Shown one piece after another: positions 1 to 64,000 of a stretch of DNA of 64,000 nucleotides. Below the pieces are notes generated by a model. That model worked only from the letters and a program-made list of their open reading frames with translations, was not told where the DNA came from and searched no databases. Numbering within the stretch: the first letter of the stretch is position 1; the number at the start of each line of letters is the position of its first letter. The translations under genes were made by a program, and so were the position numbers. The DNA lies in contig JBFMAY010000002.1 of the NCBI GenBank assembly GCA_040755455.1, forward strand, positions 32,001-96,000, read 5' to 3'. The stretch comes from Thermodesulfobacteriota bacterium. GTDB lineage: Bacteria > Desulfobacterota > Desulfobulbia > Desulfobulbales > SURF-16.

Positions 1-50
1 ATCCACAGCACGCAGAGCATTCTGCCAAGACCGGGAAAGAAGAAGAATTC

Positions 51-1136
51 ATGACACTGCTTGACCGCTATATCTTCAGACAATTCTTTCAGAATCTGCT
101 GCTGGTGCTTGTCTCGCTGGTGGCCATCTACCTGCTTGTCGATTTTTTCGAACGCATAGACAATTTCACCGAGGCGGGCAAATCACTCGGCCTGGCCATT
201 ACCTATTTCCTGCTCAAAATCCCCTTTATTTACGATCAGATGGCGCCTGTATGCATTCTGCTGGCCGGGGTCATCACCCTGGGGCTGCTGAGCAAGAACC
301 GGGAACAGATGTCGCTGAACGCCGGGGGCATTTCGCTTGCGCGTATCGTGGGGCCGATCATTGCCGCCTCACTGCTGTTCACCATCCTGACCATTGCCGT
401 TGCCCAATGGATTCTGCCGCGCACCAATGCCAGAACCAATGAAATCTGGTATCAGGAGGTCAACGAGCAGGTCACCAACGGCATTGTCAGAAAAGGACGC
501 ATCTTTTACCGGGGAACAAAAGGGATTTACACCTTCAAACGGCCGGATCCGAAACACAACGTTTTTACCCAGTTCGTCTATACGGGGTGGGACGACTCAC
601 GTCAGCATCTGCGCGTGCTGCTCACCGCCCAGAGAGCAGCATGGTCGGAGCGGGGCTGGACCTTCAAAAAAGGGCAGCTGAAAAAACGCCAGGAAGACGG
701 CAGCTACGACATCAAACTGTTCACTGAGCTGCAATACGCCCTGCCCGACACCCCGGCGCAATTTTTTGTCCCGGCTTACCGGGTCACCGAGCTTTCCCTC
801 TCCGAGTTGCACCAGAATGCCCGGACAAGCGTCAAGCAGGGAGACTGGCAGGGCACGGTGGCGATCAATCAGCGTCTGTCCTTCATTTTTCTCGGCGTGC
901 CGCTGCTGCTGCTCTCCATTCCGCTCATGCACTCCCTGCAGCGGAAATGGAATAGAGATCTGTCCATGACCATTCCCATCAGCAGTGTGCTTGCCTTTTT
1001 TGCCTGGGCCATGTGGAACGTCACCCAGTCCCTGGCCCAGGCGGCCTACGTCAACCCGCTCATCGCCTCCTGGTCCATCCATGTCATCCTTACCGTGATC
1101 GGACTGGCTCTGCTGTGGCGGATGAACCGGATATAG
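51..1136 (+). CDS. lptG: LPS export ABC transporter permease, LptF/LptG family (probably LptG)
   Basis: 361 aa; 'LLDRYI..QF' start, 3 TM + periplasmic domain + 3 TM, 'NREQMSLNAGGISL' coupling-helix motif. LptG rather than LptF is inferred. Confidence 0.8.
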   Translation: MTLLDRYIFRQFFQNLLLVLVSLVAIYLLVDFFERIDNFTEAGKSLGLAITYFLLKIPFIYDQMAPVCILLAGVITLGLLSKNREQMSLNAGGISLARIVGPIIAASLLFTILTIAVAQWILPRTNARTNEIWYQEVNEQVTNGIVRKGRIFYRGTKGIYTFKRPDPKHNVFTQFVYTGWDDSRQHLRVLLTAQRAAWSERGWTFKKGQLKKRQEDGSYDIKLFTELQYALPDTPAQFFVPAYRVTELSLSELHQNARTSVKQGDWQGTVAINQRLSFIFLGVPLLLLSIPLMHSLQRKWNRDLSMTIPISSVLAFFAWAMWNVTQSLAQAAYVNPLIASWSIHVILTVIGLALLWRMNRI

Positions 1137-1164
1137 CGGTTCGTGAATTTGCAATAGAGGGCAC

Positions 1165-1950
1165 GTGAAACTGGAAAATGCATTTGATCAGCTGAGGCCG
1201 GATGCCAGGGTCGGCATTGTCGGCATTCCACCCCTGGCAGTCATCGGCCGGCTGAACGCCATGGGGGTGCGTATCCATGATCTGGACGAACCCCAGGTCA
1301 ATACGGACATGGAAATCACCGCCCCCTTTCTGCCCAGGGTGTATTGCGCCATCCTCCGCACTGCGGTGCTCAATGCCCTGCATCTGGAACTTGACATGAT
1401 CTTCATCGATGTGGGGCCGGGGAAATGCGACTGCGCGCTGCACGTGTCAACCGTGCTGCGGGACATGCTGCCCATCCCGGTCATCCGCACCCGCAACGAG
1501 GACCATGCCGCCTATGGCCATCCGCTCTGCGAGACGCAAATGGCCCTGCTGGAAAAATTCAAGAAAATTACCGCAGGCGTCCAGAGCGCCGCGCCCTATG
1601 GACCGGAAAAATTTCCTCCCTGCCAGCCCACCGCCGGGTTCTGGGGGGTGCCGCCCAGGGACTTCTCCCTGCTCAGCTTATTTCCGGATACCACCCATAT
1701 TTACGGCTGGACCCGCTGCATGGAAAACAAGACCCCGGCCGACATGGAACTTGAAGCGCGGTTTAATGCCGAGGTGCCCACCATATTTTTTGCCCAGTCA
1801 TTCTGCGCCAAGACCGCCCTGGCAAAATTTCTGGCCGCCAAACATCCCCGCGGCCTCTATCTGGATGTGGATGTGACCTGCAGCAGCAGCACCCGGGCCA
1901 AGATCCAGGCCTTTCTCGAACTTTCAGGAGTCGGCCATGCTGCTTGCTGA
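1165..1950 (+). CDS. Cys-rich protein resembling a compact 2-hydroxyacyl-CoA dehydratase (HgdA/B-like) Fe-S subunit
   Basis: 9 Cys incl. YC, GKCDC, FC; C-terminal 'TRAKIQAFLE' resembles the HAD-family 'TRIEAF.E' end; overlaps the activator ATPase gene. Confidence 0.55.
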   Translation: MKLENAFDQLRPDARVGIVGIPPLAVIGRLNAMGVRIHDLDEPQVNTDMEITAPFLPRVYCAILRTAVLNALHLELDMIFIDVGPGKCDCALHVSTVLRDMLPIPVIRTRNEDHAAYGHPLCETQMALLEKFKKITAGVQSAAPYGPEKFPPCQPTAGFWGVPPRDFSLLSLFPDTTHIYGWTRCMENKTPADMELEARFNAEVPTIFFAQSFCAKTALAKFLAAKHPRGLYLDVDVTCSSSTRAKIQAFLELSGVGHAAC

Positions 1951-2602
1951 TTTCGGCACCTCCTACTGCAAATTCCTTGATCTCGCCCAAGCGGCCGGGC
2001 AGCCCTATCTCGTCCCCACCAAGGATCTGCCCAAGGATTTGCGGGTCGACCTGGCCACCGGCCACAACGGCAAACGTTTCAGCGGCCGCTACGTCAACGA
2101 GCTGACCGCCCTGGCCCGGGGCGGCGAGGAGCTGATCGCGGCCCCGGATTACGTGCTGCTGGACTGCGGCAGCCGGGACATCAAGTACGTCTCCTACCGG
2201 CACGGCAAGCTGGCCGACATGGGCTGGAACAGCGAATGCGGCGCCTCCATGGGCTTTACCATCGAACTGCTGGAAAAATATTACAATCTCGACTACAACA
2301 TACTGGCGGTGCCGGACAGAACCTTTTCCATCACCTGCGGGGTGCTGGGCATGAGCCACATCTTTGACGCCGTGACCTCCGGCATCACCGAGGCAGAGGC
2401 GGTGGCCCGCTTTGTCAAGGGCATTGCGCTCAATGCCTACCGTTTCAGCGGCTCACCCGAGACCCTTTACCTCTCCGGCGGGCTGTGCGACAATCCCCTT
2501 TTTGTCGGCAGTCTGCCCTGCAGGGTTATCCCCCTGGGCCGCTACGTTTTGATCAAGGGCCTGGAAAAAACCGCCCGCGAGCACCTGTCAATTGCCCTAT
2601 GA
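1937..2602 (+). CDS. BadF/BadG/BcrA/BcrD (HgdC-like) ASKHA ATPase activator
   Basis: DFGTSYCK, DCGSRDIK, NSECGAS, ITCGVL, LSGG motifs. Confidence 0.85.
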   Translation: MLLADFGTSYCKFLDLAQAAGQPYLVPTKDLPKDLRVDLATGHNGKRFSGRYVNELTALARGGEELIAAPDYVLLDCGSRDIKYVSYRHGKLADMGWNSECGASMGFTIELLEKYYNLDYNILAVPDRTFSITCGVLGMSHIFDAVTSGITEAEAVARFVKGIALNAYRFSGSPETLYLSGGLCDNPLFVGSLPCRVIPLGRYVLIKGLEKTAREHLSIAL

Positions 2603-2781
2603 CTACCCAGCAGAACCCGCCGAAGCGCCCCAACTGTTTCGGCTGCCGCAACTTTTTTATCACCCATGAACCTGCCCATCCATACGGCTGCCGGGCCATG
2701 GGCTTTAAATCGAAAAAAATGCCGTCCCAGGTCGTCTTTGAAAGCTCGGGCATGGAATGCCAGCTTTTTGTGAAAAAATAA
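2599..2781 (+). CDS. Small Cys-rich putative metal-binding protein (60 aa)
   Basis: ATG overlaps upstream stop (ATGA); CxxC...C...C pattern (NCFGC, YGC, MEC). Confidence 0.7.
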   Translation: MTTQQNPPKRPNCFGCRNFFITHEPAHPYGCRAMGFKSKKMPSQVVFESSGMECQLFVKK

Positions 2782-2810
2782 AGGAATTAACCCAACCCCG
2801 GAGAATCTTC

Positions 2811-3608
2811 ATGTTTACCATACTTGCAACCTACTCGCTGGTCGGCGCGGTGTCCGGCGTGCTGGCCGGGCTGCTCGGCATCGGCGGCGGACTGGTTATC
2901 GTCCCCATGCTGGTCTTCTGCTTCACCCGGCAGCAGATCCCCCATGAGCTGATCATGCATCTGGCCCTGGGTACCTCCATGGCCAGCATCATCTTCACCG
3001 CCGCATCAAGCTTCTGGGCCCACCACAAAAGAGGGGCGGTTCATTGGATAGTGGTGCGCCGCATCGTGCTCGGCATCTTTGTCGGCACCTTTCTCGGCTC
3101 CTGTCTCGCGGCCCGCCTGTCGAGCAATTTCCTCAAGGGATTCTTCGTCATATTTCTCTACTATGTGGCAACCCAGATGTTGATGGGCAAAAAGCCCAAA
3201 CCCTCCCGCCAGCTGCCCGGCCCGGTGGGCATGTTCGGGGTGGGCAATGTCATCGGCGCGTTTTCCAGCCTGGTCGGCATCGGCGGCGGCACCCTGTCCG
3301 TGCCCTTTATGACCTGGTGCAATATCCCGGTCCATGAGGCCATCGGCACCTCGGCTGCCATCGGCTTTCCCATCGCCATCGCCGGCACGATCGGCTACAT
3401 TTACAACGGTCTGCACAGCGCCGATCTGCCGTCCTATGCGGTGGGCTATGTCTATCTGCCGGCCCTGGCGGGACTTATCCTCACCAGCGTCCTGACCGCC
3501 CCGCTTGGCGTCCGGCTGGCCCACAGCCTGCCGGTGGAACGGCTGAAACGCATATTCGCCGTGCTGCTTTACCTCGTCGGCACCCGCATGCTGGTAAGCC
3601 TGTTCTGA
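2811..3608 (+). CDS. Sulfite exporter TauE/SafE family membrane protein
   Basis: Two GIGGG motifs, 'ALGTS' and 'AIGTS' repeats, multi-TM; ATG 2811 after GGAG. Confidence 0.9.
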   Translation: MFTILATYSLVGAVSGVLAGLLGIGGGLVIVPMLVFCFTRQQIPHELIMHLALGTSMASIIFTAASSFWAHHKRGAVHWIVVRRIVLGIFVGTFLGSCLAARLSSNFLKGFFVIFLYYVATQMLMGKKPKPSRQLPGPVGMFGVGNVIGAFSSLVGIGGGTLSVPFMTWCNIPVHEAIGTSAAIGFPIAIAGTIGYIYNGLHSADLPSYAVGYVYLPALAGLILTSVLTAPLGVRLAHSLPVERLKRIFAVLLYLVGTRMLVSLF

Positions 3609-3753
3609 GAAAGCCTCCCCCGTCCACGCCGCTGCTGTCTGAGAAAAATCATTGACACGCCATGCCGCATAGGTAAAAATACCGATCTGTTGTTTTTTTG
3701 CCCATGGCATGATGCCGTTAACCCAACTATTATTTAAGCGGGGAGGAAATTTC

Positions 3754-4917
3754 GTGAAAAAATTTGCACATTCAGGGACCAGGCTGTTGTCGCAGCTGTT
3801 GCTGCTGACTCTCTTTCTCCTGTCATCAGTGTCTGCCCAGGCCGGCCAGCTGAAAATCGGGGTTATTCTGGCGGAAACAGGCCCGGCCTCATTCCTCGGC
3901 GGGCCTGCGGCCCGTTCACTGCGGATGCTTGAAGGTGAACTAAACGCCGCCGGCGGCATCAACGGCAACCAGCTGCAACTCATCTACCGCGACTCCGGCG
4001 GCAGCCCGGAAAAGGCCGTCTCCTTCACCCGCCAGCTCATCGAGGAAGAGAAGGTCTTTGCCATCATCGGCCCTTCCACCAGCGGCGAGACCCTGAAGAT
4101 AAAGAAAATATGTGAAGATGCCGGCATCATTCTCATCTCCTGCGCCTCGGCCGAGCTGATCGTCAAGCCGGTCACCCCCTATGTTTTCAAGACCGCCCCC
4201 AGTGACAGCTTCGCCGCCCGGCGGATCTTCATGACCATGAACGAGATGTCCATCGCGAGCATCGCCGTTGTGACCGACAACACCGGATTCGGCAAGGCGG
4301 GCAAGGAGCAGCTGCAGAAAATCGCCCCGGAATACGGCATTAAAATTGTTGAAGATGAAACCTATGATAAAGACGCCACGGATTTAGCCTCACTGGTGGC
4401 CAAGATCAAGGCCAATGCCGAGGTGCAGGCGGTGGTCAACTGGTCGGTGGTGCCGGCCCAATCCATCATCGCCAAGAACATCCGCCAGGCAGGGTGGAAT
4501 GTGCCGATCTTTCAGAGCCACGGCTTTGCCAATCTCAAATACGTGGAGGCGGCCGGCGCCGCGGCTGAGGGCATTATCTTTCCCGCCAGCCGGCTGATGA
4601 TCGCAGATCTCCTTCAGCCCGGCCCACGGAAGGATTTCCTGCTGAAATACAAGACCGGCTATGAGACCAAATACGGCGAACAGGTCAGCACCTTTGGCGG
4701 CCATTCCTACGATGCCATGCTGATCATCAAGCAGGCGATTGAAACGGCCGGCGCCGATCCCGCCAAGATCCGGGAAGCGCTGGAAAATATCAAAGGTTTT
4801 TACGGCACAGCCGGCGAGTTTAATTTTACCGCGGAAGACCACTGCGGGTTGGGCATTGAGGCCTTTACCATGCTGACCGTCAAAAACGGCCGGTTTGAAC
4901 TGCTGAAAAAAGAGTAG
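3754..4917 (+). CDS. Branched-chain amino acid ABC transporter substrate-binding protein (LivK/LivJ-like)
   Basis: Signal peptide, 'NAAGGING', 'IIGPSTSG'; GTG after GGAGG; no permease genes adjacent. Confidence 0.88.
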   Translation: MKKFAHSGTRLLSQLLLLTLFLLSSVSAQAGQLKIGVILAETGPASFLGGPAARSLRMLEGELNAAGGINGNQLQLIYRDSGGSPEKAVSFTRQLIEEEKVFAIIGPSTSGETLKIKKICEDAGIILISCASAELIVKPVTPYVFKTAPSDSFAARRIFMTMNEMSIASIAVVTDNTGFGKAGKEQLQKIAPEYGIKIVEDETYDKDATDLASLVAKIKANAEVQAVVNWSVVPAQSIIAKNIRQAGWNVPIFQSHGFANLKYVEAAGAAAEGIIFPASRLMIADLLQPGPRKDFLLKYKTGYETKYGEQVSTFGGHSYDAMLIIKQAIETAGADPAKIREALENIKGFYGTAGEFNFTAEDHCGLGIEAFTMLTVKNGRFELLKKE

Positions 4918-4975
4918 ACCCGGTTGCCGGGAGAAGAAAAATTGCGGTGGTGCTGCTGCGGCAGCCTGTCTTTAC

Positions 4976-5013
4976 CAGGAGGTATGGTCGTTTTGCCGCG
5001 ACCCATACCTCCT
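4976..5013. repeat. Inverted repeat/hairpin (terminator-like, or core of a decayed attC)
   Basis: CAGGAGGTATGG-TCG...CGA-C-CCATACCTCCTG between convergent genes. Confidence 0.6.
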
Positions 5014-5028
5014 GCGTACCCTGTTGGG

Positions 5029-5071
5029 CTTGCCGCCTGTTGTCGGCGTCAAATGCAGCGCCTGGTCATGG
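5029..5071 (-). mobile_element. Truncated/degenerate attC site closing the vapBC cassette
   Basis: Minus strand CCATGAC-CAGGC-GCTGCATTTGACGCCGACAACAGGCGGCAAG just after the vapC stop; CCATGAC is one mismatch from CCATAAC, the complement of the cassette's starting GTTATGG; the right arm is missing. Confidence 0.6.
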
Positions 5072-5075
5072 GTTG

Positions 5076-5493
5076 TTATTTTTTGTCTTTCAATCTGGGC
5101 TCATATAATTTGATTGGCAATACAGATGCATATGACTCAAAATCTTTGTCCGTCGTGAAAATTGTCATTTGTGGCTGCATGCCAAAGAACAAATTATGAA
5201 ATCAGCATTTGAACCTTGAATTCCCTTGCTCCTTGCCAGATTAGAAAATTCAGCCGCCAGTTCAAAATCGCTGGAGAGCAGTGGGAGATCAGGAAATGCG
5301 GAAAGATGCTTTTTCAGCTTGTTGAATTGAGTTTTTGATTTGATGCCGGAAAGCAGTTCCTGGCGAATTGGCCCAACAAGTTGCACCCGTACTTCTGCTA
5401 TTAATTCTGCCAATTCATCGACAAGACAGCTTGAGTTGGATTCATTGCGGCGGAGAGCAAGGGACCAGAACAAGTATCGACAATAATTTTCAT
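5076..5493 (-). pseudogene. vapC: VapC/PIN-domain toxin with two apparent 1-nt deletions
   Basis: MKIIVDTC | shift ~5469 | WSLALRR...IRQELLSG...NADFIICS...HK | shift ~5167 | TIFTTDKDFESYASVLPIKLY; PIN acidic residues are present across three frames. Confidence 0.8.
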
Positions 5494-5690
5494 GTTATTT
5501 TCCGCTGCTCTTTGTAGTCGTAATCTTTTTCGTACTCAATCTTGTTAAAAAGCTCGAGGATGTTTTTTTGTTTTCTTTGTTGTATGTACTCCTCCAGTGC
5601 CTCTGTTACCACTGCCTTTTTGGTTTTATGTTTTCCCAACAGTTGGGCTTGCTCGATAAGACTGTCATCAATTGCTAAATTAGTAGCCAT
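5490..5690 (-). CDS. vapB: VapB-family antitoxin
   Basis: MATNLAIDDSLIEQA...HKTKKAVVTEALEEYI; GAGG RBS; ATGA overlap with vapC. Confidence 0.88.
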   Translation of the reverse strand: MATNLAIDDSLIEQAQLLGKHKTKKAVVTEALEEYIQQRKQKNILELFNKIEYEKDYDYKEQRKIT

Positions 5691-5700
5691 GTTACACCTC

Positions 5701-5752
5701 TTTTCACACAATTATTTATATATTATATATGTGTGAAAATATGTGTGAAAAT
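5701..5752 (-). promoter_or_regulatory. vapBC promoter/operator
   Basis: TTTTCACACA (5701-5710) is inverted relative to two TGTGTGAAAA copies (5730-5739, 5742-5751), with a minus-strand TATAAT between them. Confidence 0.65.
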
Positions 5753-5781
5753 TTGGGGTTTGGTAAGTATTTTTTGATTAC

Positions 5782-5845
5782 CCATAACGCAGAGTTCACC
5801 AGTGCGGCGCCGTTTGCCGCATTTGCGTGAAACGACTTGTTGGGG
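5782..5845 (-). mobile_element. Integron attC site
   Basis: Minus strand CCCCAAC-AAGTC-GTTTCAC...TGCGGC-loop-GCCGCA...GTGAAC-TCTGC-GTTATGG: R'', L'' with an extra base, central stem, L', R'; 50 bp downstream of a stop codon. Confidence 0.85.
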
Positions 5846-5895
5846 GACTTGCTTACCATTGATACTTTCGTTAAAAAACAATGCGAAACAGACAC

Positions 5896-8800
5896 TTAGA
5901 CTCCTACGCCCCTCCGATCTTCCTCTGGTAGTCGGTCAATGATCTGCTTAAAACCATCTGCGACGATTTCGTCAAAACCGCGTTTCATGACAATATCTTT
6001 GAGGGCTCCGAGCATGTCAGGAAGTCGTGGGCACATATCTTCCATCATGTCCACAAAGATCCACAACGCTGGGGATTTTCGAGTCGGGTCCACGGACTGA
6101 AGTTCCGTTCGAAGTTTCTCCATACGCTCACGCCACGCCTTTGCCAGTGCCACAAGCGTGAGATTGTCTCTGAGCAAAGGCTTGGCGTCGTCCATGACCA
6201 CAGCGATGACCTTTTCCTGAAACTCGGTACGTTGATAGTCACACCGGCGAAATGCCCGAAAAAGTTCATGGGCCATGCAGAACTCGGAATGTAGCGACTT
6301 CTCGCTGATAACCGCTACAATCCGTTTGGCCTTCGATATCTCATGGGCAAATCGCTCGATAGAGTCTCCGCCACGCATTCTGTCTTTATCTCTTCCGATA
6401 ACCCTCCCGGAACGCTGAACAGCATCGCACAGGCGGTCCACGATTTCTTCCCGCTGTCGGCCCGCTTCCGTGGAGTCTTCACCCCAGGCATATGAAACGT
6501 AAATCTCCGGTAAAGTCGCTGTAGTAGGCAAGGCGTTCGCGGCTATATCTGGAATTGGCGCGGCTTGAGGTGTGAAAACGGGCGCACCGAATTGCACGCG
6601 GCAGACTGTTTTGCTCAGCCCGCTGAGCGAAGCAGGCATTATCGGAAAATGGAAACACAGGCGGCGGCTCTTCGGAGCAATCACTTGCTGGTCCCACAGT
6701 CGGAGAAGAAATCGCTCATTTAGTTCACGACTTTCGTCAGCTGAACGCCCTAGATAGGTTGTTAACGCCACCAAGGCATCCGAGAGCGCACCGCGGCGTA
6801 GATGAATAAATGTAGCAAGCCAGCCAAGCGGGTTCCCAGTGTCGAAGACCAGATTGGGGTAGCTCGACATCGCCGCCCAAGCAACATTGTCATCATTGAC
6901 CGCAAGAAGAGAGAATGCCTCTATGGCAAGTAATGGAATATTTCTTGGGAATTGCTGCCTCGCGTTACCGGCCGTTTCAGCGGCCCCTTTCCAGTCGTCC
7001 TTCATTTGGCACTGAAGCGCTGTGCCCAGGGCTTTTGCTTGTGGCCCGATAGCATCATTACCGCCTGAAGCGAGAATTTCCTCTATAGTTTTCGTATCCC
7101 CAATGGCCGCACAGAGGTATAGCGCATCTTCCTCTAATCTGTGGCGGCCAAATTCGGTTGGAATATGGCTCAAGCCTTCACGCAGAGATTCAATCGCTTC
7201 GGCAACGTGACCGGCGCGACAATGGACTTCAGCGAGGATCTGGTAGAGCGAAGACAGACTTTTGTCGGGCGGGATGACCTCGATGCCTTTCTTGAGCAGC
7301 GCCACCGCGCCATCATCGCCTTCGATCTTGCCGACCTTGGACAGCAGGTCCGCGGCAATCTGGTAGAGCGAAAACAGGTTTTTGTCGGGCGTGATGACCT
7401 CGATGCCTTTCTTGAGCAGCGCCACCGCGCCATCATCGCCTTCGATCTTGCCGACCTTGGACAGCAGGTCCGCGGCAATCTGGTAGAGCGAAAACAGGTT
7501 TTTGTCGGGCGTGATGACCTCGATGCCTTTCTTGAGCAGCGCCACCGCGCCATCATCGCCTTCGATCTTGCCGACCTTGGACAGCAGGTCCGCACAAAGA
7601 ACCCAGGAATCAGCAATTCCACGGTCGAGTGCTCGATGTGCATGGTTGATTGCTTGGTCAAGGTCGCCATGCTTGCCTCGATGTGCCAGGCAACGGGCAA
7701 GATGATATTCCAGACCTTTGGCGCCCCCGTCTCCAAGCAAGATCTTGAGAACGCCAATGCGCTCGTCCAGTTCCTCTCGGTCGGACGGCACTGGCGAAAC
7801 TGACTTAATCTGCTGCTTTAAATAGTCGGTGAACCTTTGTCCGATCAAACTGAGATCCGCTTCGCGTCCTGCTTGCACAAAATGATAACGGAGCTCCGCG
7901 AAGGACTCGCCCAACTTACTTTGTGTGCCAACTATTTGCTTTGCCTTGAAATGGCGAAGGTGGTATTCGGCAGCGGCGGAATGTGCTTGCTTAAACTCCT
8001 CGGATGTCTGTCGAAGATGGTCCAGCGAAATCTCCCTTACGATGGGGTTTAGCGCAAGCATGCCTTTGTAAGAGTTCAAGAGATAGCGGGTTAGAAGTAT
8101 GGAGCGTAGTTCGCTGGCTTCAGTATTGTTTGCGCAAAGTTTGTCCAGCGCCTCGCGTTTAAAACTGCGGCGGTGCACGGCGAGGCGCCAAAGCTTCTGC
8201 TGAAGCAACTGGTCGAGATGTTTCATTGTCCGCTCTAGGAGATCACGCTCCAAAGCCCTGAGAAACTCGCGGGAGATTTCCCTGTCCCGGACGTCCCAGA
8301 GGCCGGGATTGCTTTTAATGATTTCATCCAGTGTGTCGTAGCGGAGCGCACCCACCAGAGCCTCGATTGCTCGCGGATTAAAGTCGAGATCGCGGATAAC
8401 TTCCTTTTTCCGAACTTCGGAAATCTCTGCCTCAACGCCAGATTCCTTCAGCCGGGTATTTAAAACAATGATTGCTTCCTCCGGCTCCAATTTGGTTAAC
8501 GTGCGTTTCGGAATCCATTCTGACCAGCGAGCCTCTTCAACGATGCGGTCGCTTAAAAGGAGCAACCTGCCAGGCAAATTCTGGCGGTTTCGGAGAAAGG
8601 CGAGGACGCCGTTCATTTCAGGCACCGGAGCGCCGGACTTGGGATGGAAAAACCGCTGTGCTTCGTCCAGAATTATGACCACCTTACGTTGCAATACTCT
8701 TTCGAGGGCGAAAGCAAGGTTCGGAGCCTTTTGTTCGAATAGCACTTGTTCCATTTCAGGGAGACCTTGCTGGCTGAGCACAAGGGATAACTCCATGAGA

Positions 8801-9018
8801 CTTTCTATTACATTGGGCGTAGGTCGGTCAGCGATTTCGTTGATTACAGCTGGTTTCATGCCCAGCTTTTCCGCTAGTTCGCGAAAATCACGCGCGAGAT
8901 CAGTCTTGCCAACCCCTGAGAAACCTTGAAGGAAACAAACAGGAGGGCCGACATTGAGCCACACATCGGTGAGCCATTTCAGGTTCTCAGTTCGGTTCTT
9001 GCCTATATATTCCTTCAT
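5896..9018 (-). CDS. STAND-like P-loop NTPase + TPR-like repeats + C-terminal TIR domain (NLR-like candidate defence protein), in a gene cassette
   Basis: Walker A GFSGVGKT, Walker B VIILDE, 'FNPRAI' (GxP-like), three 40-aa helical repeats, C-terminal 'IYVSYAW...VAVISEKSLHSEFCMAHEL' TIR signature. Confidence 0.8.
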   Translation of the reverse strand: MKEYIGKNRTENLKWLTDVWLNVGPPVCFLQGFSGVGKTDLARDFRELAEKLGMKPAVINEIADRPTPNVIESLMELSLVLSQQGLPEMEQVLFEQKAPNLAFALERVLQRKVVIILDEAQRFFHPKSGAPVPEMNGVLAFLRNRQNLPGRLLLLSDRIVEEARWSEWIPKRTLTKLEPEEAIIVLNTRLKESGVEAEISEVRKKEVIRDLDFNPRAIEALVGALRYDTLDEIIKSNPGLWDVRDREISREFLRALERDLLERTMKHLDQLLQQKLWRLAVHRRSFKREALDKLCANNTEASELRSILLTRYLLNSYKGMLALNPIVREISLDHLRQTSEEFKQAHSAAAEYHLRHFKAKQIVGTQSKLGESFAELRYHFVQAGREADLSLIGQRFTDYLKQQIKSVSPVPSDREELDERIGVLKILLGDGGAKGLEYHLARCLAHRGKHGDLDQAINHAHRALDRGIADSWVLCADLLSKVGKIEGDDGAVALLKKGIEVITPDKNLFSLYQIAADLLSKVGKIEGDDGAVALLKKGIEVITPDKNLFSLYQIAADLLSKVGKIEGDDGAVALLKKGIEVIPPDKSLSSLYQILAEVHCRAGHVAEAIESLREGLSHIPTEFGRHRLEEDALYLCAAIGDTKTIEEILASGGNDAIGPQAKALGTALQCQMKDDWKGAAETAGNARQQFPRNIPLLAIEAFSLLAVNDDNVAWAAMSSYPNLVFDTGNPLGWLATFIHLRRGALSDALVALTTYLGRSADESRELNERFLLRLWDQQVIAPKSRRLCFHFPIMPASLSGLSKTVCRVQFGAPVFTPQAAPIPDIAANALPTTATLPEIYVSYAWGEDSTEAGRQREEIVDRLCDAVQRSGRVIGRDKDRMRGGDSIERFAHEISKAKRIVAVISEKSLHSEFCMAHELFRAFRRCDYQRTEFQEKVIAVVMDDAKPLLRDNLTLVALAKAWRERMEKLRTELQSVDPTRKSPALWIFVDMMEDMCPRLPDMLGALKDIVMKRGFDEIVADGFKQIIDRLPEEDRRGVGV
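7238..7593. repeat. ~3 tandem copies of a 120-bp in-frame repeat (40-aa TPR-like unit)
   Basis: Sequence starting at 7261, 7381 and 7501 is nearly identical (ADLLSKVGKIEGDDGAVALLKKGIEVI.PDK.L.SLYQI). Confidence 0.97.
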
Positions 9019-9074
9019 TCAGTAATTTTCCCCTCTTGATACTTTTCAAACGAGGTGCGTAAGCGATGCCCAAA

Positions 9075-9100
9075 CCCCAACCAGTTATTTATATGAAAGC
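9075..9100 (-). mobile_element. attI-like recombination junction (G|TTGGGG) at the start of the first cassette
   Basis: Minus-strand GTTGGGG (9081-9075) is the exact complement of R'' CCCCAAC in the attC at 5839-5845; upstream is AT-rich and lacks an attC hairpin. Confidence 0.6.
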
Positions 9101-9135
9101 CCCTTTAACTACTTGAAATTACTAACAGTGAAAAC

Positions 9136-9164
9136 ATTATGCGACATAAAAAATTTCCGGCCAA
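9136..9164 (-). promoter_or_regulatory. sigma70-type promoter pointing into the cassette array (Pc-like)
   Basis: TTGGCC-17 nt-CATAAT on the minus strand, ~55 bp upstream of the GTT junction. Confidence 0.55.
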
Positions 9165-9426
9165 ATACTGACTTTCATGCTTCGTTGTTCCCGCTTGCGG
9201 AGATGGCGGTTAGCTAGACGGATAAACATGGCACAACTTTGTTTACCCGGCCAATACACAAAAAACAAATGCGGTAACAATAAGATTTCATTACATTTCA
9301 CAAATGCCTAATATGCAATTTACGGAATATCCAATTTGAAACGGCTGATCCGCGGTTCGCGGATTAATCACGGTTGATTTGCTGCCAGATGCCTTCTCCT
9401 TCGCCCGATATTGTAAAACAATTTTT

Positions 9427-9837
9427 TCACGGATTGATGGCAATTTCCACCAGCCGCCCGGTTTTCTGATCCCGGCAGCGCACCTCCGCCCTGACCAGGC
9501 CAGGCTGGAGCGGCTCGGAAAGTTCCATGCTGATGCGGATTTTGCCCGGCTGCACCTTTTTGATCAGCCATTGAACCTTGCCGCTTTTTCTGTCAAATTT
9601 TACCAGGCTCGGGGAGGAAGCGAGGATGTCCACCTCGGCGGCCAGAAACTGGTGAACGATGAGATTGCCGGTGGAAGGTCCCTTGATATCCAGATCAAGG
9701 ACGATACTTCTGCCGGCAGATGAAATATATCTGCCGCTCACCAGATCCTGGGCAGATGCCGGCCGGGCCGCCAACAGGTTTACGCAGGCAAGCAGCATGA
9801 ACAACAAGAACATCCTTTTCCGGTGACAGCCCATCAT
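9427..9837 (-). CDS. Secreted hypothetical protein (beta-rich)
   Basis: GGAGG RBS, signal peptide; resembles the periplasmic domain of the upstream gene (LIV...P....V.WL.K). Confidence 0.7.
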   Translation of the reverse strand: MMGCHRKRMFLLFMLLACVNLLAARPASAQDLVSGRYISSAGRSIVLDLDIKGPSTGNLIVHQFLAAEVDILASSPSLVKFDRKSGKVQWLIKKVQPGKIRISMELSEPLQPGLVRAEVRCRDQKTGRLVEIAINP

Positions 9838-9935
9838 AACCTCCTTCCTGTCATTTGCCATAAGAGCCGGCGGCACTGACCTGCCGGGCAACCTTTCGCG
9901 CCGTAGCGTTGTGATCCCTCTCCGCCATACCATTG

Positions 9936-10931
9936 CTAGGGCAGTACCTCGAATTTTTCTTTTTCCGCATTCCACACATAGCCTGAGCCGAGCCAGATCT
10001 CCTCAACCTGATCGATATTGATCGGCAGGCCTTTTATTTCGCTGAATTCATCGGAAACAGTGAGAATTTCCTCATCGCTGATGCGGCCGTCGGCATCGGC
10101 GTCGGCCCAGTGGAAAGGCGCCATCTGCACCACGGAATCGCCGACGACGTCAATCTGCTGCCCGGCGCCCTTGGGCACGGCCACCTTGCCGGCAAACGCC
10201 GCTGCCCCCTCCTGCTGTTTGATCTTGACCATATAGGCAAAGACCTGGCTGCCATCGATTTTCCGCAGCCATTTCACTTCCCGGGCCTTGTCGTCATAGT
10301 CGGAATAAGAAGGCACGGCAGCCACCAGCGCCGCGCCCTCCGGCAGGTTCTCCCGGACAATCAGGGAAAGGGAATCGGTGGAATTGCTCGCAACATGGAT
10401 GGCCACAGGAAAGGGCTTGCCGGCCACCGCATGTTTGGGCAGCAGGCGGCTTGCCGTTATGGTGGGTTGTTCGCCGCCGGGGTAAAGCCACCAGCCCAGC
10501 AAAAACAGCAGGGCCATGAATAACACCGCGGCAAGGGCGAATTTCTTCCGTGATGGCGACTCCCTCACCGGCAGGGGCGGTTCCACCGCAGCCGCCTCGG
10601 CCGCCGGCGGCAGGACAGGCTCTTCATCCGACTTGGCAACAGGCTTGTCGGCCACAGGCGAGCCCGCAGGAGCCGGCGGCGCCTCTTCCTGCTCCACGCT
10701 TTCCAGGATTGCCTCAAGTTCAACCTCAAGGGCCTCGGCCAGCTTCAGGCCGTTTTCTTTTTTGATCGTCGGATAACGCTTGTTTTCCCAGCGGGAGATC
10801 GTGTCAGTGGTCACTCCCACCGATGTCGCAAGAAAAAGCTGGGTCAAACCTTTTGTTTCCCGCAGATTTCTTACCTTGGCGCCATCAATTCTGACCATTG
10901 GCACGCCGCTGGTCATCTTGCTCATATCCAT
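9936..10931 (-). CDS. Membrane-anchored XRE-family HTH protein with periplasmic domain and EF-hand-like motif
   Basis: 'LRETKGLTQLFLA...TISRWEN' HTH, Pro/Ala linker, one TM, 'DADADGRISDEE'. Confidence 0.8.
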   Translation of the reverse strand: MDMSKMTSGVPMVRIDGAKVRNLRETKGLTQLFLATSVGVTTDTISRWENKRYPTIKKENGLKLAEALEVELEAILESVEQEEAPPAPAGSPVADKPVAKSDEEPVLPPAAEAAAVEPPLPVRESPSRKKFALAAVLFMALLFLLGWWLYPGGEQPTITASRLLPKHAVAGKPFPVAIHVASNSTDSLSLIVRENLPEGAALVAAVPSYSDYDDKAREVKWLRKIDGSQVFAYMVKIKQQEGAAAFAGKVAVPKGAGQQIDVVGDSVVQMAPFHWADADADGRISDEEILTVSDEFSEIKGLPINIDQVEEIWLGSGYVWNAEKEKFEVLP

Positions 10932-11284
10932 CGTTTTTATCCGTCACTTCTCAGTTAATTTTCAGGCCCCCATCATAAACAATTATGCCGCCGGCGCGCC
11001 ACAGGATTTCTCATCTTTTTCGCCACCATAAAACCCGAGCCGCCGCCAATGAGGAATTATCCGGGGCAGCACAGCACGTCCGGCCCCCGGCCAAGCCCGG
11101 CAGCCCGGCTACCATCCACCGGATAACCTGTCGATTTTACTGGGATGTCTACCAGACATCGGCCCGCCACCCGCCAGATTCGGGCCGATGTCCTCTATTT
11201 TTTCTCTCTTCCCAGACGTACATTTTAGGCAAAAGGTAACAACCTGAACAGCAACAAAGAAAACTTTTCGTAAAGGAGGAAAAC

Positions 11285-11773
11285 ATGAACAAGAAATACA
11301 CCCTGGCCACCATGATCGGTTCTGCCTGGGCCGTGGCCATGCTGCTGACCCTGCCGGCTGATCCGGCCGCGGGTGAGACCAACCCGGCGGGACAGATGCC
11401 GGAGAAGATCACCATCAATGTGCAGGCAAGCTGCCCGCAGATAGCGGATCTTGACCCGGACAAGAAGCAGGTGAAGGAGTTCAGCCACAAACTTCATGCG
11501 GAGAAATACCTGCTCGGCAAGAGCGCCTTTGCCGCTCACCCGTACACCGATGCCTTCACCTGCGCCGCCTGCCATGCAGGGACCAAGTCAAGTGAGGCGA
11601 TCACCGGCGCCGACAAGTGCCAGCGGTTGACCGAGGCCATCAAGGCAGGCGGCGGGCCGAAAAAATACAAAGAGACCATGCACGCCATCTGCCAGAACTG
11701 CCACAAGAACATGCAGAAAGCAGGGGAAAAGAAGCCGGGACCGACAAAATGCAATGAATGTCACGGCAGCTAA
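11285..11773 (+). CDS. Periplasmic class III (c3/c7-type) cytochrome c with three haem motifs
   Basis: Signal peptide; FSHKLH; CAACH, CQNCH, CNECH. Confidence 0.88.
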   Translation: MNKKYTLATMIGSAWAVAMLLTLPADPAAGETNPAGQMPEKITINVQASCPQIADLDPDKKQVKEFSHKLHAEKYLLGKSAFAAHPYTDAFTCAACHAGTKSSEAITGADKCQRLTEAIKAGGGPKKYKETMHAICQNCHKNMQKAGEKKPGPTKCNECHGS

Positions 11774-11816
11774 CGTGGCAACACAGCAACAACAAACACA
11801 AAAAAGGAGAAACACC

Positions 11817-12020
11817 ATGAAAAAGACAATCAGCACCCTCTTGGCCATCGCATTCGCTCTCAGCACCGCCGGAACGGTCTTGGCCGCCAGCGGCAAATGT
11901 ACGGTAGTGGCTGTTGAAGACAACAAAGTGACGCTGGACTGCGGCAGCAATGCCGGGGATTTTCCGGTGGGCACGAAAGTGAAGATTAAAAGCGAGGGAA
12001 AAGCTGTTGAAGGCTGCTAA
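11817..12020 (+). CDS. Small secreted beta-strand protein ending in 'EGC' (reminiscent of Geobacter ExtJ)
   Basis: AGGAG RBS, signal peptide, 3 Cys; the ExtJ resemblance is from memory and unverified. Confidence 0.6.
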   Translation: MKKTISTLLAIAFALSTAGTVLAASGKCTVVAVEDNKVTLDCGSNAGDFPVGTKVKIKSEGKAVEGC

Positions 12021-12238
12021 ACAATGTCCTTAGCGGTTTTTGCGGGGCCGCCGTCGCCGGCCGGATCGGCTGGCTGCGGCGGCAATCCGCCCGCACCCTC
12101 CTGCCGGGCAACCGGCACAGGCAGCGTGATGCTCATGAGAAAACCACAGGCCCGGCAGCGGAACTGACCGCTGCCGGCTTCGCATTCTTCCGGCGGAAAG
12201 GAATAACGTTTTCCGCACTCCTCACAAAATACCAGCAT
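12017..12238 (-). CDS. Small zinc-ribbon protein
   Basis: CEECGKRY...CRACG; last gene of the mgl cluster. Confidence 0.7.
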   Translation of the reverse strand: MLVFCEECGKRYSFPPEECEAGSGQFRCRACGFLMSITLPVPVARQEGAGGLPPQPADPAGDGGPAKTAKDIV

Positions 12239-12261
12239 CGGTCTTGCGACTCCCCGGCCAT

Positions 12262-13587
12262 TTATCTGTTTTCGATGAGTTCAAGCAGTTCCTTGCGGAG
12301 TTGGTCCACTTCCTGGCGGACCATGGACTTGACCGCCGCCGCCATTTCCGCGGACATTTCACCTTCGGCCCCAGAGACCATGACAGACTGTGCGGCGGCG
12401 GCCCGCTGTGCAAGTTCCGCCACCACCTGGTCGTGCCATGTGCTGTAATCACGTATCGTCTCCAGATGGGACGGCAGCAGGTTTTGCTGGGGCTGCAGGG
12501 TAAAAAGGGAATGGGCCAGCCGGTCATAGACGGTTTGCAGCATATTACGCGACAGATCAGCGGCCACATCACCATGCCCGGCAAGATGACGGCCCACGCT
12601 GCCAATCACCTCCAGGAAAAACAACACCGAATTGTGGCCGGGGTGTTGATTGCGCAGCGTGTCGATTTCCTCGGCCAGCTGGGTTAACACCTTGGCCGAG
12701 ATGCCGTATTTCATGTTCTGAATAATTCTGGCCAGCTTATCGACGGTGATCTCCTCTTCCTCAAGGCGGGCAACCGGCCGCTCCGGCTCGGCCATCTTTT
12801 CTTTCTTGGCCTCGATATGGCCGATGTCCACCTCCACCGTCTCATCAGCTGCGGCGGTCTGCTCCCCGACTTTCTCCTCGTCCAGGGAAAAAGCCAGCCC
12901 GCCCTCGGAAAAGAAATCATCAAGCAGACTGTCTGCCTCGGGAAAATCCTCATCATCGACCCTGGCCAGCACCACCTCCTTGGCGTCGGGACCGGCCACT
13001 CCCCCGACCGACGGCATGGCCGGCGGCGGAGGCGCCGCCGCCTTGGCGCCACCCCGGTCGTCGGCAACCATTTCCTGAAAGATGACATTGAACGCCCCGT
13101 CAACCGCCTGGTCTTCCTTCTGCTCCATCAGATCCCTGATGGTGCTCCCCCCCTGGCCCGCGGCCGGCGGGGCCTGGACTCCGGGTTTTCCCGCCACGGC
13201 AACCGGCGGGCTTTCCCGCACAGGCGCCTTGCGCGGTTTTGCCAGCTCCGCCTTCAACCGGTTATATTTTTCCACGGCGCTGCGCACCAGGGCGATCTTG
13301 CGGCCGTCATCCATGCTCTCATCGGTGATCACCGTTTCCAGGGTGGCGAATACGTCAGGCAGAAGCTTGATCGCCTCGGGATGGGCTTTTTCCCTGGCCT
13401 TCTTGATGTACTGCCCCAGGGTACCGATGACCTGCAGACAGACGAGAAGCGGTTTTTTGCCGGCCCATTGCGCCTGCAACGGCTTGATTGCCATGGTCAG
13501 GATGTCCATGGCCTCGTCGGTTATCTCCCACTCGATTGCCAGAATGGCAGCCTTCAGCTCCTTTATCTTCTCTGCGCCGTTGATCAT
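12262..13587 (-). CDS. Hypothetical acidic protein, two helical domains joined by a low-complexity linker
   Basis: 441 aa, GGAG RBS, operonic with mglA; the N- and C-terminal segments share an 'L.VIG..G.' pattern. Confidence 0.7.
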   Translation of the reverse strand: MINGAEKIKELKAAILAIEWEITDEAMDILTMAIKPLQAQWAGKKPLLVCLQVIGTLGQYIKKAREKAHPEAIKLLPDVFATLETVITDESMDDGRKIALVRSAVEKYNRLKAELAKPRKAPVRESPPVAVAGKPGVQAPPAAGQGGSTIRDLMEQKEDQAVDGAFNVIFQEMVADDRGGAKAAAPPPPAMPSVGGVAGPDAKEVVLARVDDEDFPEADSLLDDFFSEGGLAFSLDEEKVGEQTAAADETVEVDIGHIEAKKEKMAEPERPVARLEEEEITVDKLARIIQNMKYGISAKVLTQLAEEIDTLRNQHPGHNSVLFFLEVIGSVGRHLAGHGDVAADLSRNMLQTVYDRLAHSLFTLQPQQNLLPSHLETIRDYSTWHDQVVAELAQRAAAAQSVMVSGAEGEMSAEMAAAVKSMVRQEVDQLRKELLELIENR

Positions 13588-13597
13588 GGTCAGTCTC

Positions 13598-14203
13598 CTA
13601 TTGCAGTTCTTTGCGGAAAGAGATGAGCGTCATCGAGATAATCTTCTTCAGCGTTTCCACCACATTATCCCCGGTCAAGGCGCTTCCCACAAAAAAAGGC
13701 ACCTTCAGTTCCTGATTGAGGTCCTGCTCCATCTCTTCAACGGTCAGCAGCGGAATCCCCTGGCCCTTCAGGTCGATCTTGTTGTACTGCAGCACAAGCG
13801 GTATCTTAAAGACATCCTTATTATGACTGAGCAGATTTTCCTTCATCTGTTCAAGGGACTTCAAGTTGCTCTCCCTTCTCTCCTTCTGCATGTCAGCCAC
13901 GAAAACAATACCGTCCACCCCCTTGAGCACCAGTTTGCGGGTGGCGTTATACTTGACCTGACCTGGCACGGTATAGAGCTGGATCTTGATGTCAAAACCA
14001 TGGATCTTGCCGATATCGACCGGCAGAAAGTCAAAAAAGAGGGTCCGATCGCCGTGCGTTTTAATACTCACCATTTCGGTTTTGATGCGCTGTTTGTATT
14101 TTTTGTTGATGTAATCAAGATTGGTTGTCTTACCGCCCCGTCCGGGCCCGTAATAGACGATTTTAATCTGTACTTCTTTTTTCTTTACATTAATAAATCC
14201 CAC
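13598..14203 (-). CDS. mglA: MglA-family small GTPase
   Basis: KIVYYGPGRGGKTTNL, RTLFFDF, LYTVPGQV, QYNKID. Confidence 0.93.
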   Translation of the reverse strand: MGFINVKKKEVQIKIVYYGPGRGGKTTNLDYINKKYKQRIKTEMVSIKTHGDRTLFFDFLPVDIGKIHGFDIKIQLYTVPGQVKYNATRKLVLKGVDGIVFVADMQKERRESNLKSLEQMKENLLSHNKDVFKIPLVLQYNKIDLKGQGIPLLTVEEMEQDLNQELKVPFFVGSALTGDNVVETLKKIISMTLISFRKELQ

Positions 14204-14221
14204 GGGTTACCTCTCACGCAA

Positions 14222-14611
14222 TCATCTTCCCCAGATTAATCTTATCTTATCGATGACCTCGGTTGTTTTCAGCCGCAGAAAGCCCAGGGAAACATCCTGG
14301 CCGAAAATGCAGATGAGCAGAATATCCTCATTGACCTTGCTGAAATGGATACTCTCATTTTCTCCCCGGTGGAAATGGAGGGAAAACTGCTGTTCCCCCA
14401 CCAGTTTGGCCATGGCGTCCACCGCCGCAAAATTGCCCGCGGCCAACGCCGCAAAGGAAGCCACGTCAAAAGAGCAGCGATCATTATCCAGCTGGGCAAT
14501 GGTATTGCCGGCCACATCGATGATAATGGCACAGTGCACTCCTATGGACAGGAGATCTTCCTTGAGCACCACATCTATATTTTCCAACTGCTCCTGCGAA
14601 ACATTATACAT
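14222..14611 (-). CDS. mglB: Roadblock/LC7 protein, MglB-like GAP
   Basis: 'AALAAGNFAA...AKLVGE..F', 'SLGFLRL'; directly upstream of mglA. Confidence 0.88.
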   Translation of the reverse strand: MYNVSQEQLENIDVVLKEDLLSIGVHCAIIIDVAGNTIAQLDNDRCSFDVASFAALAAGNFAAVDAMAKLVGEQQFSLHFHRGENESIHFSKVNEDILLICIFGQDVSLGFLRLKTTEVIDKIRLIWGR

Positions 14612-14703
14612 TGGTTTATCCTTTACGCTTGAATCGCTTTTTGAAAATTATCTTCTTAATATGATGCACAAAGTGAAGCGGAAATGTCGAGCACAATTTC
14701 ACA

Positions 14704-16092
14704 TCAGACAAGAGGTGCGACAATCTGAGCCATGCCCTCATGCAGCCTCCTGAGCATGCCCGCCGGCGGATATCCCCGGACAGTCTTGCCTGTCAGGCTG
14801 TCGATATAGGACGCTATTGCCTTGATTTCATCTGCGCTGTAAACGATAAGCGCCACCTCATAGTTGAGAAACAGACTGCGCAGATCCACGTTGGCCGACC
14901 CTGCCATGGCCAATTTGTCATCCACCACCATGGCTTTGGCATGGACCATGCCGCCGGTATAGAGCATGATGGACGCGCCCGCCTCCTGAATACTGCGCAG
15001 ATAATTGCCCCGCACCAGATCAGCCAGGGGATGGTTTGATTTCTCCGGCATGATAATCCGCACATCAACCCCCCGCCGGGCGGCAATGGCCAGCCCCTGG
15101 GTGAGGGCGTCATCCGGCACGAAGTAGGGGGTGACAATCCACAGCCGTCTCTCCGCGGCAAAAACCGCCGACAGGATAGCCTCGTACAACCCGTCATGAC
15201 GGCAATCCGGCCCTGAAGGCACCACCTGGAGTATGCCCTGCCGCCCGGCATCGGCAGGAAGGCTGTCGCTGAAATCCCTGACGGGCAGATTCTCGCCCCC
15301 GGCAAAGGCCCAGTCGGAGACAAAAAGCTCAACAAATGGCCGGACCGCCGGGCCCTCAACGGCAAAGGAGAGATCCTGCCAGTGTCGTGCATGCGGATCC
15401 GGGTTCAGGTACTCATCGGCGATATTGGTGCCGCCGGCCATGAGCAGCCGCTCGTCCGCCAGGGCAATTTTCCGGTGATTGCGCAAATTGCCCCGGCCCC
15501 GCAAGGGATGGTAGAATACCGGCATGAAATAGGCAAATTTTCCGCCGGCCCGCACCAGCGGCTGGAAAAATGCCGACCCGGTTTTCAGCGAACCGACCCC
15601 GTCAAGCAGCAGACGCACCCGCACCCCCTGCCCGGCCTGGCGGGCCAGCCGCCGGACGATGTCCCGCCCGGTTGCGTCGCCTGCAAAAACATAGGTGGAG
15701 ATATAGAGACTTTCCCTGGCCTGCTCGATCAATTGCACCAGGCAATCATACGCCTCCCTGCCCGAGGGGCAGAATCTGATGCTGTTGCCGAGCATGGCTG
15801 CCGGAACATTATGGGAACGCAGGGCGCGGTCGACAGGCGACGCCTGGGCCAGCGGCAGGATATGGTTCTCATTGAGCTGCAGTGTCATTTTCCGGCGGGC
15901 GATCCGCGCCATCTTTCTGCCGCCGAGCATAATATACAGGGGAATGCCCACATAGGGCAGCAGGATCATGACCAGCAGCCAGGAAAGGACGCTGGACGGC
16001 GCGCGCCGCTGCTGGAGCATATGGGCAATGGCCGCCACGGCGAGCAGAACGCCGATGATAACCGCCAGGTGCGATTCAAGAAAAAGTAACAT
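14704..16092 (-). CDS. cls: Cardiolipin synthase (PLD family)
   Basis: Two N-terminal TMs; HKD motifs RNHRKIALAD and HAKAMVVD. Confidence 0.88.
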   Translation of the reverse strand: MLLFLESHLAVIIGVLLAVAAIAHMLQQRRAPSSVLSWLLVMILLPYVGIPLYIMLGGRKMARIARRKMTLQLNENHILPLAQASPVDRALRSHNVPAAMLGNSIRFCPSGREAYDCLVQLIEQARESLYISTYVFAGDATGRDIVRRLARQAGQGVRVRLLLDGVGSLKTGSAFFQPLVRAGGKFAYFMPVFYHPLRGRGNLRNHRKIALADERLLMAGGTNIADEYLNPDPHARHWQDLSFAVEGPAVRPFVELFVSDWAFAGGENLPVRDFSDSLPADAGRQGILQVVPSGPDCRHDGLYEAILSAVFAAERRLWIVTPYFVPDDALTQGLAIAARRGVDVRIIMPEKSNHPLADLVRGNYLRSIQEAGASIMLYTGGMVHAKAMVVDDKLAMAGSANVDLRSLFLNYEVALIVYSADEIKAIASYIDSLTGKTVRGYPPAGMLRRLHEGMAQIVAPLV

Positions 16093-16388
16093 CTGTTACA
16101 GCTTGCTCCGCCAGGAAAAACTTCCGTGAAAAACAACTAACTGCCGCCTCTATCTTATATCCCGTTCCACCATGGCATGGCAAGTGCCGGAAGCGGGCGA
16201 CATGAAAACAGCACCGGTATTGCGGCGCTACCACCCGGTGATCGTTTACGGTTTCTCTTCCTGCTTTAAGCCTTGACATTTTTTTGCCACGGATTGCATC
16301 ATAATACTATGCCATGGGGATACGACCCCGTGGTATTGTTGTGCAACCCGGTTTTTGATAACGCATTTTCTTGCCCCAAGGAATAATT

Positions 16389-17540
16389 ATGCAGGAACTG
16401 AGAAAATTTGTCGCCCCGGAATTCGTTTTCGGTTGCGGCTCCCTGAATCTCGCAGGGCGATACGCCGCCAATTTCGGGGCAGAGAAAGTGCTGATCGTCA
16501 CTGACCCGGGGGTCATTGCCGCCGGGTGGTGCGGCAAGGTCAAGGATGTTCTTGATGCCGCAGGTATTGCCAGTGTCGTCTTCTCCGCTGTCTCCCCGAA
16601 TCCCCGCGCTGAAGAGGTGATGAGCGGCGCTGAGTTTTATCGCGGCAACGGCTGTGATGTCATTGTCGCCGTGGGCGGCGGCAGCGCCATGGACTGCGCC
16701 AAGGGCATCGGCATTGTCAGCATGAACCGCAAACACATCCTGCAATTCGAGGGGATCGATAATGTCACCGTGCCTGGCCCCCCGTTGATCTGCATCCCCA
16801 CCACCGCCGGAACCTCAGCGGATGTGTCGCAGTTTGCCATTATCGCCAATCCCCGGGAACGGGTGAAGATCGCCATCATCAGCAAGACGGTGGTGCCGGA
16901 TGTGGCGCTGATTGATCCGGCGACCACCCAGACCATGGATTCCTATCTCACCGCCTGCACCGGCATCGACGCCCTGGTGCATGCCATTGAGGCTTTCGTA
17001 TCAAGCGCCCATTCGCCGCTTTTCGATATTCATGCCCTGGAGGCGATCCGGCTGATCCGCGCCAATCTGCTCAACACGCTCGCCAATCCCCTTGACCTGG
17101 AATTGCGCACCAGCCTGATGCAGGCAAGTCTCGAGGCCGGGCTGGCTTTTTCCAATGCCAGCCTCGGGGCCGTGCACGCCATGGCCCACAGCCTTGGCGG
17201 CTATCTTGATCTGCCCCATGGCGAATGCAATGCGATTCTGCTTGATCATGTCATCTCATTTAATTACCCGGACGCTGCGGAGCGTTACCTGAAAATCGGC
17301 GAGGCATTGGGCCTGGATATGCGGGGCATGGCGGCAAAGCAGAAAAGGGAAGCGCTGCTTAAGGAAATCGCCGGCCTGAAACATGCGGCAGGCATTACCA
17401 AAACACTGAGGGAAACAGGCACCCGTATCACCGATATTCCGGAACTGGCCCGCAAGGCCCTGCACGACCCGTGTCTGGTCACCAATCCGAGGCGGCTTGA
17501 CAAACGGGATATCGAGGTGATCTATGCCGAGGCGTTCTGA
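16389..17540 (+). CDS. Iron-containing alcohol dehydrogenase, ErcA-like regulatory type
   Basis: ELRKFVAPEFVFG start, GGGS, PTTAGTS, HAMAHSLGG, PHGECNA; overlaps a kinase gene as in Pseudomonas ercA-ercS. Confidence 0.88.
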   Translation: MQELRKFVAPEFVFGCGSLNLAGRYAANFGAEKVLIVTDPGVIAAGWCGKVKDVLDAAGIASVVFSAVSPNPRAEEVMSGAEFYRGNGCDVIVAVGGGSAMDCAKGIGIVSMNRKHILQFEGIDNVTVPGPPLICIPTTAGTSADVSQFAIIANPRERVKIAIISKTVVPDVALIDPATTQTMDSYLTACTGIDALVHAIEAFVSSAHSPLFDIHALEAIRLIRANLLNTLANPLDLELRTSLMQASLEAGLAFSNASLGAVHAMAHSLGGYLDLPHGECNAILLDHVISFNYPDAAERYLKIGEALGLDMRGMAAKQKREALLKEIAGLKHAAGITKTLRETGTRITDIPELARKALHDPCLVTNPRRLDKRDIEVIYAEAF

Positions 17541-19380
17541 TGATGACAGTCAATGGGGGATGCTGCATGAGAAAATCATCGGCTTAGGGGAAAAATCAAT
17601 CAGAAAGAGCTACTACCCTGAACTGCGGCAGAAAATCATCGAATTGGAAAAAGCCAACGAGGAATTGGCCCTCGAAGTCATTGAACGCCAACGGGGCGAG
17701 GAGGAAATCAAACGCAACTACGAAATCCAGACGATCATCAACTCTCTTCTCAAACTTTCCCTGCAGAATATCCCCCTTGATGAACTGTTGTCCACCACCA
17801 TAGACAAGATCCTTTCCTTACGCTGGCTTTCCCACCAGGAAAAGGCCTTTATTTTCCTGGTTGAGGACGAGCCGGACGTGCTGGTGCTTAAAGCAGGCGC
17901 CGGTTTTCCTGAACAGCTGCAGGCACACTGCGCCACGGTTCCCTTCGGCCGATGCCTATGCGGCCTGGCAGCTTTGACCGGCGAAATACAATTTGCCGGC
18001 CATGGTGACGAACGCCACACCCGGCGCGATGACACCATGCCGCCCCACGGCCATTACGCCGTGCCTATCCTGCTGGATGACAGAACCATCGGCCTGATAT
18101 GCATCTTTTTACCGGAAGGACATACGCGCGACCCCAAAGAGGAAGAATTTCTCGCCTCCATTGCCCATACCCTGGCCGGCATCATCCAACGCAAGGTGAT
18201 GACGGAGGAAAACGCCAGACTGGAAGAAGAACTGCGCCAGGCAGCGAAGCTGGAGGCCATCGGCACCCTGGCCGGGGGCATAGCCCATGACTTCAATAAT
18301 ATCCTCACCGCCATTTTCGGCTTCAGTGAACTGGCCCGGCTGGACAGGGATGATCCGGCCAGGGTGGAGGAGGATATAGATGAGATATACCAAAGCGCGT
18401 TGCGGGCCAAAGAGCTCGTCAAGCAGATCCTCACCTTCAGCCGCCGGTCGGAACAGCAGAAAAAACCCTTCCGGATAGCCCTGCTCATCAAGGAATGCCT
18501 CAAGCTGCTGCGCGCCACCATTCCCGCAACCATCGAGATTAAAGAGGATATCCGCTCGTCCGGCACGGCCCTGGCAGACCCCAGCCAGATCCATCAGATC
18601 ATCATGAACCTCTGCACCAACGCCTATCATGCCATGCGCAACACCGGCGGGATTCTGACCGTAACCCTGCAGGACATGGAAATCAAGGAAACGGATGCCA
18701 GCCTCCCCGGCGGCATGGCCCCGGGGCCATACATCAGGCTTGCGGTAAGCGATACCGGAAGCGGCATGGGCAAAGAGACCTTGGCTAAAATCTTTGAACC
18801 CTATTTCACCACCAAAGAGGTGGGAGAGGGCACCGGCCTGGGTCTCGCCGTGGTGCACGGCATCGTCCAGGGCCATAACGGCCACATCACTGTTGCCAGT
18901 GAGCCGGGGAAAGGCACCACTTTTCATGTTTTTCTGCCCCGCTTGGCCGGCGAAGTTGAAGAAGCCGCCTCTCTGCCTGAAAATTCTCCGGTGCGGGGAG
19001 GACGGGAACATATCCTGGTCGTTGATGATGAAAAAGTGATTCTTAATATAGCCAGAGAAATCCTCGCGGACAGCGGCTATGCCGTCACGACCCATACCTC
19101 GGGCACCGAGGCATTACGGGATTTTCAACACCATCCCGAAAAGTTTGATCTGCTCATCACCGACATGACCATGCCCGCCATGACCGGGGTGGAACTGGCC
19201 CGGCAAGTCATGGCGATCAAGCCGGCAATGCCGGTGATCCTCTGCAGCGGGCACAGTGACCTGGTGAACAGAGAGCAGGCATTGGCCATGGGTATCAGGG
19301 AATATGTTGAAAAGCCTTTTTTCATGAGTGATATGCTGCGCAAAATCAGACAAGTGCTCAACAGGGGCAACCATGGGTAA
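17524..19380 (+). CDS. Hybrid sensor histidine kinase (GAF-HisKA-HATPase-REC)
   Basis: N-terminal 'IIGLGEKSIRKSYYPEL', GAF, AHDFNNIL, GTGLGL, C-terminal receiver. Confidence 0.92.
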   Translation: MPRRSDDDSQWGMLHEKIIGLGEKSIRKSYYPELRQKIIELEKANEELALEVIERQRGEEEIKRNYEIQTIINSLLKLSLQNIPLDELLSTTIDKILSLRWLSHQEKAFIFLVEDEPDVLVLKAGAGFPEQLQAHCATVPFGRCLCGLAALTGEIQFAGHGDERHTRRDDTMPPHGHYAVPILLDDRTIGLICIFLPEGHTRDPKEEEFLASIAHTLAGIIQRKVMTEENARLEEELRQAAKLEAIGTLAGGIAHDFNNILTAIFGFSELARLDRDDPARVEEDIDEIYQSALRAKELVKQILTFSRRSEQQKKPFRIALLIKECLKLLRATIPATIEIKEDIRSSGTALADPSQIHQIIMNLCTNAYHAMRNTGGILTVTLQDMEIKETDASLPGGMAPGPYIRLAVSDTGSGMGKETLAKIFEPYFTTKEVGEGTGLGLAVVHGIVQGHNGHITVASEPGKGTTFHVFLPRLAGEVEEAASLPENSPVRGGREHILVVDDEKVILNIAREILADSGYAVTTHTSGTEALRDFQHHPEKFDLLITDMTMPAMTGVELARQVMAIKPAMPVILCSGHSDLVNREQALAMGIREYVEKPFFMSDMLRKIRQVLNRGNHG

Positions 19381-21151
19381 AGAGATAACCATCCTCTGCA
19401 TAGATGACGACCCAGCGGTCTTGAAGGTGCTGGAGAATTATTTTAACAGAATGGGGTACAAGGTCTTTCCCGCCGAAGACGGGGAAAAGGGCCTTGCGCT
19501 GTTTCACAGCCTGCGGCCGGATATCATCCTCGTTGATCTGCGCATGCCCAAGGTGGATGGCTTTCAGGTATTGCAAACCGTACGGGAAGATGCCCCGGAC
19601 ACCCCGGTGATCGTTTTCTCCGGCGAAGGCGAACGGGCGGACGTCATTCAGGCCCTTCGTTTAGGCGCCTGGAATTACTTCACCAAATCCATTGACAACT
19701 TCGCCTTTATCGAGCACTCGGTGCAACAGGCCCTGGATAAGGCGCGCCTTATCCGGGAAAACAAGGCCTATCAGCAAGGGCTTGAGAAAAAGTTTTTCAC
19801 CCTCATCGAGAATTTCGCCGGTTTTATTTTCACCATAGATCATGATTTCCGCATCACCTACATGAACCCGGCGCTCATCACATATCTGGGGCATGACGCC
19901 ACAGGGGAGAAATGCCATAAGGCTCTTTTCGGCTTTGACGGAGCATGTCAATGGTGCAGTCCGGATCTGCTCCTTTACGGCCAGGGCCACAAACGGGAAA
20001 TACAGAATCCGCAGGACGGCAGATGGTATTACGCGGTTCATGCCCCGATGGTAAACGAGAGCGGCCAGGTCACAGAAATACAGGTCATCCTCAACGACAT
20101 TACTGAACGGAAAAAGACCGAACTTGAGCTGCGGGAACGGGAAGAATACCTGCGCAAGGAAAATATCCTTCTCCGCTCCTCCCTGGCCGACCGGTATAAA
20201 TTCGGCTCACTGGTCGGTAAAAGCAAACCCATGCAGGAGGTCTACGAGGCCATTATCAACGCCGCCGCCTCCGATGCAGGCGTCATTATTTACGGCGAGA
20301 CGGGAACCGGCAAGGAACTGGTTGCCAGGGAAATCCACGAAAACAGCGACCGGAAAAACAGCGACATGGTCTATGTCAACTGCGGGGCGATCCCTGAAAA
20401 CCTCATCGAAAGTGAATTCTTCGGCTACAAGAAAGGAGCCTTTACCGGCGCAAGCAAAGACAAACACGGCTTTCTTGATCTGGCGGACGGCGGCACCCTT
20501 TTCCTGGACGAGGTGGGAGAAATCCCTTTAAACATGCAGGTAAAACTCCTGCGAGCCCTGGAAGGCGGGGGATATGCCCCGGTCGGCGGCACGGAGCGGA
20601 AGAAGCCCGATATCCGTATCATTGCCGCCACCCACCGTGATCTGAAAAAGGCGGTCAAGCAAGGGATGATGCGTCAGGATTTCCTTTACCGCATCCATAT
20701 TATCCCCATCCATCTCCCTGCCCTGCGCGAGAGAAAGGAAGACATCCCCCTGCTGGTGGAACATTTCCTCACGCAATATGCCCCTGACAAGGTCCCTCCC
20801 ATCACTGCCAAGATACACCGGGCGTTGCAGAACTATGACTGGCCCGGCAATGTGCGGGAGCTGCACAATACCATCAACCGGCTGGTAACCTTGAAAAAAC
20901 TCGATTTCATGGGACTGGATCTCATCGAACAGTCGCCTGAGGATAAGGACACCAACGCCATCCACCTTGACTATCAAGGAAAGTCACTCAGCCTGATCCT
21001 GGAAGAACTGGAAAAAGAGGTTCTGCTGAAAATTCTTGCCCAGGCAGACTGGCGCCAGGGCAAGGTCGCCGAATCACTGCGGATTGACCGGAAAACCCTT
21101 TACCGCAAAATGAAACAGTTCGGCATCGACCGGGCATCCTTAAAAAAATAG
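19373..21151 (+). CDS. sigma54-dependent activator (REC-PAS-AAA-HTH)
   Basis: Receiver, PAS, GETGTGKE, GAFTGA, WPGNVREL, Fis-type HTH. Confidence 0.93.
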   Translation: MGKEITILCIDDDPAVLKVLENYFNRMGYKVFPAEDGEKGLALFHSLRPDIILVDLRMPKVDGFQVLQTVREDAPDTPVIVFSGEGERADVIQALRLGAWNYFTKSIDNFAFIEHSVQQALDKARLIRENKAYQQGLEKKFFTLIENFAGFIFTIDHDFRITYMNPALITYLGHDATGEKCHKALFGFDGACQWCSPDLLLYGQGHKREIQNPQDGRWYYAVHAPMVNESGQVTEIQVILNDITERKKTELELREREEYLRKENILLRSSLADRYKFGSLVGKSKPMQEVYEAIINAAASDAGVIIYGETGTGKELVAREIHENSDRKNSDMVYVNCGAIPENLIESEFFGYKKGAFTGASKDKHGFLDLADGGTLFLDEVGEIPLNMQVKLLRALEGGGYAPVGGTERKKPDIRIIAATHRDLKKAVKQGMMRQDFLYRIHIIPIHLPALRERKEDIPLLVEHFLTQYAPDKVPPITAKIHRALQNYDWPGNVRELHNTINRLVTLKKLDFMGLDLIEQSPEDKDTNAIHLDYQGKSLSLILEELEKEVLLKILAQADWRQGKVAESLRIDRKTLYRKMKQFGIDRASLKK

Positions 21152-21341
21152 GGCATTCATGCCCCTTGCTGACCGGACTTGCCCCTTTCCGTAAAATATC
21201 ACTATTATTAACCAGTTAAATCAATACCCCCTCTTAACAGAGGGCGCTAATGCCCCAATTCCTCCCTTCCCGCAGTACCGCTCCGTTGCCACCTGCTCAA
21301 TAAATACTATAATTTCAGCATATTATGGCAAATATTTCCAT

Positions 21342-21357
21342 TGGCACGCTTTTTGGT
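21342..21357 (+). promoter_or_regulatory. sigma54 -24/-12 promoter (imperfect -12)
   Basis: TGGCACG-CTTT-TTGGT, ~60 bp before the receiver gene. Confidence 0.6.
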
Positions 21358-21418
21358 ATTACTTGTGTATGTGGTTGCTACGCAGGTTTTTATTCCTTTC
21401 TGAACGGAGGACAGGATA

Positions 21419-21856
21419 ATGGATGCGGCTTTCAGACAAACAGAGACACAGACAATTTTACCGGGCCGGCAATTAACCGCGCTGATCGTCGATGATGATG
21501 AACAGATCCAGCGCATGCTGCGCCGTGTTTTCGGCCAATGCAAGTTTGCTGTGGACATTGCCCCAACATGCAAGGAGGCCTTGGGTAAAGCAGGGGCCCG
21601 CACTTACGATCTCGCCCTGCTTGATGTTAACCTCACTGACGGCAACGGGCTGGATCTCATTGAGCCGATCAGAAAATTCTCCCCGCAAATTGAAATCGTT
21701 TCCATGACCGGTGACAACCCGCGATCACTGGAGGCAGAGGCGAGAAAGCACAAGGTCGCCTACCATTTGCTCAAACCGGTCGATTTCCAGGAACTCATTT
21801 CCATACTCATGCATATCGCCAGGAGAGCACAAACCCTAAACCTTGTCTACAATTGA
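21419..21856 (+). CDS. Single-domain response regulator
   Basis: IVDDD, LLDVNL, MTG, LLKP. Confidence 0.9.
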
Positions 21857-21876
21857 TACCATACCAGGGAGTTGAC

Positions 21877-23457
21877 ATGTTCAGCATCAATAAGCTCAAA
21901 CTGTCGGTGCGGATGTTTATTATCGGTGCAGTCACCGTCATGACCTTTACCGGCCTCCTGACGGCAGGGTACCTCGAACTCAAGCATGAAAAATATGATG
22001 CGAAGAACGTGAAGACCCAGCAGGTGGTCGAAACCGCCTGGGGGGTGATCGACCACTATGCCAAACTGAGCAGTGACGGCAATCTTTCCGTTGAACAGGC
22101 CCAGGCCGCGGCAAAAACCGCCATCAGGCATCTGCGCTACGGGAAAATTGAATATTTCTTCATCAATAGCACAAGCGGACAGAGTATCATGCATCCCATG
22201 AAACCGGAACTGGAGGGACAGGATCTGAGCGGCATGGCTGACAGCAAGGGCAAGAAACTTTTTGCCGAAATGGCGGATGTCTGCCGGAAAAACAAAAGCG
22301 GTTTCGTCGATTATTACTGGGAGAAGCCGGGGGAAAAAGTGGCTTCAGCGAAAATCTCCTTTGTCAAGCTGCACCCGGCCTGGAACTGGTTCATCGGTTC
22401 CGGGATTTATGTTGATGATGTGGAAAAAGAACTGGCCCGGACCTCCTGGGCCATGCTGCTCGGCGGTTCCTTGCCGCTGGGCACTTTGCTGCTCCTCGGT
22501 TTTGTTGTCACCCGGTCCATCGTCAAACCGCTTCATCAGATAACTGCGGAACTCAACAGAGCCGCCATAACCGTTGCCGATGCCTCCAGTCAGGTGGCCG
22601 GCAGCAGCCAGCTCCTTGCCGAAGGAACCGCGGAACAGGCTGCCGCCCTTGAAGAGAGCTCTTCCTCCCTGGAAGAGCTGTCCTCCATGACCAAGCAGAA
22701 TGCCGGCAATGCCCGGGAAGTGGACGTCCAGATGACGGAAACAAAAAATGTAGTCAGCCGCTCCAACGAATCCATGACGGAATTAACCGTGGCCATGCAC
22801 GACATTGCCTCCGCAAGCCAGGAAACCCAGAAGATCATCAAGACCATTGATGAGATTGCCTTCCAGACCAACCTCCTGTCCCTCAATGCCGCCGTTGAAG
22901 CAGCCCGCGCCGGAGAAGCGGGTGCCGGCTTTGCCGTTGTGGCCTCTGAGGTGAGAAATCTTGCCCTGCGGGCCGGTGAAGCGGCGAAAAATACCAGTGA
23001 ACTGATTGAAAAATCGGCAAGAAGAATCCATCACGGCTCGGAACTGGTGAAAAAATGCAATGTCAACCTTGCCGAAGTTTCCCAGGGCGCGGAAAAAGTG
23101 CATAAACTGGTCAATGAGATCGCCACTGCTGCCGTGGAACAGGCCAAGGGTATCAACCAGATCAGCACAGCCGTCAGCGAAATGGACAGTGTCACCCAGA
23201 CCAATGCCGCCAACGCCGAAGAGTCAGCCGCTGCTTCGGAGGAACTCAATGTCCTGTCCGGCCAATTACAGGATACGGTAAAAAAACTGGAAAAAATTGT
23301 TGACGGCCAAATCACTGCAACAAGAAGGGCTCAGCCGCACGGTCTTAATAAAACCGCAGAGCAGAAGGCAGGACAGCCGGGAAAGAGTCTCGCAGCCCCG
23401 GACCAAACCAGACACATCAGAACCTTGAATCATCAGACTTGTGAAAATGCCTTTTAG
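21877..23457 (+). CDS. Methyl-accepting chemotaxis protein with Cache sensor domain
   Basis: TM-Cache (YFFI...MHP...Y.W.KPG...K.SFV)-[25 protein letters not shown]. Confidence 0.95.
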
Positions 23458-23583
23458 CATTTTCGTGGCGGGGCGGCTGGCGGCATGGGGCAGTAAACAG
23501 TGTCGCGTGACAGCTTTATCAGGAGCCGTCACTGACAACCAGACGACGATATTATTTTATTACAACGGGTTAGCAGGTTCAGT

Positions 23584-24930
23584 TCAAGAGGCTGTTGCGC
23601 TGCCGCCATCCGCAGAATCCGGCCCAAGGTTTTTCCTCTCTTTTTTGCACAGGTACATCGCCTTATCGGCCATGGCGAGGAATTCCTCCACCGAACAAGG
23701 ATGTTCCGGATCATAGCGGACAATGCCCACGCTCATCGACAGCTGATAACCGCGGCCTGGCTGGTGGTTTCTTGCCGCAATCTGCTGTTCAAGTCTGTGC
23801 CGGACAGGATGATTGCAGCATGGCTCAAAGGTGCTGAACATGAGGACGGCGAATTCGTCTCCCCCCAATCGGCCGATGCCCAGCACGTCGGATTTACGGA
23901 AGGTGCTTTTCAGCACGTCCGCCGCCTCAACCAGGGCCTGATCCCCGGTTTCATGGCCCAGGCTGTCGTTGATCATTTTCATGTTATCGAGATCGGCATA
24001 CAGCAGATACAGAGATCGGTCTACCCGGTCGACCAGCTGAAGATGTTTTTTCGCCTCGGCAAGAAAGCCCCGCCGGTTCAACAAACCGGTGAGTTCGTCG
24101 GTAACGGACATCTCTTTGAGCATGTTCTCCATTTTCTTGTGTTGGGAGATATCGCGGAACCCCTCAACAATGCCTATCAACTCACCTTTATTATTGTAAT
24201 AGGGAAAGGCTGTGATGACACAGGGGAAGACTCTGCCGTCCTTTCGTGTTAATGTCTTTTCGTTTTCAAGATTGGCCGCTCCACCCAGAATCTTTACCAA
24301 TGAACAATCCGGGGTATGGCAGAAGATATTCACAAAGGCCTCATGGCAAGGCATGCCGATCAACTGTTCCTCGGCAACCCCGGCCATCTGAGCAAAGGTG
24401 CGATTGACGCGCCGCATGATGAAATGCTTATCGACAACCCGTACGCCCTCGGCAGCGCAATTCAATATCTGCAGCAGTTCCGCGTTGACATTCTCCAGGG
24501 CCGCGGCAGACTTCCGGCGCTCGCCAATCTCTTGTTCAAGCTCGGCCAAGGCCTGCTGCAGCTGCAAGGTCCGCTCTTCCACCCGGATTTCCAGCTCATC
24601 GTGGGCGCCCCGCAAAAGCCGCTCGCCTTCTCTTATCGTCGCGATGGTATTTTCGCTGAGATTAATGATCAGAAAAACAAAGAGAGCGCCGCCGAAAAAG
24701 ACAATGCCGGTGACAAGCTCCGCGGGCAGGTCAATCTGTTTCAGCTGTCCCACGATAAAAACAAGATAGCCACAGAGGAAGAACAGCATCAGGCCGATCA
24801 GCACCTTCCATCTCGCCAGAAAGGCACCCGGCACCCCTTTCAGCATGTGCAGGCTGAAATAAATTGAGGATAACAAAAAACCCGCGCCAACAAACACCAG
24901 AATGATTGACAGAATTTGCGAGGTATTCAT
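23584..24930 (-). CDS. Membrane-bound PAS-GGDEF diguanylate cyclase
   Basis: 3 TMs, PAS, DELTGLLNRR, intact GGDEF. Confidence 0.93.
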   Translation of the reverse strand: MNTSQILSIILVFVGAGFLLSSIYFSLHMLKGVPGAFLARWKVLIGLMLFFLCGYLVFIVGQLKQIDLPAELVTGIVFFGGALFVFLIINLSENTIATIREGERLLRGAHDELEIRVEERTLQLQQALAELEQEIGERRKSAAALENVNAELLQILNCAAEGVRVVDKHFIMRRVNRTFAQMAGVAEEQLIGMPCHEAFVNIFCHTPDCSLVKILGGAANLENEKTLTRKDGRVFPCVITAFPYYNNKGELIGIVEGFRDISQHKKMENMLKEMSVTDELTGLLNRRGFLAEAKKHLQLVDRVDRSLYLLYADLDNMKMINDSLGHETGDQALVEAADVLKSTFRKSDVLGIGRLGGDEFAVLMFSTFEPCCNHPVRHRLEQQIAARNHQPGRGYQLSMSVGIVRYDPEHPCSVEEFLAMADKAMYLCKKERKNLGPDSADGGSATAS

Positions 24931-25164
24931 CTTGGGGATTATTACATGTTATCCGTTTTGTGGGAGGGGTATGCCGCAGCCTGGGGACAAATTCACTTTT
25001 TTGCACCTGTACAAAGATTACTGATACTGATGCGGCAAGTAAAGTTTTTTCCAGGACAAAGCAAGCATAACTGCGAGAACCCGTGTAACCGCAGGTGGCT
25101 GGAACCGATATTGAAAAGGATTGGCAAAAAACCGTGTCTTGCGGCGGCTCTTTTTCCCGGCTGT

Positions 25165-26220
25165 TCAATAGAGACGACGAAAGGCGGAGGCTTTGATCAC
25201 GGCGATCACCTCCGCGCCTTCCCTGATCCCCAGTTCGCGGACCGACTCCGGTACGATCTGACAGACCAGGCGCCCGCCGCTGCAGGCCAGCTCGACCCCG
25301 ATCCGGTTGCCGGCGCCGAACATGCCGGCAACCCGGCAGGGAAGAAGATTCCGGGCGCTGCTTGCCTCGGGATCGCGCTTGAACAGGGTGATATCCTTGG
25401 CGGCAAGCTCAAAGACGTTATCGTCCGCCGCTCCGGACTCGGTCAGGACAAGTTCGACTCGTCCCCAGCGGTGGAGCCAGAGATCCCCCCGTGGCCGGGG
25501 GCTGCTTAAGGTCAGCAGGTTGGCATAGCCGCGGCTGCCCGTTACCAGGCTTCTGCGCGCCAGCTCCTCGGCCGGCAGACGCTGTTGCACCTTACCCCCC
25601 TCAAAAACCAGCACCTCATCGGCCATTAACCGCATTTCATGCAGGGAATGGCTGATAAAGAGCAGCGGCAGGGCAAATTCGCTGAAAACCTTCTTCAGAT
25701 AGGGGATGATCTGATATTTCAGCTCTTCATCCAGCCCGGTCAGCGGCTCATCCATGAGAATGAGACGCGGGCAGGCGAGCACGGTGCGGCCCAGGGCCAC
25801 CCGTTGCCGCTCACCGCCGGAAAGCGAATTGACACCCCGGTCCAGCAGGTGGTCAAGCTGCAGCACCCTGGTGAGCGCCTCCGGATTGATCCGGCGTTCC
25901 TGCTCGGGCGTGCGCTTCCAGCCATAGAGCAGATTGCGGCGCACGTTCATATGGGGGAAAAGATGGGCGTGCTGGAAAACCACGCCGATGCGACGCTTCT
26001 CCGGGGGCACGTTGATGTGGCGGGCCGAATCAAAAAGGGTTTCACCAGCCAGCTCGATCCTGCCTTCATCCGGCTCAAGCAGGCCGGCCAGCAGATGCAT
26101 GAGGGTTGATTTCCCGCTGCCGGAAGGCCCGAAGATGCCGCAGCGCTTTTCCGTCAGCGCAAATGCCGCGTCAAGGCTGAATCCACCGTAATTCTTGCGC
26201 ACCGAGACATCAAGGTTCAT
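25165..26220 (-). CDS. modC: Molybdate ABC transporter ATP-binding protein
   Basis: GPSGSGKS, LSGGERQR, C-terminal TOBE (SARN...IKAS). Confidence 0.93.
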   Translation of the reverse strand: MNLDVSVRKNYGGFSLDAAFALTEKRCGIFGPSGSGKSTLMHLLAGLLEPDEGRIELAGETLFDSARHINVPPEKRRIGVVFQHAHLFPHMNVRRNLLYGWKRTPEQERRINPEALTRVLQLDHLLDRGVNSLSGGERQRVALGRTVLACPRLILMDEPLTGLDEELKYQIIPYLKKVFSEFALPLLFISHSLHEMRLMADEVLVFEGGKVQQRLPAEELARRSLVTGSRGYANLLTLSSPRPRGDLWLHRWGRVELVLTESGAADDNVFELAAKDITLFKRDPEASSARNLLPCRVAGMFGAGNRIGVELACSGGRLVCQIVPESVRELGIREGAEVIAVIKASAFRRLY

Positions 26221-26906
26221 CGTCTTGCCCTCTGTCTGAATTGGCGGGAGACGGATTCATTTGCCAGCAGGACGACAAAGGAGATGCCGATGGAGACCAG
26301 ACACAGGGACAGGGCCATGCGGTCGCCCCCGGGCGTGTTGGTGTACTCATAGATGGCCAGGGGAATGGTCTGGGTGACTCCTGGAATATTGCCGGCCAGA
26401 ATAATGGTGGCGCCGAACTCCCCAAGGCTTCTGGCAAACATCAGCGTCATGCCGGCCAGCACGGCCCGGCCGGACAGGGGGGCAATGATGGTGAGCAAGG
26501 TGTCCCACCTGCAGGCGCCCAGGGTGCGTGAGGCCTGCAGGTAGCGCTCATCAATGTCTTCCATGCCGGTGCGGATGGAACGCACCAGCAGGGGAAAGCC
26601 GACCACCGCCGAGGCAATGACCGCCCCCTTGAGGGTAAAGATGACGCGGATGCCAAGCGACTGGAAGAGCGGACCCAGCACCCCTGATTGCCCGAAGAGC
26701 AGCAGCAGCAGATAGCCCACCACCACCGGCGGCAGCACCAGGGGGAGATTCACCAATCCCTCGACCACGGCCTTGCCCGGCAGGCGCACAAATACCAGGA
26801 GATAGGCCACACCAAAGCCGAACGGCACCGATAACAGGGTCGCCGCGGTGGCGACCTGGGCCGACAGCCAGATTGCCTGCATATCCTGGGGAGCAAGGGT
26901 CAGCAT
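26217..26906 (-). CDS. modB: Molybdate ABC transporter permease
   Basis: LPLVLPPVVVG, FARSLGEFGAT. Confidence 0.95.
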   Translation of the reverse strand: MLTLAPQDMQAIWLSAQVATAATLLSVPFGFGVAYLLVFVRLPGKAVVEGLVNLPLVLPPVVVGYLLLLLFGQSGVLGPLFQSLGIRVIFTLKGAVIASAVVGFPLLVRSIRTGMEDIDERYLQASRTLGACRWDTLLTIIAPLSGRAVLAGMTLMFARSLGEFGATIILAGNIPGVTQTIPLAIYEYTNTPGGDRMALSLCLVSIGISFVVLLANESVSRQFRQRARR

Positions 26907-26950
26907 AATTCAGTCTCCTGCAGATGTCATTACAGCTTTCGTGCCGCCAT

Positions 26951-27736
26951 TCAACGGCCGCCTGCCGCCTGGCCCGCTGTTGTGGCGCCAAAGCCGTATT
27001 TTTCAAGAATCTTCATGGCGTCAGGGCTTGCAAGAAAATCATAAAAAACGCGGGCCGCACTGTTTTTCTCCCCCTCGACCGTAAGCCCCACAGGATAGGA
27101 AATGGGGTCATGCAGATCAGCCGGTACCGTATAGAGAATGACCGCCTTGGTAGCCAACAGCGCATCGGTGCGGTAGACAAAGGCGGCATCCACCTCGCCC
27201 CGGTCGGCATACAGCAGGGCCTGGCGCACATCCTGGGCCATCACCAGTTTCTTTGCCGCTGCTAACCTTTCATACACCCCTGCCAGCCGCATGGCCTGCT
27301 CGGCATACTGACCCGCCGGCACACTCCGGGGACTGCCGATGGCAATCCGCTGCATGGCGTCCAGATCACTGAGAGCGTTGACGGACACCGTTGGCGGGCC
27401 GACAAGCACCAGGGTATTTTTGGCCAGATCACGCACCGTTGGCGGGGCAATTTTCCCTTCCTTTTCCAGGTAGGTCATCCATTCGGCATTGGCCGAAATA
27501 AAAAGATCGGCCGCCGCGCCCTGGACAACCTGCTTGGCCAGGGCGCCGGAGGAACCGAAATTGGGCAGCATGGCCACCCCGGGATGGCCGGCCACAAAGG
27601 CCGCGTCAAGCTCCTTGAACACATCGGTCATGCTAGCCGCCACCGACAGGTGCACCTCGTCGGCGGCCTGGGCCGGCAGAATAAAAAAAACAAGCAACTG
27701 CGCCAGCGATAGCAGCACCGCAAATCCACTTTTCAT
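26951..27736 (-). CDS. modA: Molybdate ABC transporter substrate-binding protein
   Basis: AASMTD, FGSSGAL, VPAGQYA, VYRTDA. Confidence 0.95.
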   Translation of the reverse strand: MKSGFAVLLSLAQLLVFFILPAQAADEVHLSVAASMTDVFKELDAAFVAGHPGVAMLPNFGSSGALAKQVVQGAAADLFISANAEWMTYLEKEGKIAPPTVRDLAKNTLVLVGPPTVSVNALSDLDAMQRIAIGSPRSVPAGQYAEQAMRLAGVYERLAAAKKLVMAQDVRQALLYADRGEVDAAFVYRTDALLATKAVILYTVPADLHDPISYPVGLTVEGEKNSAARVFYDFLASPDAMKILEKYGFGATTAGQAAGGR

Positions 27737-28611
27737 GACATTTCTCCCTCTTCACATTATTGTGCAAATCCTGCTGAAAAACCTTCATAACGGACATCTC
27801 TCTTCAGTTGCCGCCCAGAATGACGCGGAAAGCCTTGATGATGGCAGGGGCTTCTCCCCCGCGCCTTGGCCGCCTGATTGATGGAGCCGCAGGCAGCTCT
27901 TTTTTTCAGACAGGGATGGGGCCGAATTTTCACTGCCGGCCAGGCAGCAGAAGGCGCACTCCATCAAATATTGCGGCTGCCCCTGTCGTCTCTTGCTATG
28001 CATCGGTTAAGGCTATCGAATAAATCGTTATTATAAATAACAATAAGGCTTAATAAAACAAGACGGCTTTGTCAAGCAGGGGAGCAAGGCCCATGCCAGC
28101 AGATTGCCGGGGATTCCCCGCCTGCCGCGGATCCTTTTCTTTTCCCGGTTTTCTTGGGGGCCGGGGGATATGGAGATTTTTTCCGCCAGACAAAATGAAA
28201 ATTTATGTACAGAGCGGGCCAGGCATTCAGACAAAAATGTCACATGTGACACACAATTGTCATCCATGCCACAAAATTGACAGGAACAACCTGGCAAATC
28301 ACTATCGCAAAGCAACCACGGGGTGGACCCACTTAGCGGTATCTCACGACCCTCTTTTAATCCAAATAGTTACCTTGAATATTTTTTACACCTGGCAAAT
28401 ATAATCCTTGAAAAAGACATCCGGACCCAGTAGTAATAAATAACAGTGAAGAGTTCGGCGCTCTGCAACCCCTCAGTGCTGAAAAGGCAAACCTTGCCGC
28501 GCGGCTTATTTTTCAGCACGAAACCATGTGACACGAACGCTGCGCCCAGCATTCCGCCGGGAAATTTTCCCCATTATTTTCAGGAGCAGCTAAGATGTGA
28601 AGTAAGACCCT

Positions 28612-29034
28612 ATGCCCACCACCTATGAATTTGATCCAAACAGCGGCATCTTGCATTCATACCATTCCGGCAGACAGACCGTTAACGATGTTTGCGATTA
28701 TTTCACGGCGGTCACCAACGATCCAACCATCAAAGAAGGGTATATTGAGGTCGTTCATTTCGCCGATGATATTGAGTTCGATTTTACCAGCCACACCGCC
28801 CGAATAATTCCAATTCGCTTCTCGGAACTGAAAAATAAAAAAGACATAAAGGTCACTATCTTCATCGGTGCGACCCAGCTGCAATACGGTATCGCGAGGA
28901 TGATGAAAAATCTTCATGCGCTCTTCGACCCGTCAGATGACATCCGGGTGGTGCGCACCCCGGCGGAAGCCCAAAGAGAGATCAACAGCATCATCCTGAC
29001 GCCAGGGAATTTAGCCAGGATTGCCCGCTGTTAA
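28612..29034 (+). CDS. Hypothetical protein (possibly STAS/SpoIIAA-like fold)
   Basis: 140-aa ORF with 'LQYGIARM' and 'VVRTPAEA' patterns. Confidence 0.6.
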   Translation: MPTTYEFDPNSGILHSYHSGRQTVNDVCDYFTAVTNDPTIKEGYIEVVHFADDIEFDFTSHTARIIPIRFSELKNKKDIKVTIFIGATQLQYGIARMMKNLHALFDPSDDIRVVRTPAEAQREINSIILTPGNLARIARC

Positions 29035-29631
29035 ACAAAAAACGCCCGCTATTCCATAGCTCACGCGCAACTCCCCCCCAATCAGGCGCAATCGCCTCCT
29101 GCTCGTAACCCCTTCCCCATTAATCAATATTCTGTTATTCTATATCATTGCTGACAGCCAGCCATCTTCCGTTAAACATCATGCGGCAAATCAGCAGCAA
29201 CCCCTGGAGGTCATGCCATTTTTGCATCAGACCGATATATTTGTGTCTCCTTGCAGATCTTTGACGTTTTTTAAGTTGCCGACATGCGCCACATAAACTA
29301 TTTTCACTGTGTCATGCGCCAGAATGCCTTGCCGGCATGACAACAATATCACCGGGCATGAAAGAGACACCCGGGCAGCAAAACCGCAGCCACACCCCGC
29401 AGGGGAGGCGTATTTTGCAGGAGCTCCCGGAACCTTGCCAAGTTGGGCATGACACTGCCAACTACTTGTGACTGACCGATTTTTTATTATAAGAAACGGA
29501 TAGGGGAAGAAATAACCAGGAAAACCACATGACAAATCCTGGCCGGTGGTTATGGATTTACCATGATTGCAGCGTTTGGTGCCGGTGATGCCGTTATCTC
29601 CCAATCCAGCGTTAAACAAGTGTGAAAAAAC

Positions 29632-31095
29632 ATGCAGAGCAAAAAAAATTTCCCGCAAAAGCTCACCGCTCTTTTGATTTACGGCAGACCCCCGCTCGTT
29701 CTCGGCGGCATGGTGTGCGCCATCGCCGTCATGTGGAACCGCAGCCTGCCCCTGTATGTGACCGGAGTATTTCTTCTGCTGATCTCCATGAGCTTTGACG
29801 TTGTCGACGGCTGGTTCGCGGCCCGCTATCCTCCCCATGCGACCATGGCCAACCTGGCTGACCGGGTCATGGATAAAATCGTCTACTCGATCATCTTTCC
29901 GCTTGTTGCCGCCGGCATGATGTGGCGTCTCATCTTCATCGCCCCGGATCATACCAGGCCTGAAATTCTGCACGCTATCCTGGTACTCGTGTTGTGCATC
30001 ACGGTTTTGATCCGGGACAGTTTTGCCCACTTCGTGCGCAGCTGTGCAATCCAGAAAGGCTTCGAATCGGAAACCATGGAGTTCACCCGGCTGCGCACCA
30101 TGGTGGCTGCCCCGGTGGGAGCCCTGCTTTACATCCATGCCTTTTTCCTGCCCGGCAAGGGTGATTCGATAATCTATATCTTCATTTCGTGGCTGGCCAA
30201 CCTGCCGCTGCGCACATACTTTATCATCGAAATCATCTTCCTGATCATCAATTTCGGTTCCATAGCGGGTCTGTGCCGGAAATACGGCACGTTACTGCTC
30301 GACGAGGTATGCCATGAAGACGACCTGCTGCGCCGGCGCATTCTTGCCTTTTTCCCCAATGCCCTGACCGTTCTCAATGCCCTGATGGGCATTCTGGCGA
30401 TTATCTTTACCCATCAGGGCCTCATGCGCCAGGCATATCTGTTTCTGGTCGGCGCCGCCATCTTTGACAAGCTTGATGGGGCTGTGGCCCGCAGACTCGG
30501 ACTGACGGAGCCCTCACCCCAGCAGAAAAAGGGGTCGGGGATAACCATGGGAAGCCTGCTGGATGATATTGCCGACGGCATCAGCTTCTGCCTGGCTCCG
30601 GCCCTGATTTTCTACATAACCCTTGCTGACCACCCCGCAGCCGGACTGGACAAACCCTGGCCCACCGTGGTGGCGGCTGCTTATTTTTTCCTGGGCGTGA
30701 CCCGCCTCATCTATTTCACCATCGACCGCGCCCCCATCCCCGGATTTTTCAAGGGAATGCCCACACCGGCCGCAGCTCTGCTGGTTGTCGCCCCGCTGCT
30801 GATGTTCAGCCAGGCGGCGGAAACCTCCATGGCCACCGCCCCATTCTGGGGGATTTTCTGTTTCTCCATCATGATTATCGCCTCACTTGCCATGAATCTC
30901 TACCCCGTGCATTATCTGCATATCGGCCGTTTCATGGACAGCAATCCCTGGTTCGGACGCTTCAACATGCTGCTGCTGCTGATTTGCCTCTTCACCCCCT
31001 ACTTCGGCTATATCGCCCTCATCTATCTGCTGCTCTATCTCCTGTCGCCGTCCTTTACCCGGCGCATGGAGCCCAATCGTCAAACACGGCAATGA
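29632..31095 (+). CDS. Tandem-domain CDP-alcohol phosphatidyltransferase family protein
   Basis: Two motifs: DVVDGWFAAR...DRVMD and DKLDGAVAR...GSLLDDIAD. Confidence 0.88.
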   Translation: MQSKKNFPQKLTALLIYGRPPLVLGGMVCAIAVMWNRSLPLYVTGVFLLLISMSFDVVDGWFAARYPPHATMANLADRVMDKIVYSIIFPLVAAGMMWRLIFIAPDHTRPEILHAILVLVLCITVLIRDSFAHFVRSCAIQKGFESETMEFTRLRTMVAAPVGALLYIHAFFLPGKGDSIIYIFISWLANLPLRTYFIIEIIFLIINFGSIAGLCRKYGTLLLDEVCHEDDLLRRRILAFFPNALTVLNALMGILAIIFTHQGLMRQAYLFLVGAAIFDKLDGAVARRLGLTEPSPQQKKGSGITMGSLLDDIADGISFCLAPALIFYITLADHPAAGLDKPWPTVVAAAYFFLGVTRLIYFTIDRAPIPGFFKGMPTPAAALLVVAPLLMFSQAAETSMATAPFWGIFCFSIMIIASLAMNLYPVHYLHIGRFMDSNPWFGRFNMLLLLICLFTPYFGYIALIYLLLYLLSPSFTRRMEPNRQTRQ

Positions 31096-31389
31096 GCCGG
31101 CTATAGAATACCTTCGCCTGTCAGCCGTAAAATGTATCGTGGCGCTGCCAGGGCGTGAAAGCCAATGGTTGTGGATGTAACCGGAGGGAAAAGCCGCCAG
31201 GCAGGTTTCCCCGCTCCGGCAATTATCATCGCCCGCGGCACCGTTCATTGGCACGCAGGAATCCCCCTAGTTCTCCCTGGGCATCAGGCGCAGAGCATCG
31301 CGACCTTTTCCCTTGCGTCCACAGCACATGCTCATTAGAATAGTCTAATGAAACTTTCCGGGCACAACCTGTAGCATGACAGGACTCTT

Positions 31390-32004
31390 ATGGAAAAATT
31401 GCCGATCAGTTTTGCCAGGCAGGGTTTGCATCTAATCTGCGGCACTCTGCTATGCCTTACCCTCTCCGCCTGCGGTGTGTCATTGCTGCCAGTGTCCAGG
31501 AACAGAGTCGAATCCCCCTGGCAATCCTTTGCCCAGGCAAAAGATGCCTTTGACAAGGTGATTCCCTATCAGACCACCAAGGACGATCTGCATGCACTCT
31601 CCCTTGATCCCTTTCAAAACACCAATATTGAGATTCTCACCTACCTCGATTTAACAAAACTGTTCATGCCCAATTCTTCCTTCCGCAAAGAGGATCTGGA
31701 CCAGCGCATGCAAAATTGCCTAAACGCCCTGGATAAATGCTACGGCTACAATCTGACCCTCAGCAACATGGAAAGCAAACGATACGGCAATGTTGTTCTC
31801 GATTTATTCAACTTTAAAAGAAAATCACAAAAGAAAGGCTGGATATTCAAGGCGTTAATCGTTCTGCAGGATGATGTGGTCGTGTATAAGATATGGGGCG
31901 GCAAGCCCCAGGTTGACGAATACGTCTATAATAAAAATCCGTTAGGTCCGCTGCAGGAGTCGGAAGGCACGATCAAGTCCATTGCCGTGGAAACCGCCTT
32001 TTAA
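31390..32004 (+). CDS. Putative lipoprotein
   Basis: Lipobox LSAC after a hydrophobic stretch. Confidence 0.75.
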   Translation: MEKLPISFARQGLHLICGTLLCLTLSACGVSLLPVSRNRVESPWQSFAQAKDAFDKVIPYQTTKDDLHALSLDPFQNTNIEILTYLDLTKLFMPNSSFRKEDLDQRMQNCLNALDKCYGYNLTLSNMESKRYGNVVLDLFNFKRKSQKKGWIFKALIVLQDDVVVYKIWGGKPQVDEYVYNKNPLGPLQESEGTIKSIAVETAF

Positions 32005-32110
32005 CCGTGGTGACGGTCCCGGCCAGGCAATCTTGCTGCAGCTGCCGATAAATGATCCTGACCTCTTGTACACAAACCGCCACCGGCCTGAAAACATACG
32101 CTTTTCAGGC

Positions 32111-35100
32111 CTAAAGACCGTTTGCGTCGCTGTCCTTTTTCTTTTTCCAATTCCACAGCCCTTCGGGCAACCGCACATGGGGCATCCGCATATCAGGGAG
32201 TTTGATCGCGGACAACTTCATATTCGGCATCTTCACATCAGAAAGCTTCTGATCAAGCAGCTCTTTGAGCCGGGCCACATGGCCGCCGCCGTTCCCGCGA
32301 TCCTGCCCGATGCCCGCAGCCAGGCGTTCAAGCTTCTCCTCCCTGTTGCGCTCGACCCGATGGACAAAGGCCTCCACCCTGTTGCGCACATGGGTGCGGC
32401 CCATGGCATCAAAGACCAGCGGCATGATCGGCACCCCGGCAATACGCTCGGTCAACCGTTTGAAAACCGAGGTGGTGGCGGTGCCGACCAGACAGTTCAG
32501 GCAATAAACGTTCAGGATGCCGTCCACTCCTTTATTGGCAAAATCCACATGTTTGGCCACGTTCAGGGAAACGAGCAGTTCCGGCTCGCCGGGCAAAATT
32601 CCCTCCGTGTACCGGAGAACCTCTTCGGCATGAGGCTCACTGAAATTGACCAGACGTCCCTGGAAATTCTTGCCCACGTAACCAGCCCCCAGGTTATTGA
32701 CCAGCACCCGGCCCCAGGACGACATCATATTCCGTGTTTTGCCCGCCTCCCAGAACTGGCGGGCGCGGACCTCCTGACCGGTCATGATGACATCAACCAG
32801 GGTCGGCGACGGCCAGACCTCGCAGCCCAGCTCCTCCAGCAGATCGAACAGTCCGCCGTTGGCCACCGGATTGACCCTGGTATAGACGTCACCGGTCACG
32901 GCGATCACAGGCTTCCCGCCCCTTGACCGGGTGGGAACCGCGTCAAGCAGCTGGGCGGCCCGCATGATCCCCCGGTTGACCTTGTTGTCAAGCTGGCTCT
33001 GCAGGATGGTGTCGAGCGCGGCAAAATAGGCCCGGTCCACCGCCCCCTTTTCCAGCTCATAGGGCCGCATCTCAAACCGCATTCTGCTCAGGTACTCTAT
33101 ACCCAGGATGGCTTTGCCGAGCTTGAAGACAAACATGGCGCCAAACCGGTCAAACAGCTCCAGGGAATTGACGTTGATCACCCGGACATCGTTTCTGCCC
33201 AGTCTATCCATGTAAAGCTGGATGGTGGGCACATACTGGGTGATCATGCAGTTGCTCTCAACGGTGGGCAGGAGGTAGGCGGCGCCCTGGGGCAGATCCC
33301 CGCCCCGGGCCAGCTTGATCAGGTCACCGGCAATGAGCTGGAAGGGGTGGCACTGCTTGCCGCCGGAAAATTCCACTCCGGCCTCATAGGAAGAGTGATC
33401 GGGCAGAGGCAGCACCCGCGCCCTGATGCCTTCGGCCCTGATCGCCCCGGCAAAGGCATGGGCATGGTCGGAGAAATAAGGGATGATGTATTCGCCGGCT
33501 GCATCCGGGGGGGTGGCGTGGCTGCCCCTCTTGCGGGGAGCAGTGGGGATGTCGTCCCTCGGCCCCAGCTGCGGACCGCGGGCCGCCTTGTCCCGCCAGC
33601 TTGCCACCCGGTGGGCGAAGGCCTCGACCCGGGTCGCCAGCCCGGCATCGGCCCGGTGCTCGTCAAATTCCAGAAACAGGCTTGGCCGCTCGGCAAAAAT
33701 CTCCTGCAGCAGCGGAAAGGTGAATGAGTCCGGCCCGCAGCCGAAATTGCCGACCACCACCGGATAGATGTCAGAGGCAGAGCTTATCCAGATGCCGATT
33801 TTGAGCATGCGCCGGCTGAAGGCCCAGGTAATGCTGTTATAGCGGTCGGGCAGGGGCAGCGCCAGGGCAGTGCTCAGCTGTTCATAGGAGATCACATCAA
33901 ATCCGGCCTTGGCCAGTTTGGCGGCAAGGGACATGTTGGCAAAACGGTCGCTTATATTGTAAGGCTTGCCGAGCAGCACCGCCAGCGGTTTCTCCCGCGG
34001 CCCGGCAGCGCTCGGGTCGTACTCGATGCTCTTGTGGAAAGCTGCCAGTTCCCCTGCCGCGGTTTCATAGGCCAGATCCGCAGCGGCGCTGTCCACCCCG
34101 AATACCTCGGCCACCCGTAGCGAGAGCTTTTCCCGTTCCCTGACCGGCAAGTCAGGAAGCAGCGGCAGGGGGGCCACATTGATGGCGTCGAAGTTGGCCT
34201 GCACCATGGAGGCCCCGTGCTGGATATAGGGGCAACTTACCCCGTCCAGCAGCCGGGACATGGAAGGAATGAAAACCGCGTCAACCCCCGCCTTTTCCAG
34301 GGAGGCCACATGGCCGAAGAGCAGCTTGACCGGCAGACAGGTCTCAGCGGGCAGCCGGGTCAGGGCAAGAGCGAGACAGTCGCTGCTCGACGGCGCAGAC
34401 ACCTTCAGCCGGATGGCGAGTTGCCGGAAATATTGCTTCCAGAATGGATAAAACTCGCGGAACAGCAGGGCCCGGGGGATACCCACCGTGGCAATGAAAT
34501 TTTCAGACTCGCTGCCGTCGCCGACCACCTCGGTCATGTCCGGCGTCAGGTCCCGGCCCGGCGTAAGCCCGCTGATCGCCTCGGAATATCTGCCGCACAA
34601 ATCGCCGAAATGAAATCTCCCATCCTGGAAATGGAATGCGCTGACCTGGCAACGGTTCTCGCAGCCCAGGCATTCAAAGGAGCTCTCCCGGTGCGCGGTG
34701 GAAAAACGAAAACCCTTGAAAGAGGTCGTAAAGCCAGGTCCCGTGGCGTTTTTACCCCGGACCATTTCACGGGTCAGCGCCGCCATGCCCATTGCCCCGG
34801 AAATGCCAGGATGCTCATGGACGACAACCTCCGCTCCATTGAGCCTGTTCTTGAAGGCCTGCACCACGGCCCGGTTCTTGGCCACCCCGCCCTGCAGCAC
34901 CACATGCCGGCCGAAGCTCCTGCCCTGCACCACCCGGTCAATATAGTTTTCCACCACCGCCTGGGAAACCCCCATGAGCAGATCCGCCAGGGGCACGCCC
35001 TGCTGGATGTGATGGACCAGATCGGACTCCATGAAAACAGTACACCTGCTGGTGAACGGCAGCGGCTTGCGGGAGCTGAGGGCCAGCTCCGCATATTCCT

Positions 35101-36514
35101 CCTTGAGATCCACCCCCAGCCGCACGGCCTGTTCCTGGATAAATGATCCCGTCCCGGCCGAACACGCCCTGTTCATCTCAAAATCAATCACCGTGCCGTC
35201 TTGCCCAAGCCGGATGAACTTGGCGTCCTGACCGCCTATTTCAATGACCGTGTCCACCTCAGCCGAACCGAGCCAGGCCCCCTTGGCCTGGGCGGTTATC
35301 TCGTCAACCACCAGATCGGCGCCCACGGCATGGCCCACCAGCTTCCGCCCGGACCCGGTAACCCCCACCGCAGCAATAGCCGCCTCAGGGATGCTCTCCG
35401 CCAGGCAGGCCAAGGCGCGGCTGGCCGCATCAAGCGGCTTGCCAGCGGTAAAAATATAGACCTCCGCCAGCAGCACGCCTTCCGCGGTCAATGCCACCGC
35501 CTTGGTGCTGATGGAACCGATATCAAGACCGATGAACACCTGTTCGCCGGCAGCAGGCGGGCGTACCACACGAACTTCTTCCAGTCCTTTCAGCATGCGG
35601 GCCGCGGCCTCATCCATCTGCCAGCCCCGGGTGGAAAAACCCTCGTCCTGCCCATTGCCGGCTGGGACCTCGGATGCGGCCCGCGCAACAAGCGCGGCGT
35701 CAAGGCCGGCCGAGAGACTGGCAGAGAGCAGGGCGGCGCCCAGCGCCCCTGCCATGTGGGGCATCTCCGGCCGGATGATGTCGGCCTCGTCAAGGGCCAG
35801 AATGTCTTTAAAGGCGCGGATCACCCCGTCGTTCAGCGCCACCCCGCCCTGAAACACCACGGGTCTGATCACCTCCCGGCCCCGGATCAGATTGGCCACG
35901 TAATTGCGGGCCAGGGCATGGCAGAGCCCGGCCACGATCTGGTCCACCGGCACCCCCCGCTGCTGCAGATGAATGATATCCGACTTGGCGAAAACGCTGC
36001 AGCGACCGGCCATGGCCGGCACCGTCTCAGCCCCGGCCGCCATGGCCGACAACTCCTCAATGGAGAGCCCGAGCCGCTCCGCCTGCACATCGAGAAAGGC
36101 CCCGGTGCCCGCGGCGCACAGCTCGTTCATGGCATAGTCATAGGGACCTTTTTCATCGACGAGGATAAATTTGGAGTCCTGACCGCCGATCTCGATCACC
36201 GAGGCCCGGCCCCCGGCAAATCCCGCGGCCGCCGTGCCATGGGCGACGATCTCGTTGATTGCCGGGATATTCAGCATATCCTGCACGATTTCCTTGCCGC
36301 TGCCTGTGGCCAAGGCGCCGGCAAACGATTTCACCTTGTTGGGTTTCATCCATTCATCCAGCAGCTGCCGGCATAACATGGCCACCGCATCCCTGGAACG
36401 GCCCTGCACCCTGCGATAAGCGTACCAGAGCCGCCTGCCGGCACCGTCGACGACCATGCCGTCCAGACTCACGGAACCGAGATCCACACCGAGGTAATAG
36501 CCGCCGGCCTTCAA
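32111..36514 (-). CDS. Fused acyl-CoA dehydratase activase (two BadF-type ATPase domains + DUF2229/HAD-like domains)
   Basis: Two IEIGGQD(S/A)K and C(A/S)AGTG motifs, 'TCLPVK', 'FGCGPDS', 'TRVEAF'. Confidence 0.9.
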   Translation of the reverse strand: MKAGGYYLGVDLGSVSLDGMVVDGAGRRLWYAYRRVQGRSRDAVAMLCRQLLDEWMKPNKVKSFAGALATGSGKEIVQDMLNIPAINEIVAHGTAAAGFAGGRASVIEIGGQDSKFILVDEKGPYDYAMNELCAAGTGAFLDVQAERLGLSIEELSAMAAGAETVPAMAGRCSVFAKSDIIHLQQRGVPVDQIVAGLCHALARNYVANLIRGREVIRPVVFQGGVALNDGVIRAFKDILALDEADIIRPEMPHMAGALGAALLSASLSAGLDAALVARAASEVPAGNGQDEGFSTRGWQMDEAAARMLKGLEEVRVVRPPAAGEQVFIGLDIGSISTKAVALTAEGVLLAEVYIFTAGKPLDAASRALACLAESIPEAAIAAVGVTGSGRKLVGHAVGADLVVDEITAQAKGAWLGSAEVDTVIEIGGQDAKFIRLGQDGTVIDFEMNRACSAGTGSFIQEQAVRLGVDLKEEYAELALSSRKPLPFTSRCTVFMESDLVHHIQQGVPLADLLMGVSQAVVENYIDRVVQGRSFGRHVVLQGGVAKNRAVVQAFKNRLNGAEVVVHEHPGISGAMGMAALTREMVRGKNATGPGFTTSFKGFRFSTAHRESSFECLGCENRCQVSAFHFQDGRFHFGDLCGRYSEAISGLTPGRDLTPDMTEVVGDGSESENFIATVGIPRALLFREFYPFWKQYFRQLAIRLKVSAPSSSDCLALALTRLPAETCLPVKLLFGHVASLEKAGVDAVFIPSMSRLLDGVSCPYIQHGASMVQANFDAINVAPLPLLPDLPVREREKLSLRVAEVFGVDSAAADLAYETAAGELAAFHKSIEYDPSAAGPREKPLAVLLGKPYNISDRFANMSLAAKLAKAGFDVISYEQLSTALALPLPDRYNSITWAFSRRMLKIGIWISSASDIYPVVVGNFGCGPDSFTFPLLQEIFAERPSLFLEFDEHRADAGLATRVEAFAHRVASWRDKAARGPQLGPRDDIPTAPRKRGSHATPPDAAGEYIIPYFSDHAHAFAGAIRAEGIRARVLPLPDHSSYEAGVEFSGGKQCHPFQLIAGDLIKLARGGDLPQGAAYLLPTVESNCMITQYVPTIQLYMDRLGRNDVRVINVNSLELFDRFGAMFVFKLGKAILGIEYLSRMRFEMRPYELEKGAVDRAYFAALDTILQSQLDNKVNRGIMRAAQLLDAVPTRSRGGKPVIAVTGDVYTRVNPVANGGLFDLLEELGCEVWPSPTLVDVIMTGQEVRARQFWEAGKTRNMMSSWGRVLVNNLGAGYVGKNFQGRLVNFSEPHAEEVLRYTEGILPGEPELLVSLNVAKHVDFANKGVDGILNVYCLNCLVGTATTSVFKRLTERIAGVPIMPLVFDAMGRTHVRNRVEAFVHRVERNREEKLERLAAGIGQDRGNGGGHVARLKELLDQKLSDVKMPNMKLSAIKLPDMRMPHVRLPEGLWNWKKKKDSDANGL

Positions 36515-36817
36515 GAGCGCACCTCCATCAATTTCAGAATTTCAGAGATTAAATCAACAGGCAGGCCCGCGCGGCAAAAAACAAGCCTGCTGCCACCAAG
36601 ATCCCTTAATACCCAGCATGGCCAGCAACAAGCAAAAGATACGCGGAGCAAAATAAAGATAGTGGCCGCAAAAAAACTGCGACAACGACAGACTGCCACA
36701 AGCGACAAGTTTGCGCAACAGGCATTATTGAACAGAGCAGACTTGCTGAGAGAAGTTTGGACAGAAATCGGCGCCACTCATGAAATGCGCATCAACCCAC
36801 CGTATTTCATGCCACTT

Positions 36818-37192
36818 TCACATGGAGGCGCCCCGATTTTGTTCGCGGGAAAATCGGGAATCCAGTTGAAGACGTTCAGTTATTTTGAGGGAATTGAACT
36901 TCACACCGCAACGTTTCATGCGTGTGGAGCCGAAATTGACCATATCGTCATAGACGTTTTTTGCCACAATGACACAGGGGACATTGGCAAAGAAAAGGTC
37001 CTTGTCCATGATCAGGATATCCATCTCAACCGGGCTGTTTATCGGCAGATCGCATTCCCGGCAGATAAAAGAAAGACCGTCGACACTGATGTCAATGATC
37101 TTGCCGATTTTCAGGATATCAGGGGTTAACAGGCCGGCAATGCCGGTTTTAACCTTCAGTCTTTTATTTTTCCTGCGCTCTGTATTTACCAT
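36818..37192 (-). CDS. PilZ domain protein
   Basis: ERRKNKR (RxxxR) and DISVDG (DxSxxG). Confidence 0.88.
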   Translation of the reverse strand: MVNTERRKNKRLKVKTGIAGLLTPDILKIGKIIDISVDGLSFICRECDLPINSPVEMDILIMDKDLFFANVPCVIVAKNVYDDMVNFGSTRMKRCGVKFNSLKITERLQLDSRFSREQNRGASM

Positions 37193-37268
37193 GGAAAATC
37201 CTCCATAGCCGGTTGCCTTGGCGGTCCTGACATGTATCATCTATTGACAGGACAGGGGGGTGGCACGT

Positions 37269-37664
37269 TCACTTTTCATCGCCGGTGGTACTCTGTTTGA
37301 TGAATATGTCCAGCAAGGCCTGCTGGGTAAAGGTCAGGTTGTTGAATTTCACCCCGCACCGTTTTATTCCCTCTTCAGGTGCGTTGCCCTGTTCCTTGTC
37401 GATTGCCTGGTCGGAGATTATTTCAATAGGCAGCTTGCGCAGAAAAAAATTATCATACGAGGAAATCACATCCAGCCTTTTCCAGTTACAGTCAAAAGCC
37501 TCGCTGCTGCAATACTGCAAACCCACTCCTCCCATGCTTACATCAAGCACAGCAGCGGCATGACCGACAGGATGCGAATCAAGCATGGCAAAAACCGTAT
37601 TTTTCACTTTAAACCGCTGGTGCTGCCGCCTTTCCTCTTGTGCGTCATGCGTCTTTGTGGCCAT
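37269..37664 (-). CDS. PilZ domain protein (paralog of its neighbour)
   Basis: ERRQHQR, DVSMGG; shares KRCGVKFN.L. Confidence 0.88.
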   Translation of the reverse strand: MATKTHDAQEERRQHQRFKVKNTVFAMLDSHPVGHAAAVLDVSMGGVGLQYCSSEAFDCNWKRLDVISSYDNFFLRKLPIEIISDQAIDKEQGNAPEEGIKRCGVKFNNLTFTQQALLDIFIKQSTTGDEK

Positions 37665-37744
37665 TTTTCACCCTCAGGTTTTTTCCATCGGCGCTCACAC
37701 CACTGTTGACGCACTTGGCGAAAGCCCTGGGAAATTGACTGGCA

Positions 37745-38119
37745 TCAGCCATCTTGCTGCGCTGGGTACAGATAGCCCATTAAACGCATCTGCAATCTGC
37801 GCCCCGCGATTTCCATGCCTTTGAGCATCGCGGCTGTAGCAAAAGGATTCTTCACACTGACCCAGCAGAACCGGCGCACAGGCGACCCGTTATCTGTCTG
37901 AATCTCAGAAACGTCCGTCACGTTGTCAATGTGGTTGAAGAATTGACGAATCTCACTATCGGCAACCTGGGAGGCGATATCCTCAACGAGAAAAACCCCC
38001 AACCGAAGCTTGTCGCCCATATTTTCCATAACCAATCCCCTAACCTGCTCCACTATTTCAACAAATCCATCTTCTTGAGGTATTTGGTAAATCTCAGTTG
38101 CCTTTTCATCCTGAGCCAC
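37745..38119 (-). CDS. Hypothetical protein, possible RRM-like fold
   Basis: 'FLVEDI......EIRQFF', 'RFCWV', 'LKGMEIAGRRLQM' follow the RRM pattern. Confidence 0.55.
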   Translation of the reverse strand: MAQDEKATEIYQIPQEDGFVEIVEQVRGLVMENMGDKLRLGVFLVEDIASQVADSEIRQFFNHIDNVTDVSEIQTDNGSPVRRFCWVSVKNPFATAAMLKGMEIAGRRLQMRLMGYLYPAQQDG

Positions 38120-38286
38120 TGCCGCTTTTCATCTGCAACGACGGCAAAGAGGCTGATAGGTAATTTTACTATAATTAACTGATAACAGCGCAAACACAAT
38201 GGTATAAATTTATATAGAAAATGGATATGAAAAATATCTATCCGATTCCCCCTGACACCAGGCGATCCGGTGTTTTTTCGTAATGA

Positions 38287-39681
38287 TCAGGCAACTGACG
38301 AAAGAACCGACTGGAGGTTGCCCCCCTGGTTTGTCAGTCCGAGTTTTTTTCTGATATTTTTCCGGTGGATATTGATTGTCCCAGGGGAAAGACTAAGCAG
38401 CTCGGCAATATCTTTGGTTCTTTTTCCCTGTTTTACCAGGTTTGCCACCTGAATCTCCGCCGGCGTGAGTTTGACGAATTTTGATGATAATGTGCCGGTA
38501 AAGGGAGAGACGATTTCCTTGAGATTGGCCTCGAGAATATCCACCAGCACCTTTTGCTCCGCGGTCAACCGGCCAGTTCCCAGTTTCGCCAGGTAGGGCT
38601 CGACAAGTGTTCTGACATTGGCGGCAATATGATGTTCCAATTCCCGCTTATCCTCTCTTATTTTCTTCAGCAGCACGGTGAGGGCAATATTGGTCTCTTC
38701 AAGCTCCTTGGTGCGGGCGTCAACCTTGTGCTCCAATTCGTCGTGGGCATTGCGCAATTCTATTTCAAAATTCTTCCTATAGGTAATATCCGTATGGGTT
38801 CCAACAAAACGAGCGGGACGCCCCCCTTCATCCCAGTCAACCACCCTGCCTCTTGACAGCATCCACTGCCACTCCCCTGCCTTGTTGCGCATGCGAAATT
38901 CCGCCTCATAACGGCAGGTAGTTCCCTTGAGATGCTCTTCAACCTTTGCCAGGGCTTTCTGCCGGTCATCCGGGTGCATGAGGCTTTCCCAGGAGAGAAA
39001 CAATCTCTTGGCCTCTTCGTCGCTGTAGCCCAGCACCCGATGCCAGTTTTCCCCATAATAAACCTCGCCTGTTAACAGATTGCGGTCCCAGACCCCGTCG
39101 GATGAGGCATCAAGGGCCAGCAGCAGGCGTTCCTCACTTCTGAGCAACCGTTCTTCGATCCCCTTCCGGTAAGAGATATTGCGGATGGTGCCCCGACGGC
39201 CGACAAATTCTCCTTGCGCATTATACACGAACCGGCAGGCATGGGAGACCCATCGTTCATCCCCGCCCTTTGTCACAATGCGGAAGTCGAATCTTTCCAG
39301 GGGGCTGTCAAATAATTCTTCGGCAAAATGCCTTACGGCTTTAACCCGGTCATCCGGGTGAATGATGGAAAAGAACAAGCCTGGATCAGCGGCGAACTCT
39401 CCGGCTCCATAGCCGCTTACCTCTTCGCAGGCCGGCGATATGTAGAGATATTCGCCTTGAGGACTCAGCCAGTATTCCCAATTACAGCTATAATCGGCAA
39501 CGGTGCGGAACTTCTCCATTCCTGCCTGCAGTTCCTGCCGATGGCGTTCAAGCTCATGGACAATCCCGGCGAGTTCTTCCGGACGAGGCATGGGCCGGCC
39601 GGCTGCACTTTCTCGCAGCAGCCGTTCCGCCTGCCTGAGCAGAACGATGATTCTTCCTGTCCTATCCTTGCTTTCTTCCAT
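38287..39681 (-). CDS. PAS-PAS-LuxR HTH transcriptional regulator
   Basis: Two PAS/PAC domains (IHPDD, MHPDD); 'LTPAEIQVA...TINIHRKNIRKKLG'; divergent from the eCIS operon. Confidence 0.9.
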   Translation of the reverse strand: MEESKDRTGRIIVLLRQAERLLRESAAGRPMPRPEELAGIVHELERHRQELQAGMEKFRTVADYSCNWEYWLSPQGEYLYISPACEEVSGYGAGEFAADPGLFFSIIHPDDRVKAVRHFAEELFDSPLERFDFRIVTKGGDERWVSHACRFVYNAQGEFVGRRGTIRNISYRKGIEERLLRSEERLLLALDASSDGVWDRNLLTGEVYYGENWHRVLGYSDEEAKRLFLSWESLMHPDDRQKALAKVEEHLKGTTCRYEAEFRMRNKAGEWQWMLSRGRVVDWDEGGRPARFVGTHTDITYRKNFEIELRNAHDELEHKVDARTKELEETNIALTVLLKKIREDKRELEHHIAANVRTLVEPYLAKLGTGRLTAEQKVLVDILEANLKEIVSPFTGTLSSKFVKLTPAEIQVANLVKQGKRTKDIAELLSLSPGTINIHRKNIRKKLGLTNQGGNLQSVLSSVA

Positions 39682-40076
39682 ACTGCCTGCCTGTTGCTTT
39701 CTTTGTAATTCATCCTATTCTTTTTCTGATAAATTCACCACGCCTTTCGCATCCAGCAACCGGTTGGTTGCACATTTCTCACCTCCCATCCGCCCCCTGC
39801 AGGGAAAGCCTGTTACACAAAATCTACACCCGGGCTTCCTCTCGCGCCTTCCCTCCCCGCCCATCTGAGGACTTTGTCTTACCTGACAACATTTAATCTC
39901 CTTGCCGAAAAACCGGCCGCCGCGCAAAACCTCCCGCTGTAACACGCCCAGGTAACAAACCATTGTCACATATTCCTCTGCCTATCCGCCAAGCGCGCCG
40001 CTACCTGGCAAAAGGGTAAAAAATAACCTGCCGGAACAGCGACATTATCAAGCCGGAAAACAACCTCCTTCCGCTG

Positions 40077-40093
40077 CTGGCACCCCTTTTGCT
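40077..40093 (+). promoter_or_regulatory. sigma54 -24/-12 promoter of the CIS operon
   Basis: CTGGCAC-CCCTT-TTGCT: GG and GC separated by exactly 10 nt, ~107 bp upstream of the first gene. Confidence 0.8.
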
Positions 40094-40199
40094 GCTGCTA
40101 CATAAAGCGTTTTATCTGATCATTTCCCGCTACACGTTCAGCAAGGCAACTCCGCAACACCGTTCAATCATAATGAATAAATTTTGATGAGGATTGCAT

Positions 40200-40439
40200 A
40201 TGGCCGTCACGATACGCAACAAAATGAATCGACCTGTCATGATCCGCCTAAACAGCGGCCGCACCTGCTATCTAAATGCCGGTGACACCTCCGGGGAAAT
40301 CATCGATGTGGAAATTGCCCACAACGAAAGGCTCGCCAGGCTGCAGGGCAGAAATATCATAGAACTGCATGAGATAAAGAAGCCGGCTGCGCCTGCGGCA
40401 AAAACAAAAAAGGCTACACAAAAAGTTACAAAAAAATAA
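40200..40439 (+). CDS. Small basic hypothetical protein leading the CIS operon
   Basis: GAGG RBS; 79 aa with a Lys/Ala/Thr-rich tail. Confidence 0.7.
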   Translation: MAVTIRNKMNRPVMIRLNSGRTCYLNAGDTSGEIIDVEIAHNERLARLQGRNIIELHEIKKPAAPAAKTKKATQKVTKK

Positions 40440-40472
40440 GAAAACAAATCCTTAAATAACAAGGAGGAATGT

Positions 40473-42419
40473 ATGGCAGTTTTAACGTATCCGGGTGTGT
40501 ATGTGGAAGAGATTTCCAGCGGCGTCAGACCGATAGAAGCTGCCGGAACATCTACAGCGGCCTTTTTCGGGGTGGCGGAACGCGGTCCGATCGGCAGCGT
40601 CAGGAAAATATTCAACTTCACCGAGTTCCAGACCAGCTACGGCGGATTCTTAAACGACTACTTTCTGGCCCACGCCGTCTTCCAGTTCTTCAATAACGGC
40701 GGCACCCAGTGCTATGTGGGCCGTGTTGCCGCCGGAGCCGACACGGCCACGGTGACCATCCTTGACCGCGGCACCTCGGTCAAGAACAGCATGACCATTG
40801 CCGCCAAATCAGCCGGCGTCTGGGGCAACCACATCATGGTGATCATTGACAGCAGCAAAGCCGATGATCCTGCCAACGATTTCAACCTGACGGTGTATCA
40901 GGACAACCCAAAACCCGATGAGGACCCGGTGCAGCTGGAGGCCTATGAGAATCTGTCCATGAATCCCGCCTCGCCAGAGTTTGTTGCGACGGTCATCAAC
41001 ACCGCCTCAAAATATATCACGGTATCGGTCAACACGGCCAACAACAACCAGATTGCCGGTTACAGCCAGAGCGCGCCAATCACCCTGGGCGGCCCCCTGC
41101 TCGGCGCCAACCAGCGGAAATTCCGCATCAACATCAACAACGACGGCTACCGGACCGTGGATCTGACCGCGGCCCTGGCGGCAGCTGACGTGAGCGATCT
41201 TGACGATATCCGCGCCGCCATCGCCGCAACCATCCAGGCCATGACCCCGCTGCGGGAATCAACGCCGGCCAATACTTACAACGTCACCGTAACCGTGCAG
41301 GGCACCAACATGCTGCGCATCGCCTCCGGCAACACCAGCGCCGCCTCCAAGGTGGAGATTGTCGCGGCCAGCGACCCGCTGGAAAATGCCGCCGGGGCGC
41401 TCAGGCTCGGCAGGCGAAACGGCGGCACCGAGGTGTACGGCTCATCCGCCATGCGGCCGCAGAACACCCCGGCCGAAGACTACTTCTATCTCGGCGACGA
41501 TACGGTGGCAGGCCCGGTTAGCGCGGTGCAACCCGGCAGCGACGGCACCCTGCCCCTTAACGACACCGATTACACCAACGCCTTTGCCTGGCTCGACACC
41601 ATCCGGGACGTCTCCCTCATTGCCGTGCCCGGCATCGGCTCCACCGCCGTGGCCGACGCCGGCATGAATTACTGCCGCAACCGGCCGCTGTCCGACTGCT
41701 TCTATATCGCCGACATGGACCGGGACGACATCAGCCTGGATGACGCCATCCAGTACCGGGACGATATCAATACCCCGAACTCCTATGGCGCGGTCTACTT
41801 TCCCTGGCTGAAAACCCTCGACCCCACCGGGCTCTCCACCGAACCGATCAATGTTCCGCCCTCGGGATTCGTGGCCGGCATGTATGCCCAAATCGATGCC
41901 AAGCGGGGCGTCTGGAAAACCCCGGCCGGCACGGAAACGGTGCTGGGCGGCGCGGTTGGCCTGGTGACCGATCTCACAGACGTGCAGCAGGGCACCCTGA
42001 ACAAACAGAAAAAAAGCGTCTGCGTCATCCGCAAATTCCCAGGTTCCGGCATCATACTGTGGGGCGGACGGACGCTGAGTTCTGATCCCGAATACAAATA
42101 CATCGCCGTGCGCCGCATGGCCATCATGCTGCGGGTCAGCATCTACAACGGCATCCAGTGGACCGTTTTTGAACCAAATGACGAGGAGCTCTGGTCCCAG
42201 ATCCGGCTCAACCTCGGCTCCTTCATGATGACCCTGTTCCGCCAGGGCGCCTTCCAGGGATCCACGCCCTCCCAGGCCTTCTTTGTCAAGTGTGACGGAG
42301 AGACCACCACCCAGGCCGATATCGATCTGGGCATCGTCAATGTGCTGGTCGGTTTCGCGCCGCTCAAACCGGCGGAATTCGTGGTGGTCAAGATCAGCCA
42401 GAAGGCCGGACAGAACTGA
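40473..42419 (+). CDS. Contractile tail sheath protein
   Basis: YPGVYVEE, PPSGFVAG, RGVWKTPAG, WGGRTL, FEPND, APLKPAEFV. Confidence 0.97.
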   Translation: MAVLTYPGVYVEEISSGVRPIEAAGTSTAAFFGVAERGPIGSVRKIFNFTEFQTSYGGFLNDYFLAHAVFQFFNNGGTQCYVGRVAAGADTATVTILDRGTSVKNSMTIAAKSAGVWGNHIMVIIDSSKADDPANDFNLTVYQDNPKPDEDPVQLEAYENLSMNPASPEFVATVINTASKYITVSVNTANNNQIAGYSQSAPITLGGPLLGANQRKFRININNDGYRTVDLTAALAAADVSDLDDIRAAIAATIQAMTPLRESTPANTYNVTVTVQGTNMLRIASGNTSAASKVEIVAASDPLENAAGALRLGRRNGGTEVYGSSAMRPQNTPAEDYFYLGDDTVAGPVSAVQPGSDGTLPLNDTDYTNAFAWLDTIRDVSLIAVPGIGSTAVADAGMNYCRNRPLSDCFYIADMDRDDISLDDAIQYRDDINTPNSYGAVYFPWLKTLDPTGLSTEPINVPPSGFVAGMYAQIDAKRGVWKTPAGTETVLGGAVGLVTDLTDVQQGTLNKQKKSVCVIRKFPGSGIILWGGRTLSSDPEYKYIAVRRMAIMLRVSIYNGIQWTVFEPNDEELWSQIRLNLGSFMMTLFRQGAFQGSTPSQAFFVKCDGETTTQADIDLGIVNVLVGFAPLKPAEFVVVKISQKAGQN

Positions 42420-42501
42420 TTTGGGAATGCGGATCGCGGATTGCAGATTTAACAAAGTTGAAAAATCATAAATAGCCCAAGAGCAATGGGGGAGAAAAGA
42501 T

Positions 42502-43002
42502 ATGGCACAGTTTACAGTTAACACCCACAGGTTCGATCCCTACCGGAACTTCAAGTTCAGAATCAAGTGGGACGGCAAATACGTGGCGGGGCTTGCCAAA
42601 TGCAGCGCTTTGAAGAAAAGCACTGAGGTGAAGGAATGGCGGGAGGGGGGTGATCCCAGCACCAGCCGCAAGCTGCCGGGCAAGACCTCCTATGACGGCA
42701 TCACTCTGGAGGCCGGCGTAACCCACGACACCACCTTTGAGGAGTGGGCCAACCTGATCAATAACTTTCAGAGCGACGCCTCCATGTCGCTGAAGAATTT
42801 CCGCAAGGATATCGTCATCGACGTCTTCAACCTGCAGGGCAGCAAGGTGCTGTCCTACAAGGTCTACCGCTGCTGGGTCTCCGAATACCAGGCCCTGCCC
42901 GGGCTTGATGCCGGCGGCAACGAGGTCATGATCCAGACCATCAAGCTGGAAAATGAGGGCTGGGAGCGCGACACGTCGGTAACGGAACCGGTTGAATCAT
43001 AA
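42502..43002 (+). CDS. Tail tube protein (T4 gp19-like)
   Basis: DPYRNFKF, WREGG, KLPG, ITLEAG. Confidence 0.95.
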   Translation: MAQFTVNTHRFDPYRNFKFRIKWDGKYVAGLAKCSALKKSTEVKEWREGGDPSTSRKLPGKTSYDGITLEAGVTHDTTFEEWANLINNFQSDASMSLKNFRKDIVIDVFNLQGSKVLSYKVYRCWVSEYQALPGLDAGGNEVMIQTIKLENEGWERDTSVTEPVES

Positions 43003-43010
43003 GGGGCGCC

Positions 43011-43889
43011 ATGCAGCGCATCACATTTCAGCTGCCGGGAGGTTACGTGGATGGTGACGGGCAGGTCTTAAGGGAGGTCGTGCTTTCTCCGCTCTCCGGC
43101 TTTGCCGAAAAAATGGTGGCCGACCGCAACGGCACGGCCACGGCGACCCTGGTCACCGCCGTGCTCAGGCACAGCATCGAGAGCATCGGCACCATTGTTG
43201 ACGTAACCGAGGAAACGGTGCGCCGCCTGCTGGTGGGTGACCGCCTCTTTCTGCTGCTTAAACTGCGGGAAATGACCTTCGGCCACCACATCCAGGCGGT
43301 TATCACCTGTTCCCGGCCGGAATGCGGCGAGCGGCTGGATATTGATTTTTTAACGGACAATATCCCGGTAACCCCGTGCCCGCAACAGTCTCTCTTTTAT
43401 GAGATGCGCCTCAGCCAGGAAGCGGGCGGCCACACCGTCAGCTTCCGGCTGCCCAACGGCGAGGACCAGGAAAGGATCATGCATCTGGTCGACACTGACG
43501 AGGCGCTGGCGGCCGACCGCCTGCTGGCCCGTTGCGTGCAGAGCATCGGCCCTGTCCAACCGCCGGCTATGGCAGATATCCTCAGTCTGTCCAGCACGGC
43601 CAAGGCGGAAATTGAAAGGGAAATGGATAGTCTGGCCCCCAAAGTCGGCCTCGACATGGAGGCGGTCTGCCCGGAGTGCGGAAGCACCTTTTCCCCCTGC
43701 TTCGATCTGCAGGAATTCGTCCTGGCGGAACTGACCACCCGGCTTGATCTGCTGCTTAAAGAGGTGCACTATCTGGCCTATCATTATCACTGGAGCGAAA
43801 AGGAAATCCTTGGCATGACCAGGGAGAACCGGCGGCGCTACATCGAGATTCTCGCCGGGGAAATGGAACGGTTGAACCATGCATTCTGA
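43011..43889 (+). CDS. Tail-assembly chaperone-like protein with Zn-ribbon motifs and DUF6760-like C-terminus
   Basis: GDR.FLLL.LR.MTFG, CSRPEC, FRLPNG.DQ, CPECG, 'EVHYLAYHYHWSEKEIL'. Confidence 0.75.
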   Translation: MQRITFQLPGGYVDGDGQVLREVVLSPLSGFAEKMVADRNGTATATLVTAVLRHSIESIGTIVDVTEETVRRLLVGDRLFLLLKLREMTFGHHIQAVITCSRPECGERLDIDFLTDNIPVTPCPQQSLFYEMRLSQEAGGHTVSFRLPNGEDQERIMHLVDTDEALAADRLLARCVQSIGPVQPPAMADILSLSSTAKAEIEREMDSLAPKVGLDMEAVCPECGSTFSPCFDLQEFVLAELTTRLDLLLKEVHYLAYHYHWSEKEILGMTRENRRRYIEILAGEMERLNHAF

Positions 43890-45252
43890 AAAAAACGGCA
43901 CGACACAGCGACCCAGGCAGCAGAGCGGTGACAGCGGCACACCGGCAGGGAGAATGGTTCGTGCGCTGCTCGGCCTGCCGGACAACACGGCCGGCGGCTT
44001 GCGGGGGCAAGGGCCGGTGCCGCCGGTGGCCTTCCGTTACCAGATGCAGCCGGCGGCCGGAGAACCTTCTCGCCCCTGGCCGCTGTCCGGCCGGACCCCT
44101 GACCGCCCTGCCGACGACATGGAGAGCGTTACCGCCCTCCCGGACAGCAAGGAGGTGGACGCCACGGCCGTGGCCCCGGGCCACTCCCCCATGGTTGACC
44201 GGCCGGCGGCCGGCAACGCCCAGCGCGCCGCATCAGCGCCACCAGCGGCAAGGACCGGGGAAAGACCCCTGGCAAGGCCTGCGGCGGCAAACCCTCCCCG
44301 CCCCGGCGGTGATGAGGCTCCGCGCCATGCCAGACCGCAGCCCCCGGCGCCGATGATGACGGCCATGGCGCCGGTCATACCTGCCCTGTCCGGGGGGGAA
44401 AAAACCCGGCAGGCGGCGAAAGACAGCGGGCAGGCGGGAGAACGCACCCAGGCGGCAGCCGGGCAAAAAGAGGCAACGCCAGGCGGTAGACAGGAAATGG
44501 CCATCCCCGGCCGGTCGACCGGCCGGCAGGTCTTTACCGCGCTGGTGCAGGAAACAAGTGATCATCCCGCCGCCGCGGACCAGCCGCCCGCCATGCCGCA
44601 AGCGTCCCTGCCCCTTCACGCCGAACAAACCAGGTATCCCGGTGCGGCACGAAACAAAGCCCACCGTTCCGCGCACCTGTCCCACGGGGAGGAACTTGCC
44701 CAGCCGCCCCTTGACCGGCGACTGACAGCCCAGGCCGCAACGCCGATGCCCGTGACGGCGCAATGGCGGGGGGCGGCCACCATGGCCGCGTCCCACGAAC
44801 CAACCCCTGCGACAGGCCCGAAAAGCACGCTGCCGAGGGGCACGGCTGGCAAAAACGCTGCCCGCGGCGGCGCGGAGGAAATCACCGCTGCCACGCCTGG
44901 ACGACAGCCCGCCGTGGCAGTGCAGCAGCAGGAACAGGCCCGGGTGGAACTCCAGGCCGGAGAACGGCATACCGCCGTGGCCCCGGCCAGACAGCCGGAT
45001 GAGGCTGGCATCCGGCAGATCGAGGAGCTGCGGCGCACATTTTACGAGCTGGTCAGCAAAAAAACCATGGCAACAGCGGCCCAGGACAATGGGCAAACCA
45101 CCCAGTCCGGCCGGGAAACACCGCAACCACCACCCCTGCAGCAGTTCGTGGTGATCAACCGCATATCAGGCAGCAGAAGCCGTGGCCGCCTTCCGGCCGC
45201 GTTCTGGGAACGGAGCTACATGGCTCGCACAACGTTAAAAATGATCCGATAA
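43879..45252 (+). CDS. Pro/Ala/Gln-rich, probably disordered protein (tape-measure position)
   Basis: 457-aa low-complexity ORF filling the gap between chaperone and cap genes; ordered-looking C-terminus 'AAFWERSY'. Confidence 0.6.
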   Translation: MHSEKNGTTQRPRQQSGDSGTPAGRMVRALLGLPDNTAGGLRGQGPVPPVAFRYQMQPAAGEPSRPWPLSGRTPDRPADDMESVTALPDSKEVDATAVAPGHSPMVDRPAAGNAQRAASAPPAARTGERPLARPAAANPPRPGGDEAPRHARPQPPAPMMTAMAPVIPALSGGEKTRQAAKDSGQAGERTQAAAGQKEATPGGRQEMAIPGRSTGRQVFTALVQETSDHPAAADQPPAMPQASLPLHAEQTRYPGAARNKAHRSAHLSHGEELAQPPLDRRLTAQAATPMPVTAQWRGAATMAASHEPTPATGPKSTLPRGTAGKNAARGGAEEITAATPGRQPAVAVQQQEQARVELQAGERHTAVAPARQPDEAGIRQIEELRRTFYELVSKKTMATAAQDNGQTTQSGRETPQPPPLQQFVVINRISGSRSRGRLPAAFWERSYMARTTLKMIR

Positions 45253-45262
45253 AGGGCCGACC

Positions 45263-46102
45263 GTGAGCGTATCCACAGCAATAGGACTGGTGAGCGAATC
45301 GCTGCGCAACCTCCTGCTTGGGGAGATGACCCTGACGCCGGAGGTGGATGTCACCATCCTGTCACCCCACGAGAAGGGGGTTGACCGGCGGGTCAACCTC
45401 TATCTGTACAAGGTGCAGGAAAGCCCCCTGCTGAAGAACATGGACTGGCAGGCCAGGGCCGACAATCCGGCCCGGCTCATGCCGCCGCCCCTGTCCCTGC
45501 ATCTTCATTATCTGCTGACCCCCTATGCCATCAACGACCAGCAGACAGGCAATGCCGCAAGCCACGAGATCCTGGGCGAGGCGATGCGTGTTTTTTATGA
45601 GAACCCAGTCATCCCGGCGGATTATCTGGCAGGCGAACTGGCCGGGGCCAGGGAGCAGATCAAGGTGATGCCCTCCACCATCATGCTGGAAGAGATGAGC
45701 ACGGTGTGGAGCACTTTTGCCCAGCCTTACCGGCTTTCCGTGGCCTATGAGGTGGCGGTGGTGCAGCTCGACATGCTGTCCGCCAGCGAACGGACCATGG
45801 CCAAACGGGTGCGGCACATCGGCGTGCCCCAGGTAGCCGCCCCCTTTCTGCCGCCCACGGTGGAAATGATCACGCCCATGGCCGCCCCGGCCGGGGCCAG
45901 CGTGACGGTCAGCGGCAAAAATCTCGCCGGCTGGAAGGCATACGTGTCACTGATGCGCAGGCCGGTCCTCGCCGGCCATGAGCTGACGGCTGACTCCTTT
46001 AGCGTCACCATCCCGGCCGACCTTGCCCCCGGTTTTTATGAAATACGGGTTGATATCTCCCACATGACGAGAAAGACCCTGTTCTTTGAGGTGACGCCGT
46101 GA
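45263..46102 (+). CDS. Pvc16/Afp16-like (DUF4255) cap/terminator protein with C-terminal IPT/TIG-like domain
   Basis: VNLYLYKV.E.P, PPLSL.LHYLLT, YRLSVAYEV.VV; 'GASVTVSGKNL'. Confidence 0.88.
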   Translation: MSVSTAIGLVSESLRNLLLGEMTLTPEVDVTILSPHEKGVDRRVNLYLYKVQESPLLKNMDWQARADNPARLMPPPLSLHLHYLLTPYAINDQQTGNAASHEILGEAMRVFYENPVIPADYLAGELAGAREQIKVMPSTIMLEEMSTVWSTFAQPYRLSVAYEVAVVQLDMLSASERTMAKRVRHIGVPQVAAPFLPPTVEMITPMAAPAGASVTVSGKNLAGWKAYVSLMRRPVLAGHELTADSFSVTIPADLAPGFYEIRVDISHMTRKTLFFEVTP

Positions 46103-48330
46103 GCGTGCAGGCCATGAAAAAGGATGCCAGCCGGGCCCTGCCTTACGGGGAAAGTTTCGCTCATCTCTCTGATGAGCTGACACGGCTGGATCTGCTGATC
46201 AGCCGGCAGGTGCTCAGGCTGCGGGCCGGGATGCCGGAGCAGCAGCCCGGCAGCGGCCTGTATATCTCCCCTGACCAGGTTGACCGGCTGCTGCAAGAAG
46301 GCGAGGGCATCCGCCCCGATCCGCCGGAGATCATGGCCAATCGCCGGCAGTTTGAGCTGCTGAGCCAGGAGATCAGTGCCAGGGTGGCCGCAAGCCTGGA
46401 GGAGAAAATCTTTCTTGCCCTGCCCTGCCTGGCCCGGATGTTCGGCCTGTCAGCAATTGAACTACAGGCCCTGGTCATCTGCCTGGCGCCGGAGCTGGAC
46501 CGCAGGTACGACACCCTCTATGCATACCTGCAGAACGACATCACCCGCAAAAAACCGTCCGTGGATCTGGTCCTGCAGCTGCTGGCCGACAGCCGCGAGG
46601 AGCGCTGGCAGCTGCGCCAGCTGTTTGCCGGCCACGCCAAGCTGCTGCGCAGCGGCATCCTGCAGAGCGTGCCTGATCCCCACAGCCCGTCCGGGGCATC
46701 TGATCTGGCCATGCTGCTCAAGGTGGACCGCCGGATGGTTGATTTCATCATCGGCAACAACGCCCTGGATGGCCGGCTCAACCGTTGCGCCCGGCTGCTC
46801 TCCCCCACTGTAACGCTGGATGAGGTGGCAGCGGCGCCGGAAATCAAGACCCTGCTGCTACACCTTGCCAGCCGCCACATCAGGCGGGAGATGATCAGGG
46901 AGAAGATGGTGATCCATCTGCACGGCCCCGCCGGCAGCGGCAAAACCACTTTGGCCCTGGCGCTGTGCCGGGAGCTGCAGTGCCCCATGCTGGTGGTCGA
47001 CCTGGAGCTGCTGCCCGGAGGTGACGAGGAATGGGAAAACACCGTGCGGCTGGCCCTGCGGGAGGGGCTGCTGACCCGCTCTATTCTTTTTTTCGACAAC
47101 ATCGACGTCCTGACCGAGCGGGCGGATAAGGGCAGAGCGTTGCTGAAAAAGACGGCCAGGGCCATTGCCGAGTACGGTTGGCTGGTCTTCCTGGCCGGGG
47201 AAAAGGCCTGGTCCGGCGAGGGATGCTTTGACGAGCTGCAGTTCCTGTCAGTTGTCGTGCCCGCGCCCCAGGTCCCCATCAGGGAGCAGGTCTGGCAGAA
47301 CATGCTGGCCGCCGAACCGGTTGACATCGGCAGGAAATGGTCGGCCAAGCTGGCCCGGCGCTTCGCCCTGACCCCCGGCCAGATAGGGCAGGCGGTCCGT
47401 TTTGCCCATACCCTGCAAGCTGCCGGCGGCCGGGACAGGAAACTGTCGCTCTCCGGGCTGTCCGCCGCCTGCCGCAGCCAGTCCCATCATAGGCTTTCGG
47501 AACTGTCCGTCAGGATTGAGGCGAAATATACCTGGGCCGACCTGGTGCTGCCGGAGGAAAAAACCGCGCTGCTCAAAGAGATCTGCGCCCAGGTCAAGCA
47601 TCAGTACCGGGTCTTTGCCGAATGGGGCTTTGAACGCAAGGTGGCCTACGGCCGGGGGCTCAGCGTGTTGTTCTCCGGCCCGCCGGGCACGGGAAAAACC
47701 CTGGCGGCCCAAGTCATGGCGGCTGAACTGCAGCTTGATCTCTACAAGATCGATCTCTCCGGCGTGGTCAGCAAGTACATAGGCGAGACGGAAAAAAACC
47801 TCAACCGGATATTTGCCGAGGGGGAGCGCAGCAACGCCATCCTCTTCTTTGATGAGGCGGACGCCCTGTTCGGCAAGCGCACCGAGGTCAAGGACGCCCA
47901 CGACCGTTACGCCAACATCGAGACCAGCTATCTGCTGCAGAAGATGGAGGAGTATGAGGGGATGGTCATCCTGGCCACCAATCTGCGCTCCAACATGGAT
48001 GAGGCCTTTACCCGGCGCATCCGCTTCATTGTCGAGTTCCCCTTTCCGGATGCCGCCTTGCGGGCCCGCATCTGGAAAAGCCATTTTCCCGGGGAGGCGC
48101 CGGTGCGTGACGGTATCGACTATGATTTCCTGGCCAGACGCTTCCAGGTGGCAGGGGGCAGCATCCGCAACATTGTCTTAAATACCGCCTTCCTTGCCGC
48201 GGAAAGCAATGAGGAGATTAGCATGAAGCATATCCTGCACGGGGTCAGGCGGGAGTTCGAGAAAATTGGCAAGCTGTGGAATGAGGAAACCATCAACCGC
48301 ACTGATTCTACCAGAAACCGAGGAGACTAA
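46099..48330 (+). CDS. CIS AAA+ ATPase (Afp15/Pvc15-like)
   Basis: Two P-loops (GPAGSGKT, GPPGTGKT), VVSKYIGETEKNL, DEADALFGKR, DRYAN. Confidence 0.95.
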   Translation: MSVQAMKKDASRALPYGESFAHLSDELTRLDLLISRQVLRLRAGMPEQQPGSGLYISPDQVDRLLQEGEGIRPDPPEIMANRRQFELLSQEISARVAASLEEKIFLALPCLARMFGLSAIELQALVICLAPELDRRYDTLYAYLQNDITRKKPSVDLVLQLLADSREERWQLRQLFAGHAKLLRSGILQSVPDPHSPSGASDLAMLLKVDRRMVDFIIGNNALDGRLNRCARLLSPTVTLDEVAAAPEIKTLLLHLASRHIRREMIREKMVIHLHGPAGSGKTTLALALCRELQCPMLVVDLELLPGGDEEWENTVRLALREGLLTRSILFFDNIDVLTERADKGRALLKKTARAIAEYGWLVFLAGEKAWSGEGCFDELQFLSVVVPAPQVPIREQVWQNMLAAEPVDIGRKWSAKLARRFALTPGQIGQAVRFAHTLQAAGGRDRKLSLSGLSAACRSQSHHRLSELSVRIEAKYTWADLVLPEEKTALLKEICAQVKHQYRVFAEWGFERKVAYGRGLSVLFSGPPGTGKTLAAQVMAAELQLDLYKIDLSGVVSKYIGETEKNLNRIFAEGERSNAILFFDEADALFGKRTEVKDAHDRYANIETSYLLQKMEEYEGMVILATNLRSNMDEAFTRRIRFIVEFPFPDAALRARIWKSHFPGEAPVRDGIDYDFLARRFQVAGGSIRNIVLNTAFLAAESNEEISMKHILHGVRREFEKIGKLWNEETINRTDSTRNRGD

Positions 48331-48335
48331 CTGAC

Positions 48336-49118
48336 ATGTTTGCCGCTCGTAAAACCAGACAGCATCGTGATCACGACAACGCCGGCTGGAGCCGCAATGC
48401 CGCCGCCGCGGCCCAAACCCATGCCGACATCCAGCCGCCTGCGGCCCAGTCCCTGCAGCGGGCCATGGGCAATCAGGCCATGCAGGCCATGGGAGATAAA
48501 AGTCACGCCTCCGGGCAGTCCCTGCCCCGCATCCGGCTGACAAACTTCTCGGCCGATGCGGCAACCGGGCAGATGAACAACAACGGCTCATTTGCGCCGC
48601 GGCTGCCGGACAAGAGCACCAACCAGACCGCCGGCGAGCAGGACCAGAACGCCTCGCTGACCTCCTTTGCCACGGAGTCCAGGGGGGTGGGCATTGTGGT
48701 GGAGATCACCAACGGCACCAGTTCGCCGGATTACCCGAACGGCTACCGCTGGACCCAGACCATTGACACCAATGTGCCCCTGGGCGGGACCACCTCCCCC
48801 TATGTTGACCCGCGGCCCAATGACGACACCAAACCATTTTACTGGACCGACGCCGAGGCGGCGGCACGGCCGACCACCTTTATCGATCATCCGTCGCGCA
48901 ATGCCCCGGCCAGCGGCACCACCACCTGGGATGCCGTGCTGTCGCTCAACGGGGTGAACGGCACCACGGTGACCAGGCTCGATTCCCTGGCCTACGGCTT
49001 TTCCATTGACACGGCGGGAACCGTATCACCCCATACCCCCACCAGTCCCGGGGGCGGGCTGGTGACCACCCACCAGATGACACTGGCTTCGGAATTTCCG
49101 GGATGGACTTTTAACTGA
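48336..49118 (+). CDS. Candidate CIS cargo/effector
   Basis: Low-complexity N-terminus with 'LQRAMGNQAM'; uncharacterised beta-rich C-terminal domain. Confidence 0.6.
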   Translation: MFAARKTRQHRDHDNAGWSRNAAAAAQTHADIQPPAAQSLQRAMGNQAMQAMGDKSHASGQSLPRIRLTNFSADAATGQMNNNGSFAPRLPDKSTNQTAGEQDQNASLTSFATESRGVGIVVEITNGTSSPDYPNGYRWTQTIDTNVPLGGTTSPYVDPRPNDDTKPFYWTDAEAAARPTTFIDHPSRNAPASGTTTWDAVLSLNGVNGTTVTRLDSLAYGFSIDTAGTVSPHTPTSPGGGLVTTHQMTLASEFPGWTFN

Positions 49119-49161
49119 GGGGGAAAATAGGATAAGACGGATAAATTTATGGATTTCCACC

Positions 49162-49560
49162 ATGCATGAGCAGCTGAAAAACAGCCCGGACTTCTCGGTG
49201 CGCATCGTCTGGAACGGCCACGAGGACAAGCCGTTCTACCGGGCCCATCTGGTCTCGGCCTCGCGCCGGGACTGGCTTGAGGACCAACCGTTCTGGGGCA
49301 ATGCGGTGATCAGCAGCGGGGAATACGGCCGGCTGTTTGCCATCCTGGAACAGCGCGGACTGCAAATCGACGAGGGATCCCATAAGGATAAGTTCGGCTA
49401 CAGCATGGAATTACAGACTGATGAGAAAACAGGCTATTGTTACCTGGGACTCACGGAAGAGACGGTGGCGACCCTGACCCTGATGCTTGCTGCCCTGGCG
49501 CCGGAGAACAGACCGCCGCTGCAGGGCATCATTGATCGGCTGCAGGGCATCAGATTATAG
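49162..49560 (+). CDS. Hypothetical protein (candidate immunity/partner)
   Basis: 132-aa soluble ORF directly after the candidate effector. Confidence 0.55.
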   Translation: MHEQLKNSPDFSVRIVWNGHEDKPFYRAHLVSASRRDWLEDQPFWGNAVISSGEYGRLFAILEQRGLQIDEGSHKDKFGYSMELQTDEKTGYCYLGLTEETVATLTLMLAALAPENRPPLQGIIDRLQGIRL

Positions 49561-49564
49561 ACTT

Positions 49565-49589
49565 TAGGGGCGGGCCTTGTGCCCGCCCT
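49565..49589 (+). repeat. REP-like palindrome
   Basis: TAGG-GGCGGGC-CTTGT-GCCCGCC-CT, intergenic. Confidence 0.6.
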
Positions 49590-49631
49590 GTTGGGGCAAC
49601 ATGGCGGCAATACACTTTATAAGGAATAATC

Positions 49632-50378
49632 ATGTCGGGCGGCTTTTCCAATAAACCGAAAATACTGCGCGGGGCCTTTGTGGAGTATGGACTCAGCATC
49701 CCTCCCCTTATTGTGCCGTTCCAGTTCAATCCGGTGCAGCTTACCAGGAACCGCAGCCTGATCTTCTCCGTACCCAATGCCCCGGCCCAGACAGGGCCTG
49801 CAGGCGAGACCGAGGAGGGACGAGCCACCAGGGTTGCGGCCAGCCGATCGACGCTGCGCCAGTTTCACCAGCGGGAGGAGTTCTCCGATCTGCTGGAGCT
49901 GCAACGGCAGCAGCAGGTGCAGGTGGGCGAGGAGTCCATCACCTTTGACATCCGCCTTGACGCGACGGACAAGCTCAATGACGGCGACGCCATCACCGAG
50001 CAGTTCGGCATCATGCCGCAGCTCTGCACCCTGGAACTCATGGTCTACCCCAAGAGCGAAAGCATGCTGGGCGCGGCGCTGGGCGCGCTGCTCGGCTCAT
50101 CCGGCGGGTTTTCCTTCACCCGCGGGGAGAACCCGCCGATGATTCTCTTCATCTGGGGCCGCAAAAGGGTACTGCCGGTGAACATCAACAGCATGAACAT
50201 CACGGAGACGGAGTTCAGCACGGATCTCAACCCCATCCGGGCAAGCGTGGCGGTGAACCTGACGGTGATCGAGGGGCCGAACCCAGTGTTTAAATATTCA
50301 AAGGCGATGAAAGAGGTCATGTCCGTGCTCAATGTGACCAATCTCGTCAATATAACCGATGTGGTGATTCCGGGATAA
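49632..50378 (+). CDS. CIS tube-initiator-like protein (Afp7/Pvc7 N-terminal type)
   Basis: FQFNP..L.R, PP..LF.WG...LPV.I.S..ITE..F...LNPIRA.V. Confidence 0.85.
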   Translation: MSGGFSNKPKILRGAFVEYGLSIPPLIVPFQFNPVQLTRNRSLIFSVPNAPAQTGPAGETEEGRATRVAASRSTLRQFHQREEFSDLLELQRQQQVQVGEESITFDIRLDATDKLNDGDAITEQFGIMPQLCTLELMVYPKSESMLGAALGALLGSSGGFSFTRGENPPMILFIWGRKRVLPVNINSMNITETEFSTDLNPIRASVAVNLTVIEGPNPVFKYSKAMKEVMSVLNVTNLVNITDVVIPG

Positions 50379-50381
50379 GCC

Positions 50382-50972
50382 ATGTTTTTCAAGAACTCAC
50401 GTTACAGAAAACAGCCATTCGCGGTGACCATCGACGCCAAGGGCCGCAGGCTCAAGTCCGTGACCCTGCGCGCCGCGCCGGAAACCAGCGGCACCTTCCT
50501 GCACACCATCGAGGAGGGCGACCGGCTCGATCACCTGGCCTACAAATATTACAAGGCCCCAAAAAAATGGTGGCGCATCATTGATGCCAACCCGGAATTC
50601 TCCTCGCCCCTTGACCTGCTCGGTTCAGGGGTGATGAGGTGCGTGCGCATTCCCCTGGCCCATGATGACGAGGCGGATGAGCCGCCCTGGAGCCAGCTTG
50701 CCGCCGGCCTTGCCGCGCTCATCGGCGTTGACGCATACCGGTTTGCGGAAACCGTGCTGCTCAACGAGGACAGCCTGAATGTGGCCGGCGAGACGATACC
50801 GGTCGCCACGGAGAGCTATGAGCGGTCGGTGATCGTCAGCTACAACAGTATAAACATTACTGAGAGCGAGCTTGCGGCAGCCGTGAACGCGGCCGGCTTT
50901 ACCGCGGGCCGGCCGGAGAATATCGGCCGGATCGGCAGGCAGATTATCATTGCCCCTGACGGCCCGGCGTAA
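50382..50972 (+). CDS. LysM/tail-X-like baseplate protein with an extra C-terminal domain
   Basis: SRY, 'GDRLDHLAYKYY....WWRIIDANP'. Confidence 0.85.
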   Translation: MFFKNSRYRKQPFAVTIDAKGRRLKSVTLRAAPETSGTFLHTIEEGDRLDHLAYKYYKAPKKWWRIIDANPEFSSPLDLLGSGVMRCVRIPLAHDDEADEPPWSQLAAGLAALIGVDAYRFAETVLLNEDSLNVAGETIPVATESYERSVIVSYNSINITESELAAAVNAAGFTAGRPENIGRIGRQIIIAPDGPA

Positions 50973-50982
50973 AAAGCGCACC

Positions 50983-52092
50983 ATGGAAAACGAGCATTTA
51001 ACCATCGAGATTGACGGGGCGGAGATCAGCGACCTCTATCCCCGGCTCATCAGTCTGGAGGTTGAGCATGACATTGAACTGGCCGCCATGTTCCGCATGC
51101 AGTTTTCCCTGCTGCTTGACCAGGGGGGCTCGTGGGGCATCCTGGATGACGAGCGTTTGCGGATCTGGAAACAGGTGAACATCCGCGCCGGGTTAAGCGA
51201 GGCGGACGATGAGCTGATGACAGGCTATATCACCCATGTCACCCCTTATTTTGACGGCGACCCGGCCCGCTGCGTGCTGGAGGTATGGGGCATGGACGCC
51301 AGCGTGCTCATGGACCGGGAGGAGAAGCTTAAAGACTGGCCGAACAAGAAGGACAGCGATATCGCCTCCGAGATCCTCGGCACCTATGGCCTGACGCCCG
51401 ATGTGGAGGACACCGAGGTGATCCATGACGAGGCGCTGTCCACCATCATCCAGCGGGAGACGGACATGCAGTTTTTAAAAAGACTGGCCCTGCGCAACGG
51501 CTTTGCGTGCTATGTGGAGGGCGATACGGCCTTTTTCAAAAAACCGCGGCTGGATGATCCGCCCCAGCCGGTGCTGTCCGTCCACTTCGGCAGCGAGACC
51601 ACGGTCAACCGTTTGTCGCTCACGGTCAATGCCCTGAGCCCGGCCAATGTGGCCATGTTCCAGATCGACCGGAACACGAAAGAGGTGCTGGAGGCCGAGG
51701 CCATTGCCAGTGAGCAGACGACCCTGGGCGCTGATGATGCGGCAAGCCATCTCGGCCCGGGCATGAATCCGGCCCAGGTTTTCGTCGGCCGCACCGCAGC
51801 AACCGGCACCCCGGAGATGACTGCCCTGTGCCGGGAACTGTACCATCAGGGCGAATGGTTTGTGGAAGGGGAAGGGGAAACAGAGGCCAACCAGTACGGC
51901 CACATCCTCAAATCGAGGAAAACCGTGACCATCAGGGGCATCGGTGAGACATACAGCGGGGTCTACTTTGTGAGCCACGTCACCCACATCTTCACCGATG
52001 ACGGCTACCGGCAGCTCTTCAAGGTCAAACGCAACGCCCTGCTGCCCACCGGCGCGGAAGAATTTTCATCCTCTTCTTCCGGGCTGCTGTAG
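50983..52092 (+). CDS. Baseplate hub protein (phage late control D / gp27-like)
   Basis: 'QRETDMQFLKRLA.RNG', 'YSGVYFVSHVTH'. Confidence 0.9.
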   Translation: MENEHLTIEIDGAEISDLYPRLISLEVEHDIELAAMFRMQFSLLLDQGGSWGILDDERLRIWKQVNIRAGLSEADDELMTGYITHVTPYFDGDPARCVLEVWGMDASVLMDREEKLKDWPNKKDSDIASEILGTYGLTPDVEDTEVIHDEALSTIIQRETDMQFLKRLALRNGFACYVEGDTAFFKKPRLDDPPQPVLSVHFGSETTVNRLSLTVNALSPANVAMFQIDRNTKEVLEAEAIASEQTTLGADDAASHLGPGMNPAQVFVGRTAATGTPEMTALCRELYHQGEWFVEGEGETEANQYGHILKSRKTVTIRGIGETYSGVYFVSHVTHIFTDDGYRQLFKVKRNALLPTGAEEFSSSSSGLL

Positions 52093-52158
52093 GAGCGGTT
52101 CGCAAACCGCCCCTTGGCGCCACATGGGATTCAGGGCACCCACAAGGGGTGCACCTAC
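52089..52158. repeat. REP doublet (REPIN-like): two inverted GTAG-type palindromes
   Basis: GTAGGAGCGGTTCGCAAACCGCCCCT ... AGGGCACCCACAAGGGGTGCACCTAC; the GTAG supplies the upstream stop codon. Confidence 0.75.
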
Positions 52159-52192
52159 GGATGGGAGGGAAAGAAAGAGATGAGGGGATTAC

Positions 52193-53074
52193 TTGTCGCT
52201 TGAAAAGATCGTTGCCAGACTGGTGGACAAGGTGGAACACCGTTATTACGGCAAATACCGTGGTATCGTGGTGGACAATGCCGACCCCGAGCATCTGGGC
52301 AGATTAAAACTCAAGGTGCCGAGCATTCTGGGCAACGACATTGTCACCGGCTGGGCCGCAGCCTGTGTCCCATACGGCGGGGAGGCGAACCAGGGCATGC
52401 TGTTCATCCCCGAGGTCAACGCCGGGGTGTGGGTTGAATTTGAAGAGGGGGATCTGGAGTTTCCCATCTGGGTGGGCGCCTTCTGGAGCAAGCCGGACGG
52501 CGAGAGCGAGCTGCCCAAACCCAATGACCCCGACGGCGCGGAGCAGGGCGGGGTGCAGGACCCGCCCACCCGCAAGATCATTAAAACGGTCAAGGGCCAC
52601 TCCATCCAGTTCGAGGACAAGGACGGCGAGGAGCTGATCACCATCGTCGAGGCGGTGAACAGCAATGTCATCACCCTGGACGCAAACGGCATCACCATTA
52701 AAGACGGGGCCGGCACCATCACCATTGAAGACGCGAACGGCAACCAGGTGTTGCTGGACAGCAGCGGCATCACCTGCACGGACATGAGCGGCAACGAGAT
52801 CAAGATGGACAGCCAGGGGGTAAAGGTGTCTGATGCCAACGGCAACACCATCAAGATGGATGCCATGAGCGGTTTCCCGGCGGGACCGGGGGTGAAGGTC
52901 AATGGCGGCTCAGGCCGGGTGTGCATGGAAGGGCTGATCAACTGGCTGATGACCCATCAGCATGTGGGCAATCTGGGGGCGCCGACCCCGCTCTTTCCGG
53001 GGAGCATGGTCGATCTCACCATGGCCCTTTCCGGGGTGAATGCCCTGCTGTCAAAAAAAATAAAGGTGGAGTAA
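52193..53074 (+). CDS. Spike protein (P2 gpV / gp5 OB-fold + beta-helix)
   Basis: YYGKYRGIV.DN.DP...GR, PEV..GVWVEFE.GD..FPIW.G, repeated 'D.NGN.I.MD', terminal HQH. Confidence 0.92.
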   Translation: MSLEKIVARLVDKVEHRYYGKYRGIVVDNADPEHLGRLKLKVPSILGNDIVTGWAAACVPYGGEANQGMLFIPEVNAGVWVEFEEGDLEFPIWVGAFWSKPDGESELPKPNDPDGAEQGGVQDPPTRKIIKTVKGHSIQFEDKDGEELITIVEAVNSNVITLDANGITIKDGAGTITIEDANGNQVLLDSSGITCTDMSGNEIKMDSQGVKVSDANGNTIKMDAMSGFPAGPGVKVNGGSGRVCMEGLINWLMTHQHVGNLGAPTPLFPGSMVDLTMALSGVNALLSKKIKVE

Positions 53075-53081
53075 TGCGACC

Positions 53082-53432
53082 ATGGGCCTGATTATCGGCG
53101 ACGAAAATGCCTCCCAGGGCATGACCAAGGCGATCTACGACAAGATCCGCCAGGTCATGGAGCCCATTGACGGCGCAAGCGAGGAGCAGATGACGGATAT
53201 CCGCGCCGGCTGGAAGAAGCTCTCCCATGCCATCGCCCACGGCGTGGTCACCCATATCAAGTCGAACATGGAGATCAAAAAGATCAAGACCATCGATAAG
53301 GTGAGCGTGCAGGGTTCCACCGGCACGGCCGCGCCCAGCGCCCACTCGCACAGTGTGGCCATTGCGGCCGAGGACGGGAATCTGCAGTTTACCGAGACCA
53401 ATTATCCCGCAGGACAGGGACATGTGGAGTGA
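53082..53432 (+). CDS. Small hypothetical protein between spike and gp25, with an HxH motif
   Basis: 116 aa; 'AHSHS'; no PAAR motif. Confidence 0.7.
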   Translation: MGLIIGDENASQGMTKAIYDKIRQVMEPIDGASEEQMTDIRAGWKKLSHAIAHGVVTHIKSNMEIKKIKTIDKVSVQGSTGTAAPSAHSHSVAIAAEDGNLQFTETNYPAGQGHVE

Positions 53433-53437
53433 CAGCC

Positions 53438-53806
53438 ATGGCAGGTGAAGTGACCACATTCGGCTTCCCCTTTGCGGTGAACAAGGCGGGCGGCATCAGC
53501 GCCAGCGGCGGCGACGAGGCCATCCGGGGCAAGATTATCCAGGTGCTGTTTACCGCGCCCGGCGAAAGGGTGAACATGCCCGAATTCGGCTGCGGCATCT
53601 TCAACCTGGTGTTTGAGGCCAACAACACCATTCTCGCCGCGGCCATGGAGTTCACCATCGGCCAGGCCTTGGCCCGCTGGCTGGATGAGGACATCATCGT
53701 GGACGGCGTTGACGTGGAGTCCCGGGAAGAGACCATCACCGTGGAGATCTCCTACACCAGAAGGCAGGATTTGAGCCGGGAGACGGTGCGGATACATTTT
53801 CGATAA
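53438..53806 (+). CDS. GPW/gp25 family baseplate protein (Afp9-like)
   Basis: FPF, 'LFTAPGERVNMPEFGCG'. Confidence 0.93.
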   Translation: MAGEVTTFGFPFAVNKAGGISASGGDEAIRGKIIQVLFTAPGERVNMPEFGCGIFNLVFEANNTILAAAMEFTIGQALARWLDEDIIVDGVDVESREETITVEISYTRRQDLSRETVRIHFR

Positions 53807-53865
53807 AGACGTTCAAGCGTTTGAGCGTTTAAACGCTGGAACGCTACCACCCGAAGGGTAAGAAT

Positions 53866-55425
53866 ATGGCAGAGATCAAGAAGATAGACGAACACACCAT
53901 TGTGGACTACATGGCCCGGGACTATGACAGCCTGCTGCAGTCCATGCGGGAACTCATTCCGGCCAGGCTGCCGGAGTGGAAAAGCTATGCCTCGGAGGCC
54001 GATTTCGGCAATGTCCTGCTGCAGCTCTTTGCCCACATGGGCGACATCCTCAGCTACTATCAGGACCGGGTGGCCAATGAGAGCTTCCTGGGCACGGCCC
54101 AGAGCAGACGAAGCGTCATTGATCACCTGAAACTGATCGGCTACCGGCTGGCCACCGCTGCCCCGGCCTCCGCCACCCTGGACCTGACCATTCCGGCCGC
54201 CTGCACGGCGGTCATCACCCTCCGCCGGGGCGACGCCTTTGCCACCAAAAGCCAGAAGGACAAGCCCAGCGTCCGCTTTGAATACAGCCGGGAGGACAAC
54301 CTGGTGATTGACTGCAGCACCCTGTCCGTTGATCCGGCAACCAGCAAGAAATACTTCAGGGGCGTGCCGGTTGAGGAGGGACGCCTGGTTAAAAACGAGA
54401 TCATCGGCTTTTCCGACGGCGGCAAAAACCAGCGATTCACCCTGGCCCATGCCGGGCTGATCCTACGCTCAGCCGGGGCAACCCAGAAAATCAACCGGGA
54501 TATCATTATCACCACCAGCCTGGGCGAGACCATTGACGAGTGGACCCTGCAGGAAAGCCTGGCCTTCAGCCGGGAAAAGCAGAAGGACTACACCGTGGAG
54601 ATTGACGATGAGGACTCGGCCACCATCATTTTCGGCGACGGCACCTTTGGCGCCATACCCGCAGGCGGCGCAACCATCAGGGCCACCTACCGGGTGGGCG
54701 GGGGGCTCAAGGGCAACACCCCGGCAGGCACCATCCAAACCATCGTCGACGCCGCGCAGCTGGTGTTAAACGGCATCAAGGCCACCAACCCGGAGGCCGC
54801 CACCGGCGGCGCGGAACGGGAGAGCATCAAGCATGCCGTCATGCACGCCCCGTCCGTGTTCCGCTCGCTGAAACGGGCGGTCACCGAGGATGACTACAAG
54901 GCCCTGGCCCTGGACTTCAAGGGGGTGGGCAAGGTGCGGGCCGTGTCCGCCAGCTGGAACCGGGTCACCTTGTTTGTCGCACCCGAGGGCGGCGGCCGGG
55001 TGAGCGACGTGCTGGAGGCAGGTCTGCTGGCCTACTTCGAGGACAAGCGGCCGGTTACCACCATTATCACCATCGAGGATGTGGATTATGTCAAGCTTTA
55101 CATCACCGCCGCCATCGGGGTGAAAAGCTACTATCCGCCTGATGACGTGAAGGAAAAGGTGATGGCCGCGGCGGCCGCGCTGCTGGCCTTTGCCAATGTC
55201 GATTTCGCCCAGACCATCTATCTCTCCAAATTCTACGAGGCGATCGAGGCGGTGGAAGGGGTGGATTACGTCACCATCAGCGAGTTCAGGCGCCAGAATC
55301 AGCCGGCCGGTTATGTTGAACCGGCGGGCAAGATCACCATGAAGGAAAATGAGATCCCCGTTATTCCCGCAGGTGTCCCGGCCTATGCCAAGGGCATCAG
55401 AATCGTTATCGAGGGTGAAAGCTGA
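53866..55425 (+). CDS. Baseplate J-like wedge protein (Afp11-like)
   Basis: DYMARDYDS, D.LSYYQDR.ANE.FL.TA, FGDG..G.IP, RAVT..DY. Confidence 0.93.
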   Translation: MAEIKKIDEHTIVDYMARDYDSLLQSMRELIPARLPEWKSYASEADFGNVLLQLFAHMGDILSYYQDRVANESFLGTAQSRRSVIDHLKLIGYRLATAAPASATLDLTIPAACTAVITLRRGDAFATKSQKDKPSVRFEYSREDNLVIDCSTLSVDPATSKKYFRGVPVEEGRLVKNEIIGFSDGGKNQRFTLAHAGLILRSAGATQKINRDIIITTSLGETIDEWTLQESLAFSREKQKDYTVEIDDEDSATIIFGDGTFGAIPAGGATIRATYRVGGGLKGNTPAGTIQTIVDAAQLVLNGIKATNPEAATGGAERESIKHAVMHAPSVFRSLKRAVTEDDYKALALDFKGVGKVRAVSASWNRVTLFVAPEGGGRVSDVLEAGLLAYFEDKRPVTTIITIEDVDYVKLYITAAIGVKSYYPPDDVKEKVMAAAAALLAFANVDFAQTIYLSKFYEAIEAVEGVDYVTISEFRRQNQPAGYVEPAGKITMKENEIPVIPAGVPAYAKGIRIVIEGES

Positions 55426-55427
55426 CC

Positions 55428-57758
55428 ATGCGTCTCAAGGCGATAACAGCAGCAGCCTGTCCTGAAGGCAACAGGATAGCGCTTTCCTGGACCAACCCTG
55501 ATCCGGCAGGCTTCCCGGGCATCAGGGTGGTGCGCCGGGAAAAGACCTTTCCCGTCTCGCCGCAGGACGGCGTCATCGTGGCCCAAGGAACAGAGCTTGC
55601 CAGCGGCTTCAATGCCGACGGCGAGGCGCTCTACTCCATTATCGACAGCAATCTGCAGGGCGAGACCCACTATTATTACACCCTCTTTCCCTATCTGGGA
55701 GCCCCCCCGGTCTTTGCCTTCGATTACCATAACCGCTGCGTGGCCATGGCCACGCAGGCATACGGGTTCGGAGCCCGGATGTTTGACCAGCTGCCGCGCA
55801 TCTATCACCGCTATGACACGGTGCTGCCCGCCGACCCTGCCGAGGTGCCGGCGGAGCTTGGCCAGGCCGGCCAGCTCAGGCGCTTTCTCGAGGTGCCGGG
55901 CAGCATGCTCGATCTGCTCTATAGCCATGCGGGCGCCGCACTCGATCTGCACAACACGGACCGCATGGACGGACGGCTGCTGCCCCTGCCGGCCCAGTGG
56001 ATCGCCTGGCAGATCGACTACCGGCTGGAAATCGACGCCCAGCGCAACGAGATCCGCAACGCCCCCCATCTTTACAAAACCGTGGGGCTGATCCCCACGG
56101 TGGAAGCCACGGTGAAGCGCCTCACCAACTGGGAAAGCAGGGTAAAGGAGTTTGTCCACAACATCTTTCTCAGCAACAACCCGGAAAGGCTCAACCTGTG
56201 GACCATGCGCCTTGATGAGGAAGGGCAGTGGCAGGAGGCGACAGAGCCCTTTTCGCTGAATTTCGCCTATGAGGGCCGGCCTGCGGCAGTCACCGATGCG
56301 GACGGCGCCATCTGGCTTTTCTATCATACCCGCAAAATGAACCGATGGGATATCTGGCACAAAACCTGGTCAGCGGCAGACGGCTGGTCGCCGAGCAGTC
56401 CGCTTTCGGAAAGCCGGAACATTGATAAGCATCCCGCCGCGGCCCTGCAGGGCACCACCCTGTGGCTCTTCTGGAGTTCCTACAGCGAGCAGGATGGCAC
56501 CTGGCGCATTCTTTACCAGCGCAGAAGCGCCGGGGCGTGGTCAGAGGCGGCAACCTTCGGCACAGATTTGCTTCAGCGCCGGGCACCTGCGGCAACGGCG
56601 GACAGCAGCGGCGGCCTCTGGCTCTTCTGGCTGGAGCTGGACGCCGGCCGCTGGCAGATGAAGTACAACCGTCATGACGGCACGGACTGGCAGCTCGCCT
56701 CCCCTGCCCTGTTCCCGCAGGATAGCGGGCTCGATGCCAGGGTTGACAGCGAGCCGTTTGTGCTCGCTCATACCAGCGGTGCGGTGGAGCGGCTCATGGT
56801 GCTCTGGTCGCGCAAGGAGCCGGCGGCCCTCCCAGGCCAGACCAGGTGGACTGTGGCCTGCCGGGTCAAGGGCTCCGTCGATCCGGCAAACAGCGCGGAC
56901 TGGGGAGGCGTCCTGCTCAAACCCAAGGATACGGCGGACGTAAACGACAGCGACCCCGTTGCCCTGGCCGGGCCGGCCGGCAATGTCGAGATCTTTTTCA
57001 GCTCGGACCAGAGCGGCAGCTGGTCCCTGTGGCGCACCGGACTTGATCCCGCCTCCTGCGCCTGGGCCGCCGCCGAGCAAATCAGCCGCTCGCCCTATAC
57101 GGAACGCTATCCCCTGCCGCTTTTGCTCCGCGGCGAGAGAATGGTCCTCTTTCGGACCAACCGCAACCTCACATACAGCAGCGATGTATACAAGGCAACC
57201 AAGACCATGGATATGCGCTATGCCGGCAGTGTCAGCTGCATGGCGGCCAACATTGCCAAAAACTCCCTGCGCGGCAAATTCACCGATTTCCAGGCCTACA
57301 CCCATGATGTCGGGGTGGACGGCAAAATGACGGACAGCAACTGGTACTCCCGCCAGACGCTGGGCATCTACCTCACCCCGGACACTGAGGATCCGGGCCT
57401 CATTCTGCGCAACCAGAAGTTGTTGCGCGGGGTGCTGCACCAGTTTCTGCCCATCCAGGTGCGCTATGTCTTTGTCATCGAGCCCGCCATCTACAAGGAA
57501 CAGATCTACACCTACGATTTCCCCACCGCGGAAAACGCACGGTTCATTGAAGAGCAATATACAGACAGCCTGACAACGGTGAGTTCCGAGGTTTACAGCG
57601 GACCCGCCGACAGTTATGCCGACCGGATTCCGGAATGGCGCTGGCTGCGCTCCTGGAGCACGGAGTACACCGCGGGCGGCAGTGTTGATTTTGCCGCCGG
57701 GCCGGTCAGCACCCGCTTCAGGACGTGGCATGTCGGTGTAACAGAAGGAGAGGAGTAA
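55428..57758 (+). CDS. Baseplate/tail protein I-like wedge protein with N-terminal FN3-like and internal Trp-rich propeller-like repeats
   Basis: 'LPRIY.RYD...LRRFL', 'LLP..AQWI.W'; repeated 'PAA..D..G.(I/L)WLF(W/Y)'. Confidence 0.78.
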   Translation: MRLKAITAAACPEGNRIALSWTNPDPAGFPGIRVVRREKTFPVSPQDGVIVAQGTELASGFNADGEALYSIIDSNLQGETHYYYTLFPYLGAPPVFAFDYHNRCVAMATQAYGFGARMFDQLPRIYHRYDTVLPADPAEVPAELGQAGQLRRFLEVPGSMLDLLYSHAGAALDLHNTDRMDGRLLPLPAQWIAWQIDYRLEIDAQRNEIRNAPHLYKTVGLIPTVEATVKRLTNWESRVKEFVHNIFLSNNPERLNLWTMRLDEEGQWQEATEPFSLNFAYEGRPAAVTDADGAIWLFYHTRKMNRWDIWHKTWSAADGWSPSSPLSESRNIDKHPAAALQGTTLWLFWSSYSEQDGTWRILYQRRSAGAWSEAATFGTDLLQRRAPAATADSSGGLWLFWLELDAGRWQMKYNRHDGTDWQLASPALFPQDSGLDARVDSEPFVLAHTSGAVERLMVLWSRKEPAALPGQTRWTVACRVKGSVDPANSADWGGVLLKPKDTADVNDSDPVALAGPAGNVEIFFSSDQSGSWSLWRTGLDPASCAWAAAEQISRSPYTERYPLPLLLRGERMVLFRTNRNLTYSSDVYKATKTMDMRYAGSVSCMAANIAKNSLRGKFTDFQAYTHDVGVDGKMTDSNWYSRQTLGIYLTPDTEDPGLILRNQKLLRGVLHQFLPIQVRYVFVIEPAIYKEQIYTYDFPTAENARFIEEQYTDSLTTVSSEVYSGPADSYADRIPEWRWLRSWSTEYTAGGSVDFAAGPVSTRFRTWHVGVTEGEE

Positions 57759-58285
57759 TGGAACATATCGGCAATCAGTTAAAGGGCATATACCGGGATA
57801 TCCTGAAAACGGCAGACGGCAGCGTGATCCACGACAGCGGCTGGGTCAGCAATACCATCGTCGAGCGGTGCCGCATCCTGCTGGCGGGTTTCATGCGCAA
57901 CGACCCCACCGACGGCATTCACCACCTGGCCTTCGGCCAGGGGCTGGCAACATGGGACAGCGCCGGTGTGCCTGCCCCGGACCCCACGGCCACGGCACTG
58001 GTGGCGCCGTACAATCCGCCCATTGCCGCGGCAAGTCTCACCATGACCTATCTGGACGAAGACAACAACGAGGTGGCGGCCCCGACCAGCAGGCTGCAGA
58101 TCACGGCAATCCTGGCCCCGGGTTATCCCGCGCCGCTGGCGCCGCTGACCACCTACCCTTTACGGGAATTCGGTCTGTTCGGCAGATTTAACGGCGCGGA
58201 TTACATGATCAATTCAATCAGACATGCGGTGATTCATAAAGACGCATCAGCCACGCTGATCAGGATGATCCGCCTGTTTTTTTAA
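57758..58285 (+). CDS. CIS-associated structural protein (tail collar/fibre-attachment-like)
   Basis: TAATG coupling; 'N.IV', 'LA.G.G', 'LREFGLFG'. Confidence 0.72.
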   Translation: MEHIGNQLKGIYRDILKTADGSVIHDSGWVSNTIVERCRILLAGFMRNDPTDGIHHLAFGQGLATWDSAGVPAPDPTATALVAPYNPPIAAASLTMTYLDEDNNEVAAPTSRLQITAILAPGYPAPLAPLTTYPLREFGLFGRFNGADYMINSIRHAVIHKDASATLIRMIRLFF

Positions 58286-58417
58286 TAAAAAAACGTTCCG
58301 CAGGGCAGGAGCGGGCCATGCCCTCTCCTGCTGCAGGATGACATTACTTTCCCAGGTTTCGGGCTTACCCGGCAACGGTAAACCGTGAACTGACTTTCAC
58401 TGCAAGGGGTGTACAAT

Positions 58418-59749
58418 ATGGGCAACTTCTCGAGAAATACATTTGACCGGTTAAAACACTATGTCGGTGTCCGCCTGCAGCAGGGTGTGCCACTCATAGA
58501 TGCGGACTGGAACGAACAGGAGGATATCCGCAAGTATGAACTGCAGGCCTTTCTGAAATGGTTTGCCGGCAACGGCGTGCCAAGCGGCAACGACGGCTTC
58601 CGCATTCTGGCCGCGGCGGGCACGACCAACAACTTCGATATCCAGGGCGGCAACGGCACGGCCCTGGGCGCGGGCCGCATCCTGGTGGAAGGCATGGACG
58701 CCATGCTGGAAAGCACCATGCGCTACAGCAGCCAGCCACTGTACAACAATCCCATCCTGGCCGCCCGCTGGGGGGTGGCGGTCATCCCCCCGCTCACCAC
58801 GCCCATCGCCGCCAGAGAGGATCTGGTCTATATCGATGTGTGGGAGCGCGAGGTGGACAGCAGCGAGGACGGCAATCTGATCAACCCGGCCATCGGCATC
58901 GAGTCCTGCGTGCGCCTCAGGCGCGAATGGGCGGTGCGCGTGGCCCAGGGCGCCGTCTCCCTGCCCGCTCCTCCGGCCGGCCATGGTTATTACACCCTGG
59001 CCCGCATCAAACGGGCGGCCGGCAATACCACCATCCTGGCCGCGCAGATCGAGGACCTGCGCACGGTGGGCATCAATCTCTCCGACCTGGCGGCGGAGAT
59101 CATCGACGCCAGGGGCATGAAGGGCAATGTGGGCAACCGGCTGGACGAATCGCTGACCAAGGGCGGCCAGCTGCGGTTCAATGTGGTGGGCAATGACCAG
59201 GTGAAGGCCGATGCCGCCATCAACGAGTCAAAGATCCTCTTTGCCGCCACCGGCCATGACCACAGCGGCGGGGCCGGTGGCAACATGATCGGCACAAGCG
59301 GCCTGGAAAACAATGCCGTGACCAACGCCAAGCTGGCCGATCTTTCGGTGACCAACGCCAAACTGGTCAATACCTGCGTCACTACCGCAAAAATTTATGA
59401 CGATTCGGTGACCACGGCCAAGATCGCTGACGATACCGTCACCCGCGCCAAACTTGATCTCACGGTAGTGAACAGCGGCAGTGTAGTCGATCTCGCGCCC
59501 GGCACCTATGTCACCCAGTTGGTACAGACCAACGTCAGCTGGGCCGACGGATTAAAGAGGATCTATATGCCGGCGGTCGCCATTACCAGCGTTACCGGCA
59601 GCGGCATGGCCGATATCCGCCATGAATTTGTCTACCGGGCGTGGTCGGGCAGTGACACGTACGATGTCTATATCCGGATCAGCAATGAATCCGGCGGCAG
59701 TGAACTGGTGGATCTTTACTGGTATGTTTACATCTTTGCGGAGAATTGA
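58418..59749 (+). CDS. Tail fibre protein (DUF6519-like N-terminus, 10-aa repeats, distal tip domain)
   Basis: GNFSR.TF...KHY.GV.LQQG....DADWNE; GHDHSG; five 'VTxAK(L/I)' repeats. Confidence 0.8.
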   Translation: MGNFSRNTFDRLKHYVGVRLQQGVPLIDADWNEQEDIRKYELQAFLKWFAGNGVPSGNDGFRILAAAGTTNNFDIQGGNGTALGAGRILVEGMDAMLESTMRYSSQPLYNNPILAARWGVAVIPPLTTPIAAREDLVYIDVWEREVDSSEDGNLINPAIGIESCVRLRREWAVRVAQGAVSLPAPPAGHGYYTLARIKRAAGNTTILAAQIEDLRTVGINLSDLAAEIIDARGMKGNVGNRLDESLTKGGQLRFNVVGNDQVKADAAINESKILFAATGHDHSGGAGGNMIGTSGLENNAVTNAKLADLSVTNAKLVNTCVTTAKIYDDSVTTAKIADDTVTRAKLDLTVVNSGSVVDLAPGTYVTQLVQTNVSWADGLKRIYMPAVAITSVTGSGMADIRHEFVYRAWSGSDTYDVYIRISNESGGSELVDLYWYVYIFAEN

Positions 59750-59752
59750 GCA

Positions 59753-60157
59753 ATGAGCCACAAAAAAATGATATGGAAGGAATTTCAACGCACCGGCATC
59801 CTTGATTCCCCGGACGAAAAGGTGCAGAGTTTTGTGCAGTATCTGCGAAATTGCCGGGAAAACTGCTGGGAGCAGATCATCCCTGAATTCAAGGAAAAAT
59901 ACTACGACTGCTTCGACACCATTGTCCCGGTGCTGGCCCGCATGAACGATCCCCTGATCCAGCTGGTACTGGCCCGGCATGCCGATGCCAGCAAACCTAA
60001 GGAGCGGGAACTGCTGGTAACCATGGCCAAGGAGGCGGATGCCGAAAAGAACCCGGTGCTGCTGAAACGGATCGCCGCCATGAAAATTACCACGGTCACC
60101 AATGAGTTGAAAAAAAGGACCTTGCCGGAAAATCTAAGAAAATATACGGAAGGCTAA
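59753..60157 (+). CDS. Hypothetical helical protein
   Basis: 134-aa ORF 3 bp after the fibre gene, with GGAG upstream. Confidence 0.7.
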   Translation: MSHKKMIWKEFQRTGILDSPDEKVQSFVQYLRNCRENCWEQIIPEFKEKYYDCFDTIVPVLARMNDPLIQLVLARHADASKPKERELLVTMAKEADAEKNPVLLKRIAAMKITTVTNELKKRTLPENLRKYTEG

Positions 60158-60174
60158 TAAGATACGTTGTTTCG

Positions 60175-60823
60175 ACCGGTCTCCGCGTGGGGCGCCGCCG
60201 TGACGGCAGATGCCGATCAATGCGGGAAATGGCGGACCGCCGCACCGCAAGAGTGGTTAGGGAGGGATGGGGTTTGGGGCAGTACATCGCCGTTGTCCCC
60301 GGGTCTCCCGAAGGCGGGAAGCGCTGGCGCTCCACCCGGAGGCCGGTCGGATTGAACTTGGCAGTGTGGGAAAAACAGCAATGAGGTTGTAACTGAGGGA
60401 ATAGATAATCTCTAACCGGTCTCCGCGTGGGGCGCCGCCGTGACGGCAGATGCCGATCAATGCGGGAAATGGCGGACCGCCGCACCGCAAGAGTGGTTAG
60501 GGAGGGATGGGGGTTTGTGGCAGTACATCGCCGTTGTCCCCGGATCTCCCGAAGGCGGGAAGCGCTGGCGCTCCACCCGGAGGCCGGTTAGAGCAAGCAT
60601 AATGATGTAAAAAGAAAAACAAGGCTGCAACTGAGAGGACAAAATTTCGACCGGTCTCCGCGTGGGGCGCCGCCGTGACGGCAGATGCCGATCAATGCGG
60701 GAAATGGCGGACCGCCGCACCGCAAGAGTGGTTAGGGAGGGATGGGGGTTTGTGGCAGTACATCGCCGTTGTCCCCGGATCTCCCGAAGGCGGGAAGCGC
60801 TGGCGCTCCACCCGGAGGCCGGC
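60175..60823 (+). repeat. Array of three ~174-nt near-identical self-complementary elements (60175-60347, 60415-60588, 60650-60823) with 67- and 61-nt spacers
   Basis: Direct comparison: copies 2 and 3 differ only at the last base; copy 1 differs from copy 2 by one indel and two substitutions. Confidence 0.97.
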
Positions 60824-60853
60824 CGGATATCTCTCAGGTTGGCCCATGAGACA

Positions 60854-61807
60854 ATGGCCCACATGATAAAAGGCTTTTATAACGACCTGCTTTTTTACGG
60901 TCACAACAGAGTGCGGCTCGACCGGGGCTGGCGCCCTAATCTCATCGTCGGGGGCTGCAACCGGCTGCTGGCCGCGCTGATGAAAGGCCAGCAGGGGCTT
61001 GGCGGCATCCTGTATCTGGCGGTGGGCGAGGGGTTCAAAGAGTGGGATGCGGCCCTGCCGCAGCCGCAGCCGGCCAGCACCAGGCTCTATAAGGAAATCC
61101 TGCGCCGCCCCATCGCAACCGAGCAGATCATTTTCCTGGACAGCACGGGTCAGCCGGCCGCCACGCCAACCGGCCGCCTGCAGATCAGCATCGAACTGAC
61201 CCGGGAGGATTTCCCGGCCAACGGCTTCCAGCCGGTCAGGGAATTCGGGCTGTTCGGCGGCAATGCCACGGCAGATGCCGACAGCGGTTTCATGATCAAC
61301 CATGTCATGCATCCCCGCATCGACATCACGCAAGGACTGACCCTGTGCCGGGTCCTGCGTCTCGATTTTTCCCAGGGGCCGGCCGTCCAAGAGGAAATCC
61401 GGGGCTTCGGCGCCGGCCTCGCGGCGCGCAGCATTGACGGCGTGGGAGATATCTATGGCCCGGCGCTGGCCACGGCCGGGGTCAACGTGCTGGGCGACTT
61501 CCTGGCCATGAACCCCCTTGCGCCACCGGCCGGCATTCCTGCCGTGAAACTGCGGGAATTCCGCGCCAAGGCCAGGATGGTCATGGCACTCAAGGTAGGC
61601 CTCGCCCCCTTTGCCGCCCTGTCCCATATCAACATCAGCCAACTGCTCAAGGAAAATCCCCAGACCCTGGCCGGCATGGCCAATACCTTTACGGTATCCG
61701 CGGAAATGGTGGCGGATCTGCAGGAGGAACTGATGCCCCTGCAGGTAGCGCTGGATGATGAGCAGTTACAGCAGCTGACCCTGGCCAGTCTGGTGCAGGA
61801 ATCGTAA
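60854..61807 (+). CDS. Paralog of 57758-58285 with an extra C-terminal HhH/DUF4332-like domain
   Basis: Colinear similarity (KG.Y.D.L, GW..N.IV..C..LLA..M, PT.RLQI, REFGLFG, MIN...H..I); 'IDGVGDIYGPALATAGV'. Confidence 0.78.
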   Translation: MAHMIKGFYNDLLFYGHNRVRLDRGWRPNLIVGGCNRLLAALMKGQQGLGGILYLAVGEGFKEWDAALPQPQPASTRLYKEILRRPIATEQIIFLDSTGQPAATPTGRLQISIELTREDFPANGFQPVREFGLFGGNATADADSGFMINHVMHPRIDITQGLTLCRVLRLDFSQGPAVQEEIRGFGAGLAARSIDGVGDIYGPALATAGVNVLGDFLAMNPLAPPAGIPAVKLREFRAKARMVMALKVGLAPFAALSHINISQLLKENPQTLAGMANTFTVSAEMVADLQEELMPLQVALDDEQLQQLTLASLVQES

Positions 61808-62155
61808 AAGAGAGGGCGACCGCAAACCAGGCAGGCACTCATGATGGAGCCTCATCCGTTGAAAAAAGCAGCCGCACATTTTGGAGGGAAGGGGTTGGAC
61901 GGCAGGGGCCGTGCTTGAAATATTACTCTGCCCCCCTGTTGCTGCGGGGACAAAGTATCTGATATCGACCGGCCCGTTGCGAGGGATTGCATAACAATTT
62001 ATGCCGGCCCGGCCCGCCCCAGGGGCTGGAATTCGTGATTGCACCCAATGGACAGGGGCTCAGCCACCTCTGCCGCAATTTACTCCGATGCGGTGCAGAA
62101 ACTGTTGCCAGAACAGCAAAAACCTTGGGGAACCGGTCACCGGCAAACCTCAAGA

Positions 62156-62335
62156 CTATAACTGATCAAAATCCTCATCAGCAGGGGGAGGAACATAAGT
62201 CATCAGGCTTTCCGGATAGCCCTCTTCCCCGGCTTGGATATTGTAAAGAACATTATTAAATGCGCATTTTTCATCCTGCCATAAATGGCAACTCGTGCCT
62301 TCGCAGGTTCCGCCGTAATAAGGACACTCTTTCAT
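62156..62335 (-). CDS. Small acidic Cys-rich protein (59 aa)
   Basis: GGAGG RBS; CPYYGGTC....C..W....C. Confidence 0.6.
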   Translation of the reverse strand: MKECPYYGGTCEGTSCHLWQDEKCAFNNVLYNIQAGEEGYPESLMTYVPPPADEDFDQL

Positions 62336-62948
62336 TTTTATTACCTCCACAAGTGGAACAGCAGCACATCACTTAAAATAAAAACGGCACATCTTTGCGG
62401 TTGTTTGCCCTCATGACCAAGGCTTTTGCCCTGCCACAGAGTTGGGGAAAAAACCATATCTTTTTTACAGGACCTCCAACAACCATTTCGTCATTTTATG
62501 ATGTGACAACTCTGTGCCCCGTCATGTTCCACCTCATCTGATGCAAAATAAATCTGCCCCTTTTTCGGGACGCAAAAAGGACATGTTGGGAGACTAAATA
62601 AACTTTATCAGAGGACGAGAGTTTTATACAAGGGAATTAACATCTGAAAAAAAAAATTACCGGGATCTGCCCGCAATCAGCTCAAGTCGCCCTTGACCGA
62701 GGGCAAAAAACGAATATGGCGGCGCTGGGGCAACAACAAGGGCAGATCAGCAGAGAATGGCAGGCGTTGGGCCCACCCGGCAACCTCTTCGGGAAGCGCC
62801 CAGAAACCACAACGCGGGGGAAGGGGCTCGAGGCAACCGTGGATACCTCTCGGCCATGGAGGATATGAAAAGTCCTGTCGCCTGAGCGGTAATCGTTAGT
62901 AGCCCGCACCCTTTTGCAATAGGACTGCAGGATATAGACATAACCCAT

Positions 62949-62982
62949 AAAAAAAGGTTTGCCCTTTTATCGGCAAACCTTT
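62949..62982 (-). terminator. Rho-independent terminator after tRNA-Arg
   Basis: Minus strand AAAGGTTTGCC-loop-GGCAAACCTTT followed by a T run. Confidence 0.8.
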
Positions 62983-62992
62983 GTCATTACTA

Positions 62993-63069
62993 TGGTGGGC
63001 GAGACGGGATTCGAACCCACGACCTTTGGCTTCGGAGGCCAACGCTCTATCCAGCTGAGCTACCCGCCC
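62993..63069 (-). tRNA. tRNA-Arg (anticodon CCG)
   Basis: GGGCGGGTAGCTCAGCTGGATAGAGCGTTGGCCTCCGAAGCCAAAGGTCGTGGGTTCGAATCCCGTCTCGCCCACCA: 77-nt cloverleaf with encoded CCA. Confidence 0.97.
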
Positions 63070-63694
63070 ACAGATCATATTTGCATCCATTTACCATGAA
63101 TCAACCTGACCGTAAAGATTTTTGTCCGCGCAGCCGGCGTCCCATATCGAAAAGTTCCTTGCCTGTATTTATTTGCATTGTTCCTGCCAGCTGAACTGTC
63201 CGATTTCTCTGAGGCGTTCCAGGTTCCACTCCTGCCAAGACAGAAACAACATCTGCTTGTCAGCCAAATACAATCAAATAGGAAACCAAAATATCCCATT
63301 TTGGGAATAACCCAGCAATTTTTAATAACAAATAAGATAATTTTTTAAAAAATTACCCTTGACTTTTAAATGCCACATTGTATTACATGAAGTGCTTATC
63401 CCCATCATTACGGCAGAGTACCTGACGGGTCACGGACCAGCTGGCGGTCGGCAGATCAACCTGTTACCCTAACTAACCTATTGAAATCCCGGCCAGTCTC
63501 CGCAGTCCTGAGACCGGGCGAAAATTGCAGAATAAAAAACCAGGGAAAAACAATTCGTTACATAGACCAAATCTCTTGACAGCATGATTTCCCATCGGCT
63601 ACGTTAACCGTTAATAGCAGCCTTGGCAGGAGTTTTTCCATCCCAGGGAGAATACCCCCAGGAATTGCATCACCAAAAGATTTCTCAACAACGC

Positions 63695-64000
63695 ATGCAC
63701 CCTTTTGCATCCTTGAAAATGACCGTTAAAACAAAGGCGATCCTGCTCGTCACTTCGCTCATCACCGCACTTTCGCTCTTTTACTCCCTCCACCAGGTTT
63801 CAACATACAACAAACAGATATCTGCTTATCTTATTGAGGAGAAGAAGGATTTTCAGCACGTCTTCACCTCCACCCAGAATTTTTATTTTTCCGTTTACAA
63901 CAACTGGCTCAGCAACTTTATCGCGAGCAACCCGGAAAATATCAAGGCATTTGCCGAACGGGACAGGGAGAAACTTTACCGGCTTACCCGGCCCATGTAT
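63695..64000 (+). CDS. N-terminal part of a membrane sensor with a probable Cache-type domain (runs off the window)
   Basis: Open frame MHPFASLKMTVKTKAILLV(TM)...IKAFAERDREKLYRLTRPMY to the window end. Confidence 0.7.
   Translation, partial: MHPFASLKMTVKTKAILLVTSLITALSLFYSLHQVSTYNKQISAYLIEEKKDFQHVFTSTQNFYFSVYNNWLSNFIASNPENIKAFAERDREKLYRLTRPMY

Follow-up and report, generated by a model that had tools for sequence, protein, structure and literature searches.

In this work, an array of three near-identical RNA units was observed inside an injection-system (eCIS) operon of a Thermodesulfobacteriota bacterium, in a stretch of 64,000 nucleotides that was analysed as a whole and is called the window below. 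We conclude, with a probability of about 0.9, that the unit is an independently folding structured RNA of the sense strand, that it represents a new family, and that this family belongs to one eCIS subtype. It is a real and selected structured RNA family that appears to be undescribed. The novelty is the family itself and its link to the eCIS; its function is hypothetical.

The array and its operon

The features on which the analysis rests are listed here in coordinates of the window.

40473..61807, + strand: eCIS operon containing the array, recognised by Pfam
57725..58285, + strand: p186, a baseplate/fibre-network domain protein and the marker of the eCIS subtype
58409..59749, + strand: DUF6519 tail-fibre-type gene, the nearest upstream structural gene at every RNA locus whose contig extends there
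59753..60157, + strand: p134, an all-alpha helical-repeat protein with no Pfam family, directly upstream of the array
60172..60350, + strand: RNA unit 1, which begins about 15 nt 3' of the p134 stop codon (covariance model score 180.6 bits)
60351..60411, + strand: spacer 1, 42% GC
60412..60591, + strand: RNA unit 2, with elements P1 to P7 mapped (single-sequence fold, RNAalifold, covariance model match)
60592..60646, + strand: spacer 2, 36% GC, 55% identical to spacer 1
60647..60826, + strand: RNA unit 3 (covariance model match), the stalk of which takes in sequence from spacer 2 and from the downstream side and so reaches about 60625-60845
60854..61807, + strand: p315, a fusion of a p186-like domain with a helix-hairpin-helix-like (HhH-like) domain, downstream of the array in family f1

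A sequence-only reading of this DNA had described three almost identical units of about 174 nt with AT-richer spacers between the gene behind the tail fibre and the last gene of the operon, and the mapped coordinates agree with it. The copies lie at 60175-60347, 60415-60587 and 60650-60822 (240 and 235 nt from start to start), flanked by the gene for the 134-aa protein (59753-60157) and by the final gene of the operon (60854/60863-61807). Their pairwise identity is 98-99%, and their GC content is 69-70% against 36-42% in the spacers. When the 3.98-Mb assembly (91.8% complete) was searched by blastn and nhmmer, these three copies turned up at one locus and none elsewhere, and the array is a single locus per genome in every carrier. 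Unit lengths in the homologues span all three frames, as expected of non-coding sequence, and the inverted repeat seen in the DNA at the unit ends is the P1 stalk of the RNA.

The Pfam matches of the operon include sheath, T4 gp19-like tube, Pvc16, AAA ATPase, CIS tube, gpD, VgrG-like, gp25, baseplate J and DUF6519 proteins; no capsid or terminase family was found among the 20 operon proteins scanned, in keeping with an eCIS. Elsewhere in the window, a tRNA-Arg(CCG) gene at 62993-63069 (- strand), about 1.2 kb past the operon, is a possible integration site. Three 120-bp direct repeats at 7229-7593 lie within a 1040-aa ATPase-TPR-TIR gene (5896-9018, - strand), the product of which is probably an NLR-like defence protein.

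No Rfam 15 model matched the array at E<=10, in line with the earlier judgement that it is no known RNA family, and none matched a distant unit from a second order at the same threshold. Across the window, only tRNA reached an Rfam gathering score. Word-level likenesses to RNase P, the cobalamin, glycine and SAM riboswitches, SECIS and the hammerhead were dropped because no Rfam model matched. To our knowledge, no eCIS with a dedicated non-coding RNA has been described. No paper on a non-coding RNA in eCIS loci was found in the accessible literature, although subscription papers and the supplementary motif lists of large screens may hold it under another name; one passage of PMC12246660 has no bearing on the array RNA.

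Fold, strand and conservation of the unit

Single-sequence folding, RNAalifold and pair counts all gave one fold, which contains two three-way junctions. It leads from the stalk P1 through junction 1 (P1-G-P2-GAAA[A/U]-P3), a GA/RAWG internal loop, P4 and junction 2 (GNA-P5-NUA-P6-GAA) to P6, which carries a tandem G.A motif, and to P7. The P2 arm, the P5 loop and P7 are variable peripheral arms. The elements of unit 2 are placed as follows.

60412-60436/60567-60591, + strand: P1
60438-60441/60462-60465, + strand: P2, followed by the linker GAAAU
60471-60474/60563-60566, + strand: P3
60477-60481/60554-60558, + strand: P4
60484-60486/60495-60497, + strand: P5
60500-60504/60546-60550, + strand: P6a, with the tandem G.A between it and P6b
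60508-60513/60537-60542, + strand: P6b
60519-60521/60530-60532, + strand: P7

As RNA of the + strand, unit 2 folds at -99.4 kcal/mol (z -4.81, with 0 of 200 shuffles as good), compared with z -3.58 for RNA of the - strand and -2.50/-1.96 for DNA. The whole array folds as three separate units (z -8.5). Furthermore, a unit from the second order folds unaided into the same core, and the alignment of four second-order units keeps both junctions, with a P2 arm about 70 nt longer. The units' own minimum free energy structures recover from 0 to 26 of the 26 core pairs, in full for some units and poorly for others.

The closing stem of about 22 bp that had been proposed was found to be longer, since the P1 stalks form about 25-34 contiguous pairs (25-34 bp) by extension into complementary flanks that differ from copy to copy. 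Most of the inner structure first proposed gives way to the two-junction fold. By comparing 26 homologues, the GACGGC/GCCGTT stem is pairable in 64% of cells and the TGCGG/CCGCA arm in 59%, so neither was retained. The TCCCG/CGGGA hairpin is pairable in 93% of cells over the 26 homologues, but in the distant order just 2-3 of its 5 pairs are kept. The GGCG/CGCC hairpin is pairable in 99% of cells of the same homologues and in 4 of 4 pairs in the distant order; it could be an alternative conformer that competes locally with P3/P4.

Over 26 units and 57 pairs, 97.0% of cells are paired and 17 pairs change on both sides, which together with folding and RNAalifold upholds the idea of a structured, covarying RNA. 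On four of five measures, none of 500 shuffles of the 26 units reached these values; on the fifth, pair types, 44 did, and slid controls gave 36-52%. The double-sided changes over these units are mostly in P1 and P2, and the core shows mainly G-C/G-U exchanges within the family. In the core alignment, with 31 sequences drawn from both orders, 97.0% of cells are likewise paired, with double-sided changes in P4 (C-G to G-C, C-G to U-A) and P6b; the number of pairs with such a change is 4, a value equalled by 72 of 500 shuffles. All these covariation counts overstate the independent events, because the sequences are related and come from two sampled lineages. The preference of G-U pairs for the operon-sense strand, noticed at first sight, was confirmed: G-U and A-C cells on the + strand stand at 113:17, and the better z-score was on the + strand in 18 of the 26 units. 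Moreover, 19 unpaired positions of the core do not vary among 31 distinct cores (of 24 listed, 5 were discounted as paired in P1/P2); the pattern with which the cores were excised itself requires some of the invariant letters, yet it dropped no unit found by the models. The units are 74-81% identical to those of the sister genus, like codon positions 1-2 of the adjacent gene (80-84%), the four-fold sites of which are about 50% identical.

One mismatch interrupts the stalk of most units, 10-11 bp away from the junction. The nearest neighbour of the inner part of a unit is a sibling copy in the same genome for 19 of 25 units. For the outer stalk, this is so in 4 of 25, and otherwise the closest stalk belongs to a different genome, usually from the corresponding place in the array. 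We infer from these sequence relationships that the arrays may predate the species, that the cores would have been homogenised by gene conversion, and that each copy may be under selection to close a long helix of its own. The spacers span 23-451 nt in relatives and hold insertions. Those of the sister genus (L009 1680-2120, L011 1680-2005, L007 1235-1495) are filled by AT-rich short tandem repeats, and a REP-like palindrome, about 90 nt long and containing CACAGAG words, occurs in the second spacer of L004, L006 and L058 and in the spacer of L007, never in a unit.

Distribution and neighbouring genes

At the DNA level, 13 of 61 relatives gave a match, which was full-length in 11; the matches in genomes G019 and G049, of 19-22 nt, were dropped as chance. 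A covariance model built from the 26 units (R1) returned the same 11 of 40 family genomes, in two genera, each with 1-3 tandem copies just 3' of the DUF6519 module of one eCIS subtype. Of 401 genomes in the order, 12 encode the p186 marker, namely the 11 RNA carriers and G008, the contig of which stops just after p186 and before the RNA site. All 8 loci retrieved via p134 have the RNA about 17 nt past the p134 stop codon, several of these loci being the same genomes again. In a 401-genome sample of the phylum, the marker was found in four further genomes, including G358 from another order. G358 carries two RNA copies (E 2e-10 and 5e-9) just 3' of its DUF6519 module, and its unit is not in R1. 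In the order of G358, marker and RNA occur in the identical 3 of 96 genomes. The tie to CIS loci that had been suggested is therefore seen both in the family (11 of 40) and in the other order.

A close relative of this eCIS is present in genome G111 (baseplate J 65% and gp25 72% identical), and no RNA copy was detected in about 53 kb around it or genome-wide. A search of 19 more distant eCIS and phage-tail stretches (4 eCIS and 15 viral-contig tail loci, that of G111 included) gave 0 matches, and the RNA is thus not a universal part of the eCIS. Beside its first structural set, G111 has a second one (L109, G111:C77:10000-27000), and the two are separated by a row of eCIS_core (DUF4157) genes. 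No RNA match was obtained in viral contigs with two patterns or in phages, and 10 plasmids gave just one chance match of 29 nt. The core model matched 1 of 151 phylum genomes, that of the window itself, and the p186 marker protein was found in 0 of 10 and 0 of 3 genomes of two small classes. Genome and metagenome scans with p134 gave 4 close loci each; the flanking DNA surveyed is that of close p134 loci, as opposed to the 72 distant p134 clusters, and of a minority of the 133 p315 relatives.

The p134 gene stands directly upstream of the RNA in most family members and is replaced in G001 and in the second order. Its predicted structure has a pLDDT of 91 and no Foldseek match at E<=0.001; the best VIA Z of 6.9, to designed helical repeats, reflects merely a common arrangement, and the best Atlas score of 0.87 is a lead only. 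The source labels of its close relatives are Desulfobulbaceae or Thermodesulfobacteriota. Among the 72 distant clusters, one is fused to a DUF6519 protein. Members of the p134 family (P0019, P0020, P0047, P0048) show fusions to a DUF6519 protein, a baseplate-J-like N-terminus, DUF1508 or DUF2188, and many p134-family members have basic low-complexity tails. In G001, p134 was not found; a 199-aa gene and an AbiEii-like nucleotidyltransferase gene take its place, as in the second order. The latter gene is directly upstream of the RNA in 4 genomes of both lineages (G001, G358, G504, G505). The first copy in G001 (L006 1496-1674), which follows this same gene, has a P2 arm like that of the second order and unlike its sibling copies; together with the shared nucleotidyltransferase gene, this suggests that the module moved between the lineages.

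On the 3' side, the p186-like domain of p315 has a fold that resembles the phage A511 gp105 / phi812 baseplate arm segment. Its HhH-like domain is based on a weak Pfam match in one relative and precomputed HHH_5 matches in several, and makes p315 an attractive candidate for a nucleic-acid-binding partner of the RNA. The same domain forms the C-terminus of baseplate proteins of about 1100 aa in distant eCISs without the RNA (L078 8813-9172, L079 8704-9066). At the RNA loci of the second order, p315 with the HhH-like domain was not found; the RNA is followed there by a 471-aa gene and an eCIS_core peptidase gene. The 471-aa protein (L088 4408-5823) has no Pfam family and 30 unnamed similar Atlas clusters across phyla. 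In G007, two genes lie between the array and p315, and a beta-helix gene is downstream. The gene after the RNA thus varies (p315, beta-helix gene or 471-aa gene) at a gap of about 35 to 365 nt. There is no constant flanking gene; what the loci have in common is the structural backbone and the DUF6519 subtype. At one locus (L051 1119-6994), baseplate J, a 776-aa gene and DUF6519 are split over several frames by frameshifts or assembly errors, and the three RNA units are intact.

Possible function and relation to known systems

Tentatively, and with somewhat less than an even chance, we hypothesize from the sequence that the RNA is cut from the operon transcript by RNase III, is bound by an eCIS protein and acts in trans. 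Co-transcription of the array with the structural operon seems likely because the gap after p134 is 15 nt, no sigma-70 consensus site was found at positions 59600-62300, and no terminator-like site follows the units in the window. The substrate of RNase III is about two turns of double helix. The enzyme could cleave the long stalks (25-34 bp) to give a stable RNA of about 150-190 nt here and about 250 nt in the second order. An RNase III gene is present in 5 of 5 genomes tested; the enzyme is near-universal, and therefore its presence says little. The invariant junction core would then bind an eCIS protein, the baseplate/fibre end being the most plausible place, and the RNA could help in assembly or loading as a cofactor, or be associated with the particle. 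With tandem copies, the ratio of RNA to mRNA would rise, so that copy number sets the dose, and gene conversion would keep the cores alike. Pairing to the operon in antisense amounts to one 11-nt complement, which is at chance level. Three sequencing runs were compared with positions 40500-60412; the one on record as RNA had a depth of 0 in the unit-1 bin and only short scattered matches elsewhere, and this run, which may not contain the organism, speaks neither for nor against expression. It is unlikely that the RNA, cut in several copies from the operon transcript, is a physical component of the baseplate/fibre region, or a cargo loaded and delivered into target cells; if it were, this would be the first ribonucleoprotein injection system.

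A cis-acting regulator of the accessory genes, either riboswitch-like or a protein-binding leader, with tandem copies that sharpen the response, is also conceivable, and we regard it as rather unlikely. The RNA always precedes accessory genes on the sense strand, whether p315 or the 471-aa gene with the eCIS_core peptidase gene, and a TATACT box, which we take to be a -10 element, is present 8-14 nt upstream of 3 of 4 second-order units. Invariant junction nucleotides are typical of aptamers, and the hairpin that competes with P3/P4 is pairable in nearly all units. However, the downstream gene and its distance change from locus to locus, a P1 of this length would be too stable for switching, the array lacks a terminator-like site after the units, and spacers of 23-451 nt speak against cooperative aptamers. 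In addition, the model of the c-di-AMP riboswitch, which has a similar two-junction layout, did not match the array at E<=10. The core is compact and rich in invariant unpaired purines, has two three-way junctions, and sits where the structural genes give way to the accessory ones; this would also suit a new class of self-cleaving or catalytic RNA that cuts the operon transcript and uncouples the two groups of cistrons. This reading is improbable, as no Rfam ribozyme model matched at E<=10, no conserved pseudoknot was noticed, and one cut would not require three copies.

The AbiEii-like nucleotidyltransferase gene upstream of the RNA in four genomes of both lineages, and multicopy arrays that fit titration, raise the thought of an RNA antitoxin or decoy that keeps an eCIS-associated enzyme or effector inactive, as in type III toxin-antitoxin arrays. 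The nucleotidyltransferase, however, has no tblastn match in the genome of the window, p134 takes its place in most family members, and unit size and spacers are unlike those of type III arrays; such a role is distinctly improbable. A locally duplicated DNA-level element (REPIN/MITE or recombination site) would account for the terminal inverted repeat and for tandem copies homogenised within genomes, and yet it is very improbable. Every carrier has one locus, at a position fixed across two orders; G-U pairing is strand-asymmetric, DNA folding is weaker, and neither fixed ends nor a target duplication was seen at the array. Because the units occur only at one locus in the genome by blastn and nhmmer, and at the same site in all relatives, the array is not a dispersed REPIN/MITE, as had been considered at the outset.

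Until now, eCISs have been treated as all-protein machines, and a conserved, tertiary-structured RNA that is confined, across two orders, to a single subtype suggests that RNA takes part in their assembly, loading or control. Its known range is narrow, with two lineages, and within it several copies appear to have been maintained since before the species diverged. Should the answer be more ordinary, a new class of riboswitch or ribozyme, the RNA would still found a family of its own in a well-defined genetic setting.

In comparison with known eCIS loci (PVC/Afp-like, DUF6519-bearing), the present locus has the same full structural gene set with accessory genes at its 3' end, and differs by its dedicated non-coding RNA. 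REPIN/MITE and BIME elements are likewise palindromic-ended, intergenic and tandem, whereas the array is not dispersed, keeps an orthologous position and shows covariation of the RNA type. Type III toxin-antitoxin RNA arrays consist of short contiguous repeats; they and CRISPR-like arrays also place tandem RNA units in an operon, but the present units are 175-250 nt long and almost the same from copy to copy, lack a variable part that resembles a guide, and are not accompanied by any constant cognate nuclease or toxin. The c-di-AMP (ydaO) riboswitch likewise has two three-way junctions, the second of which is surrounded by short words similar to those of the array RNA. In contrast to that riboswitch, the array RNA has a long stalk and no expression platform; of two genome matches to RF00379 at E<=10, neither is at the array. 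Outside the window, G000:C2:5550-5680 is a true c-di-AMP riboswitch (72.8 bits). In Y RNAs (Ro60/Rsr), the ends pair in a long mismatched stem and a locus often holds several copies; the ends of the array unit also pair in a long stem with a mismatch, in several copies. TROVE protein was found in 0 of 5 carrier genomes, which are incomplete assemblies (the control was positive in 2 of 14), and no tRNA-like domain was called in the array. Finally, the phi29 pRNA is a structured RNA of about 170 nt with a long closing helix and a three-way junction, present in several copies on a phage-type particle. The array RNA differs from it by two junctions, a tandem array, a tail-only operon without a DNA packaging motor and the lack of an Rfam match, and no complementary interlocking loops were seen. 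By analogy, the array RNA may work like the phi29 pRNA, as a particle-associated RNA, without belonging to the pRNA family.

Follow-up and report, generated by a model that had tools for sequence, protein, structure and literature searches.

Genomic context of the repeat array

The window, i.e., the whole stretch of DNA analysed, covers 64,000 nt of contig JBFMAY010000002.1 (positions 32,001 to 96,000) in assembly GCA_040755455.1 of a Thermodesulfobacteriota bacterium. Within an operon for an extracellular contractile injection system (eCIS), we found three tandem copies of a ~185-nt element that share the orientation of all flanking genes (Table 1). In every carrier of this element, the array lies between the DUF6519 tail-fibre module and the side of the operon that holds a 314-aa baseplate-arm-like gene. 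The tail-fibre assignment of the DUF6519 gene also draws on an eCIS fibre-gene catalogue (PMC12923769).

Table 1. Features of the eCIS operon and its repeat array, in window coordinates; flanks were read from the sequence.
Feature	Coordinates	Strand	Remarks
eCIS operon holding the array	40473..61807	+	Sheath, tube, Pvc16, AAA ATPase, CIS tube, GPD hub, spike, gp25, Baseplate_J, fibre module
186-aa baseplate-arm-like gene	57725..58285	+	The downstream gene's N-terminal half is its paralogue
eCIS tail-fibre gene, DUF6519 (eBAP5)	58409..59749	+	
Upstream gene, 134 aa, no family	59753..60157	+	Stop codon ~15 nt 5′ of copy 1
RNA copy 1	60171..60351	+	P1 outer pairs TTCG (60171-60174)/CGGA (60348-60351), one G-U
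Spacer 1	60352..60409	+	Purine-rich; bears a cross-genome conserved motif, which reads GAAAAGTGAAAATGAGG.TGTAACTGAGG in relatives
RNA copy 2	60410..60593	+	P1 outer pairs CTCTA (60410-60414)/TAGAG (60589-60593), all Watson-Crick
Spacer 2	60594..60645	+	Homologue of spacer 1, GAAAAACA..GGCTGCAACTGAGAGG
RNA copy 3	60646..60827	+	Same core as copy 2; outer P1 pairs TTCG (60646-60649)/CGGA (60824-60827) after an A-C mismatch
Outer extension P0, last copy only	60620..60846	+	CTGAGAG (60631-60637)/CTCTCAG (60831-60837) plus GGC/GCC pairing
Downstream gene, 314 aa counted from its conserved M	60863..61807	+	Earlier in-frame ATG at 60854

Synteny around the array is conserved in relatives. The 134-aa gene was kept upstream in 10 of 18 related loci, and its product gave no Pfam, PHROG, or convincing Atlas lead. 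The 314-aa gene directly follows the array in 14 of the 15 loci with the downstream side present, and in one genome (G007) two unrelated genes separate it from the last copy. Its product is 48-52% identical between the two genera concerned. The N-terminal ~170 aa, which are paralogous to the 186-aa protein, are predicted to adopt a fold like that of phage A511 gp105 or the phi812 baseplate arm. Helices make up the C-terminal part, and a helix-hairpin-helix Pfam match was found in seven of 120 homologues among the matches listed. A search of viral contigs with this gene recovered only short paralogues of the N-terminal domain. The sole full-length homologue found outside the family (G227, of another family; 46% identity) is preceded by a gap of only 64 nt that does not contain this RNA; the RNA is therefore dispensable for such injection systems generally. 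No recognisable protein toxin was found among the operon ORFs scanned, and no promoter-like or terminator-like site was found within the array. Scans of 26 distinct ORFs of the window, located in the operon or next to it, gave no reverse-transcriptase Pfam match, which speaks against a retron. The genome does encode an RNase III (PF14622, 125.4 bits against a cut-off of 35), located on contig 15.

A repeat search of the array returned three copies of 173 nt each. Identity is 100% between copies 2 and 3 (60415-60587 and 60650-60822) and, by gapped comparison, 98% for copy 1, which has one 1-nt indel. The tract shared by copies 2 and 3 ends exactly where the copy-specific flanks begin, and the tandem unit including its spacer measures 235-240 nt. 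Our covariance model matched the three copies at 60169-60353 (187.9 bits), 60409-60594 (199.4 bits), and 60644-60829 (195.8 bits). In copy 2, a 27-nt inverted repeat (60410-60436 with 60567-60593) is 89% complementary. A preliminary description of this DNA had claimed that each copy carries its own complementary flanks that extend the closing stem, that the core of copy 2 matches copy 3 and not copy 1, and that copy 3 can pair further out; all of this was found as described. The flanks are the outermost pairs of the closing stem P1, which has 24-27 bp per copy. In copy 3, an A-C mismatch (60650/60823) splits the outer four pairs from the remaining stem. The flank duplex of the outer extension P0 has an energy of -18.3 kcal/mol (z = -2.2), and its CTGAGAG/CTCTCAG pairing stops 16 nt short of the ATG at 60854. 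Such an extension is common in g1-type last copies (nine of 12, at -14.1 to -22.3 kcal/mol) and mostly absent from g9-type last copies and from first and middle copies.

Several other readings of the repeats were rejected. Protein-coding repeats do not fit the 1-nt indels between copies, nor the length differences in the P2, P5, and P6 loops, which are not multiples of three. Hammerhead-like and CsrA-site readings, made by eye, failed because the motifs vary among copies. A template link to the downstream gene through a 14-nt identity (61268-61281) occurs in this genome only and was taken as chance; the other 14 arrays have a mere 8-11 nt in common with that gene.

Fold, strand, and covariation of the repeat units

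Each unit is closed by P1 and continues with a variable hairpin (P2) and two short stacked helices (P3 and P4). A three-way junction carries P5 and a long P6, whose internal loop has tandem G-A pairs. Variation is concentrated in P1, P2, and all three terminal loops, and hardly any is seen in the junctions and the inner helices (P3, P4, and P6). The + strand fold has an energy of -109.1 kcal/mol (z = -6.2), which none of 200 shuffles equalled, and individual units range from -88 to -121 kcal/mol. Minimum-energy folds computed from each copy's own sequence recovered on average 77% of the consensus pairs (39 copies).

Across 26 copies from 11 related genomes, 97.5% of 1455 cells are paired in the predicted structure, a count that overstates independent events because the sequences are close kin from two genera. 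Shuffled controls gave 91.3%, and none of 500 reached the observed value, although on sequences so closely related this control does not yield a probability. When the partners were slid by one to three columns, pairing dropped to 35-52%. Changes on both sides were found in 17 of the 56 consensus pairs; 13 of the 24 conserved pairs of P1 had changed in this way, all four flank pairs among them. These 24 pairs are formed in 96.6% of cells, and beyond them outward pairing is 50-69%. Homologues with non-complementary flanks, which the preliminary description had named as evidence that would count against it, are rare: the four flank pairs show standard pairing in 24, 26, 25, and 25 of the 26 copies, with three to four pair types each. 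By simple arithmetic, four random consecutive pairs (G-U allowed) would be expected with a chance of ~0.02, and five Watson-Crick pairs with ~0.001. Only P1 and P2 pairs are prominent in mutual information; for two extra column pairs (38/129 and 130/160, numbered by the 39-copy alignment), common descent is a possible explanation. Since the inner helices are almost invariant, covariation backs P1 and P2 only, and P3 to P6 rest on energy and on G-C/G-U exchanges. The changes on both sides of P1, together with the loss of pairing upon sliding, bear out the earlier suggestion of selection on structure, and the array unit is a fold under selection.

The strand that folds is the + strand. Among the cells of the predicted structure, we counted 106 G-U against 12 A-C, and this excess indicates that the folded molecule is + strand RNA rather than a DNA palindrome. 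On the - strand, 91.1% of cells are paired, compared with the 97.5% on the + strand, and of 39 copies, 37 fold more stably as the + strand (mean -105.8 vs. -93.9 kcal/mol). The array unit is almost certainly a functional structured RNA encoded on this strand. P1 energies are -43.6 to -60.4 kcal/mol in 35 of the copies measured; one further copy, the third at one locus (L061), has a weakened P1 at -36.2 kcal/mol. In all 21 neighbouring pairs compared, cognate P1 pairing beats adjacent non-cognate pairing, by a mean of 12.9 kcal/mol; the two P1 strands of a unit pair better with each other than the 3′ strand does with the 5′ strand of the next unit.

Distribution and evolution of the array

By sequence comparison and pattern-seeded scans, the element was located only in two genera of Desulfurivibrio-like bacteria, and it represents a new, lineage-restricted structured RNA of ~185 nt. 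All three matches in the 3.98-Mb genome studied here fell at the array locus, and every match in relatives fell in the syntenic locus. The 11 genomes that carry the RNA are the same as those that carry the downstream gene (11 of 40 in the family). A cmscan of positions 59000-62000 against 4227 Rfam 15 models, with E up to 1, returned nothing in the array; the sole match in this region is mir-4599 (59230-59293; 18.7 bits vs. a gathering score of 100), which lies outside it. ARAGORN found no tRNA or tmRNA in 60000-62900. Comparisons by blastn with phage and plasmid collections gave zero matches to the element, and viral contigs gave none to two patterns. Eight viral-contig matches to a looser 19-mer scored under 10 bits with the covariance model and were all dropped, as were four of 12 metagenome pattern matches (L051, L056, L059, and L060) that failed the same model. 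A 22-nt match in G049 (E = 0.009) was taken as chance.

Copy number varies from one to three among arrays. In the six arrays with three copies, cores are 92.8% identical within a genome and 84.7% identical between genomes, whether array positions are the same or different. The outer part of P1 shows the opposite pattern, with 73.8% identity within a genome and, between genomes, 85.5% at the same position and 74.4% at different positions. Cores thus evolve in concert by genome, and outer P1 changes in a copy-specific and compensatory manner. The preliminary description had listed homogenisation of the cores and independent insertion into palindromic targets as possible origins. The former agrees with these identities; the latter does not hold, given the single locus per genome, the homologous spacers, and flank types that are positional orthologues across genomes. 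Because the spacers are homologous to each other, the duplicated unit must have included the spacer. The triplication is old and predates the divergence of the genus, so the statement that the array is not a simple recent tandem duplication was right to that extent. Gene conversion by itself could be enough to maintain similar cores, even if they had no partner in common. In relatives, other hairpin repeats have entered the same spacers; one dispersed repeat of this kind has at least 45, at least 45, and at least 21 matches in G003, G001, and G016, respectively.

Alternative explanations and a working model

An assembly artefact, in which one element was collapsed or expanded by the assembler, has a practically negligible probability. 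The copies are near-identical, and no single contig among the public contigs of the runs used here spans the whole array. However, DNA runs of two different studies (X1 and X2) bridge each unique junction with its own unitig: copy 1-spacer-copy 2 at 60318-60444, copy 2-spacer-copy 3 at 60559-60674/60679, and copy 3-gene from 60793. In X1, the core unitig has a depth of 25.3, about three times the depth of 6-8 for the flanks. Arrays of two to three tandem copies, in which the flank types follow one another in the same order, also recur in independently assembled genomes and in metagenome contigs, and mis-assembly, a weakness that the preliminary description had flagged, is not borne out. Also highly improbable is an origin from three insertions, each into a palindromic target, of a miniature inverted-repeat transposable element that has since decayed or been domesticated. 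The 27-nt terminal inverted repeats, the length of ~185 nt, and the palindromic dinucleotides (CG or TA) beside the conserved ends, which can be read as 2-bp target duplications, would suit such an element. Yet the element is confined to one locus in its own genome, with no phage or plasmid match and no confirmed match among viral contigs, in contrast to the truly dispersed repeat of the relatives' spacers. Homologous spacers and positionally orthologous flank types do not fit separate insertions either; the flanks are inverted complements with no direct target-site duplication, and the G-U excess points to selection on one RNA strand, not on DNA ends.

A passive RNA-stability or insulator module, comparable to REP or Correia-type hairpins, would only hold off 3′ exonucleases and make expression downstream independent of that upstream, with the core kept merely through gene conversion and recent common descent. 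The extreme stability of the units, the intercistronic position, the concerted evolution, and the entry of other hairpin repeats into the same spacers are all compatible with this explanation, which we nevertheless regard as improbable. A plain hairpin would suffice for such a role, but the multi-junction core stays near-invariant between two genera whose proteins encoded just downstream have diverged to about half identity. Gene conversion within genomes cannot yield junction invariance between genera while P1, P2, and the loops change freely. A cis-regulatory leader, i.e., a tandem element of the riboswitch or protein-operator type through which a ligand or an unassembled injection-system protein would control expression of the 314-aa gene, would explain the single operon position directly before the same gene in nearly all loci. 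It would likewise fit the one to three copies, as in tandem aptamers, the outer helix of the last copy that stops 16-25 nt before the start codon, and the junction-rich invariant core, which is aptamer-like by resemblance only. We still consider such a leader unlikely, as a P1 of 24-27 bp at about -50 kcal/mol is far too stable for riboswitch strand exchange, no terminator follows any copy, and the outer helix leaves the start codon and ribosome-binding site uncovered. The two genes that intervene in G007 and the presence of the gene without the RNA in G227 also argue against it.

We tentatively favour, at a little short of an even chance, a model in which the array is co-transcribed and its self-folding units are probably processed by RNase III into stable RNAs whose core binds a common partner. 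Under this model, the fibre genes and the array would share one eCIS operon transcript from the + strand, in line with the lack of promoter-like and terminator-like sites in the array and with the start of copy 1 only ~15 nt past the preceding stop codon. Three low-depth contigs of relatives in RNA libraries X18 and X20 (<90% identity; DNA carry-over possible), one covering a core, spacer, and next core and another covering the last copy and gene start, hint faintly at transcription of the array; a lack of coverage for other parts of the stretch in these runs is not informative. The units would fold locally, with the copy-specific outer pairs keeping the register despite identical cores. The long perfect duplexes may then be substrates of a double-strand-specific nuclease, for which RNase III is the candidate, and additional single-strand cuts in the A-rich spacers are conceivable. 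With 24 conserved pairs, and more in some copies, the flank duplex has the length of ~20 bp or more looked for in RNase III targets. Nuclease processing at P1 or in the spacers is a plausible step, though one to which we give slightly less than even weight. Cleavage would split the fibre-module message from the last gene and free one to three stable, P1-capped RNAs per transcript.

The invariant, purine-rich junction core would bind one common partner, with a protein of the same system as the foremost candidate; taken by itself, the assignment to an eCIS-encoded protein is doubtful. A role for the RNA as a structural component or cargo of the injection particle is very improbable; in such a particle, the 314-aa protein, some of whose homologues have the helix-hairpin-helix match, would retain P1-capped units at the periphery of the baseplate through its helical C-terminal domain. 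This idea is compatible with the lack of a recognisable toxin among the scanned ORFs and with the RNA being found nowhere else in the genome, and it is weakened by the G227 relative that has the protein without the RNA.

Comparison with known systems

The array RNA is a well-supported class of complex-fold RNA that is absent from Rfam, and it is the first structured RNA tied to an eCIS that we could find. A full-text literature search found no link between structured RNA and eCIS, and the main text of the fibre-gene catalogue does not contain the term "RNA" (PMC12923769). The array provides a clean natural case of two forces, namely gene conversion acting on the cores and compensatory change in the closing stems that escape it. 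The preference of these stems for their own partners bears on how repeated RNA domains avoid misfolding. If the RNA does control or belong to the fibre end, it would provide a way to influence how systems now engineered for protein delivery are regulated or assembled.

Orphan large structured RNAs such as ROOL, GOLLD, HEARO, and raiA form Rfam families linked to phage-like regions. They share with the array RNA a complex conserved fold, often near phage-derived genes, whereas the array RNA is smaller, tandem, bound to one operon position, and has no Rfam match. The packaging RNA of phi29 (~120-170 nt) is encoded in the phage structural gene cluster and works within a machine. It is loosely comparable and relevant only to a role as a particle component; it has no sequence or Rfam similarity to the array RNA.

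In Type III toxin-antitoxin systems, ToxI consists of ~36-nt repeats followed by a terminator and an endoribonuclease toxin gene. Both arrays are tandem direct RNA repeats immediately 5′ of a protein gene, and ToxI repeats are processed into units. The present array does not qualify as ToxIN-like, with its much longer 235-240-nt unit, no terminator, no Pfam toxin match downstream, and a downstream protein with a predicted baseplate-arm fold. Tandem riboswitch aptamers, e.g., those for glycine, are repeated junction-rich domains in a 5′ leader. They resemble the array units in their conserved cores and variable peripheral helices, and differ in that P1 of the array is far longer and more stable and is accompanied by neither an expression platform nor an Rfam match.

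RNase III processing stalks are found as rRNA operon stems and as sites in early mRNA of phage T7. As in those stalks, the sequences that bracket a structured RNA here are predicted to pair into a duplex of at least two helical turns within a polycistronic transcript; the differences are a new 130-nt core in place of rRNA, tandem units that evolve in concert, and processing that is predicted. For the Correia repeat-enclosed elements of Neisseria, binding of RNase III is reported, with cleavage or protection of the element as possible outcomes (PMC2649163). These elements are likewise 100-200 nt long, have long terminal inverted repeats, and act as co-transcribed hairpins that affect the mRNA of their neighbours. 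However, they are dispersed, mobile, and present in many copies, whereas the array element occupies one locus per genome and has a conserved multi-junction core with strand-specific G-U pairing.

Organization of the Repeat Array

Between a 134-aa gene and the last gene of an extracellular contractile injection system (eCIS) operon, we found a head-to-tail array of three units that recur every 235-240 nt (Tandem Repeats Finder: 2.7 copies, 91% matches; see the table). In each unit, a GC-rich element of ~185 nt precedes a purine-rich spacer of 52-58 nt. A repeat search of the window recovered three copies of 173 nt. Identity between copies 2 and 3 is 100%, and copy 1 is 98% identical to the others with one 1-nt indel. 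The identity of copies 2 and 3 stops exactly at the start of copy-specific flanks. The preliminary description had reported these flanks as TTCG...CGGA on copies 1 and 3 and CTCTA...TAGAG on copy 2, with a further complementary pair, CTGAGAG/CTCTCAG, around copy 3. Reading of the sequence confirmed both points, and the copy-specific flanks are real and well beyond chance.

Mis-assembly of the repeats, a possibility raised in that description, was not borne out. In public DNA runs from two studies, every unique array junction is represented by separate unitigs and the shared core has approximately three times the flank depth; the same layout is also found in independently assembled relatives. 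Mis-assembly is therefore excluded for practical purposes, even without a single read-level span, and the probability that the array is an assembly artifact is negligible.

Coordinates of features in the window and of variant loci in relatives (L-handles)
Feature	Location	Strand	Remark
eCIS operon	40473-61807		Complete: sheath, tube, Pvc16, double AAA ATPase, CIS tube, hub, spike, gp25, Baseplate_J
186-aa paralogue	57725-58285		Matches phrog_5417
Weak terminator-like site	59605		Inside the fiber gene
Repeat array	60170-60827	+	Three units
Copy 1	60171-60351	+
Copy 2	60410-60593	+	Part identical to copy 3: 60415-60587
Copy 3	60646-60827	+	Part identical to copy 2: 60650-60822
Outer pair of copy 3	60631-60637 / 60831-60837		CTGAGAG / CTCTCAG
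314-aa gene	60863-61807
Paralogous part of 314-aa gene	60863-61375		Matches phrog_5417; 41% identity to the 186-aa paralogue in this genome
P2-like stretch	61268-61281		14 nt, in the 314-aa gene
ORF-poor region	61808-63620		~1.8 kb past the operon; no ORF of at least 110 aa
tRNA-Arg(CCG)	62993-63069	minus	3' of the operon
Copy 3 of L061	L061:2965-3148	minus	Weakest closing stem
Replaced 5' cassette	L057:235-2942		Different genes 5' of the array
Inserted genes of G007	L080:1809-4432		Between last copy and 314-aa gene
Spacer hairpin	L046:2290-2460	minus	Dispersed repeat

Conserved Structure of the Units

The + strand of one unit folds at -109.1 kcal/mol (z = -6.2), compared with -93.2 kcal/mol for the - strand, and the + strand was the more stable one in 37 of 39 copies. 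For the structure alignment, we used 26 copies from 11 related genomes, in which RNAalifold predicted 56 pairs in nine helices, with both-sided changes in 17 pairs. Pairing was counted on a MAFFT alignment fitted to no structure. Standard pairs occupy 97.5% of 1455 cells, although the sequences are kin and cell counts thus exceed the number of independent events. The shuffled control gave 91.3%, with none of 500 shuffles as high as the real alignment, and pairing fell to 35-52% when partners were displaced by 1-3 columns. Moreover, there are 106 G-U cells versus 12 A-C cells, such that the complement would be only 91.1% paired.

P1, the stem that closes each unit, comprises 24 pairs, 13 of which covary. 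Its four outermost pairs are the flanks noted earlier, with standard pairing in 24, 26, 25, and 25 of the 26 sequences and pair types that include CG:15/UA:9 and GC:15/AU:10. In the three columns beyond, pairing drops to 16, 18, and 13 of 26, which indicates that the conserved stem ends at these flanks. Selection on structure, one of the explanations originally offered for the flanks, is upheld by the paired fraction and the P1 covariation, and the + strand fold is under selection. Covariation proves P1 and P2 only; P3-P6 are uninformative because the inner helices are nearly invariant.

Inside P1, the order is a variable hairpin (P2), a junction GAAA(A/U), P3 (4 bp), GA, P4 (5 bp), and a three-way junction with P5 and P6. 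P5 is formed by ACC/GGU and has a variable loop. P6 consists of GGGAG/CUCCC, a 3x3 loop (UGA or GGA opposite GAU, read as tandem G-A pairs), GGGG/CCCC, and a variable tip. Purine-rich strands (GAA, GAAG) run back to P4 and P3. Invariant positions are concentrated in the junctions and inner helices, and all three terminal loops are variable. This pattern would be typical of a compact ligand- or protein-binding domain, not of a base-pairing small RNA. A 14-nt stretch within the 314-aa gene exactly matches the P2 hairpin in each of the three copies. The other 14 arrays checked lack this match, their longest common words being 8-11 nt, and it is probably due to chance or a very recent local event.

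Pairing extends beyond P1 in the last copy of the window (-18.3 kcal/mol, z = -2.2). Such outer pairing occurs in 9 of 12 last copies of the same array type (-14.1 to -22.3 kcal/mol) with differing sequences, and ends 16-25 nt 5' of the downstream gene start, which is left uncovered. First and middle copies mostly lack it (-1.9 to -8.9 kcal/mol, one at -13.4), and in a second genus of the same family it is weak or absent (-4.0 to -13.0 kcal/mol). With such similar cores, a unit's 3' strand could also pair with the 5' strand of its downstream neighbor, and the minimum-energy fold of the whole array does mix units. With 30-nt strands, cognate P1 pairing was favored over the neighboring non-cognate alternative in all 21 adjacent pairs, by a mean of 12.9 kcal/mol (5.0 and 7.2 kcal/mol within the window). 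The sequences are compatible with a selected preference and with a mere by-product of independent compensatory drift.

Evolutionary History of the Array

Arrays contain one (locus L054), two, or three copies. The spacers are homologous to each other and conserved across genomes, so the duplicated unit included the spacer. Within the genus of our genome, flank order is kept: the first copy has TTTCG/CGGA-like or CTGAT/ATCAG-like flanks, the middle copy C(T/C)T(C/T)TA/TAGAG, and the last copy TTCG/CGG(A/G). Among six three-copy arrays, core identity is 92.8% within genomes and 84.7% between genomes, both at the same and at different positions. Outer P1 reverses this pattern: identity is 73.8% within genomes, whereas between genomes it is 85.5% when positions correspond and 74.4% when they differ. 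These patterns indicate that the triplication is older than the divergence of these genomes, and that the cores were homogenized by gene conversion while the outer stems escaped and changed by compensatory substitution. Concerted evolution of the cores is thus combined with compensatory evolution of the stems, in agreement with the homogenization proposed in the preliminary description. Its other suggestion, independent insertion into palindromic targets, is wrong: all three matches in our genome lie at this single locus, the spacers are homologous, and flank types are positional across genomes. A dead mobile element is accordingly very improbable.

The closing stem is weaker in the third copy of one relative's array (L061) than in any other copy (-36.2 kcal/mol), and this copy may represent a fresh gene conversion that broke the stem before compensation. 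Its 5' P1 strand is first-copy-like, and its 3' P1 strand corresponds to that of the only copy in L054.

Genomic Context and Variant Loci

The 3' end of the operon comprises, in order, a 186-aa gene, a DUF6519 gene, the 134-aa gene with no family assigned, the RNA array, and the 314-aa gene. The DUF6519 gene has tail-fiber PHROG matches, and part of a published account identifies DUF6519 as the eBAP5 fiber anchor (PMC12923769). No recognizable toxin domain was found among the operon ORFs scanned. Over its N-terminal 170 residues, the 314-aa protein is paralogous to the 186-aa protein (36-41% identity), and both match a PHROG of unknown function. This N-terminal part resembles phage A511 gp105 and the phage phi812 baseplate arm (AlphaFold model, mean pLDDT 83; Foldseek E ~1e-4). 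The operon therefore has two versions of a fiber-network arm, one before the fiber and one after the array. The C-terminal half is helical, with a helix-hairpin-helix Pfam match in a few homologues. Of 40 family genomes, 11 have the 314-aa gene, and exactly these 11 have the RNA. Outside the family, genome G227 has a homologue (46% identity) with a 64-nt upstream gap that contains no such RNA. The RNA is therefore a lineage-specific addition to the operon.

Synteny around the array is conserved across relatives, and both sides can vary. At five loci, another ORF replaces the 134-aa gene immediately 5' of the array. In the one examined (L057), this ORF encodes 256 aa, has a weak, sub-threshold AbiEii-like nucleotidyltransferase match (17.1 bits vs. 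cut-off 22.5), and is preceded by a DUF6519 fiber with a different C-terminus and by a 225-aa ORF. The array marks the border between this variable fiber cassette and the conserved last gene. In genome G007, two genes on the 3' side, encoding a 371-aa NosD/beta-helix protein with a dockerin-like tail and a 369-aa protein with GDWDGDG repeats, may be cargo or an unrelated island.

Spacers also vary. In the arrays of L046, L061, L048, L055, and L058, a hairpin of ~110-170 nt (CCACAGAGAGCACAGAG ... CTCTGTGG, then a T-run) lies 5' of the last copy and may act as a terminator. This repeat is truly dispersed: genomes G003 and G001 each have at least 45 matches, G016 has 21, and our genome has none. 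In the second genus, the spacers between two RNA copies in L043 and L047 are 300-440 nt long and filled with AAGTGCCTAAAG-type short tandem repeats together with the complementary sequences, a combination capable of folding into long imperfect hairpins; that of L047 contains a masked stretch of N. L043, L047, and L041, all of this genus, have a conserved cysteine-rich small ORF of 20-21 codons (MAGAAAVCSCC...) after the last copy, with a stop that overlaps the start of the 314-aa homologue (TGATG); this small ORF is confined to the second genus.

Possible Processing and Function

Apart from the weak site in the fiber gene, no promoter- or terminator-like site was found in 59600-62400. In two RNA libraries, short contigs from relatives span core-spacer-next core and last copy-gene start; as DNA carry-over is possible and contigs do not reveal transcript ends, these are a weak sign of array transcription. 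The array occupies a single conserved operon position and would be co-transcribed with the operon, each unit folding independently. RNase III, present in our genome, could then cut the two-turn P1 duplex, or cuts may fall in the A-rich spacers, or both. Cleavage would release stable P1-capped RNAs, whose invariant core may bind one common partner. We regard this processing model as a whole as tentative, at slightly less than an even chance.

A cis-acting sensor for the downstream gene is unlikely, given a P1 of 24-27 bp and the lack of any expression platform. A passive stabilizer or insulator is a little less likely again, as the junction nucleotides are invariant between genera. The boldest reading, in which the injection particle contains or carries the RNA, seems highly improbable.

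Distribution and Novelty

A DNA search of 61 relatives found the RNA in 11 genomes including our own, namely, six of nine in its genus (five of eight besides our own) and all five of the second genus, and in no other genera searched. With covariance model R1, matches came from 7 of the 151 genomes drawn from the class, again in these two genera. When one genome from each of 185,579 species was scanned with a pattern, 11 loci emerged on 10 contigs; all belong to uncultured genomes whose titles read Desulfurivibrio sp., Desulfobulbia, Thermodesulfobacteriota, or older equivalents. A similar scan of metagenomes gave 12 loci, eight of them confirmed by the covariance model, and the viral, phage, and plasmid collections searched contained no real match. 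There is no matching family in Rfam, and a full-text literature search of main articles found no paper linking contractile injection systems to structured or non-coding RNA or to Desulfurivibrio. The element represents a new class of structured RNA in an unusual home.
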